Of a stretch of DNA of 64,000 nucleotides, positions 1-64,000 are shown in pieces. The position numbers were made by a program, and so were the translations under genes. The stretch's first letter is position 1. Each line of letters opens with the position of its first letter. The stretch spans positions 76,388 to 140,387 of the forward strand of contig NW_018479984.1 in the NCBI RefSeq assembly GCF_002113885.1, written 5' to 3'. This DNA comes from Mizuhopecten yessoensis (taxonomy: Eukaryota). The notes beneath the pieces are model-generated. The model was not told the origin of the DNA and ran no database searches. It saw only the letters and a list, made by a program, of their open reading frames with translations.

Positions 1-959
1 AAAATAATTTCTATGTCTTTTAATTGGATAATGCGTTCTATGATAGGTGTCCTGTGGATATAACATCGATCCTTTAGGTTAAGGAGTCTGGGATACGTAA
101 ATATATTGAAGAATTTGTACAGATTAAACTAACCTGTTATTTACCAGTTTATCTCTGTAGTCTAAACAGAAATATAACGCATTTGCAGTGATCAAACAAA
201 ATATAAGTATGTCTACGTTTGAAGCAAACCAACTCCAGCTTAAATGCAAAGATAGCTGATATTGATGATGGCTTCAATATGTATATCAATTTATGATGCA
301 AACGTCATTATGATCACAAAGGACAATGTTACAATTCTAAATAAGATATCGTTTCAATATGTACATATGTAACCTTCACTGTGCTAGGTATTGCTATGTT
401 ATATTTGTAGGTAGGTGGATTGTGGAATACGAGGAATAGGCACTTCTTACTTTTAAACAGATGCGTAACAAAGTTTAATGAACCGGTTCAATACATAGAT
501 TCGGTTATATTAAGGGACGTTATATGACATACAGTTTTAGGTTTATTTTACAGTATATTGATAGTTGGTATTTCTGCTGAACTGTTAAACCTTGTCATAC
601 AGCCTCCTTGTTTGATGTAAGTATTGACGTATAGATGTGGTTTGGCAAAATGCTAATCGAAGAACACTGATAAATAAATTATAAACAGAAAAAAAAAGTG
701 ATTTTGTGGTAAAAGATATTTTTAAGCGAAATTACCAATGTTAATACGGGAAAGACATCGAAATTGTTTGCACTTTTATGGATTGTAAAATAAACAAAGC
801 AAATCGCTATACGCAATTTTGAAGTTCAATATTTCCAAGCTAATCCCAAATAAAAGAAAAAAACGTGATTCTTTTCAAAGATTTCAATTCCAAAAATGTT
901 CCGAACGTAAAGAACATATCTGCGATATTACCTATATTTATTACCTATATTTGTCCATC

Positions 960-1016
960 GACGTCCTAAAACTATCTAAGGTGTTGATAGGACGTTAAAC
1001 AAAATAAAACCAAAAC
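960..1016 (+). mobile_element. 5'-truncated SINE/LINE 3' tail in Wnt7 intron 2
   Basis: aggacgttaaacaaaataaaaccaaa at 989-1014 is identical to the tail of the element at 27512-27537. It is preceded by a stem-loop (acgtcct...aggacgt). Confidence 0.6.
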
Positions 1017-1103
1017 TTCTAAATCCAACAAGACAATCTTGGAAACAGTTTCAAGGTTGACAATAACTGTTAAGGGGAAGTCTTCTATTCCTTTTGTACT
1101 CAC

Positions 1104-1333
1104 CTACAGGATGGGTATTCCCAAACATGTTGTAGTCTGTTCCTATACTAGAGCAGTTCCAACGATTGTTTCTAAATTGATGACGACACTCCTTCATGCC
1201 CATCTGTACTCCCTCCCCAATAGTGACAATAGCGTCTGGTCTTTTCCTACATATAGACCGCTGTTTTGGTGCTAGTCCTGGAATCTTATTACAGATGATG
1301 TTAGCACGGAGGGCCACGACCTGCGAAAGTGCC
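1104..1333 (-). CDS. Wnt7: Wnt7 family ligand, coding exon 2 (230 nt, phase 2 in, phase 1 out)
   Basis: Translates (x)[77 protein letters not shown]. This closely matches WNT7A/7B exon 2 ([41 protein letters not shown]...ECQ.QFR.GRWNCS...VG). Acceptor on minus strand is gtgttttgtttttccag|G at 1334/1333; donor is GTAG|gtgagt at 1104/1103. Intron positions and phases match vertebrate Wnt7. Later exons lie left of the window. Confidence 0.96.
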
Positions 1334-2747
1334 CTGGAAAAACAAAACACAAACAATCAGGAATATGCTAATCAAACAGTGACATATTGTTGTATCATTT
1401 TATTGTTTTTTAATGACGAAGAAACCAATGAGAATTGTTTATGCTTAAATAATCCAGATATATAACAATATGTTAATGACATCATTACGCAGACAAATTC
1501 TAATACAGATTGATCTGCAGTTTTGAAAAAGGTGAAGCTGATATTAGTTTCCTTATCCATTGCTAAAGGTATTTACAATTGAATTCCCAGTGCGTATACT
1601 AGACTTGATAAAATGAGTTTACTGAAAGACTGTTACTTACGATTGTTTCATAATTCATAAATGTGTAAGAAATATTTCTTACATCACATTGTAAGGTAAA
1701 TGCTTGGTTTAAGGAAGAAATATTGGAGACAATTATGGGTAAAAATATGTTTAAGACCTATTATCATACTGTTACATGGAACGTTAATTCTACTACATGT
1801 AATTACATTGTTATCTACATGTCTTAACAATATTAAAAAGGTCTAGCATCTGAAAACATTTCGTGAACGTAAATAACAATAGCTAATGTTCACGATCCGA
1901 ATGTCAACAATAATTTTTTGTATCAGAACGAATGAGATGATTTGTCTAAGACATACGGGTAAAGTATCAAAGGGGATCATTGTATACAGTAACAAAAGTG
2001 CCCGGACCTCGGACGTTCCACCTAACAGTCAATGTTAATATAGCATGTAATATATATATATATTACATTTATGTACAAGTCGTAAAAGGTATATTTACAT
2101 GTTAAATATGTCCTGAAATCAAATGTATAAAAATCTGTCAATTCATATTATTATAAATAATAGCGAAACATGATTTGCTCTATGAGAACGAATAACATGT
2201 CAAATATATTCCTAGTAAAGTCAGAGTGGCGTCAATACCATGTAAAAACCTACACGGGTAAACTTCGCAATGTCGACGTTGTATTGACTACGAAAATATC
2301 TCAAATTAACTTATTCGAGATATCGTATTGATATTATATATATCCATAAACATCTTTGGACCAAAATCTCGACTTCGGCACTCAAGATATCTATGTTCCT
2401 AAAACAAAATTCTATGAAAACTCAATAATATTTTTCTCCAACTAAGTTCATGTTATGGCTTAAATTTGTCCATGTGATAATAGTTGCAGTAAACTCCTAA
2501 ATATAATAATAAAATTCTTATAATAAAATAAATCTAATCATGATTAGAATCGACGATAACAGAGTAAACATACTATATGTTTAAAGTGACGTTAATATTA
2601 TTTCACCAAAAGTAATATCAATTAAATCATATAACAGAATGATTCAATTGAATTATTAAACCGAAGTTGAAGTCCTTATAAAATAAAACTGTACTTAAAT
2701 TTATCGAATCAGATTTAAAGAATTGAGAACACAAACTTTCAACTTAC

Positions 2748-2818
2748 CAGGTGTACACCAAGAGCACTGTGAGGCCCTTGATGAGCGTGAGAATCGATAC
2801 TGTCATCGTAGCAAACAT
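2748..2818 (-). CDS. Wnt7: Wnt7 proximal first coding exon (1a), signal peptide MFATMTVSILTLIKGLTVLLVYT(W)
   Basis: ATG at 2818 with an in-frame TAA three codons upstream. 71 coding nt (23 codons + 2), then donor TG|gtaagt at 2747. Phase 2 joins in frame to exon 2 (TG+G = W, then ALSQVVA). The peptide is hydrophobic, and 71 nt is also the coding length of human WNT7A exon 1 as I recall it. Confidence 0.8.
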
Positions 2819-4225
2819 GCCTAATTATAAGCTCCTAACTGGTTCCCCCGGAGACATATATCAATCTAACCACCAAATCTTATTCACGTTTAGGGAGATA
2901 TGTGTTCATGGTACTAAACGCGTGTAATGCAATTTGTTCAGAGACCATAAACTGGATGTAAATAAATAATTCAGACGCAAATGTGATACAATCATACCCG
3001 GTTAACAACAGGAAGTATAATCACTCCTTACTCATCCCCTAACTCTAATGTAATATACCGTGAAGTGCAGTCTAGAGATGACATCACTAAATCGTTACAC
3101 TGACAAATAATGGTGACCAATTTCATCGATAATAAAACTCTATAGATGAACGTGAGAGATAGGTAAAGGGTCAGTAAGCCTTGCTTTAACTTCATTGCAA
3201 ACGTAACAAATAGGCGACATTCTTCGTACGACATGGGACGCAGCATAAACATATACATCTTATCTATACAGATTGGTATCTAAGACGAGACATCTTTACT
3301 TATAGGTAAAATGTATATAACATGTTAATGTTGCCGGCTTCTAGAATGGCAGCCAGGCGATAAAGTGATTCTCACGCATCTATAAAATATGTACCTTATC
3401 ACACCTACAACATATCATCAGCGGCACTCCTAAAATTTGTTAATCAAATTCCGATTTTGAAAATTGTTAAAACACATTTTTATGTGTAGGTTGATTTTAT
3501 CTCCTATCTGTCAAATCTTCCGACAATTACTTTTATTTTACGAGGAGCAATTACAGATTAAAATGATTTAAATTCAAAAATTTTAAAGATATATTTCAAA
3601 TATTTTGTTTTGTGGTAAATGTTATCTAAAGTAAATATCGGTTGGTGGTGAACGTTTTACTCTAATAGATGGTAGAGGCGCCAGACCACTTCCTAGAAAA
3701 TGCGTATGATTGTAAAAGTAACACTGTCAATAACACAATTTTAAATTACTTCACTTAAATATATCTACAGTGCTGGTAGTTTCAAATTTCCTGTCTCAAA
3801 CAAACACGGTACTCTTCTCCCGTCTGATGACAATATCTCCAGATTGTTATCAGAACCATTCGTTGTTATGACCTGATTGAAGAACATATTATAGTGTGTA
3901 AGAGGAGAGTAAGGAACATACACATAAGTTTATGTTGGTAAATATCACGTAAATCCCGGTCTATGGCAACACAGCCCTGTTAGCGTTTATCTACAAGGTG
4001 TATCTTCTGCCTAGAATTCACAATATACCCAGTATATACTGATACAAAGTAGTATCTATCATACAAAATGACATATAAATATATCGAACAACTCTCCCTG
4101 TTTTTTTTTATTTAAACAAAAATTAATTAATAACTTATTTAATTTCTTTGCAGGTTCAGTTTTGATATTGTACTCTACCTACACCGTTTAACATAGCTTA
4201 CGCAGCTCTGTGGGTGATCTCTGTG

Positions 4226-4252
4226 ATAATGTGAGAAATGTCACAAACAATT
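4226..4252. promoter_or_regulatory. 27-nt motif, copy 1 (contains TGTGAGAA, CSL/Su(H)-type, and TGTCA, TALE-type)
   Basis: ataatgtgagaaatgtcacaaacaatt, identical to 7955-7981; about 1.4 kb upstream of the exon 1a ATG. A regulatory role is inferred only. Confidence 0.4.
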
Positions 4253-6146
4253 CCAGTCTTATTTTTACTGTGTCGTGATCAACGCGTCTTATTTCATCCT
4301 CCTCTTAATTTCTATACTTTAAGGAGTTAACTTCAAAGGTTTAAAATTTAGTGTGATTTGGCATGTTCAACACTTGAGTATTAAATCAGTATTGTCAAGT
4401 GGTTACTCAGTGTTACGAGGGTCATGTTAGAGTAGTGACGAGTTCCACACGCTAGCTAGTATCAGACAGACAACAATGCCATGTCGGTCGGGGACCTATC
4501 ACGCGAAGTTAACATACCACCTTGTCCTTACGTCTGTAGGACTATCCAGAAATATCTACGAACTTAATAAGTTTAACATCGCACTTGTAGACATACTTGT
4601 TCATACACTTAAAATTCGTTAAATAAAAACAAATATTTAAATTGAATTATAAGAATAGAATCTGTTGGAATTTTAGATCAAACAATTTTACAACATTACC
4701 TGTAGTATTTTTGTAGCTTGAAACAAAAAATATCCAGTTATTTAAATATATGAGTTGATATATTTAACTGACAGGGTTTGTGAATTATTTAATGATTAAT
4801 TATTTCAGAAATATAGACATATACTGACATCATATGCTGAGGCCTATTATTTCCTGTTATCAGTCCACCCTTCAATACAATACTAGAGTGATATTTGAGT
4901 GACATCTACCGGCACATATGATCCCACAGTTCAGCTCTAGTTATTTGTTTCAATCCCTGTTAATACAGTACGTTACATGTGAATAGGTAATTTCAAATTA
5001 TCCTGAAATGTGTGTCAGAGTGACAAGTAAACCACTAGACGTCTCAGTGTTCACACTGACCGCCTGTGGTCAAGCTGAGGCCATAGCTAATTTCAACATA
5101 TGCAATGCTCGTACGAGTGTAGGTACATTATAAGATAACAATCTATAAGTTATGTATTCGTCTCTAATATATCATAATTGTCCTTGTATACTTGATTCGC
5201 CCTAGTTCTATATTTGTCTGCTTTCGTTTAAATGTCTGCATATTTTTGTATAACACAGGTTTATCGTTATCCGCCCCAGTTTTATCACTTTTATTCATGT
5301 TACATCTCACGGTATCATTTCTACAAGGTGTTATTTATATTTGAATATTTGAAGTAGGCTCTTGAAGTTTCTCAAATAATAATTTACACATAAACCCTAC
5401 ATGTTTTTTATGACATTGTTGCAGAGTATGCTCGGAAGTCATCCTTTTTAAATATACAGCAGAACTATTATTATACATGTTCAGGTGGTCGGCAATTAAT
5501 GTCGTTAAGAGGATAAACTCAATTTTAAATACTTTTTGCAGTTTGCAAATTAACCTGAAATGGGATCGCGGGATCAGTAGATGCGTGACTATAGTGTCGG
5601 TGTAAAAGTCACTCATGGACGGGTATTTTGCAAACACCTATTATTTATTTAAATACCCCAACTCTAGGTGGTATAGCACTTTGAGAGCAAAGTATTTATT
5701 TAATAGAGTAACCCGATATGCAGTAAACGCTGGTTTAGAACAAAGCTCTCCTCACCAAATAACTAGCGGGTAACGATACCTCGTGTCTAACCCTGATTTA
5801 ATTATATCCACTCCGTCTTAATTAGAACCATTGAGTTTTAAAGATGCCTTCTTGCTAACTCGTCCTGACAGTCTGTGATTGCTTGAACAGTCAAAGAATG
5901 GGCAAAAATGAAATAGATAGCTATACATGGGGGAGCTACGACAAGATCTTCCTACACAAATGGGATCTTTTTACAACAAAACAATGATCATATCCTACGA
6001 GCCTATCTGTACATCTGGGAATGTTATCACTCGCGTTTGAGAGCGGTGGAACTTCAGATAATGTATACCACCTATAGTTTTCATATTCAGTCATAAATGA
6101 TATTAAAAAAAATTGCATAAAATAAAAATGTCTCCCAATTACTCAC

Positions 6147-6220
6147 AAGAAATTTCCGTACACACAATAGGAGAGGTAGAGTATTCCCAGCAAGAACTTG
6201 GTGTGTCTGCTAGCTCCCAT
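6147..6220 (-). CDS. Wnt7: Wnt7 distal alternative first coding exon (1b), signal peptide MGASRHTKFLLGILYLSYCVYGNF(L)
   Basis: ATG at 6220 in strong context (A at -3, G at +4) with an in-frame TGA upstream. 74 nt (24 codons + 2), then donor TT|gtgagt at 6146. Phase 2 joins in frame to exon 2 (TT+G = L). Basic n-region (R, H, K) followed by hydrophobic h-region FLLGILYLSYCVY. Confidence 0.75.
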
Positions 6221-7954
6221 TATCTTCTGTATCTGTAGACATTCTCAGGTCATGCGACAACCCTCTCTGGAGAACTCCGGGTGTATTAACTAACACGACT
6301 ACAACACTGATTAGTGCATTTGTACAAATCCAATTCTGAATACTACAAACTATCTAACACGATATAATCATAATATCATAAGGATCCAAAAATAAAACCC
6401 GGTACAACAGTAATAGAACTGGAGTAACGCCTCGATCCCCACATGGTCCGAACTGAAACAGACAGAGGCAATCTGTTACACTGCTAACCTGTCCGTCTTT
6501 ATGAAATGATCATGTTTGATTGGTTTAAACACTGACAGGTAGGCTGGTTCAAAAACGTCCTCTCGGCGTCAAATTATCATTGGAAGTCACGCTTAATTGA
6601 GCACAAGTTGCCTCCCCCTGGTGTGTATCCAACAAGATAGTGTGAGATACGCTTGGGTCCTCTGTAGTTACATTGCTGGTACCAGGCAGAGTAAACATAC
6701 CTACATATCATATATCGCTCACCTCAAATGCATGTTTATCAGCCAAGTCAAGCATGCCTTTTTATTTCTGTTCGCCTTACAATGATAGTTAAAGTTAATC
6801 TAGGTCCGTCGATCTGTCACCTAAGCACTGTCAAGTAAGATATGATAGCTAGGGTATTACTCCACTCAACAGAAATATAAACAGTCGATGCCCAACAATC
6901 TTTACAGTATTTATTGCTCTCTGTGATTGCCAATACTACTTGATAATATTGGTTTCCTTTGAATATATACACATACATTGAAAGGTTATTGCAAAATGTA
7001 TCCGTGGGCTATTCCAGCAACAAGCCTTTGAATACGGTAATTTTATTTGTATGTGTATTTTGTATTGTGTTCCTGTGACGTGTCCATTAGGTGTCAATGT
7101 TCAAAGTTTACTTTGTCTCATTGCTTGGGCAGTTTTAATTTGGATTAAGCCAACATATAGACAAACAAACGTATATCAGTCATCACTTTAGAACATTTGC
7201 CATATCACATTCCGTAAACGTACGTTGAGTAATTATAAAGGCTGTAGTCAGCTTTTAACTGTTTTTCTAAAACTTTCCTTCTACTTAAAATACCGTAACC
7301 GTTCACTTTGAAATATTTCATAAACGGGCCATTTTTGTTGCAATTTGGTTTATCTTTTAATTTTCCTTTTAATTATGACATGAATGTAAAATGAATACTA
7401 AAGTTAATGCTTACTGATATATATAAAATATCAAAACTTTAGTGTGTGTCATTTGTAGAATATATGTTTTTTTTACACCGTGTCTTGAATTAAAATTCAA
7501 AGTATAATCAGTTACATATATGTTCCTTAGTGCAAATCAGTATATTTCTAACAGTTATGATAGATGTTCATTAAATATTGTTACGTGTAAACTATAAACA
7601 GGCATATCATACTGTAAAAAAGGAATGCTTGTCATCCATTACATGTTCCGCTATATGTTGGATCTAGGTGCACGGGGCTAGTATTCCAGTGATATAAATC
7701 ATGGCTCCTTTTACGTACAATAATCTTAAAAGTTTTCTATATTCACCTTTATTATGGTATCGAGTTTACCTAAATTACATTATCACAAAAGAAGAGAAAA
7801 AAGTCAATCAAGTCCTATTTCGACAAAAGGTTAAACAAAATATAACTAGATGATTAAGAATAAATGAGAGTATCCTATATACAATACAGTGGAAATTGCC
7901 ACTGTATGTTCATTTCAATTATTCCAGAAAACAATTGTCCTTATGATCTCGTCA

Positions 7955-7981
7955 ATAATGTGAGAAATGTCACAAACAATT
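7955..7981. promoter_or_regulatory. 27-nt motif, copy 2
   Basis: Identical to 4226-4252; about 1.7 kb upstream of the exon 1b ATG. Both copies are preceded by tgatctc. Confidence 0.4.
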
Positions 7982-10239
7982 TCCGATTGATCTTTATCTC
8001 AGTGTAATGATACGACTTTTTCAATATTCGAAATATAACACATGTTATCAAACTGTAGCGCCATATGTAACACTACAATGACGTCATATTGCCACAGTGA
8101 ACAATGTCAATTATGGCGACATATTTTCTTTTCATTCTGTGACAAAGTGTGTTATCTAACTAAGGAAAATAAAAAAAAGGGTAAAAAAGATTTTTAAAAC
8201 TCGTATCCATTCTTTCTTATGATGAAAGTCGATCAATCCATAAAAAAACGTACATGATTTAGATTTACGATGTGACTGGAAAGGGCTTTATTATCTATAA
8301 TTATTTGTCATATTTATATATTGTACAGCAAATTGTCGTACATCCGCTAACAATGAAACTGTGAATCAAGGTAAAAAAGTAACTATTATAACAAAATGAT
8401 TTCCTCTGTTTTCGGTCAGTCATCAGTACGATTCTGCTCTGTACTAAATACACGCTAATATTTCTAATTCAGGTTAAGACGGAGAATCTTATCCAGCTTA
8501 GATATATGACTTCTTGTGGGGTTTTTTTACGTTCTTACTATGAATCACAGATTGTTTAAGCTTTGGATTTTAGTACTGATATCAGTTATGTATATGATAT
8601 ATGTTGCATTATTTGCCTTTTGATGCACTGATGCAAGTTTGACCGTCAGGTTAGGTACACCGTTTGAGACGATTTATGTTGACGATTACAGGAGCATTAC
8701 TTGTAAATACAAAGCGATGAGAGAAGGCGTTACACGAGATAGGAACAGTGATATGACAGGTAGGATATCGCCGTATGATTCAGAGGATTTTGGAAACATT
8801 TACAGCGTACTTGTAAGCGAATGCATCACCCCATCAAAACGAGGCGAAGGTCAGTGGACGTAAAGAAAGACCCATAAAATAAACATTTGGGACGTTGACA
8901 GAAATGTACGTCATCATTGCTCATAGACTGATGTTAAGTTACCGGAAATGTATAAAGTGACTTCACTTTTTGGAATATGATCAGTTGTACTTAATGTGTA
9001 TATAATAATCATTAACAAGATTAGGTGTAATAAATACCAATATGATTAAGTATACTTAATACCAACATTGATAACGACCGGAACATTTATAGAATATTAC
9101 ATATTATTACAGATCTTAGTATTGAAATTATATACAATTTATTTATAATCTACGTTATTTTATTTTACTAGCTTCAATTGGTTGTAAATGTACATAATGT
9201 ATACATGTATACATGTAACATTTACAACTGTCCTTGTTGTGCATCCAAAGGTTGTGTTTCACCAATCGAGGTTTAATGCTCGTTGGTTTTCGCACCTGTG
9301 GCCTCTTGATAAAGACATCAACGGACTAGTAGCTGACGAAGGTAGCCACTTTCTGAGGTCACGTGAAATGAGAAGTAATAAACAGGTGATTGAGTGATGG
9401 TGTGTATGACACTGTACGCATGGTCAAGGAAACCATTTACTGTGAATATAACCAGCCTGTAAAGCGATCCCCTTTAAATATACACACATAACTAAACTAT
9501 ATCGACGCTAGTGTTGATATCGTCAAGCTAGTTGACATCTCACTAATGAATTACATATCTGATGTTCAAAGTTGTGAATTCTAAAGATATCATCACACAT
9601 TTTAGCGGAAAAGTATCACCCATAACAGGTTAAGGTATACTAAAAGCCTAAAGGCAAATCACTTTTTGATATATACTAGGTTCATCTCTAGATAGCAGGC
9701 TAGCGAGCAGTTATTTCGATAGAAAAGTATGTTGAAAGTATGAACATTAGTATGAAAAAGTTCACTTAAACCTCAGGACAGAATGATGACCTTTGACAAC
9801 TGATTTGCAGAAAATTACACTAAAAGCAATTACTTTAACTGATCAGGTGAAATAGAAAAATTCTGTGGTGTATATATGTCAGACCTGTGGTAGATTGTGT
9901 CCATGCGTGTGGACGCTATGGTTTATTTTGTCCTTGTGTTTTGGTCCTGTGATGCGTTTTGTCCAGGTGTGTGGTAGATTTCGCACTAGTGTGTTGACCT
10001 TGTAATATGTTTTGTCCAGGTGAATGGTATATTTTGTCCTTGTGTATTGATCTAGACTGACCACTGTCTCTAGAATATTGAACTAGTAAGAAAAAGTTTA
10101 ACTCAAAACATTTTGATCACTTGGATGTCTGATTATAGAGTTTTAAACTAGGGGGAGATAAGTTAGTAGTAAAATGCAGCTGCGAAAATCTTCATTAAAC
10201 TTAGGGGCTGGTAGCCAGTCTAGTAATGATCACGTAATA

Positions 10240-11690
10240 TGTTTTGTCCAGGTGTATGGTATATTTGATTCTTGTGATTTAACCCTGTGATATAATTTTG
10301 TCCAGGTGTAAGGTATATTATGTCCTTGTAAATTGATCCTGTGATATAGTTTGTCCAGGTGTAAGGTATATTATGTCCTTGTGAATTGATCCTGTGATAT
10401 ATTTTGTCCAGGTGTAAGGTATATTATGTCCTTGTAATTTGATCCTGTGATACATTTTGTTCAGGTGTAAGGTATATTATGTCCTTGTAAATTGATCCTG
10501 TGATACATTTTGTTCAGGTGTAAGGTATTTTATGTCCTTGTAAATTGATCCTGTGATACATTTTGTTCAGGTGTAAGGTATTTTATGTCCTTGTAAATTG
10601 ATCCTGTGATACATTTTGTCCAGGTGTAAGGTATATTATGTCCGTGTAAATTGATCCTGTGATATATTTTGTCCAGGTGTAAGGGATATTATGTCCTTGT
10701 AAATTGATCCTGTGATACATTTTGTTCAGGTGTAAGGTATTTTATGTCCTTGTAAATTGATCCTGTGATATCTTTTGTCCAGGAGTAAGGTATATCATGT
10801 CTTTGTAAATTGATCCTGTGATATATTTTGTCCAGATGTAAGGTATATTATGTCCTTGTAAATTGAACCTGTGATATATTTTGTCCAGGTGTAAGGAATA
10901 TTATGTCCTTGTAAATTGATCCTGTGACATATTTTGTCCAGGTGTAAGGAATATTATGTCCTTGTAATTTGATCCTGTGATACATTTTGTCCAGGTGTAA
11001 GGTATATTATGTCCGTGTAAATTGATCCTGTGATATATTTTGTCCCGGTGTAAGGTATATTATGTCCTTGTAAATTGAACCTGTGATATATTTTGTCCAG
11101 GTGTAAGGAATATTATGTCCTTGTAAATTGATCCTGTGATCTATTTTGTCCCGGTGTAAGGTATATTATGTCCTTGTAAATTGAACCTGTGATATATTTT
11201 GTCCAGGTGTAAGGCATATTATGTCCTTGTAAATTGATCCTGTGATATAGTTTGTCCAGGTGTAAGGTATATTATGTCCTTGCAAATTTTTCCTGTGATA
11301 TATTTTGTCCAGGTGTAAGGCATATTATGTCCTTGTAAATTGATCCTGTGATCTATTTTGTCCCGGTGTAAGGTATATTATGTCCTTGTAAATTAATCCT
11401 GTGATATATTTTGTCCAGGTGTAAGGAATATTATGTCCTTGTAATTTGATCCTGTGATACATTTTGTCCAGGTGTAAGGTATATTATGTCCGTGTAAATT
11501 GATCCTGTGATATATTTTGTCCAGGGGTAAGGTATATTATGTCCTTGTAAATTGAACCTGTGATATATTTTGTCCAGGTGTAAGGTATATTATGTCCTTG
11601 TAAACTGATCCTGTGATATATTTTGTCCAGGTGTATGGTATATTTAACTCTTGTTAGTTAACCCTGTGATACATTTTGTCCTTGTGATTT
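10240..11690 (+). repeat. 53-bp tandem array, about 27 copies
   Basis: Unit ttttgtccaggtgtaaggtatattatgtccttgtaaattgatcctgtgatata; gatcctgtga recurs at 10388 and 10441. Degenerate related sequence at 9885-10050 and 11690-11950. Confidence 0.97.
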
Positions 11691-12674
11691 GACCCTGTGT
11701 ATTTTATCCTTGTGTTTTGACCATGTGATACACCTAGTCCAGGTGTATGGTATATTTTATCCTTGTGTTTTGACCCTGACATATATTTTGCCATTTTATA
11801 TTAATCCTGTGCTATATTTTGTACAGTTGTGTGGTATATGTTTCCCTTGTGTTTTGACTCTGAAATATATTTTACCTTTGTGTGTTGACCATGTGGTCTT
11901 TTTCCATGTAGGTAGATGATATGCTGTGTTATATTTTGTCCTTTTGTAGTGATATTGTGGATTGTTATTGTTTTCATTGTACTTTTTCCTTGATAAATTT
12001 TCACTTACTTATATATAAAAGACACCTCACGAAGAGAAAATAAATCGTTTATAAAATATGAGGTTACATAAATCATTACAGAGTGTGATTGACATGATAT
12101 ACCTAGACTCTACAGATTACTTTCATACTTATGTTTTCTTAATTAAATTTTGGGAAGTTCAGAATATTGATAGGTAAAATATCGTGTATTTTTGTTAAAA
12201 TATCATTCGAATACAAATAATTTACAAGACGGTAGAATGTCTAAAGCTATGAATATGAGTTGATTTGAAGCTATATTTCAATTTCATGGCAAATAAAACT
12301 GTGTAACTGAATGTACGGCATAAGACTGACGTAGTTTATACAACCTTGTCGCCTCTAACATAATAATTTCCATAGACTGTTCTTCGTGTCCGCATTAAAT
12401 TTCAAAGCAAATCCAATGTACATGTTGGCAAGCTATGAAACGCCAAGTGGTGTAAGTGGTCTTTCAGGTTTTTTTAAAATCCAAGACGTTGAACATAACA
12501 CAAGCATGAATTTTTTCACCTGACTTCACTGGTTGATTTGGGGTTTATTGAGCGCTGTCACAAAGGGTCTGGTGGTAAAGAGGGGACCTGATGTCTCTAC
12601 AACTCTACACTCATCGGGACAAGATCAAAGGAGCCCGGCTCGGGTTGTACCGCCCACAGTGGCACGCTAGCCCT

Positions 12675-12930
12675 ACATCAAGGTATAGAGAAAGGCTGGC
12701 TCCCAAACAAGTTATAGGCAAGGTAGATACGTATTTATACACGTTATTCCTGCATCAAGGTATAGAGTAGGGCTGGTTCCAAAACAAGGTATAGAAAAGG
12801 GCTTGTTCCAAAACAAGGTATCGGCAAGGCAGATACGGATTTATACACGTTATTTCTGCATCAAGGTATAGAGTAGGGCTGGTTCCCAAACAAAGTATAG
12901 GCAAGTCATATACGGATTAATACACGTATT
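12675..12930 (+). repeat. short composite repeat
   Basis: Several copies of caaggtatagagtagggctggttcc and of atacggatttatacacgttatt. Confidence 0.8.
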
Positions 12931-13129
12931 ACAAATAAAACCAACGTGTGGAAATAAGGAACTGTTTTATACTGCAATTTTTATAACGAGTATAGTTACA
13001 CAGTTATAAACTGTAACTATGTTATAACGAATAAATCTTACATGGACTTATACTGTAATTGTTTTATCACAAAAAAATCGTATTCGGTTTTATACTGCAA
13101 TTTCTATTACGAACAGATCGTTCACAGTT

Positions 13130-14600
13130 TAAAGGTGTTATTGATTTATTATTAAAAGATCTTACGCGGTTTTTTACTGTTATTGGTTTATTACAAATAG
13201 ATCTTACACGGTTTTATACTTTTATTGGTTTATTACAAATAGATCTTTCCCCGTTTTTTACTGTCATTGGTTTATTACAAATAGATCTTACTCGGTTTTA
13301 TATTGTCATTGGTTTATTACAAATAGATCTTACTCGGTTTTATATTGTCATTGGTTTATTACAAATAGATCTTACACGGTGTTATACTGTCATTGGTTTA
13401 TTACTAATAGATCTTTCACCGTTTTTTACTGTCATTGGTTTATTACAAATAGATCTTATACGGTTTTATATTGTCCTTGGTTTATTACAAATAGATCTTA
13501 CACCGTTTTATATTGTTATTGGTTTATTACAAACAGATCTTACGCGGTTTTATACTGTTATTGGTTTATTACAAATAGATCTTACGCGGTGTGATACTGT
13601 TATTGGTTTATTACAAATAGATCTTTCACCGTTTTATACTGTCATTGGTTTATTACAAATAGATCTTATACGGTTTTATATTGTCCTTGGTTTATTACAA
13701 ATATATCTTACACGGTTTTATATTGTCATTGATTTATAACAAATAGATCTTTCACGGTTTTATATTGTCATTGGTTTATTACAAATAGATCTTATACGGT
13801 TTTATATTGTCCTTGGTTTATTACAACTAGATCTTACACGGTTTTATATTGTTATTGGTTTTTTACAAATAGATCTTGCACGGTTTTATATTGTCCTTGG
13901 TTTATTACAAATATATCTTACACGGTTTTATATTGTTATTGGTTTTTTACAAATAGATCTTGCACGGTTTTATATTTTTATTGGTTTATTACAAATAGAT
14001 CTTGCATGGTTTTATATTGTTATTGGTTTATTACAAACAGATCTTACGCGGATTTATACTGTTATTGGTTTATTATTAAAAGATCTTACGCGTTTTTTTA
14101 CTGTTATTGGTTTATTACAAATAGATCTTACACGCTGTTATACTGTCATTGGTTTATTACTAATAGATCTTTCACCGTTTTTTACTGTCATTGGTTTATT
14201 ACAAGTAGATCTTACGCGGTTTTATATTGTCATTGGTTTATTTGAAATAGATCTTACATCGTTTTATATTGTCCTTGGTTTATTACAAATATATCTTACA
14301 CGGTTTTATATTGTCATTGGTTTATTACAAATAGATCCTACACGGTTTTATATTGTCATGGGTTTATTACAAATAGATCTTACACGGTGTTATACTGTCA
14401 TTGGTTTATTACAAATAGATCTTACACGGTTTTATATTGTTATTGGTTTATTACAAATATATCTTACGCAGTTTTATACTGTTATTGGTTCATTACAAAT
14501 AGATCTTACGCGGTTTTATACTGTTATTGTTTTATTACAAATAGATCTTACATCGTTTTATATTGTTATTGTTTTATTACAAATAGATATTACATGGTTG
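13130..14600 (+). repeat. 42-bp tandem array, about 35 copies
   Basis: Unit ttattacaaatagatcttacacggttttatattgtcattggt; gives the 14-aa periodic ORFs. Degenerate on both flanks. Confidence 0.97.
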
Positions 14601-15003
14601 AATGCTGCTATAGTTATATTACACCATAGTCTTCAACAGTTCAATAGTGAAGATATGTTTTTCTGGGCATACGTTTCACGCAGTTCCTTAACATAAAGTT
14701 TTATTATAACCAGATCTCTCACGTTTTGTTCTGTTAATGTTTTTAATTAACAAATATCTCACGGTTTTGTAATGTTAAGTGTTTATTAGATAGTTCATAT
14801 CTTATAATGTTAATAGTAAAAAAAAAAAAAATCTCACATGGTTTTATTTTAACAAACAGTTTTCAGTTAGCCTAGATCTCAAACGGCTTTATAATGTTAA
14901 TTTCTTCTATCACGTCTTAAGTTGTTTTCTTAATTATACATCTTATCAAATTTATTTCTAAATCAGCTGGGCTTTTATTAGAAATTAAACACGATATAAT
15001 ACT

Positions 15004-15360
15004 GGGCGGATTGGTCGAGTGGTTAACACTCTGGCATTCAACGAAGCCGGCCGGGGTTCGATCCCCGAAGTCGGCGTACGCATGGATATTCAGAGATTGT
15101 TTTTCTCCTGCCCACACAAATCCAACAACCCAAGTGGAGTATAAATTAGTCTGGGGCGGATGTTGCGGTATCTGTGCTGTAGCATTCAAGTGTGTTGGCA
15201 CTATAGATGATGCCGTTGGAAGCTCAGTCCCACAACAAACAGAACAAATTACATCTCCAGCACACACACAGGCATACGCACATAGGGAAATATCAGCCGA
15301 ATGACATAGGACTAGTAGTTAACGCCTGATACGGCAGCTCCTGCGAAGTCCTCAAAAATT
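15004..15360 (+). mobile_element. tRNA-derived SINE (or tRNA-headed Pol III element)
   Basis: A-box TGGTCGAGTGG at 15012-15022 and B-box GGTTCGATCCC at 15055-15065 within a perfect T-arm hairpin (cggggTTCGATccccg). A ~300-bp GC-richer body follows. The acceptor stem does not pair. The 3' end is approximate. Confidence 0.75.
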
Positions 15361-15767
15361 GTATTGATTAATGTATATAAGTGTATTAATTGTATATATA
15401 TATATGTATTGTTAAGTGCTTTAGAGTGGCTTATGTTAGCTAGATAGGGCGCTATATCAAATGTTTTGTAATAATGTAAAAGTGTGTTGAAAAGTCTAGA
15501 TCGCACACAATCTCCTTAGTGTAAATGTACGTTATTAGGCCTTGATCTGATATTTTTTAATACTAAAGTGTTTAATTGTGCTTTTATCATTTAAGGGCTA
15601 ATTATTATTATTCAAATATCATCATTCAGATTCTATGCTGTAAACATATATCCGCACAACATGGAATTGGGTTTTTTTTGTATCGAAAGAATCAAGTTTA
15701 CACCAGAGCAAAGACAAACATGCATACCATGTAAAATGACTCACCAAGGCCTTTCATGAACCTTAAA

Positions 15768-16210
15768 TCTGACAAATATATCATATCTAGTCACTCATCA
15801 AGAAACTTAACACTGACAAATATATCACATCTAGCCACTCTTCAAGAAACATAACACTGACAACGAAACATAACACTGACAAATATATCATATCTAGTCA
15901 CTCATCAAGAAACATAACACTGACAACGAAACATAACACTGACAAATATATCACATCTAGCCACTCTTCAAGAAACATAACACTGACAACGAAACATAAC
16001 ACTGACAAATATATCACATCTAGCTACTCTTCAAGAAACATAACACTGACAAATATCATATCTTTTCACTCATCAAGAAACTTAACACAGACAAATATAT
16101 AATATCTAGTCACTCATTAAGAAACTTAACACATACAAATATATAATATCTAGTCACTCATTAAGAAACTTAATACTGACAAATGTATGATATCCAGTCA
16201 CTCATTAAGA
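15768..16210 (+). repeat. ~44-bp tandem repeat with 18-bp sub-duplications
   Basis: Unit aacactgacaaatatatcacatctagccactcttcaagaaacat; an insert aacgaaacataacactgac occurs in three copies. Confidence 0.92.
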
Positions 16211-17229
16211 CTAAGCATGAACTTTACCACAAATATAGTACATACAATAAGTCACTTAATTTATGAATGAGCTTAAATTCCCGATACTAAATAATAGTTC
16301 GTTAGTATGTTTTGTTGTACATGTAAAACGCCGAGATAGAAATCGTTTTCAATTGACACATGTTTCTTTGTGAAAGTTATATGACTTGACAAATAGATCC
16401 TACATAAGGTATGAATCAAAAATCGAGAACAGACAAGTGTTAAACAATGTTAATATACAGGACATACATAAACGTAAAAAAATACTTCTGTATAAAAACT
16501 GAAAAAACGTAACATAATTAATGTGCAAAATATAGATCTACGTACACAAGAGTTCAATCAGGAAAAGTACATATACTATACATTAACAAAAATACGTTAA
16601 ACGTGATAATCAATCTGATGTGAAACATACATTAATCTGACGTGAAAGATATAAACGCGTGCATTAAACATACGTTAAATATAAATTCTGCATCAAACGT
16701 GAAACAAACATGGTTACACCGACATATTAAGGCGAAACATACATCAAAGATGCGTCAAAAGTACATTTTACATCAAATACGAAACATACATGATGAACTT
16801 AGAAAACATAATCAAACATTCGCTATACTTGAATCACGTATCAAACGTGATACAAACGTATCAATCAAAAGTGAAAAAAATGCATCCAAGATGCCAAAAA
16901 TAGAAATCTGGTATCTGGGTATTTGAATTCACCGAGTTAAAATACGTGCATTTACGGCTTCGTTTGAGACAAAATGGGACTTCGAGAGAAATACCTATAA
17001 AATACTCTCAGGCTGGTACATTGTAGGACTGTTGGTGGTGAGACCGCGGAAGTTTTACTGTTTTCTCGATATCCGACTTAAATACATTGCCGATATGCCA
17101 AAGATGGTAAATATGTAATACAATTGTCTTCGGTATAATTTGAGATAACAGTTGTGTACCTCATATTTTTCTGTCATTATAAACACATCGTGCAATAACC
17201 AAATATATTATAAAAAATAAAAACTTTAT

Positions 17230-17390
17230 GGTTGGTAATCAATTTGAGCATTTTAGTTCGCTATATTCGCGGTCACCAAGGACAGCACGATTTGTACCTG
17301 GCAATGTTGCGTGAAATAATCCTTGCGAACTATTTCTTATTGGGACAACCGCGAAATATTAAACCCGCGAAATAAAACAACTACACAGTA
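17230..17390 (+). mobile_element. possible non-autonomous DNA transposon end (Tc1/mariner-type MITE remnant)
   Basis: Ends ccgcgaaatattaaacccgcgaaataaaacaactacacagTA, a CAGTA terminus with repeated CGCGAAA. No matching left TIR identified. Confidence 0.4.
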
Positions 17391-20056
17391 ACACAATTAT
17401 AACTTTTGCTGATAGAACGTCAGCTGGAAAAGTTTTCGTGTGTACCTGCTTCACCAAGAACATCGTTACTTTTCTTATTAATGCTTGTTATATCTTAACC
17501 AGAACAGGTACCAAAACATATGTTCGGAATAAAACTCATGTAGTAGATATAATGAGAATTTATTGATAAAAACGCTTTACCGAGGCAGTGTGACCCAAAT
17601 TATTTTTTGTTCCATTTTGTTCCAATCAACCTACTCTGTCTACTCAACAGCTTCAAAGAGCGTTTAATGTAAATAACACCCGGCGTTATAATGATTTTGA
17701 TGATATAACTGCTTTCCTTAAGTTATTGGATCACCCGTCTAATATTAGGAAACTGATGTTCAGGCACAAAATACCGATCTTCCACAACAGATAAAACTAA
17801 ATTGGCAATATACAAATTGACATTTCTTTGTTCTTAATATTATACAACGAATTAACATTAAACTGCAATTCCATGCTTTTCGGTTTAAATCAAATTCTTT
17901 TTGCGAAATAGCGAGTTATTTTCCAGTAGTATATACAGAGATAGACATCCAAACAGTTTTCTAAAAACGTATTTCGTTTTTATTCGTGACAATAAATTGC
18001 AACACATTAGCGTTCCAAATGGAATATCTAATTATGTCAACAGAACTTTGATTTTCTTTCTAATGTATTTTTTTCAAACAGTTGCTACACTAACTTAATA
18101 TACTAAAATAAAATAATTATCTAAGATTGAATCACTGCAAATAAAATTCTTCATATAGTTTCTAAACGTCATTATGAATAATAAAAACAAGTTTAATGGT
18201 CGTCATCATGATTTTTACCATTTTTCCTGTACGATATAGATGTCTTCGTTTTTGCTATGATCGTTACAGTTTCTGTAGTTTCCTATTTACTTTCCTGGTT
18301 CTTTTTGAGACCGTTACGTCACTATGTTTTTTTGTCCTAGGATCACAAGACGTTTATCCTTCACGAATACATGGTCGTGTTGCCGTGAACTTTCCAAAGA
18401 TATCTGTAAAAATATTTGCTTTGTTGGACACTTCGCCAAAATTTCATCATTTTTGAGGTCGAATTTAGGTTCTGATTACACTTCGCTTTTCTCTTGCTTT
18501 CTTCAGATAAAATAATTTCCTGTCAAAAGATCAAGACGGCATTTCAAATAAAAGATTTTGTCTGCGTTACAAGCTGCATATCTCAAAATTTTCTCTCGTT
18601 CCTTTTGTGTTGGTGCCACGCTATTTTCGATTGTAATATCGTTTTTCGTTTCGACTTGACCACATTGTCTTACTCCCATCGAATCCTTACAACGGTATAC
18701 ATCATGACCAGTTTCAAATCTTCTCTCTTGACAGGTTAATAAGTTAATTTTGCGAGACGCTTTGCACATATCAGGTAATTGGCAGTTAGACGTTATCTGT
18801 CCACCCAAAAGGTATCGTCAATACCTCCTCCTCCATCACAGACCAGACAATCCAGGTCACGTCCCCCGTCATCCCCCGAGTGCTCATAATCCAGATCGGT
18901 ACAAATCAAGATGAAAGAACATGTCGTGGACTGTCTACACTCATTTTAAGTCGACATGTACAAATATTTTCTCGACCCCCTTCTTAGGAATCCTCAGATG
19001 TGACACACATCAAACAGTGTTAGCGGTGGACTTTCACATCATATTTTACATATTTGGAGTATTTTCTCAGTGAGACCATAACAGGAATTATGTACACAGG
19101 TAGGTATAAACAATTGTGTTTGTGATGAACAGGTGAGGAATGCCGGTGTTACACAGGTATTACATTGGATGTGTCATATATACATATGGAGATTAAATAT
19201 AATGTCATATAGGTTATACCTTACAAATCAATACGCAGTTTTATTATCGATACATCATTATGTGGTGTCATAAATTTTGAAAGTGACACAGACTTCAGGA
19301 TAAACACTACCAGAAACATATGCATTTAATTGTGTCATATTTATTACCCTTAAACGAAATTTTAATTTATTTAGAATTACATGAAATAAAAATGATAAAA
19401 GTAATATGTGATATAGAGTACAGACAGTTATATTTCAGACCAGCTATGCACATTTGTTTTATGTGACAGGAAATGCCGCTGCATCCTAAGGTATACGCAA
19501 TAGCAACAACTTAAGTAGATACAGACTAGTGGGATTTCTGGGGGGTGGGGCTGCATCAGGTTCAATGAGCCTTTCAGGAGGAAATGACAAATTAAGTATC
19601 TAGACTTGTGTTTCAATGGTTAGAAAAAAGAAATAAGACATTTCTGAAGTATCTTTTGCAAGTAATAATCTTAAATATGCAATTCAAAGACTGCCATTAC
19701 AGAATTAAATAACAAATATATTTAATAGGCATGCAAATAAATTAACATTATATCTTAAACAGTTAAGATACATGCATGTACCTATGTTCTAACGGGCAAG
19801 CAATGTGATTGGTCAGTAATACGCGAAATGCCTACCTATCAATTCAATTTTATAACAATCAGTAAATCAATGTTCAATGTTTAAGTTTCCAGCCTCAGTC
19901 CTGTAGTCAAATGATAACGGGACCTTAAACACTCACATTTTATCTCAAAGATAACAGGGTGAATAGTTGTCTATGGGCGTTAGCGTTGTTGACAATATGC
20001 CTTAATAAAGGGAAATGTTCGGCTGCTAACATCAAACCCCTAATAGAAAACAACCT

Positions 20057-20825
20057 AAGCAAAAACCTTCCGCTACCTTATTCAGGCTCACAACAACCGA
20101 AGCAAAAACCTTCCGCTACCTTATTCAGGCTCGCAACAACTGAAGCAAAAACCTTCCGCTACCTTATTCAGGCTCGCAACAAGCGAAGCAAAATTCTTTT
20201 GCTACCTTATTCAGGCTCGCAACAAGCGAAGCAAAAACCTTTCGCTACCTTATTCAGGCTCGCAAAAACCGAAGCAAAAACCTTCCGCTGCCTTATTCAG
20301 GCTCGCAACAAGCGAAGCAAAAACCTTCCGCTACCTTATTCAGGCTCGCAACAACCGAAGCAAAAACCTTCCGCTACCTTATTCAGACCCGCAACAACAG
20401 AAGCAAAAACCTTCCGCTACCTTATTCAGGCTCACAACAATCGAAGCAAAAACATCCCGCTACCTTATTCAGGCTCGCAACAAGCGAAGCAAAAACCTTT
20501 TGCTACCTTATTCAGGCTCGCAACAACCGAAGCAAAAACCTTCCGCTACCTTATTCAGACTCGCAACAACAGAAGCAAAAACCTTCCGCTACCTTATTCA
20601 GGCTCACAACAACCGAAGCAAAAACCTTTCGCTACCTTATTCAGGCTTGCAACAAGCGAAGCAAAAACCTTCCGCTACATTATTCAGGCTGGCAACAACA
20701 GAAGTAAAAACCTTCCGTTACCTTATTCAGGCTCGCAACAACCGAAGCAAAAACCTTTCGCTACCTTATTCAGGCTCGCAACAAGCGAAGCAAAAATCTT
20801 TCGCTACCTTGTCTCGGCTCGCAAT
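20057..20825 (+). repeat. 43-bp tandem array, about 18 copies
   Basis: Unit aagcaaaaaccttccgctaccttattcaggctcgcaacaaccg, starting at 20057, 20100 and so on. Confidence 0.97.
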
Positions 20826-21379
20826 TCTTTATTGTAAGAAATTATAAAAGACCTCCTATCTGAACCCTGTAAGACCATTAATATGATGGGTAATAACTTG
20901 TAGTGCTGGCCTATCGGTGATGGATCATGCGTATGATTCCACACTTGTTTCTGATTTTATTTATATCTTTTCTTGTTGATATTAACTCAGCCTTGTTACC
21001 TTCTAAGGAGGTTGAACTCTCACAGCTATTATAATCCTTTTAAGACAGTTCCATGTTAAGTGGCGGTAGACGATACTAACAAGGAATTCAGGAAATAACG
21101 TGTATTTAAATTTATATATACTTCATGAAAATATTTATGTGATAACTGGTGACAACTAATAAAAATAAGCCAAGTACTTGCACAATCCTCATTCCCTGAT
21201 GATGCAAGGTTTGATCGAAACGACCTATTCACATCAATTTTATCAGGTGTGTACTTAGACACTCGAAAACACATTCTGCAATTCCACTACGCTAACAGGG
21301 ATGCTAAAAAATATGTCAGGACAGTTGGCAGACATCATAAATATTAGAGTATAATGTTGTGTTAAGCATTAACGGTTGT

Positions 21380-24300
21380 CAAATGTACGCCGACCGCACT
21401 CCCATGTCTATCATACATATCACTACCATACATATAACTACCATACATATCACTACCATCCATATCACTAACATACATATCACTACCATCCATATCACTA
21501 ACATACATATCACTACCATCCATATCACTACCATACATATCAACATATCACTATCATACATATCACTACCATACATATAACCACCATACTCAAATGTACC
21601 CCGACCGCACTCCCATGTCTATCATACATATCACCACCATACCTATAACTACCATACATATCACTACCATACATATAACTACCATACATATCACTTCCAT
21701 CCATATAACTACCATCCATATAACTACCATACATATCACTACCATACATTTCACTACCATCCATATCACTACCATACATATCACTACCATACATATCACT
21801 ACCATACATATCACTACTATACATATCACTGTCATACATATCACTACCATGCATATCACTACCATCCATATAGCTACCATCCATATCACTCCCATACTTA
21901 TCACTACCATACATATCACTACCATACATATCACTACCATCTATATCACTGCCATACAGATCACTACCATCCATATCACTACCATACATATCACCATCAT
22001 ACATATCACTACCATACATATCACTACCATACATATCACTATCATACATATCACCACCATACATATCACTACCATACATATCACCACCATACACATCACT
22101 ACCATCCATATAACTACCATACATATCATTACCATCCATATAACTACCATATATATCACTTTCATACATAGCACCACCAAACATATAACTACCATACATA
22201 TCACCACCATACATATCACGACCATACATAGCACCACCATACATACCACTACCATACATATCACTACCATCCATATCACTAACATACATATCACTACCAT
22301 ACATATCACTACCATACATATCACTACCATACATATCACTACCATACATATCACCACCATACATATCACTACCATAAATATCACTACCATACATATCACT
22401 ACCATCCATATCACTAACATCCATATCACTAACATACATATCATTACCATACATATCACTACCATACATATCACTCCCATACATATCACCACCATACATA
22501 TCACTACCATACATATCACCACCATACATATCACTACCATACATATCAATACCATATATATCACTACCATAAATATCACTACCATACATATCACTACCAT
22601 CCATATCACTAACATCCATATCACTAACATCCATATCACTAACATACATATCAATACCATACATATCACTACCATACATATCACTACCATCCATATCACT
22701 ACCATACATGTCACCACCATACATATCACTACCATACATATCACCACCATCCATATCACTACCATACATATCACTACCATACATATCACTACCATACATA
22801 TCACCACCATACATATCACTACCATACATATCACTACCATCCATATAACTACCATATATATCACCACCATACATAGCACTACCATACATATCACCACCAT
22901 ACATATCACTACCATACATATAACCACCATACATATCACTACCATACAAAACACTACCATACATATCACTACCATACATATCATTACCATCCATATCACT
23001 ACCATACATATCACTACCCTACAGATCACTACCATACATATCAGTACCATCCATATCACTACCATCCATATCACCACCATACATATCACTACAATACATA
23101 TCATTACCATCCATATAACTACCATATATATCACCACCATACATATCACTACCACACATATCACTACCATACATATCACTACCATACATATCATTAACAT
23201 CCATATCACTACCATACATATCACTACCATACATATCACTACCCATACATATCACTATCATACATACCACTACCACACATATCACTACCATACATATCAC
23301 CACCATACATATCACTACCATACATATCACTATCATACATACCACTACCACACATATCACTACCATACATATCACTACCATACATATAACTACCATACAT
23401 ATCACTACCATACATATCAGTACCATCCATATCATTACCATACATATCACCGCCATACGTATCACTACCATACATATCACCACCATCCATATCACTACCA
23501 TACATATCACCACCATACACATCACTACCATCCATATAACTACCATACATATCACTATCATACATATCACCACCATACATATCACTACCACACATATCAC
23601 TACCATACATATCACTACCATACATACCACTACCACACATATCACTACCCTACATATATCACTACCATACATATCACTACCATCCATATCCACCATCATA
23701 CATATCACTACCATACATATCACCACCATACACATCACTACCATCCATATAACTACCATACATATCACTACCATACATATCATTACCATCCATATCACTA
23801 CCATACATATCACTACCATACATGTCACCACCATACATATCACTACCATACATATCATTACCATCCATATCACCACCATCCATATAACTACCATACATAT
23901 CACCACCATACATATCAATACCATACATATCAGTACCATACATATCACTACCATACATATCACCACCATACATATACATATCACTACCATACATATCACT
24001 ACCATCCGTATCACTACCATTCACTATCACTTCCTCACATAACGTCTAGTAGATACATATCACTACCATACATATCACTACCATCCGTATCACTACCATT
24101 CACTATCACTTCCTCACATAACGTCTAGTAGATACATATCACTACCATACATATCACTACCATCTATATCACTATCATACATATCACTACCATATATCAC
24201 TACCATACATATCACTACCATCCATATCACCACCATACATATCATTACTATCCATATCATTACCATACATATCACTACCATACATGTCACTACCATACAT

Positions 24301-25143
24301 ATCACTACCATACATATAACCACCATACATGTCACTCCCATACATATCACTACCATACATATAACTACCATCCATATAACTACCATACATATCACTATCA
24401 TACATATCACCACCATACATATCACTACCATACATACCACTATCATACATACCACTACCACACATATCCCTACCATACATATCACTACCATACATATCAC
24501 AACCATTCATATCACTACCATACATATCATTACCATCCATTTCACTACAATACATATAACTATCATACATATCACTACCATACATATCAGTACCATACAT
24601 ATCACTACCATACATATCACCCATCCATATCACTAACATACATATCATTACCATACATATCACTACCATACATATCACTACCATACATGTCACTACCATA
24701 CATATCACTACCATACATATCATTAACATCCATATCACTACCATACATATCACTACCATACATACCAATACCATCCAAATCACACCCATAAATATAACTA
24801 TCATACATATCACTACCATACATATCACTACCACACATATCACTACCATACATATCCCTACCATACATATCACTACCATCCGTATCACTACCATTCACTA
24901 TCACTTCCTCACATAACGTCTAGTAGATACATATCACTACCATACATATCACTACCACCATCCATATCACTACCATACATATCACCACCATACATATCAC
25001 TACCATACATATCACTACCATCCATATCACCACCATACATATCATTACTATCCATATCATTACCATACATATCACTACCATCCATATCACTAACATACAT
25101 ATCACTACCATTCACTATCACTTCCTCACATAACGTCTAGTAG
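21380..25143 (+). repeat. 15-bp minisatellite (about 240 copies) with duplicated unique head and tail segments
   Basis: Unit catacatatcactac. Head caaatgtac.ccgaccgcactcccatgtcta at 21380 and 21591. Tail ccattcactatcacttcctcacataacgtctagtag at 24017, 24096, 24891 and 25108. Confidence 0.98.
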
Positions 25144-27289
25144 TAAGTACGGTGTATCTGATATATCCCACGGGCTATATTGTAGCTGGAAAGTGGTTTA
25201 CTTCCCGGATAGGAAGCATAACTTCATCCCCTAAAATGACAGTGCTTGATGCGTTTGAGCCTGCTCCCTGCTTGTGTTAACTATAGATCGTAACCTTTTA
25301 TTGGTCTGAAAATTCATTGCTCAGTGGGTCATCAATTATAAACCGGTCGTGTATTTTGTAATGTCTTTGTGGTTGAAATATGATGTTTTGACCGACAAAT
25401 AAGGTGGGGGTGTATTTCCTATCGACACAAGTTTTCCGGTTTTGTTTAGATTTATAAAATGACACCGGTTTTCCCGTTTTGTATAGATTTATGCATCTAT
25501 TTACATTTTATTTTAGGAGAGGGTGTCAGATAAAAAAAAATAGAAAGAAGAAACCGTGTTGTTTTATAGCATTTTAAGCATTTTAGTACGGGAGGCGAAA
25601 ATAAGAAAAAACATATTACGGTATAAAAAGTTGTGATAACTTAATGTATTGGAAAAAGCTCTCCTTTTCTAGAGTGTACTTCACACCTTTGCATGGTCGT
25701 AATTAAGCAACGATACGACCAGCAATTTTATATGGTCCTTTGACCAATTTCTACTTAGCACCTAGAATATCTCTTAGTGTTAAACAATCATACAACCTCA
25801 CACCTTTGTCTGTGATAAGTGTACGAGTTTGTTCTTGTATTTCTATTTCATTTGAAACCATCCAAAAAAACTTTCAACTATTTGCATAATATTATTTACC
25901 TTTCAAATTCACTATCAATTAATCAAATTAGTTCAATAATTCGATTCAGTAAGAGATATCGGTTGCCGGAAATCTTTTAGAAATGAGATATTCGTCACAG
26001 GAATGTAGCATATAACTTTAACTTGTGAGCAGATATGCTTATCGGCAAGCTGTCAGCTTGTAAACTGCCCCGAACAACCCCATGCCACCGTATGATATAG
26101 TTTTACGCAAAATGATTTTATAAGGTTTTGGAAATCCATATCACCACCACCAAATACATTTAGATTTTTTTTTATTTTACCAAATTTCACCTTTTTATCG
26201 TCTGATCATATTACGTTTATAATTATCGTTCGAATTTAATCCTTTTCGGCAGGAATCACAACTTTCTGAAGTACAATAAAGTTTTTAAAAAAGTGTAATT
26301 CCATAACATTATCACATTGGACACCGTGAGTATAGTATTAGTTAACTTTCACTGGGGTATGATCAGATTGATAGGAACTATGAGATGTGTAGCCCCGTGG
26401 AGAGTATAATTACCGCCTTATCTTACAACACCTCCCTCAAATACCATTCGCCACATTAAACACGCTATTTCAAAATTCTAAGACGCACTGAGCTATCTTT
26501 GAACTAAGTTTTAATTTCTTTCGTAACTAATAATTAGTATGTGTGTGTGGTTAGCATCAATACGTCTGGATCCGTGTCCTGTTGAGTCAACACGCTATTA
26601 CAGATTTAGACATAACAGCATTAAACAAGATCTACTCAAAAATCAAAGGTGTCCCTTCTATACTCACACCTTTATATTACGGTGAAGGATAAGGCGTCCG
26701 GCCGATTTCCTTTGTACACCGGTATTTAACGGTGATATATGTATATATTAGTGATATTTTATTATACAAGCCTTACTTAAGGTATCACGCCATTCGTTTT
26801 ACCTAAAGAGAGACCGAAATGTTTACAAAACCTTCTCAATGAAACGAACACTCATCAAATAAATGCTATGTCATACATTTATTGGCGGTTACTACATATA
26901 TAACAGTTCTTTCATTTCTATACGTTGCAATGCTTGTTTTAAAATATGGCATAACGCGCTGAACGGTATATTATCTCATTTCTATAAATACTAGTAGTTT
27001 ACTAAATGTTGCTTTGTGGCATGTCATACAAATTCAAGGATGACGTGTTCTTAAGTGTTTGTAAAACATAAGTGTTAATGAATCGATGAATTAACACTTT
27101 CTGTCACTTTGATTAGTTAAAACTCTGTACTACGGTACCGGTCAGGTTCTCCTATACAGATATTAATCCGAGTCGTAACGAATGTTTACGTTTACAAGTA
27201 ATTAGCAGGATCAGTAGTAAATATTTGATCAATTGAATTCTTTTGGTTGCAGAGCTGTAAACAAAGCCTCGTAAGTTTTACAGAATTAT

Positions 27290-27540
27290 CAGCTCGAACC
27301 CATTCACCCCTGCAGGTCAGGTCGGGGCTTCAGGTTCAGCAATGAAGGGAATGGCAACAACTGGTTCACTCGTTGTCAGTATAATGTGACCGGGCGGAAT
27401 GCTGTGCTGGGTGCCTTCGGTATGGCATTTCAGTGAGATAGCACTATAATGTCGGCATCAGATCCGCGCTATCATATGGAGGCGCGTCTTTAAATGACCT
27501 TAGATGTTAAGAGGACGTTAAACAAAATAAAACCAAACCA
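27290..27540 (+). mobile_element. SINE, probably of the Meta/MESC-domain type, with degraded head
   Basis: The central ctggttcactcgttgtcagtataatgtgaccgggcgg...ttcagtgagatagcactataa resembles the conserved Meta-SINE domain as I recall it (no search run). The simple tail gacgttaaacaaaataaaaccaaacca is shared with 989-1014. Confidence 0.65.
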
Positions 27541-28214
27541 TGTAACTAATTCCTACGCGGCTTGAATCGTTGTTTGTAAAACCACGATATTGATCACTCA
27601 ACGATGTCGTTCATATTATAATAGACCAAAGTTCCACAAAACGTTGCCGTCGTTAATCATGCTTATCTAATTCTCATAAGTTCAATTTCTAAAATTCCAA
27701 AAAGAAACGCTTGTTTAATGTCGTTTTTGAATAAACATGTTTAATCATAGTCAATCGTCGGGGAGCCTCCATTAAGCATGGTACGACTTGCCGATATTAA
27801 ATTTAGCAAGAACCTACGTATGGTCTTACAATCACCTATTTCAAGCATGATATCCAATCGGTACCAAGATAATGTTTCCATCGTGACGTCATAATTATTT
27901 GGTTTTCAGCTGTTCAGCTAAGCCGTTTCTCCTGAAATCGTTTACCTGGCGTCGTTCTTCTGAACTCATTTTCCTGAAGGCGTTCTTCAGAAGTCGTTCT
28001 CCTTAAGTCATCATCATTCAAACATATTTTATTGAAGGAAAAACAATCAAATGGATTGGGCACAAGTTCTGACAACTTACAAGGCCTTCTCCCAACACTG
28101 CAACACACAGTAACTAAAGATATAACACGTGATGACAAAAAGTTCAGCATATATGCATTGACAATCTACTACGCCTGACGTCGTTCTGCTCAAGACGTTT
28201 TCCTGAAGACATTA

Positions 28215-28990
28215 ATCTGAAGTCGTTCTCGTGAAGTCATTCACCTGAAGTCGTTCTCATGAAATCATTCACATGGGTCGTTCTCATGAAATCGTTCACC
28301 TGAAGTCGTTCTCATGAAATCATTGACCTGAAGTCGTTCTCATGAAATCATTCTCATGGGTCGTTCTCATGAAATCGTTCACCTGAAGTCGTTCTCATGA
28401 AATCATTCTCATGGGTCGTTCTCATGAAATCGTTCACCTGAAGTCGTTCTTATGAAATCATTGACCTGAAGTCGTTCTCATGAAATCATTTACCTGAAGT
28501 CGTTCTCATGAAATCATTCACCTGAAGTCGTTCTCATGAAATCATTAACCTGAAGTCGTTCTCATGGAATCATTGACCCGAAGTCGTTCTCATGAAATCA
28601 TTAACCTGAAGTCGTTCTCATGGAATCATTGACCCGAAGTCGTTCTCATGAAATCATTAACCTGAAGTCGTTCTCATGAAATCATTGACCTGAAGTCGTT
28701 CTCATGAAATCATTCCCCTGAGGTCGTTCTCATGAAATCATTGACCTGAAGTCTTTCTCATGAAATCATTGACCTGAAGTCGTTCTCATGAAATCATTTA
28801 CCTGAAGTCGTTCTCATGAAATCATTTACCTGAAGTCGTTCTCATGAAATCATTAACCTGAAGTCGTTCTCATGAAATCATTGACCTGAAGGCGTTCTCA
28901 TGAAATCATTGACCTGAAGTCGTTCTCATGAGATCATTCACCCGAAGTTGTTCTCATGAAATCATTAACCTGAAGTCGTTTTCATGAAGT
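28215..28990 (+). repeat. 28-bp tandem array (dimer of 14-mers) with degenerate 14-bp flanks
   Basis: Unit cctgaagtcgttct+catgaaatcattga. Diverged 14-bp units at 27920-28010 and 29075-29435. Confidence 0.96.
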
Positions 28991-31900
28991 CAAGTCACAA
29001 AGTATGAAGTGTTGATGATGAACAGTATCAACTTGCCGACAGGTGACCCTTATCCGATGCTAAACGGAGTTGCATGTTTTCCTGAAGTTATTTGCTGAAG
29101 TCGTTATACCGAAGTCGTTCTTTTGAAGTTATTTGCTTGCAGTCGTTCTCCTCCCGAAGCCGTCTCCTGAAATAGTTCTTCTGAACCATAAGGATGTTCC
29201 TGGGAAGAACTTCTCATATGAAGCTTTTCCCCTTTAGTCGTTCTTCTGCAGTCGTTCTATAGGAGCCCTTCCCCTATACTTGTTCCATTGAACCCTGAAA
29301 TTATTCTTCATAAGTCATTCTCAAAAAGTAGCTTTCTGAAATTGTTCATATAAAATCGTTTTCCTTGAATTATTATCTCGAAGCCGTTCTCCTAAGTGGT
29401 TCTGTTGAAGTCATTCTTCCGGAGCCGTTCTCATGGAGGATCATCATTATGCAAAATGTCAATTTGCATTTTAAATTCGTTATGTAAACCTTTACTGATC
29501 GGATCTGATGTCTGTATTCAGTTTTAGAGGATGGTGTCTTGGCCCCATTCTACAGATCATTAAACCTTCCAAACATCCCAGAGAGAGGGCTAGGTACATC
29601 ACGTGATGTTGATTTGACTAATCACAGCCGCTCTTGTAGGGTCACATTAACGCTTACAGCGGACTCGGACTGAAACACGTGTTCAACGGCAAGAGAATAT
29701 CATCAAGACGGTCACGCGCTTGTGTCCCGACATCGTAGTGCCTTGTTTGAAATACATATGACATAGTGCCTGGGCTAGGATTTCTTCATCACGATGCTTG
29801 TGTGTCTTTATTGATGCTAAGGTCGAGGAAAGCCATGCCAATACATGTGTTAGCTACAATAATATCACTTATGAGTCATATCTCACTTGTATCATTAAAA
29901 CGAATGAATTAGGTCTAATGACCAAATGTGACCAGTATTGTTGAGTGCGCGTGTTTTTGTGTTTATTTTGTATTTCAGTTGCCATTTCTATTGATATTTT
30001 GCGTGGAGTCAGAGATGCTCTTAATAAAATAATAATAAAATAAATCAAATATTTAAAACTTATGAAATATGAATAGATATTGAAGGATAGAGATGGAAAC
30101 ATTGTCAGTTTTTTTCGCGTGGTCACCATCATCCATGTAATATCTAAACGAACATCTATTGAAGGCAATTCCGTTAATATACATAAGTATTAAGGAAAAT
30201 AATATTTACATAGCTTGGTTAGGAATGAAAAGAGAGATAGCGAGATATTTACACGATGCCTCGTAAGACTTGGAGAGTTAACAATCTGTTTACAATATAC
30301 TACACTTTCTCAATTTAACCGTGAACATATTTAAATTCATGTATGTCTTGTGACACGATAAATTATATTCCTTCTATAAGACGTCTTTCCTGATTGAAAA
30401 CGTTAAATTTTCATTCAAAATGCACGGAGTGGAAGCTACATCAATATAAACTCTGTGTTATATGACGACCAACACCAGGGGCTAAAAAACACATGAAATA
30501 CTTGATATATCACAGGTTTTGCAAATGTAATCTTTATAGTACCAAACCAAATTCAAATATACAAAAGATAAAGAATAACACCTCCATAAAATGGCACCTC
30601 ATTTACTGCTAACTTCTAGGTAGTCATTTTCCTCCTTTTGGAAGGTGCAATCATAATAACTGCCATTGTAAGAGTAATCCTCAAAACTATCACCATATTC
30701 CGTCATCACGTTGATCTTCACTCGAGAAATATGAACGGTAGAGCCTTACAAAGGGAGATAAGTCTCGCTAGATACCAACAACCAATACTTGTTTTTTACT
30801 CTAAAGTTGCATGGATAATTAGTTTGACTCGAGTAATCTTTTCATTTTCACAAATGAAACTTCTACCAGTGTTGGGAATATAATGTTTTGACAGAGTTTA
30901 CAAAAGTGTGAAAAGGCTTCGTCTATATCGTAAAGAATGGTTCCGGACGATTTCGTTTTTAAGAAATGATTATATTTATTAATCAAGATTTTCTTATAAC
31001 GGTTAAATATGAAAGTAGGCAAAGTTATTGAGGATTTATCCGTTATAAGCTGAACCAGGTAAATGCAATTTCTATGCGTGTATACAACCTTCTCCAAATA
31101 TATGAGGACCTAGGATTGACCTGAAGCATGAAGTGTGACAGTTTTTAGACTTAATTTTCTTAATTTTCAATAGTGTTATATATAAAAAAAAAAAACAATT
31201 TTCTTTGATAACACAGAAAATCCATTACAATATTGTATCTTTCAAAATCCTGAAGAAGACCATCTTGAGTTATACGAACAATTAATAGAACACTTTGTAC
31301 AACGTGAGCTATTCTGATATCTTGCATATAGTTGTAACGTTGATACATATCTTGATAAATAAACACACATGACTGCTAACACAGGGTGTTTAAATGATGT
31401 TTTTTACAGACACCACCGACAACGCCGCGTGGAATACCATTCTCATTCCTTTTGTAGGATAGGCTGCAATTAAGATTTGACAATGTCACATACATTGATT
31501 GTCAGTTACAAAATGAGATAGTCAGTCCTGTATTTGTTCTCGCTATTTGACCGTTTGAACTGACCACCCTGCCTAGACCACATATCAGCAATAATCGGAG
31601 GAACATTATCACGAGATCCTTATCCATAGGTATTGTGAATGTCTACATACATTTCAATTACAGATATGATATCATACATGTTTACGATGACATAAGCGAC
31701 CCCAATCATGTTATCAAGATCTTCAGCGACATTCCAGTGCTATCTGATAGGGCCTGTCTATTAAACACATTCTTTATATAATAATTTCGAGGGATATTTT
31801 ATTACCCTTATTTCCGGTCTACACGATCAGGTACATCACTATTGACATGTAGGTAATAAGGAACGCTGTGTCCTGTTTCTATGACGACAGTTTTACCTAA

Positions 31901-32171
31901 CCGGGGTTACGAGATGACAGTCATATCGTTAAAACTCGGCTTTTACCTACACGCGACACGGACATCCTATCAAAATACTTCGTCGCCGTTAAAAAGAATA
32001 TTGACGACTTCCCTAATATATCTCCTCAACTTTCCTTCATTCAATTATAATCAAACTCCTACATAATATAATTTTAAATGCCCTTTTCCAAGGTCCGATA
32101 CGTGCTTTGTTAAGAAATATGACCGCTCCGACACATTGAATATTGTTCGCCTTATTAGGAAAAATGTCCGT

Positions 32172-33118
32172 TTGAAGCTACGTTATAATGGGGCCCGTTA
32201 TAATGAAGCTACATTATAATGGGTCCCGTTATAGTGAAGCTACGTTATAATGGGGCCCCTTATATTTACGCTACGTTATAGTGAGGCTACGTTATAATGG
32301 GCCCCATTATAATGTAGCTTCATTATAATGGGGCCCGTTATAGTGAAGCTACGTTATAATGGGGCCCGTTATAGTTACGCTACGTTATAGTGAAGCTACG
32401 TTATAATGGGGCCCGTTATAATGAAGCTACGTTATAATGGGGCCGTTATAGTGACGCTACGTTATAATGGGGCCCGTTATAATGAAGCTACGTTATAATG
32501 GGGCCCGTTATAATGAAGCTACGTTATAATGGGGTCCGTTATAGTGAAGCTATGTTATAATAGGGCCCGTTATAGTGAAGCTACGTTATAATGGGCCCCA
32601 TTATAATGAAGCTACGTTATAATGGGTCCCGTTATAATGCAGCTACGTTATAATGGGGCCGTTATAATGAAGCTACGTTATAATAGGGCCGTTATAATGA
32701 AGCTACGATATAATGGGGCCCGTTATATTGAAGCTACGTTATAATGGTGCCGTTATAGTGAAGCTACGTTATAATGGGTCCCGTTATAGTGAAGCTACGA
32801 TATAATTGGGCCCGTTAAAATGAAGCTACGTTATAATGAGTCCCGTTATAAGGAAGCTACGTTATAATGGGTCCCGTTATAATGAAGCTACGTTATAATG
32901 GGTCCCGTTATAGTGAAGCTACGTTATAATGGGGCCGTTATAATGAAGCTACGTTATAATGGGGCCCGTTAAAATGAAGCTACGTTATAATGGATCCCGT
33001 TATAATGAAGCTACGTTATAATGGGTTTCGTTATAGTGAAGCTACGTTATAATGGGTCCGTTATGGTGAAGCCACGTTATAATGGGGCCCGTTATAGTGA
33101 AGCTACGTTATAATGGGT
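32172..33118 (+). repeat. 31-bp quasi-palindromic tandem array, about 30 copies
   Basis: Unit gaagctacgttataatggggcccgttataat. Confidence 0.97.
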
Positions 33119-33284
33119 TGTGTAGCGCTGAATGGTCATTCTTTGATACAATCAGAGATTTACTAAGAAAGTTACAGAATATCATCCTAGTTTACTGTTT
33201 TCAGACTCGATAATTACCTACAATGTTGCTATATTTAATGTTTAAATGTTGATACTAATGTCAAAAGTTTTACCAAAACATACA

Positions 33285-35460
33285 TGTTACAATAGTTTAC
33301 AAAGTCTACATTGTATCAATGTAACAACAGTTTATCAAACCTATAAATGTAACAACAGTTCATGTAACCTATTAATGTAACTACAGTTTACCAAACCTAT
33401 GAATGTAACAACAGTTTACCAAACCTATAAATGTAACAGCAGTTTACCAAGCCTATAAATGTAACAACAGTTTACCAAATCTATAAATGTAACTACAGTT
33501 TACCAAATGTATAAATGTAACAACAGTTTATCAAACCTATAAATGTAACAACAGTTTATCAAACCTATAAATGTAACTACAGTTTACCAAACCTATGAAT
33601 GTAACAACAGTTTACCAAATCTATAAATGTACCAACAGTTTGCCAAACCTATAAATGTAACAACAGTTTACCAAACCTATAAATGTAACAATACTTTACC
33701 AAGCCTATAAATGTAAAACATTTTACCAAGCCTATAAATATAACAACAGTTTACAAAGCCTCTAAATGTAACAACAGTTTACCAAACCAAGTAATGTAAC
33801 AACAGTTTACTAAACCTAGTAATGTAACAACAGTTTACCAAACCTATAAATGTAACAACAGTTTACCTATAAATGTAACAACAGTTTACCAAACCTATTA
33901 ATGTAACAACAGTTTACCAAGCCTATAAATATAACAACAGTTTACCAAGCCTATAAATGTAACAACAGTTTACCAAGCCTATTAATGTAACTACAGTTTA
34001 CCAAGCCTATAAATGTAACTACAGTTTACCAAACCTATAAATGTAACTACAGTTTACCAAACCTAGTAATGTAACAACAGTTTACGAAACCTATAAATGT
34101 AACAACAGTTTACCAAACCTATTAATGTAACAACAGTTTACCAAGCCTATAAATGTAACTACAGTTTACCAAGCCTATAAATGTAACAACAGTTTACCAA
34201 GCCTATTAATGTAACTACAGTTTACCAAGCCTATAAATGTAACTACATTTTACCAAGCCTATAAATGTAACTACAGTTTACCAAACCTAGTAATGTAACA
34301 ACGGTTTACGAAACCTATAAATGTAACAATAGTTTACCAAACCTATAAATGTAACAACAGTTTACCAAACGTATTAATGTAACAATAGTTTACCAAGCTT
34401 ATAAATGTAACAATAGTTTACCAAGCCTATTAATGTAACTACAGTTTACCAAGCCTATAAATGTAACTACATTTTACCAAGCCTATAAATGTAACTACAG
34501 TTTACCAAACCTAGTAATGTAACAACGGTTTACGAAACCTATAAATGTAACAATAGTTTACCAAACCTATAAATGTAACAACAGTTTACCAAACGTATTA
34601 ATGTAACAACAGTTTACCAAACCTATAAATGTAACAAAAGTTTACCAAACCTATAAATGTAACTACAGTTTACCAAACCTATAAATGTAACAACAGTTTA
34701 CCAAACCTATAAATATAACAACAGTTTACCAAGCCTATAAATGTAACTACAGTTTACCAAACCTAGTAATGTAACAACAGTTTACCAAACCTATAAATGT
34801 AACAACAGTTTACTAATCCTAGTAATGTAACAACTGTTTACCAAACCTATAAATGTAAATACAGTTTCCCAAACCTATAAATGTAACTACAGTTTCCCAA
34901 GCCTATAAATATAAAAACAGTTTACCAAACCTATAAATATAACAACAGTTTACCAAGCCTATTAATGTAACTACAGTTTACCAAACCTATAAATGTAACA
35001 ACAGTTTACCAAGCTTATAAATGTAACAACAGTTTACCAAGCCTATTAATGTAGCTACAGTTTACCAAGCCTATTAATGTAACTACAGTTTACCAAACCT
35101 ATAAATGTAACAACAGTTTACCAAACCTAGTATTGTAACAACAGTTTACCAAACCTATAAATGTAAAAACAGTTTACCAAACCTATAAATGAAACAACAG
35201 TTTACCAAACGTATTAATGTAACAACAGTTTACCAAACCTAGTATTGTAACAACAGTTTACCAAACCTATAAATGTAAAAACAGTTTACCAAACCTATAA
35301 ATGTAAAAACAGTTTACCAAACCTATAAATATAACAATAGTTTACCAAGCCTATAAATGTAAAAACAGTTTACCAAGCCTATAAATGTAAATACAGTTAA
35401 CCAAACCTATAAACGTAACTACAGTTTACCAAACCTATACATGTAGTAGTGTTTACCCAA
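33285..35460 (+). repeat. 28-bp tandem array, about 77 copies
   Basis: Unit aatgtaacaacagtttaccaaacctata; degenerate tail extends to about 35720. Confidence 0.98.
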
Positions 35461-38400
35461 CCTAATAATTAGATAATGAAGTATACCAAACCTAATAATT
35501 TACCAATACTTTACCAAAATATAAATATGCAAATATTTTACCTAGATATTTAATGACCATTACTTACCAAACTTTTAAGTATATAATTAGCTTGCCCAAC
35601 TTTTATATTATACCAACAGTTTAAAAACATAATAATGTACCAATAGTTTACCAAACATATCAATATACAAACACTTTCCCATACCAACAGTTTATATTTA
35701 TATAACAATAGTTTTCCAAACTGGGAAGGTTTCCTCCTATAACTGGGAAGTGTATTGCTTTGTTGAAGTGGGTTTTGTATGGCCTTGGAATTGTCGACAG
35801 TTCAGGCCCTTCTTATGAATTGCAATGGACAAAGAAAATTAACTTGACTATTTAAGGCATGCAGTATTTCACAAACTGACATTCCACATCAATCTTTGTG
35901 TGCCTTCATTACGTAGAAATGATGTATTGGTGTAAAATTGCGTATATTCAAAACAAACAAAAAGTTTGAAAAATTAGAAAAATCGATAGGTTATGCACTT
36001 AATAATAATTGTCGAATTATTCTAGTTCAATGGATAATTTATACTCACGCGTGCATCTCAATTTTGAACTATGAATTGCATTCTTCGAAACATATTTGTC
36101 ATATTGAGTTACACAGTACTCATTTACATATCAGTATCATATTTGTGTTGAGATGTTTTACCCACAGGGTGTGAAAAGGTTTATGCAATTATAAAGAGAA
36201 AAAAAGGCAGAGATTTTTCAAAATGTAAATAGTTATTGCGACAGCGAGAGTGTAGGTAAATCGACCTACACACGAAGGGCCGCGCCGGAAGTACTGGAGT
36301 GTCGGGTATTCAGAGCAGCAAGCCAATACAACCTATATATTCACTTTTGAAATAGTACACAGAATGCAAATATATTTCGATTGAATGGGTGATAAGAAAC
36401 AAATAAATTATAATCAAACACTGACAGTAATGAAGACAGAACAATCTTGTGTTATACATATCTCTATCATAGTAATGAGATACGAAAATGCTAATTGTGA
36501 CGTAGCGGTTTTATATGTCGTCCAAGTTGGGTGACATTAGTAAGATAGATGTATTCTGTTACCATGACGAACAGATAAACACTGCTTGATGCAGTTCCGA
36601 TCCACTTCCGGTCCCGTACTGGACTCACCAATAAACCGCATACACACCACCCGGGCTAGCACGGGTGCATCACTAAATCACATCGCTAAACCACAGCGAT
36701 TATATGATGGACATTTAAGGGGGAAATTACAGGCCCGGAAAGTTGTGTTTATTACCGGAAACGGAGGATGGTTTTACATATATCCATCAATGTTCTGATC
36801 ATCTGTTTTTCAATCAAACATGTGTCATAAAAAGCTTCGATGACTTCCAGAAGGCATATACCAATATTGTCTTTATTTCATTTCCTATTAAATTATAAAC
36901 CACTACATTTGACATTATCAATCGATACTTTCGCTTACAGCTAGCCCGTGATAAACAATATCTTAAATCTTTATAAAGACCTGTTCAAAGATCCAAAAAA
37001 TACAAGTTCTCATCGACAATTGGAATCTCATTGCGACAATAGAAAATAGTGGGGTTCAAATAATTTAAAACGTTGTAGACTTCAGTCAACTCCAATCCCA
37101 TTATTTCGATGTAACACTCCCACGAAAATACATATATATAATATTATAACATAACAGCAGTAAATTCATCATTACGGACGAAGAAATTATATAAAAAGAA
37201 AAAACTCAACAACATGTCATTAGCACTTTCTTCTCATCAAGATAATTGTCTGAAGAATCTCCTTGCTGAGATGAAAGTGCTTATGAAATGTTGCTGAGGT
37301 TGTATTTTTCCATTATATATATATATATTAGATTGGAAACTGTATGACGTCGACGAGAAAACAAAAATAATGGTAATATCACCATGTTTTTTGTTATCGG
37401 CATGAACTTGGTCACCATCGTGTCTATTATGAACAAGGTATGACGCAGCCCTGGGGTGTGCATCTCTGTTTGTTTGATTGGTTCCGACCTCGATCAACAA
37501 ATGTTGTTTTATTACGGTATCAGCGGTTGTGTTATTGACATATCTGTTCCATGGTCACAATTTGAACTCATTTAAAACTCTTGTTAACTGTGATCTATCC
37601 TAAGTCTGATACACCCGGACCTCAGGTAGGACATTACTGGTATTTTATAACTGAATCGAGGTTAATGTATCAGATAAAAACAGTTCATTACATTAAAACC
37701 AGCCAATTCGGAGAACACCCAGTTCTTTAATGATCCAGCTATTCAATAAGATAGTATATCAAATGTCGCCCGGGCTTTCCTATTCATAACCTTGTGAATT
37801 CTTGTTTCTTTCATACCCTTATAGTAACGTATACCCAACAATGAAATGTAAAGATAAGAAAAAATATAGATCTTGTTTAAACAAACAAGCGACTATGATA
37901 GAAGGTATTGACGCAATACTTACAGAACCACAGCGATATGGGCCGACCAGAGGTACTTGGTACGATGAAAACAACGCATTAGGTTCACTTTGGTTCGTCG
38001 TCAAATCCTACAAACTATTTTACACACAACTATCACTTCCCATTTTTTTCTTTTATAAGAATGAAACACTAAAACTTATCATTAAATACATTCACATCTT
38101 GAAATGTTTATCCTCGCCTTCCAACTGAGCTTTTTGTCCGAGGCCATGTGGCAGTCCTTTCTACATTAACGCGGCCTATCAGAGGGGGTACGTTCCCTTT
38201 CCGATATCCTCCGGCTTCAGATCTTGTTGCAATTTAGTCTAACGTATTGATATATAACAACCGCCTCGTGTACACATTGTCCGTTTTATCGGCTCCCGTC
38301 CGCTGTGTCTGTATATAACAAATAGATGTAATTGCTTAATACTTGAGCATGTGTTAGGGTCCTGGCTGGGCGAGTGACGCTCAACGAACACTTTTTGTGG

Positions 38401-38824
38401 ATCGTGAAAATCCTATAAAAGGGGAGGTCACTCTACAAGACATACAGAAGTAATATCAATGGATTGATTTAATTAGGTTTTGTTTATAAAAGGAATGAAT
38501 TACCATAAAAGTAATTTCAGTCCGGCCGACCCTGTAGACGTGTCCTGTGTTGATTCATTCTCCTTATGTGTTTACGTACAATACTGTTTTACGGATTACA
38601 TTCAGCTTTAATCAGAAAATGGAAAAAAGGCCATAATGCAAAATGTCAAGTGTTCAAATAGGTTAGTTCTATCTTATTCATTTTTACACATTGAACGTTA
38701 CACGCTGTCTGTATTATGAGTCACGGGCTGGTATAGGAACATACTGGAAAACGTGTGACAGCCTGGCAGAGTACCCACTGCTGCAGTCTCACAGAAGGGA
38801 ACCATTGCACAGCTCTGCACACAA

Positions 38825-41800
38825 ATAACCGGTGTTACAATCAACCATATACCCCTGTGTTACACAGTTAACCAACTGTATAACCCGTGTTACAAAGTTT
38901 ACCCATCATATACCCGGTGGTAAATAGTCTACACACCATATACCCGGTGGTAAATACACACCATATACCCGGTGGTATATAGTCTACACACCATATACCC
39001 GGTGGTATATAGTCTACACATCATATACCCGGTGGTATATAGTCTACACACCATATACGCGGTGGTATATAGTCTACACACCATATCACCCGGTGTTACA
39101 TAGTGTTCTCACGAAATACTCGGTGTTACACAGTCTACCCACCATATACCCCGTGTTACAGTCTACCAATAATATACCTGGTGTCATATAGTTTTACAGA
39201 CCATGTACCCAGTGTTACATAGTCTACTCACGAAATACCCGGTGTTACACAGTCTAACCACCATATACCCCGTGTTACAGTCTACACATCATATAACCCG
39301 TGTTATATAGTCTACACACCATATACCCGGTGTTATATAGTCTACACACCATATACCCCGTGTTACACAGTCCACCACAATATACCCTGTGTTACAGTCT
39401 ACCAATAATATACCTGGTGTTATATAGTTTTACACACCATGTACCCAGTGCTACATAGTCTACTCACGAAATACCCGGTGTTACACAGTCTACCCGACAT
39501 GTACTCCGTGTTACAGTCTACACATCATATAACCCGTGTTATATAGTCTACACACCATATTACCCGTGTTACATAGTCTACCGATATTATACCCGGTGTT
39601 ATAAAGTTTACGCACCATATACCCGTTGTTACATAGTCTACACACCATATACCCCGTGTCACACAGTCTACCAATAATATACCCGGTGTCATATAGTTTT
39701 ACACACCATATACCCAGTGTTTCATACATGTACTCACGAAATACCCGGTGTTACACAGTCCACCACCATATTCCCGGTGTTGTATAGTCTACACACCATA
39801 TACCCGGTGTTATATCGTCTACACACCATATACCCGGTGTTACACAGTATATCAACCATATACCAAGTGGTATATAGTCTACACACCATATTCTTAGTGT
39901 TATATAGTCTAAAACACCATATACCCGGTGTTATATAGTCTACACACCATATACCCCGTGTTACACAGTCCACCACTATATACCCCGTTTTACGCAGTCC
40001 ACCACCATATACCCCGTGTTACACAGTCCTCCACCATATACCCGGTGTAACACAGTCTTCCCGCCATTCACCTCTTGTTTTATAGACTGCACACCATATA
40101 CCCCTTGGTACACAGTCTACACACCATATACCCGGTGTTACACAGTCCACCACCATATACCCCTTGTTACACAGTCCACCACCATATACCCCGTGTTACA
40201 CAGTCCTCGTCCATATACCCCTTGTTACACAGTCCACCACCATATACCCCGTGTTACACAGTCCTCCACCATATACCCCGTGTAACACAGTCTACCTGCC
40301 ATACATCTCTTGTTTTATAGTCTACACACCATATACCCCTTGTTACACAGTCTACCCACCATATACCCCGTGTTATATAGTTTACACACCATATTACCCG
40401 TGTTACACAATCCACCACTTTATTCCCGGTGTTACATAGTCTACAAACCATATACCCGGTTTATACAGTCTAACCACAATATACCCAGAGGTACACAGTA
40501 TATCAACCATATACCAAGAGGTATATAGTCTACACACAATATACCCGGTGTTATATAGTCTACACACCATATTCCCCGTGTAACACAGTCTACCTGCCAT
40601 ACACCTCTTGTTTTATAGTCTACATACCAAATATCAAATGTTACACAGTCTACCCACCATATACCCCGTGTTATATAGTCTTCACACCATATAACCCGTG
40701 TTACACAATCGACCACTATATTCACGGTGTTACAGAGTCTGCAAACCATATACCCGGTTTACACAGTCTAACCATAATACACCATATACCCCGCGTTACA
40801 CAATCCACCACCATATACACGGTGTTATATAGTCAACACACCATATACCCAGTGTTATATAGTCTACGTACCAAATACCCAGTGTTATATAGTCTAAACA
40901 CCATATACCCGGTATTACACAGGCTACACACCATATACTCAGGGTTATATAATCTATAACCCGTGTTATAGTCTTCTCACCAAATAACCCGTGTTATAGT
41001 CTTCTCACCAAATAACCCGTGTTATATAGTCTACACTCCCTATACCCGGTGTTATATCTCGGTGTTATATAGTATTATAACCCGTGTTACAAAGTCTACC
41101 CATCATATACCCGGTGGTATATAGTCTACAAACCATATACTCAGTGTTATATGGTCTACACACCATATACACGGTGTTATATAGTCGCCATACACCTCTT
41201 GCCATTCACCTCTTGTTTTATAGACTGCACACCATATACCCGATGTTATATAGTCTACCCACCATCTCCCCCTTGCTCAGCCGTCCACCATATACCCGGT
41301 TTATACAGTCTAACCACAATATACCCAGTGTTATATAGACTACACACCATATACGCAGTGTTATATAATCTACGCACCATATTCCCCGTGTTATATAGTT
41401 TACACCCCATATACCCGGTGTGATATAGTTTACACACCATATACCAAATGTTATATAGTGCTATATAGTATATCAACAGTCTACACATCATAAAACCCGT
41501 GTTACACAGTCTACGCACCATATACCCCGTATTACACAGTCTACACACCATATGTGTTACACAGTCCACCACAATATACCCGGTGTTACATAGTCTACAA
41601 ACCATATACTCAGTGCTATATAATCTACACACGATAGACCCCGTGTTACACAGCCCACCACCATATCCCAGGTGTTGTATAGTCTCCACACCATATACCC
41701 GTCGTTGCACAGTCCACAACCATATATCCCGTGTAACACAGTCCATATAGTCTACACACACCATATTACCCGTGTTACACAACCGACCACTATATTCACG

Positions 41801-44800
41801 GTGATACAGAGTCTACAAACCATATCCCCGGTTTACACAGTCTAGCCACAATATACCCAGTCGTACACAGTATATCAATATAGTCTACACACACCATATT
41901 ACCCGTGTTACACAATCCACCGCCATATACCCGGTGTGATATAGTTTACACACCATATACCTCGTGTAACACAGTCTCCCCGCCATACACCCCGTGTTAC
42001 ACAGTCAACCACCATATACCCGGAGTTATATAGTCTACACTCCCTATACCCGGTGTTATAAAGGTTACGCACCATATACCCCGTGGTACACAGTCCCCCA
42101 CCATATCCCCCGAGTTACAGTCCAGCACCATATACCCGGTATTACACAGTCTACCAATAATAAGCCCGGTGTTATATAGCCTACACACCATATACCTGGT
42201 GTTTTATTGTCTTCACACCATATAACCCGGTGTTACACATACCCCGTGTTACAAAGTCTACCCATCATATACCCGGTGGTGGACTGTAACTCGGGGCATA
42301 TGGTGGTGGACTCTAACTCGGGGTATATGGGGGTGGACTGTAACTCGGGGTATATGGTTGTGGAATGTGTAACACGGGGTGTATGGGGGGTAGACTGTGT
42401 TACACGAGGGATATGGTGGTGGGCTGTGTAACACGGGGAATATGGTGTGTAGACCATATAACACTGAGTATATGGTTTGTAGACTTATGGTGGAGAACTG
42501 TGTAACACAGGGTATATGGTGGAGGACTGTGTAACAGGGGGTATATGGTGGGGGACCGTGTAACACGGGGTATGTGGTGGTGCACTGTAACTCGGGGTAT
42601 ATGGTTGTGGAATGTGTAACACGGGGTCTATCGTGTGTAGATTATATAACACTGAGTATATGGTTTGTAGACTCTGTATCACCGTGAATATAGTGGGTAT
42701 ATAGTGTGTAGACTATATGGTGGTGGACTCTAACTCGGGGTATATGGGGGAGAACCGTGTAACACGGGGGATATGGTGTTGGACTGTGTAACACAGCACT
42801 GGGTATTTCGTGTGTAGACTATAAAACAAGAGAGGTATGGCAGGGAGACTGTGTTTAACGGGGAATATGGTGCGTAGATTATATAACACTGTGTATATGG
42901 TGTGTAGTCTATATAACACCGTATACCCGGTGTTGTATAGTCTCCACACCATATACCCGATGTTATATAGTCTACATACAGTCTACACACAATAAACCCG
43001 GTGTTATATACTCTACACACCATATAACTCGTGTTAGACAGTCTACCAATAATAAGCCCGGTGTTATATAGTATATCAACCATATACTAGGGAGTCTACT
43101 CACGAAATACCCGTTGTTACATAGTCTACACACCATATGTGTTACACAGTCCAACACCATATACCCCGTGTTACACAGTTCTCCACCATATACCCCGAGT
43201 TACAGTCCACCACCATATACCCGGTGTTGTATAGTATACACACCATATACCCGGTGTTATATAGTTTAAAACACCATATACCCCGTGTTACACAGTCCAC
43301 CACCATATACCCGGTCTTATATAGTCTACACACCATATACCCGGTGTTATATAGTTTAAAACACCATATACCCCGTGTTACACAGTCCACCACCATATAC
43401 CCCGTGTTACACAGTTCTCCACCATATACCCCGTGTAACACAGTCCATCACCATATACCCCGTGTTACACAGTCCACAACCATATACCCCGTGTTACACA
43501 GTCCACCACCATATACCCCGTGTTACACAGTCCACAACCATATACCCCGTGTTACACAGTCCACCACCATATCCCCCGTGTAACACAGTCTACCCGCCAT
43601 ACACCCCGTGTTATATAGTCTACATACCAAATACCCAGTGTTATATAGTCTACACACCATATACCAAGTGTTATATAGTCTACACACCATATACCCCGTG
43701 TTACACAATCCACCACCATATACCCGGTGTTACATAGTCTACACACCATATACCCCGAGTTACACAGTCCACCACCATATACCCGGTGTTATATAGTCTA
43801 CACACCATATACCCCGTGTTACACAGTCCCCCACCATATACCTCGTGTAACACAGTCTACCCGCCATACACCCCGTGTTATATAGTCTACATACCAAATA
43901 CCTAGTGTTATATAGTCTACATACCAAATACCCAGTGCTATATAGTCTACCCGCCATAAACAACGTGTTACACAGTCCACCACCATATACCCGGTGTTAT
44001 ATAGTCTACACACCATATACCCCGTGTTACACAGTCCACCACCATATACCCCGTGTAACACAGTCTACCCGCCATACACCCCGTGTTATATAGTCTACAT
44101 ACCAAATACCCAGTGTTATATAGTCTACACACCATATACCAAGTGTTATATAGTCTACACACCATATACCCCGTGTTACACAATCCACCACCATATACCC
44201 GGTGTTACATAGTCTACACACCATATACCCCGAGTTACACAGTCCACCACCATATACCNAGTTACACAGTCCACCACCATCTACCCGGTGTTTTATAGTC
44301 TACACATCATATACCCCGTGTTACACAGTCCACCACCATATACCCCGTGTTACACAGTCTACCACCATATACCCCGTGTTACACAGTTCTCTACNTTGTT
44401 ACATAGTCCACCACCATATACCCGGTGTTGTATAGTGTACACACCATATACCCGGTGTTATATAGTCTACACACCATATACCCCTCGTTACACAGTCCAC
44501 AACCATATATCCCGTGTAACACAGTCTACCCGCCATACACACCGTGTTATATAGTCTACATACCAAATACCCAGTGCTATATAGTCTACCCACCATATAA
44601 CCCGTGTAATATAGTCTACATACCAAATACCCAGTGCTATATAGTCTACCCGCCAAAAACAACGTGTTACACAGTCCACCACCATATACCCGGTGGTATA
44701 TAGTCTAAACACCATATACCCGGTGTTACACAGTCTACCTGCAATATACACCGTGTAACACAGTCTACCTGCCATACACCTCTTGTTTTATAGTCTACAC

Positions 44801-46975
44801 ACGAAATACCCAGTGCTATATAGTCTACCCACCATATACCCCGTGTTATATAGTCTACACATCATATAACCCGTGTTACACAATCGACCACCATATTCCC
44901 GGTGTTACAGAGTCTACAAATTATATACCCGGTTTACACAGTCTAACCACAATATACCCAGTGTTACACAGTATATCAACCATATACTTAGTGGTAAATA
45001 GTCTACACACCATATACTCAGTGTTATATAGTCTACACACCATATACTCAGTGTTATATAGTCTACACACCATATACCCGGTGTTTTATAGTTTACACAC
45101 CATATAACCCGTGTTACACAGTCTACCAATAATATGCCCGGTGTTATATAGTCTACACACCATATACCCGGTGTTATATAGTTTACACACCATATACCCC
45201 GTGTNCACCACCATATACCCGGTCTTATATAGTCTACACACCATATACCCGGTGTTATATAGTTTACACACTATATAACCCGTGTTACACAGTCTACCAA
45301 TAATATGACCGGTGTTATATGGTCTACACACCATATACCCGGTATTACACAGTCTACACACCATATACCCGGTGTTATATAGCCTGCACACCATATACCC
45401 GGTGTTATATAGTTTCCACACCATATAACCCGTGTTACACAGTCTGCACACCATATACCCGGTGTTATATAGTCTGCCCACCATATACCCGGTGTTATAT
45501 AGTCTACACACCATATAACCCGTGTTACACAGTCTACCAATAATATGCCCGGTGTTATATGGTCTACACACCATATACCCGGTAATTACACAGTCTAGCC
45601 ATCATATAACCGTTGTAATATGGTCTAAACACCATATACCCGGTGTTATATAGTTTACACACCATATAACCCGTGTTACACAGTCTACCAATAATATGCC
45701 CGGTGTTATATTGTCTACACACCATATACCCGGTAATTACACAGTCTAGCCATCATATAACCGTTGTAATATGGTCTAAACACCATATACCCGGTGTTAT
45801 ATAGTTTACACACCATATAACCCGGTGTTACACAGTCTACCAATAATATGCCCGGTGTTATATGGTCTACACACCATATACCCGGTATTACACAGTCTAC
45901 ACACCATATACCCGGTGTTATGTAGTTTACAGACCACATATCCGGTGCTATATAGTCTACACACCATATACCCGGTAATTACACAGTCTAGCCATCATAT
46001 AACCGTTGTAATATGGTCTACACACCATATACCCGGTGTTATATAGTTTACACACCATATACCCGGTGTTATATAGTTTACACACCATATACCCGGTGTT
46101 ATATAGTTTACACACCATATAACCCGGTGTTACACAGTCTACCAATAATATGCCCGGTGTTATATAGTTTACACACCATATAACCCGTGTTACACAGTCT
46201 GCACACCATATACCCGGTGTTATATAGTCTGCACACCATATACCCGGTGTTATATAGTCTACACACCATATACCCGGTATTACACAGTCTACACACCATA
46301 TACCTGGTGTTATGTAATTTACAGACCATATATCCGGTGTTATATAGTCTACACACCATATACCCGGTATTACACAGTCTACACACCATATACCTGGTAT
46401 CACACAGTCTTCCCACCATATACCGGTGTTACACAATCTACCCACCACATGTTCGGTGTTACACAACAGTCTATCCACCATATACCCCGTGGTACACAGT
46501 CTACCAACGAATTACCCCGTTATGCACAGTCTACCCACCATATACCCCGTATTACACAGTCTACCAACGAAGTACCCCGTTATGCAGTCTACCCACCACC
46601 GTTATGCACAGTCTACCCACCATATACCCTGTGTTGCACAGTCTACCAACGAAATACCCCGTTATGCACAGTCTACCCACCATATACCCCATTATGCATA
46701 GTCTACCCACCATATACCCCGTGTTGCACAGTCTACCCGCGATATACTCCGTTTTTCAGTCTACCCACAAAATAACCCATGTTTCAGTCTACCCACCAAT
46801 TAACCCGTGTTTCAGTCTACCCTTCATATACACCGTGTTATAGTCTACCCACCAAATAGCCCGTGTTACAGTCTTCTCACCAAATAACCCGTGTTATAGT
46901 CTTCTCACCATATACCCCGTGTTACAGTCTTCTCACCAAATAACCCGTGTTATATTCTGCTCACTATATACCCGC
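38825..46975 (+). repeat. ~30-bp satellite, about 8.1 kb, with an internal inverted block
   Basis: Unit cccggtgttatatagtctacacaccatata and variants. Reverse orientation at about 42275-42924. Single Ns at 44259, 44395 and 45205. Confidence 0.98.
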
Positions 46976-49900
46976 GATACGATTTCCACGTGTACTTACC
47001 ATAAACCTTTGTTTCACAATGTGTCTCTATAACAGATGTGCGGCAGTCATTCACATCCCTTTAGTTTATTGTATTTAAGTTGCCACTACCAATCCTGTCG
47101 GTTAATTTAGATGTTTTTTTAGAATTTTAAAAACAAACTAAGAGAATTGTACATAAAAGACGACAGTTAACAACATGTTATAACGTTGTCATATGTGAAA
47201 AAATAAATCTTTCTCGAACTCGAAGACAAATGCCATTTTTTTTATCACAGGGAGTTCACGGACCATCTGTATAAATTTGCTCAATAATTGGACATATCCA
47301 ATTCATAAATCAATCTTTTACACACAAGGCCGACGTAAAATCAAGTTAACCTGTGGCAGAGTTAATGGTATCCCTCCCAAAATGACGTCATTATAGTGTA
47401 AAGTTACGTCATTGCGTTCCGTGCAGAGTGATATATATTCTGTTCACTACCTCTAAAAGCTGTTACTTACTGATTTATGAAACCATTGTATACGAACGAA
47501 TATTTAGACCTCTCCACACCACAAGTGGACTACATGTAGTGCAATATAACGTCTATAAATACATAACTGCCATGAACTGGAGTCATAGTTGAATTATAAA
47601 AAAAACACTATATATGAGACAGTCAATAGATCAACAAAAGGAATTTATGTTAGCACATATGTTACTGTACTTATCATTTCTGACATGCGCATGAATGTTT
47701 CTTGTTTTAAATGAACCGATATGTACGTTAAATCTCATCTACTGTACAGACAATAAAGGCGCTCTAACAATGACTCTCCGATTGATTATCATTTATAAAA
47801 ATAAAAGATACGTTTATCAACACTTCGTTTGTGGACCAGACAACGATACACATAGACAAATGGTCAAAGTATTGATAAACCAAGTTTTGATATAGACACA
47901 AGGCAGACTATCGCTACATTTATTTTATAGAACTTGGAAAGTACACACCCATACAATAGCGCTCCATTCCTTTCATTTATTTATTGACCCGCGATTCGTC
48001 TGTAGGGCGACACCTGGCGGTCAATGAAAACGATGTTAAACTGTTATTAAGAACTGAGTGTTACTCAAGTTAGGGTACATCGATGATTGTTTTATTTCTG
48101 TATTGTGTTTGAGTCAATTCAGACGTGTCATTATCGATTATAGCGAGACGAGAAAACTTCGTCTTCGGTTACTATACCCTTATTGGGGTTGCTGCAACCA
48201 TTCATTGACCTCAGTAAACTGCTATATAATATCACATTTGAATATAAGAATGCAATTTTATTTTTCAAAATCGTGACTAGTCTTAGGTGAAGTTGAGGTC
48301 AAGGCCGATGAGTATTAATTAGAATATCCATATCATTAGCACGGATCATGTTTTGAGAAATTATGCATCAGGAATATGTTAGCGATGTTTGCATTTCAAA
48401 AAAATTGTACTGTATATGTTATAGTATTTACCTACAATTCACTTTGTACGGTGTGAATGCATTGCAGGAGCAAAATCATGATAAATCAAAATCAGCTATC
48501 AACACTGAGGGTAACAATAGTTCGACATAATGTGACGGAACACTGGTATAAACACGTTCGATATATATATTTTTAGTAACAATTCGAAAGGTAGGTGTTT
48601 GTAACCTCGTGTTTATTGAAAGTATTAGAAATTCAGAAAGAAGATATTTCCCTTCGTATCAAAAATATGAAAACAGTTACTAAAGAATGGTTAAGATTTA
48701 TGTTTTTAGGATTCACCTCTGACGTTTGTAGATTTATAATAGAAAAAACCCTGGTTGTTCTGTTAGCTTGATTGGCAGTTACTGGCTATAGAACAAAACG
48801 ATTATTTCCAAATAAAGATATAAAGTCATTTTACATTAGCCTACTTGACAAAACAAAACCCCTTAAACTGTATTTGAGATACCATCCAGAGCAGGAAAAA
48901 CGACCGTATAACTAGACTACAGGTGTTCTCGGGACCCAAATACTCGGCAACCCCCGGGGTTGGCCTGGAACACTGACGGCGGCGAGAGAGAGCCGGCTAC
49001 TAATCAATGATCCAGCATTTGTCATCGAGAAGATACCGACAAAACCTAGATAGATCTACCCCTTTCCGCACGGAATGCAAGACGTCAGACCTGCACAAGA
49101 CTCTCCAAGTTCAACTGGCTTATTTTGAGTAGATTTGTCAGGTGTAAGGTCCCTTGATGGGCTGTGCGGTTTAATCATGTTGGATGTGTACATAACCTAC
49201 CTACATTGTAGTTGCGTGATGAACAACACCTAACCGGCTTAGTAGAAAGGGCAGTAAGCCACTGCTGGTCATCTTATATTAGAAATACTATTGTATGTCA
49301 GAAAAAAGAATACGAAGCATAAGAAATAAATAGTTTATGTAAAACGTAACATATTATAAGAAATGTATTGCGATATGTGTTATGCCCCTCGCTGATTAAT
49401 GAGAAATTTCCCAATTTTTCCCTCTTTTATTATAGTAAACAAATGTTTCTTTTCTGAAATATTGTTTCATGAAAAATATCATGATAGATACCCAAACGTA
49501 ATATTATATCTCAAGCTGCAGTGAAAAACATTTTCGTGGCAGAATTCCTTCAGTTTGTGTACGGAAGAAAACTCCAATGAGGGTCATGTTTTGCCATGGT
49601 TTAAAACAACGACAGTCGGCTCTAAGCGATTACAGTTATTTTGAAACTGGATCAAGACAAATCTAAATCATAGTATCTCCGAATGGCGATAGATGAAACG
49701 AAACTCAGTTGCCATTGTTTATTGTGTTTCACTTTTGCTAATCCAATAATTCTGTAGATACCTACTTATCTTCATCTTATCAGCACTGGATTTGCTGAAA
49801 GAGGTAAGATAGAGTTTTAAATAGCCCAAATACCCGTATTAAGGAATAATCGTCTCGTGCAGTGGAAAACCGACCTTCACAAAACCCAGTCTACATTATC

Positions 49901-50181
49901 TTCTTGTTTAGAGAGTATTAGTTGATGTTGACAAAAGATTTGACACCAGACGGCGCCCCGGTCCGGCTCACGCCACACGACTAAAGGAGAAGTGCAGTAA
50001 GGAGCCATTTTAATACGTCATACCTAGGGTTGTCTACCGTCAGACATCAGTGTGAACAATTCTGTTTTTTAGAATGAAAAATACAAAACATTAAAATGTA
50101 GCATGAACACAAACCAACAATACATTGGTTCTGACCTTCATCATACATGTTCAACCACCGTCCAACATCATACTATATAAA

Positions 50182-50360
50182 CTTGAATTGAATTGAATTG
50201 AATAGAATCTTATATGAGTTTCCATTTCATATGAGAAACAAGTCTAAGAATTTTTCAATTTAGCGAGCCTCTGACGAGCTAAAATAAAAGGTTTGTGACG
50301 AGTTTCATAAATTTCATATGAAATAAAAAAAAAAGTGTAAGATCCTTTTTATCACATAAT
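50182..50360. mobile_element. MITE-like or Helentron-type non-autonomous remnant with inverted repeats
   Basis: (TTGAA)4 followed by agaatcttatatgagtttccatttcatatga ... tcatatgaaataaaaaaaaaagtgtaagatcct, an imperfect inverted pair around a central tttagcgagcctctgacgagctaaa. Confidence 0.5.
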
Positions 50361-51944
50361 CAAGATTTTTGGGATTTATTCGAGTAAAACGATAATTTTC
50401 ATGCAACCTTAAAATGTAAAAAGCGCCATTTTGACTCCAGTGCGTAAGTTTGTCATGTAATTGTCCTAGGCGTGACGTCACAATTGAAACCAATTGAAAC
50501 TAACAACCAATCACAGGGCTGAAAGGTCATATTGCATGGGTTAATACGCAAAAAATATGACATGGGTTTATTCACTAGATAACACAGTACATTATATGTA
50601 ATATATAAAACATAGGAAACATATTCCTACGCCATAACAGGTACTACTTTTATTTACCATACCACATGACAAATTTATTGTTATTTAAAATGAATTTGAA
50701 ATATAATTTTGTCATTATCATTTTGATTGCTTTTAAAGCTCTCCATTATCAAAATATCTGGAACTTCTTTGCCCTGCGCGGAACGACAATACTATGATCG
50801 GAGTACTTTGGTTTTGACCAATATGGAGTCAACCTACAACGCAGATTTGTGTTTGCTGGTATTTTTTTATTCTAATTATGAATGCTATGTGATAAATATA
50901 CGTTTACTTTCGTATCCATGTCATAATAAATTGATTAAAGTCTTTCAATAGTTTGATTTGAAACTCGCCTAAAAGCACGTGTCATATTAAATTATTGAAC
51001 TCGTTAAATAAATTCAGCATGCCATTGACACCAACATTGTATATAAGATCTCTATAATTAATACACTAACACCAGGTATACACTGGCCGACCGACTTTAT
51101 AGATGATATATATACACAATCAATCGTTAGGGTGGTCCGAGATCTTGTCAATAAATATTTGTCGGAATGGGGAGTTTAAAAGTTCCCGAAACAGATCATA
51201 CAGTCGTCTTAATTGCTCTGTCACAAAGAACTCTCTAAATGACTTATTTAGAAAACAAACAAAAATTAAAACAAAAATAAAACTCAAGCATGGCAATGTA
51301 ACAATTCGATTTCGTTGACGTTAGACTTGGAGTTATGTGTTGTGTCACTATTATGATCCATTCTCCAACTAAAAATGCTGACTTGTGTTTTCTTTGAAAA
51401 ACAAAACCCACAAAAATATCAACGATCTATCATTCAACGTCATTTCCTGTCAGAAAAAAAACATGATTAAAGTAAACAAATCCGGAATTCATGTTTGTAT
51501 ATGCACATTTATGCACATTATGACATTTCAAAATTGATTTGATAAAATGTGATGTGATAAAAACGATATCGATTGATGATCAAAACAAAATATTTCTTTG
51601 ATAGCTAGCTATATTACGCCTGAAGGCTTCATTTGTATTAAGTGCACGCGTCTGGTATTCGTTTTTAGAACAAGTCATTTATTGTCAAGAGTCAATTACA
51701 ATACAATCTGACACAGCCCATCAATATTAGCATGTTAGCGAAAAATAATTAACCTGCTGTATCCCACTGCATAACTGTACGAGGCGACTAATGAGGGAAT
51801 TCTACACAGTCTATGGGGTTTCCGCTAAGCTTCCTTCCTGTGGTCACATCTGAGAACAACAGATCTGCTGTCCCTATTTCTGTTCTTTCTAGTCGACTAG
51901 TTTGAGTGGTGTCTCTCTGGACACTCTTGGTTACTCAGCACATC

Positions 51945-52290
51945 ACTGGTTACTCAGGACACCCATGGTTACCCAGGATACCCTTGGTTACCCATGACAC
52001 CCATGTTACACAAGACACCCCTGGTTCCTCAGGACACCCATGGTTACCCAGGACACCCATGGTTACCCAGGACACCCATGGTTACCCAGGACACCCATGG
52101 TTCCTCAGGATAGCCCTAGTTCCTCAGGACACCAATGGTTACCCAGGACACCCATGGTTACTCAGGATACCCCTGGTTCCTCAGGACACCCCTGGTTACC
52201 CAGGACAATCCTAGTTACCCAGGACACCCATGGTTACCCAGGACACCCATGGTTACTCAGGACACCCCTTGTTCCTCAGGACACCTCTGG
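51945..52290 (+). repeat. 19-bp GC-rich minisatellite, about 18 copies
   Basis: Unit ggttacccaggacacccat. Confidence 0.96.
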
Positions 52291-52819
52291 TCACCAAGTT
52301 CATCATGCCACGCTTCCATGTCAAAGTCAAGACATGTTAGTGTGTAGGTACAATAGACTTGCCCTTAACTGACCCCGCCATTTTATAACACCGTTGTACG
52401 TTGATCTTAGCTGGTACTATGACGTACAACAAAAAAGAACCATTTCGTACAAGGATTATTTACCTTACGGAAAACTATGGGACTTAAACAAGGCTACTAT
52501 ACATTGATTTGTACCAATTTCATATATCACGAAGGCCAATAGTTTCAATGATACTATTATCACATAGTATTGATGAGAAATAAAAGGCAAGGCAACATGC
52601 ATAGCACGAAACCTTTTACATAAACATGAAACATAAAGCAATACATATACCAATGTATAGAAAAGTGTGTGATGGGAATTGTACACACTAACAACCATTA
52701 CATGTCTAAAAGGATCAAACAGGTTGGCTGAAGGCTATGAAGAGTGAACCGTCCATTCGTCACACCAACAAACATACAACCTCCTACCCCCACTCTCATA
52801 GCCCAACTCGCCCTCACAC

Positions 52820-53010
52820 AGCCCATCCTCCCAACAAACAGCCACACATTACTGTCATAATAATAACAGTGCAACGGTGGCAATTGAAAACAGCCAATAC
52901 TTTTCATTTCTGATCTTCATTCACATCCCCACAGGGATGGTAAATTTCATTAAATCACATGTATTTTCCCATCTTAACAACCCAACCCTCGGCACCCAAC
53001 CCTTCTCCCC
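52820..53010 (+). repeat. ~190-bp direct repeat, left copy
   Basis: gcccatcc..ccaacaaacagccacaca...actgtcataataataacagtgca...ccaatacttttcatttctgatcttcattcacatccccacag...ctcggcacccaacccttctccc is repeated at 54502-54699. Confidence 0.93.
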
Positions 53011-54502
53011 GCCCCCACACACAATCCATTCTACCACCACACTCCAGCCCACCCCGCCCACACACACTCCACTCTACCCCGTCCACTCTACCCTCACACT
53101 CACAGCTCACCCCACCCACACACAATCCACCCTTATACAACTATACACAGTCCATCCTACCCCTACACAGCCTACCCTACCCCCACACTCCAGCCCACCC
53201 CGCCCACACACACTCCACTCTACCCCGTCCACCCTACCCTCACACTCACAGCTCGCCCCACCCATACACAATCCACCCTTATACAAGTATACACAGTCCA
53301 TCCTACCATCACACTCCAGCCCACCCCGCCCACACACACTCCACCCTATCCCTACACCGTCCACCCTACCCCCACACTCACAGCTCACCCCACCCACACA
53401 CAATCCATCCTTATACTACTATACACAGTCCATCCTACCACCACACTCCAGCCCATCCCTACACCGTCTACCCTACCCCCACACTCACAGTTCAGCCTAC
53501 CAACACACAATCCACGCTTATACTACTATACACAGTCCATCCTACAGTCCATCCTACCCCCACACTCACAGCTCACCCCACCCACACACAGTCCATCCTA
53601 CCACACAATCCACCCTACTCCTACACAGTCCACCATACCCCCATACTCACAGCCCACCCTACCCACACACAGTCCATCCTAACCCTACACTCACATCCCA
53701 CCCCACCCACACACAATCCACCCTACCCCTACACAGTCCACCATACCCCCATACTCACAGCCCACCCTACCCACACACAGTCCATCCTAACCATACACTC
53801 ACAGCCCACCCTTCCCACACACAATCCACCCTGATACTACTATACACAGTCCATCCTATACCCACACTCACAGCCCACCCAACCCACACACAATCCACCC
53901 TATCCCTACACCGTCCACTCTACCCCCACACTCACTGCCCACCCCACCCACACACAATCCACCCTACCCCTACACAGTCCACCCTACCCCCACACTCACA
54001 GCTCACCCCTACCACACACAATCCACCCTACCCACACACAGTCCATCCTAACCCTACACACAGCCCACCCTACCCCCACACTCACAGCTCACCCCACCCA
54101 CCCACAATCCACCCTTATACTACTATACACAGTCCATCCTACCCCTACACAGTACACCATACCCCCACACTAACAACTCACCCCACCCACCCACAATCCA
54201 CCCTACCACCACACTCACAGCCCATCCAACCCACACACACTACCCCCTGCCCCTACACAGTCCACCCTACCCCCACACTCACAGCTCACCCTACCCACAC
54301 ACAATCCATCCTTATACTACTATACACAGTCCATCCTACCCCCACACTAACAACTCACCCCACCCACCCACAGTCCATCATAACCCTACACACAGCCCAC
54401 CCTACCCCCACACTTACAACTCACCCCACCCACCCACAGTCCATCCTAACCCTACACACAGCCCACCCCGCCCCCACACAGTCCATCTTAACCCTACACA
54501 CG
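53010..54502 (+). repeat. C/A-rich composite low-complexity repeat (G/T-rich on the minus strand)
   Basis: Recurring modules cacacagtccaccctacccc, cacactcacagctcacccc and ttatactactata; very few G on the plus strand. Confidence 0.95.
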
Positions 54503-54699
54503 GCCCATCCTTCCAACAAACAGCCACACACCTATATTCTACTGTCATAATAATAACAGTGCAGCATTGGCAAGTAAAAACATCCAATACTTTTCATTTC
54601 TGATCTTCATTCACATCCCCACAGTGATGATAAATTTCATTAAATCACATGTGTTTTCCCATTTTAACAACCTCTACCTCGGCACCCAACCCTTCTCCC
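54502..54699 (+). repeat. ~190-bp direct repeat, right copy
   Basis: Same-orientation diverged copy of 52820-53010 with a small insertion (cctatattc). Confidence 0.93.
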
Positions 54700-57600
54700 A
54701 ATCTATCTCTAAAACAGCCATATAACATCTCTAGTTAAAGCTCGTTGCAGAACAATTTCATCTCGTGTCTGCAATGTGATATATAACTTATTTAACGTGC
54801 TGTTTTTATGATAGACTATGAACCTTGTGTTCACCTTAAAAACACATCCAACAATGACATATGTTGAGATACCCACTTGGGTTTGTGGACATATAACGTA
54901 CAATTCATATCGTTCGGTCGAACTGTACTTCACAAAGGTATATCGCCATATTTTAAGTGTCTGTTTATCGAAAACTATTTATTGAAGTATCAATCTATTT
55001 ATCCAAAACAATTTATTGGAGTGTCCGTTTCAAACAGCTATATAAATGTTTCGTATTGGAATGCAAATTCCACACGTCAATCAAAAGAGCTATAGACCGG
55101 GAGCAGGTAGAAATTGATTACTCGATCAAGGTGAGAAATAGATTACCTATCCTTGTATCAAGCACGTGTTCAAATGTACATGATAATCCGCGAGAGAAGA
55201 ACACAGACCCGCGCTCCTTTAGAGATCCCCTTCTGCTCAATGTATACCAAAGGTGGACATTTAAATTCTTCAAATATTTCCGGAACAAAGTAGCTCATTA
55301 ATACTGACACTGGTGCATTACTCCTGCATAGGTTACAGGCACTACGGGTAGAGACGGTGTAGGTCTCGGTATGTGGTCCCATGTCGTTTCTACTCGCAAC
55401 ATGTGATCCGGTTTAACCTAAAAATCCGTAAAACAGTTGGATTTAAAATTATCGCATACTTCAATCCGGGAGCTATATCTGTGGTTGTGTTTTGATAATT
55501 AAAATTCAAATGTTGAAAATGTTTATAGAGTAGTTGGGTGTTGAGTTATGAAAGAAAAGGATTGTAATTTGTACAGCCAAACGTGTGAATGATAAGAGTG
55601 GGGAAAAAAACTATCCATATAATAGCATAACACGTGACACATCAACTATTTCTCCCTGTAGGCTTTATGCTGTAGATCTCACTGCAGACTGGGGATACTC
55701 AAACCTTGGATGTTGATAGTGCAGATGTATGTATATTTTTATATGATAATGAATCTTAAGTTATTGTAACATGTACATTTATATCTTTCCAATACAACCA
55801 TCATAAACAAAACCAGGAACCATCAGTAGTTTCAACGATTCTATATCGATATATGATCTGTGTTCAATGAATTTATTGATGGCACTTTTGAAATTAACGC
55901 GTTAATGGTATTAACGTAAGTCTAATCATTTAATTACATAATGTCAAATGACACTGAAGGTAGATAACTCTAACACAAATCCTGTAATTATTGATAAGGG
56001 AGATAACTCTCACTTGAATCTCAAGTATTTATTATTTGAGGTGCATGCATCACTTAAGCTTACTGTTCATAATGTCATTTTAAGATAACAAATCATTTGT
56101 TTATCATAACAATAAGTCCAATCAGTTGGTGAATATTCCATCTACCCCTTCCTCCGAAAACCCCTTCATTCCCTCTTCACCCAACCCCCAACCACATCCC
56201 ACCTCCGTCACAACACATAGCTTTGTTCCGGAAAGATCGACTTACTCCACCCACGTGTATTGCATGTCCGTTCAAACGTTTCTTCAAGATGCGCTACCGC
56301 AACGGAACAAAGAACAGTATTACATAGCATCATTATAAATGTTAAAAAGGTGCATCTTAATCCTTCGATTCCTTTTGACGGTATTTTCTGTTTGTGTCTG
56401 AGAGGTTGACCGGGGCATTGTTAACGTCAGACCGGATATCCGGATTTTTTGATTTTTTTTTTCAAATATCTTAGACTATTAATTAAAATTTCCATTACAT
56501 TTACATGTATATAATGATAAATTCACCTTTGAAATGGATATCAACTTCCTTTCAAGGTTCAGCCCAGTTTAAAAACAGAATGGGTTGGAATATTTACGCC
56601 TTCGTCGTTGAACAAAACAAAATACATTACATATTATGCGAAAGCGAGGCTTATAAGTTGAGGGGATAACGTTTCTTCAATTTTGGGTGATATTTTCGAC
56701 TTAAGTAATTGTCAATATTTCAATAACTGCAAGTAAAGACACATTGTCGTGATTTAAATAACAGATTTTCGTCTTTCCTGGACAGCATTATCTTGCTCAG
56801 AGGCAAGACAGAATATTTTGAAGATGATTGAAAGCATGGAGGATGAGAGAGGTATAAATATTACGGGGAAGGGAACAAGTCGAGAGGGCAGTCGGATTGC
56901 CTTTAAGAGAATCTAATGAAGATACTGCGACTCAAGACGTTTGTCAGAACGGCAGGTTGCGGCGACCAAACATAGTCGTTCATACTTATCTGTTTGATCC
57001 GACAGGAAAGGATAGGCGCGTCGACCGAACCTTGCCGTACACCTATAGCTAAAATGTTCTACTCTTGAAACCGGAGCCACTAACATTCCGGCTTATCTTG
57101 ATATAGTCCCCGTAGCAGAAGTAAGGTAGGTTACTTCTACGTTTTATTTTGTAACTAATTGATGGTAGGTCTAAATGACAAATTTCCGCCATAAATAAAC
57201 GATCATGTTACGACCATGACAAATTCAATATCACCCCTTGACAACCGGGAATTAAGAGGTCTTACGATCTACCCTGAACATCTGTGGTATTTGCTGAGGA
57301 TATATACCTAGAACCGGGCAGCTATCCTAGTGTCTCGTTCGATGCATTGCCTGTACCACTAAGCTACATTTATTTACTCAATTTCGTAAGACATGAAATA
57401 CAAAATCGCTAATTATAGCTATCCGAGCCCTGTGATACTCGATCGGGTGCCGGGTACGTTCCCGGCCAGTCCGTCTTTAATTTACTAGCTGGGGTCGAGA
57501 CATGATAGAGAACTGTGGTTGCCACCTGGGCCGAGTACGCCCATTTCTCCGCACACTGTCAGTTCCCGCGGCGTAAGACGTGTGAGGTGTGTTTGGATGA

Positions 57601-57984
57601 TACCCCGGGTCACTTCTCTGATTTTAATGACGTTCCCCTTAAACATCCCGTCAGAAAGAACATCTACAATTTGTTATCAACTTTAATAAACACATCATTG
57701 GTTTCGATTGCACTGTATGGTGAATAGAGTTTGTAATAAATACACATATTTTTCTATATAAATGGACAAAGAAACATTTTATCAGAAAATATCTACAATT
57801 TGTCATGTTTTAAAGAGGACTCTCAGCGTTAGTATGAATACATGGTTCTCGGTATGGTTTTAATGTGAATAGCAAGAATACCTTGCACGTTAACATGTCA
57901 AACGTATAAAAAAAACTGTGATATATTTTTATCTCTCAAAAAATTAAAACGCATTCCTAATACAAACCTCATTTCGAATCTATA

Positions 57985-60090
57985 ATATGTTACTTATCGT
58001 CAATTATCGACTACTACTGCTTTAAGATAAGATCATCTATGATCTATCGCCAGTCATCGACTTCTTCTATACTGTTAGATAGGATAATCTGTTACTTATC
58101 GTCAGATATCGACTATTTCTACTGTTTGATATGATAATCTGTTACTTATCGTCAATCATCGACATCTTCTTTTGTTTCATATGATAATCTGTTACTTATC
58201 GTCAATTATCGACTTCTTCTTCTGTTAGATAAGATATAATGTAACTGATCGTCAATTATCGACTTCTACTGCTTTAAGATAAGATAATCTATGACCTATC
58301 GCCAGTCATCGACTTCTTCTATACTGTTCGATAGGATAATCTGTTACTTATCGTCAGTTATCGACTACTTCTACTGTTTGATATGAAAATATGTAACTGA
58401 TCGTCAATTATCGACTTCTACTGCTTTAAAATAAGATAATCTGTTACTTATCGTCAGTCATCGACTTCTTCTATACTGTTAAATAGGATAATCTGTTACT
58501 TATCGTCGGTCATCGACTTCTTCTATACTGTTCGATAGGATAATCTGTTACTTATCGTCAGTTATCGACTTATTCTATACTGTTCGATAGGATAATCTGT
58601 TACTTATCGTCAGTCATCGACTACTTCTATACTGTTAAATAGGATAAACTGTTACTTATCGTCAGTTATCGACTACTTCTACTGTTTGATATGATAATAT
58701 GTAACTGATCGTCAATTATCGACTTCTACTTCTTTAAAATAAGATAATCTGTTACCTATCGTCAGTCATCGACTTCTTCTATACTGTTCGATAAGATAAT
58801 CTGTTACTTATCGTCAGTCATCGACTTCTTCTATACTGTTAAATAGGATAAACTGTTACTTATCGTAAGTCATCGACTTCTTCTATACTGTTCGATAGGA
58901 TAATCTGTTACTTATGGGCAGTCATCGACTTCTTCTATACTGTTTGATAGGATAATCTGTTACTTATGGGCAGTCATCGACTTCTTCTATACTGTTCAAT
59001 AGGCAAAACTGTTACTTATCGTAAGTCATCGACTTCTTCTATACTGCTCGATAGGATAATCTGTTACTTATCGGCAGTCATCGACTTCTTCTATACTGTC
59101 CCCCAGGATAATATGTTACTTATCGTCAGTAATCGACTACTTCTATACTGTTAAATAGGATAATCTGTTACATATCGTCAGTCATCGACTTCTTCTTTAC
59201 TGTTAGATAGGATAATCTGTTCCTTATCGTCAGTCATCGACTTCTTCTGTTGATATGATTATCGGTTATTTATCGTCAGTTATCGCCGACTTCTACTGCA
59301 AGAATAGACACTCTGTTACTTATCGTCAGTTATCGACTTATTCTATACTGTTCGATAGGATAATCTGTTACTTATGGGCAGTCATCGACTTCTTCTATAC
59401 TGCTCGATAGGATAATCTGTTACTTATGGGCAGTCATCGACTTCTTCTATACTGTCCCCCAGGATAATATGTTACTTATCGTCAGTAATCAACTACTTCT
59501 ATACTGTTAGATAAGATAATCTGTTACTTATCGCCAGTCATCGACTTCTTCTGTACTGTTACATAGGATAATCTGTTACTTATGGGCAGTCATCGACTTC
59601 TTCTATACTGCTCGATAGGATAATCTGTTACTTATGGGCAGTCATCGACTTCTTCTATACTGTTAAATAGGATAAACTGTTACTTATCGTCAGTTATCGA
59701 CTTATTCTATACTGTTCGATAGGATAGTCTGTTACTTATCGTCAGTCATCTACTTCTTCTATACTGTTCGATAAGATAATCTGTTCCTTATCGTCAATTA
59801 TCGACTACTTCTGTTTGATATGATTATCGGTTATTTATAGTCAGTTATCGACTACTTCTGTTGATATGATTATCGGTTATTTATAGTCAGTTATCGACGA
59901 CTTCTACTGAAATAATAGACACTCTGTTACTTATCGTCAGTTATCGACTACTTCTGTTGATATGATTATCGGTTATTTATCGTCAGTTATCGACTACTTC
60001 TGTTGATATGATTATCGGTTATTTATCGTCAGTTATCGACGACTTCTACTGAAAGAATAGACACTCTGTTACTTATCGTCAGTTACCTAA
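57985..60090 (+). repeat. 52-bp tandem array (about 40 copies) with shorter variants
   Basis: Unit gataatctgttacttatcgtcagtcatcgacttcttctatactgttcgatag, starting at 58539, 58591 and so on. Confidence 0.97.
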
Positions 60091-63000
60091 TTCTTCTGTC
60101 AGATAAGTTCATGTTACTTACTGATTCCATTGGTATTACTTTTAAGCGAAAGGTTAGGTTCAGAAAAGGAAAATCGCAAACATCCCGTTTACCATACAGC
60201 TTAGCGTAAAGTCGTCCCTTTGTTTTATGTGGTCAGCTATGACAGAAGGTAAGCGTTCGACTCAGATTAGGCCGTTTAAGTACATTAAATGGATTTCAAG
60301 TTATGACCTTTGAAGCAAGACAAAATGAGATGTCATGTCCGCAATATTGGACTTTCAACCGACCTCGAACTATTTGAACGGTAGCTTCATGAACAATTTT
60401 GCCATCATTTAGTAGATATCGTTTGAACAAATAGTTTTAGAAAAATCTCACACACACATTTATCAAAAAAGGTGAAAAGCCCTTATTACCTGAGTTTATG
60501 TGTCATAGTAAAAACCACAAGGAAACACTAGGTCTTGAAAGGAGCTAAAACTACATTTCCACATTTCCACAATTTTGTGGTTTCATAAAGCTGCCACACA
60601 ATGATCAATTTACTGTGTTCATGTATTCTCCTTTCAAATTAACATAATTATTATTTATCAACAAAATCATGATTAAAAAGAATTTTACAATATAAATGAG
60701 CTGTTATATCATTTTTCATTTCACCCGGCTTTGGCATTTAACAAGTCTTCAGTAATAAGTCCGCGGCCATATCAGTTGTTATTAGTGACCGGTCAAGCCC
60801 TCCACGATTGTTGTTCGAACCGTTCAAAACGTTAACTTGATCCTGGCTTCAAACAAGGATTTGAAAGTCAGGCAATGATGAAAGCAGTATGCAGTTTCAA
60901 CAACATCAAACAAGTTTACTCCAGGTTTTTTATGTGTTAATGTACCATCATGGATGACCATTTTGGTCGGCTTTACTGAACATATACAATAATATTTCAA
61001 CAACTCTGTATGACATGAAGAGGCCAACATATTAATAAGCAGGAAATAAAAACTTCAACACACTGCATCACCATGTCCATCGGCGAACTTGAGAGAGGAA
61101 TTAATATAAGCGCTAATCTTGTTTTCCAATCCCTGTGTAATTATATGTATGTAATGAACATGTTTGAATATTGAATAAATACTGTTAAAACTTAGTTCCA
61201 CCTTTTAAACGCAACAACAAAAACATACATTGGACCCATTAGGACGTTAAGCGAAAACCGGAAGTGATTATCGACATTCGTGTATTTCTTCGCAATTGCC
61301 CTTACTGACACTAATATCGACTTCACTGCTGTTATCCGAAATAAGCATGACGCTTGAAGACGTTGTTGAACCGGAAGCTGAGGATCAGACATCTTAGATA
61401 CATTGTTACTAATATTTCGATTAGGGCAGTTTTTCTAACACGTAGGTATGAATATACCATTTTCAGTATTGGAAATGTCAACCACTAGTGTTACCCGGTT
61501 TACATGCATTTGCACCCACTTGTGTAACACGTGTTGGTGGGGTAACAATATTGAGTGTTACATAGCGGAATTATTGTGAAAGAAATATAGTTATTCTACG
61601 TGCATGGTTTAAATATAAATAATCAACGTCCAGTGTTTAGATTTAGAATTATCTACCTTCAGAGTTTTAAAAATTAGGGAACTCTGTTGGAACACATACA
61701 TGTAAGTAATCTATGTACGGTTTATATATATATATATATACAATTATGTACATACGTTGTTTAAATAATTAAGGTACTGGTTTTGAATATATAACTTATC
61801 TATGTGTGATTTGTAGATAGAAATAATCTACCTACGTTGATTAATGATACTTCTGACACATTTGCGATGTAACGACACTTTTCATTGATGAATAACCATG
61901 TGTTTTTGGCGATAGACAATGCGCGTGCGTGTTTATTTTCAACAGACCAACGCTCTTCCAAAAACCTTCCCCACAAATGAACCGGTAAACAAGCGAGTCA
62001 CGAGACTGGTTTCATTTGTTAAATGAGACCGGGTACCCGCTTTTTATTTTGTATGTATTTGAAGATTTGCTGGCAGACAAACAAAGAAGTTTATTTACCT
62101 CTAGATTTACAAGTACTTAGAGTATAGGCATCATGTAAAAATTGTAAGCGTGCAAAACAACAAAAACCAAAAAAAAAACAGCATAATTTAAATGATAAGA
62201 TAATCTTATAGGCCACCCTGATTATCAAAGACATATGGACACACGTGATGGACACTGGTGTAGACACAAAAAAGTCTGTCGATACATTTTACTTGGTAGA
62301 ATAGATATAATCAACATGTGTTTGTATGTTATGGTGAAATATATAACTCAGGATTCGAAAAAGTTGGGAAAATAATCAACTCACCCAACAAGCGGCATTT
62401 GTTAAAATTCTTATTTTCTAACATGTTTTCATTCTCGTTTTATATTCCACCAAAATACACGTACAGACGTTGTTTATTTCTGAAATAATCTACGTTCGTG
62501 CATATATTGGCGATCAACTGTCTTTTTTTGTCTCGATTCATATTTAAAGTTATATTTTCTGTTACCAGTTAAACTTCATCTACAGAGGCAATGACCTAAA
62601 TAACATAAGCAGTCAAAGCTAGCAAATTTGATGGACTGAAGGACATAACATTTGTACGATTTCTAATTCACTGTCTGGATTTACGGCTTGATCTCGACCG
62701 AATAGGAATACACCACATACATATCCGGGTACTTTATAGGGTTTAATCTTCTCGAGTTGATTAAGATACATAAACCTTTAACGTTACCACTCGGCTTACT
62801 ATTAAACCGGCGGTGGGGGCGGAACGGGGGCAGGCTGAGTCGGGATATTCAATTCCCGTCATAGGGATAAAATATGCACGTGCTTAATGTCAAATACAGC
62901 AATCAAACTGCTGAGGTCATGACCTCTTGGAGCGTTTCTGGCAGGGTCTTTGCAATTTGTCATTTATGAATTTACACTAAGAACTGGTATATAGAGAGAG

Positions 63001-63689
63001 ATAGCACTGAATGATCCCTCTCACTAAGGCGCTTGGTCCCTATGATGACGGCAGCGATTACATGAAAATGTTACCAAAGGTCGAGTTAACGTTTATGAGC
63101 TAAGGAAACAGACGGGGAAGCTTTGTACACGGAACCTCTTGAAGGCATCAGAGACCTCTCTATACAACTGTCTATCTCAAACTTCCCTACAAAATAAATA
63201 AGTCTACAGCGCAAGTAAAGAAACATTTACATGAATTTACGCCCATTTATTACACTTAAAGAAACGGCCTTTTAAACGCGCGGCACCGTTTTATGCGTAT
63301 CTTCAATAGGGGTTCGTTTGAAGATGATTTCTATTTGTGTGACACCGATATCTTGCTTGTAATTTTCCTATAGCGTTTGCTTGCCAAGTTGTGTAAATAA
63401 AACCGCAGTAAAATCCATTGTCGTTTAACATTGTAAACTAGATACAATTATCTTAGCGCGAATACATGATTAAACATCAGAACAAGAAATGGATGAAATA
63501 CTGAATACATATGCTTCTTGAGAGAGACAGCAATTTATTTATGAAGAACACCTGTGTATTTTGAAGATATAGCTTCATGTTTAAGCTGTAAAATTTAAGA
63601 TAGATGTGTTTACTGTGTCAAAGAGGTGATCTTAATCAAATAGGGCGCTTGTGAATTCCTGCTCGTCTACGGGAACTCCCACGTACCCT

Positions 63690-64000
63690 TAAACCCTACC
63701 GGTAAACCGGCGATACATTCATAAATACTCGATAATCATCTTGCCCTACCGCCAGACCGGAGAAACAGTACAAATACTCGAGTAACCTCTTGCACTACCG
63801 CCAGACCGGAGATACAGATATAAACAACTTGAGCAACATCTAACCCAAACGTCAGACCTGACTAGCATTCAAAAATACCGAGTATCCTCCAGCCGTACCA
63901 CAAAACCGCATAACATACAAACCTGAGTATTACCAAACAGGAAATATTGTATATCCGGGTATTCTCTGACCCTACCACCAGACAAGGTGACATACTGACA
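63690..64000 (+). repeat. degenerate ~49-bp tandem repeat, probably the edge of a further array
   Basis: accgccagaccggaga at 63748 and 63797, with more diverged copies to the window end. Confidence 0.7.

What the first reader, a model, noticed from the sequence alone, without database searches (positions are those of the whole stretch)
2748..6220. Two alternative signal-peptide first exons for an invertebrate Wnt7
Seen: two separate ATG-initiated mini-exons, both missed by the ORF track. Each has an upstream in-frame stop, a consensus donor (gtaagt or gtgagt), the phase 2 that exon 2 requires, and a hydrophobic ~24-aa leader. Known: vertebrate Wnt7b uses alternative first exons, giving MHR- and MLL-starting isoforms. 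The distal exon here ends YGNFL|ALSQVVAL, reminiscent of the SGSYL|ALSSVVAL junction I recall for the MLL isoform. Inference: the dual-promoter, dual-signal-peptide design of Wnt7 may be ancestral to bilaterians, or convergent, and could allow tissue-specific expression or secretion.
Basis: partly seen in the sequence, partly recalled or inferred. Interest (0 to 1): 0.82.

Follow-up and report, generated by a model that had tools for sequence, protein, structure and literature searches.

The report
Alternative leader exons of scallop Wnt7
Both mini-exons are real features of the Yesso scallop Wnt7 gene, which has four interchangeable first exons, but all four are already in the public RefSeq annotation and only the distal one is ancient.

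Summary
The window is a Mizuhopecten yessoensis contig carrying the 5' half of a Wnt7 gene on the minus strand. The distal one has its ATG at 6220 and the proximal one at 2818. Each has a consensus donor, phase 2 and an upstream in-frame stop.

RNA-seq shows the junction 6147->1333 in two runs (22 reads) and nothing over the proximal exon. RefSeq nevertheless lists both as isoforms X2 and X3. It also lists two further leaders: X4, with ATG at 37979, and X1, about 9 kb beyond the window.

The proximal exon is conserved in Pecten maximus and Argopecten irradians. It has a fixed donor, an open frame and changes concentrated at third codon positions, so it is probably a genuine, rarely used first exon.

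All four leaders look like signal peptides. The likely cleavage site (V-V-A) lies in shared exon 2, so the mature ligand should be the same for every isoform. The design therefore reads as alternative promoters.

Only the distal leader is conserved across molluscs. The other three are scallop-specific, and oysters, mussels and vertebrates have unrelated alternative leaders. An ancestral two-leader design is not supported.

The parts
1104..1333 (-). Shared exon 2 of Wnt7. It begins with the c-region of the signal peptide and the putative V-V-A cleavage motif. Acceptor ttccag, donor GTGAGT at 1103.
   Evidence: Translation. PF00110 match, E 6.8e-16. Best solved relative is human Wnt-7a, 8tzo. 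RNA reads cover it and continue into exon 3 outside the window.
2748..2818 (-). Proximal alternative first coding exon, equal to RefSeq isoform X3 (P0316:1-24). 71 nt of CDS, phase 2, donor GTAAGT.
   Evidence: Coordinates. Orthologous exons in P. maximus (annotated isoform X2, P0311) and A. irradians. Variable sites by codon position are 6/3/12, p = 0.02. None of 703 control windows looks alike. No RNA reads in four runs.
2819..2994 (-). Conserved block directly upstream of the proximal exon. It is a candidate 5'UTR or promoter; this is inferred.
   Evidence: 73-83% identity among three scallops. Alignability collapses just after the donor.
6147..6220 (-). Distal, canonical first coding exon, equal to RefSeq isoform X2 (P0319:1-25). 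74 nt of CDS, phase 2, donor GTGAGT.
   Evidence: Junction 6147->1333 in 8 reads (X23) and 14 reads (X24), plus 3 loose ends. 22 of 25 residues identical in Tegillarca granosa. Variable sites 3/1/10, p = 0.004.
6221..6440 (-). 5'UTR of the distal-exon transcript. The upstream end is approximate.
   Evidence: RNA depth is 2.7-6.5 up to 6422 and nearly zero beyond.
6450..6650 (-). Conserved block upstream of the distal transcript start. It is a candidate core promoter; this is inferred.
   Evidence: 86-94% identity among three scallops.
37924..37979 (-). Third alternative first coding exon inside the window, equal to RefSeq isoform X4 (P0314:1-19). 56 nt of CDS, phase 2, donor GTAAGT.
   Evidence: Exact match. 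ATG, open frame and GTRAGT donor are kept in P. maximus and A. irradians. Annotated as isoform X3 in A. irradians.

Best explanation
This is the 5' part of the Mizuhopecten yessoensis Wnt7 gene, named Wnt-7b-like in RefSeq. The gene has four mutually exclusive first coding exons.

In order from 5' to 3' they are:
- X1, about 9 kb beyond the window end;
- X4, ATG at 37979;
- the distal exon, ATG at 6220;
- the proximal exon, ATG at 2818.

Each supplies an ATG and the charged and hydrophobic parts of a signal peptide. Each ends in phase 2 and splices to the same exon 2 at 1333.

Shown: the distal exon is the main one used in the sampled RNA.

Inferred:
- Each leader has its own promoter.
- The signal peptide is cut after the V-V-A motif encoded by exon 2, so every isoform yields the same mature ligand.
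- The isoforms therefore differ in where, when and how efficiently Wnt7 is made, not in what is secreted.

The distal leader is ancestral. The other three arose within scallops.
For: - Species and annotation: the top hit of the exon-wise profile lies on a contig of 250,859 bp, the same length as the window's contig. Its cluster holds RefSeq isoforms X1-X4, which differ only before the shared 327 residues.
- The leaders of X2, X3 and X4 map exactly to 6220, 2818 and 37979. X1 maps to contig 149085-149215.
- The distal junction is seen in two RNA runs.
- All four leaders sit in the same order in P. maximus and A. irradians, with ATG and donors kept.
- Third-position bias marks the distal and proximal exons, backed by an empirical null of 0 in 703 windows.
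- All four N-termini have a charged start, an uncharged run of 17-27 residues, and V/A at -3/-1.
Against: - No read covers the proximal exon in the three runs that express the gene. All 25 reads that reveal the upstream exon point to the distal one.
- I could not see what evidence RefSeq used for X3, X4 and X1.
- A. irradians has ATA in place of the first ATG of the proximal exon, and the exon is not annotated there.
- The X1 and X4 leaders show no codon-position bias.
- Signal-peptide status and the cleavage site rest on simple rules. No SignalP run or experiment was available.
Confidence: 0.8

Rival explanations
1. Only the distal exon is used. On this view the proximal mini-ORF is a conserved non-coding element, such as an intronic enhancer, that happens to be open. 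Gene-prediction pipelines then picked it up as a possible 5' end.
For: - Zero RNA depth over 1448-6024 in all four runs.
- Intron 1 holds several other blocks of 80-90% identity that are not exons.
- The first ATG is lost in A. irradians.
Against: - Changes concentrate at third codon positions (6/3/12), and none of 703 control windows looks alike.
- There are no indels within the 72 nt, while the flanks have them.
- GTAAGT is fixed in three species and conservation ends right after it.
- Two independent RefSeq annotations, M. yessoensis and P. maximus, chose the orthologous exon.
- The one chance mini-ORF outside the repeat arrays is not conserved.
Confidence: 0.15
2. The leaders change the protein's fate and not just its expression. 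Some might act as uncleaved signal anchors, or route Wnt7 to a different secretion path, giving functionally distinct isoforms.
For: - The leaders differ greatly in length: 19 to 44 residues, or 26 to 51 counted up to V-V-A. They also differ in charge.
- The proximal leader has a lysine in the middle of its hydrophobic stretch.
Against: - The V-V-A motif followed by L is shared by all isoforms and by vertebrate Wnt7a/7b.
- The X1 and X4 leaders evolve fast without codon-position bias. That fits a loosely constrained, removable peptide.
Confidence: 0.12
3. A two-promoter, two-leader Wnt7 was already present in the bilaterian ancestor, and the scallop exons are orthologues of the vertebrate MHR-type and MLL-type exons.
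For: - Alternative leaders occur in scallops, oysters, mussels, a limpet and vertebrates.
- Oysters have a short exon in intron 1 that, like the scallop proximal exon, starts with MFA and ends with W.
Against: - The alternative leaders of different lineages share no detectable similarity.
- The proximal leader is absent from the Ostrea-like and Tegillarca loci, with E 0.76 or worse.
- Tegillarca intron 1 has no second leader candidate.
- Only the distal type is shared across phyla.
Confidence: 0.07

Closest known systems
RefSeq models of M. yessoensis Wnt-7b-like, isoforms X1-X4 (XP_021340929.1 to XP_021340932.1)
   Different: Nothing differs.
Vertebrate Wnt7b alternative first exons (MHR-type and MLL-type leaders)
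   Same: Mutually exclusive first exons encode only the leader, and each joins the same exon 2, which begins ALSSVVAL.
   Different: The alternative leaders share no sequence similarity with the scallop ones. There are two leaders against four. Orthology of any alternative exon is not shown.
Oyster and mussel Wnt-7b isoforms (Magallana gigas X1-X5, Ostrea, Saccostrea, Mytilus)
   Same: The canonical leader of the distal type is accompanied by lineage-specific alternative leaders. Several oyster isoforms also occur as full-length products in Logan assemblies.
   Different: The alternative leader sequences differ. The oyster intron-1 exon is also used as an internal cassette, which the in-frame TAA upstream forbids for the scallop proximal exon.

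Membership tests
Wnt family (PF00110) | Match to the Wnt domain across the coding exons | tested here: met
   Exons 2, 3 and 4 match PF00110 positions 2-56, 62-151 and 152-305, with E 6.8e-16, 1.8e-31 and 2.1e-61. The exons were searched separately.
Wnt7 subfamily | Closest to Wnt7a/7b rather than to other Wnt subfamilies | tested here: met
   The best solved relative of exon 2 is human Wnt-7a. All named top hits of the exon-wise profile are Wnt-7a or Wnt-7b. A Wnt5-like gene lies upstream on the same contig.
Alternative first exons | Each first exon is seen spliced to the common exon 2 in RNA | tested here: inconclusive
   The distal junction is seen in two runs, 22 reads. The proximal exon has zero reads in the same runs. 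RefSeq isoforms exist for all four.
Alternative first exons | Each alternative exon is conserved as an open, spliceable unit in related species | tested here: met
   Order, ATG, frame and GTRAGT donor are kept in P. maximus and A. irradians. There are two exceptions. A. irradians has ATA at the first ATG of the proximal exon. The P. maximus assembly has one extra G in the distal exon.
Alternative first exons | A separate transcription start for each exon | not testable with these tools
   Only the distal transcript's 5' end could be roughly placed, near 6430-6450. No CAGE or 5' RACE data were available.
Cleavable signal peptide | Charged start, hydrophobic core, and small residues at -3 and -1 | tested here: inconclusive
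   Rule-based only. Net charge before the core is +1 to +3, the uncharged run is 17-27 residues, and V/A sit at -3/-1 in all four isoforms. SignalP was not available.
Orthologue of the vertebrate MLL-type Wnt7b exon | Sequence or positional correspondence with that exon | tested here: not met
   The distal exon shares only the final L with the MLL type. Its GNFL ending and 25-aa length are those of the canonical invertebrate leader.

The most novel reading that the evidence does not exclude
Wnt7's leader exon may be a freely replaceable module, because the cleavage site sits in exon 2. Lineages would then keep recruiting new promoter-plus-leader exons: four in scallops, at least three in oysters, two in mussels and two in vertebrate Wnt7b. 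In Pecten maximus the ancestral leader may even be frame-broken, with a scallop-specific leader taking over.
Probability: 0.3. Interest if true: 0.5.

Novelty: already known. Interest (0 to 1): 0.3.

Why it matters
This adds little new biology, because the isoforms are already in RefSeq for three scallop species. There are two useful points. The sequence rules alone correctly recovered two annotated leader exons. The comparison also shows that only one Wnt7 leader is ancient, while the others are lineage-specific additions. If the leader-turnover reading holds, Wnt7 would be a tidy example of how a developmental ligand gains new expression domains by adding promoters, without changing the secreted protein.

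Tried and rejected
- After the reads and the Ostrea-like contig, I first took the proximal exon for a chance ORF. I dropped that reading once RefSeq X3, the P. maximus orthologue and the codon-position pattern appeared.
- I searched for the proximal leader in the Ostrea-like, Tegillarca and GCA_019648995.1 loci and found only noise.
- The oyster intron-1 exon as a homologue of the proximal exon: the two share their first 8 nt and the final W, but lengths differ (45 against 71 nt). This stays unresolved.
- The fifth mini-ORF at 12076-12009 is not conserved.
- The proximal region is single-copy in this genome.
- No DNA was served for the Ylistrum balloti locus, because the gene range is too long.
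- Isoform-specific look-ups of P0311 and P0315 were not on record.
- Five paper searches found no description of mollusc Wnt7 leader isoforms, nor of the vertebrate Wnt7b ones.
I reran it from stored protein ids.
- I did not build or search a joined spliced model. Exons were used separately by reference, and the full-length isoforms are those the database returned.

Full report
**What is there.** On the minus strand, exon 2 of a Wnt gene runs from 1333 to 1104 behind a ttccag acceptor. Two short ATG-started exons lie upstream. The distal one runs 6220-6147 with donor GTGAGT. The proximal one runs 2818-2748 with donor GTAAGT. Both end in phase 2, as exon 2 requires, and both have an in-frame stop upstream.

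**Chance.** I scanned the whole window on both strands for ATG...GTRAGT phase-2 mini-ORFs of 15-60 aa and found nine.
- Five lie in minisatellite arrays.
- Three are annotated leaders.
- One (12076-12009) is not conserved in other scallops.

Such an exon in the 4.8-kb intron is therefore not expected by chance.

**RNA.** I laid four raw RNA-seq runs of the same species on 1050-7000.
- Three runs express the gene.
- The junction 6147->1333 is seen in 8 and 14 reads, and three further loose ends carry distal-exon sequence.
- Depth is zero from 1448 to 6024 in every run, including the proximal exon.
- Coverage upstream of the distal ATG stops near 6430-6450.

The distal exon is thus the main first exon in these samples. 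Use of any other leader is below roughly one in ten there.

**Identity.**
- Exons 3 and 4 lie outside the window on the same contig.
- All three shared exons match PF00110.
- The nearest solved protein is human Wnt-7a.
- I searched the exons separately, and as separate rows of an alignment with a database Wnt7a. I made no joined model.
- The top hit is Wnt-7b-like isoform X1 of Mizuhopecten yessoensis. It lies on a contig of 250,859 bp, the same length as the window's contig.

**The turn.** That protein's cluster holds four RefSeq isoforms of this gene, which differ only before the shared 327 residues.
- X2 carries the distal leader.
- X3 carries the proximal leader.
- X4 carries a 19-aa leader that maps to 37979-37924.
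- X1 carries a 44-aa leader at contig 149085-149215, beyond the window.

The finding is therefore already in the public annotation, and it is only half of the picture.

**Is the proximal exon real?** Whole-gene loci of Pecten maximus (L022) and Argopecten irradians (L023) hold all four leaders in the same order.
- The P. maximus counterpart of the proximal leader is 20 of 24 residues identical and is annotated as its isoform X2.
- In a three-species alignment, the exon sits at the 3' edge of a conserved block, and alignability collapses right after the fixed GTAAGT.
- Variable sites fall 6/3/12 on codon positions (p = 0.02). The figures are 3/1/10 for the distal exon and 4/0/33 for exon 2.
- Of 703 ungapped non-exonic 72-nt windows of the same alignment, 27 are open in all three species and none shows such a third-position share.
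- A. irradians lacks the first ATG but keeps the fifth-codon ATG.

I put the odds that this exon is truly used at about 0.8. The missing reads are the main doubt.

**How it likely works.** All four N-termini have a positive start and an uncharged stretch of 17-27 residues. All have V and A at -3 and -1 of the V-V-A motif, which exon 2 encodes. The same motif is present in vertebrate Wnt7a and Wnt7b. From memory, the human WNT7A signal peptide is annotated as ending at that motif. I infer that the leaders are removed and the mature ligand is identical. The four exons then mainly reflect four promoters, with possible differences in translation or ER targeting.

**Evolution.**
- The distal leader is nearly unchanged in ark clam, pearl oyster, mussel, gastropods and a cephalopod. 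Its GNFL ending recurs in an onychophoran.
- The proximal, X1 and X4 leaders were found only in scallops.
- The Ostrea-like and Tegillarca loci have no counterpart of the proximal leader.
- Oysters, mussels and a limpet have other, unrelated alternative leaders. Vertebrate Wnt7b has the MHR and MLL types.

This pattern fits repeated lineage-specific gain rather than an ancestral two-leader gene. Leaders this short could, however, lose recognisable similarity over such distances.

**Verdict.** The feature is already annotated and is of modest interest.

Noticed in passing
L022:58508-58583 (Pecten maximus, GCA_902652985.1): The canonical distal-type leader exon has one extra G (GG to GGG) 12 nt before its donor. 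This puts the ATG out of frame with exon 2. RefSeq lists no canonical isoform for this species. It may be a real loss or a homopolymer assembly error.
   Followed up: partly
L023:52218-52289 (Argopecten irradians): The proximal-type exon has ATA in place of the first ATG. It keeps the fifth-codon ATG, the open frame and the GTAAGT donor. It is not annotated as an isoform there.
   Followed up: partly
It is absent, at up to 3 mismatches, from the P. maximus and A. irradians Wnt7 loci, so it is not a conserved element.
   Followed up: partly
contig C76657:174619-218441, minus strand, outside the window: A second Wnt gene lies upstream of Wnt7. Its last exon matches Wnt-5a best, so Wnt5 and Wnt7 are linked here.
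   Followed up: partly
window 20049-25122, 28174-35526, 38879-46974, 51919-54511: The large introns between the leader exons are filled with minisatellite arrays; two examples are a 15-nt unit in about 246 copies and a 30-nt unit in about 273 copies. These arrays explain the window's long ORFs and its extreme GC skew. Five of the long ORFs were scanned against Pfam; none has a Pfam match above the curated cut-off.
   Followed up: yes
L013:3218-3262 (Ostrea-like Logan contig): The oyster intron-1 exon is used both as a first exon and as an internal cassette in RefSeq isoforms. It shares its first 8 nt and its final W codon with the scallop proximal exon. Homology is unresolved.
   Followed up: partly
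window 6241-6209: An upstream ATG in the distal 5'UTR opens a short out-of-frame reading frame that overlaps the main start codon. This was read from the sequence and not analysed further.
   Followed up: no
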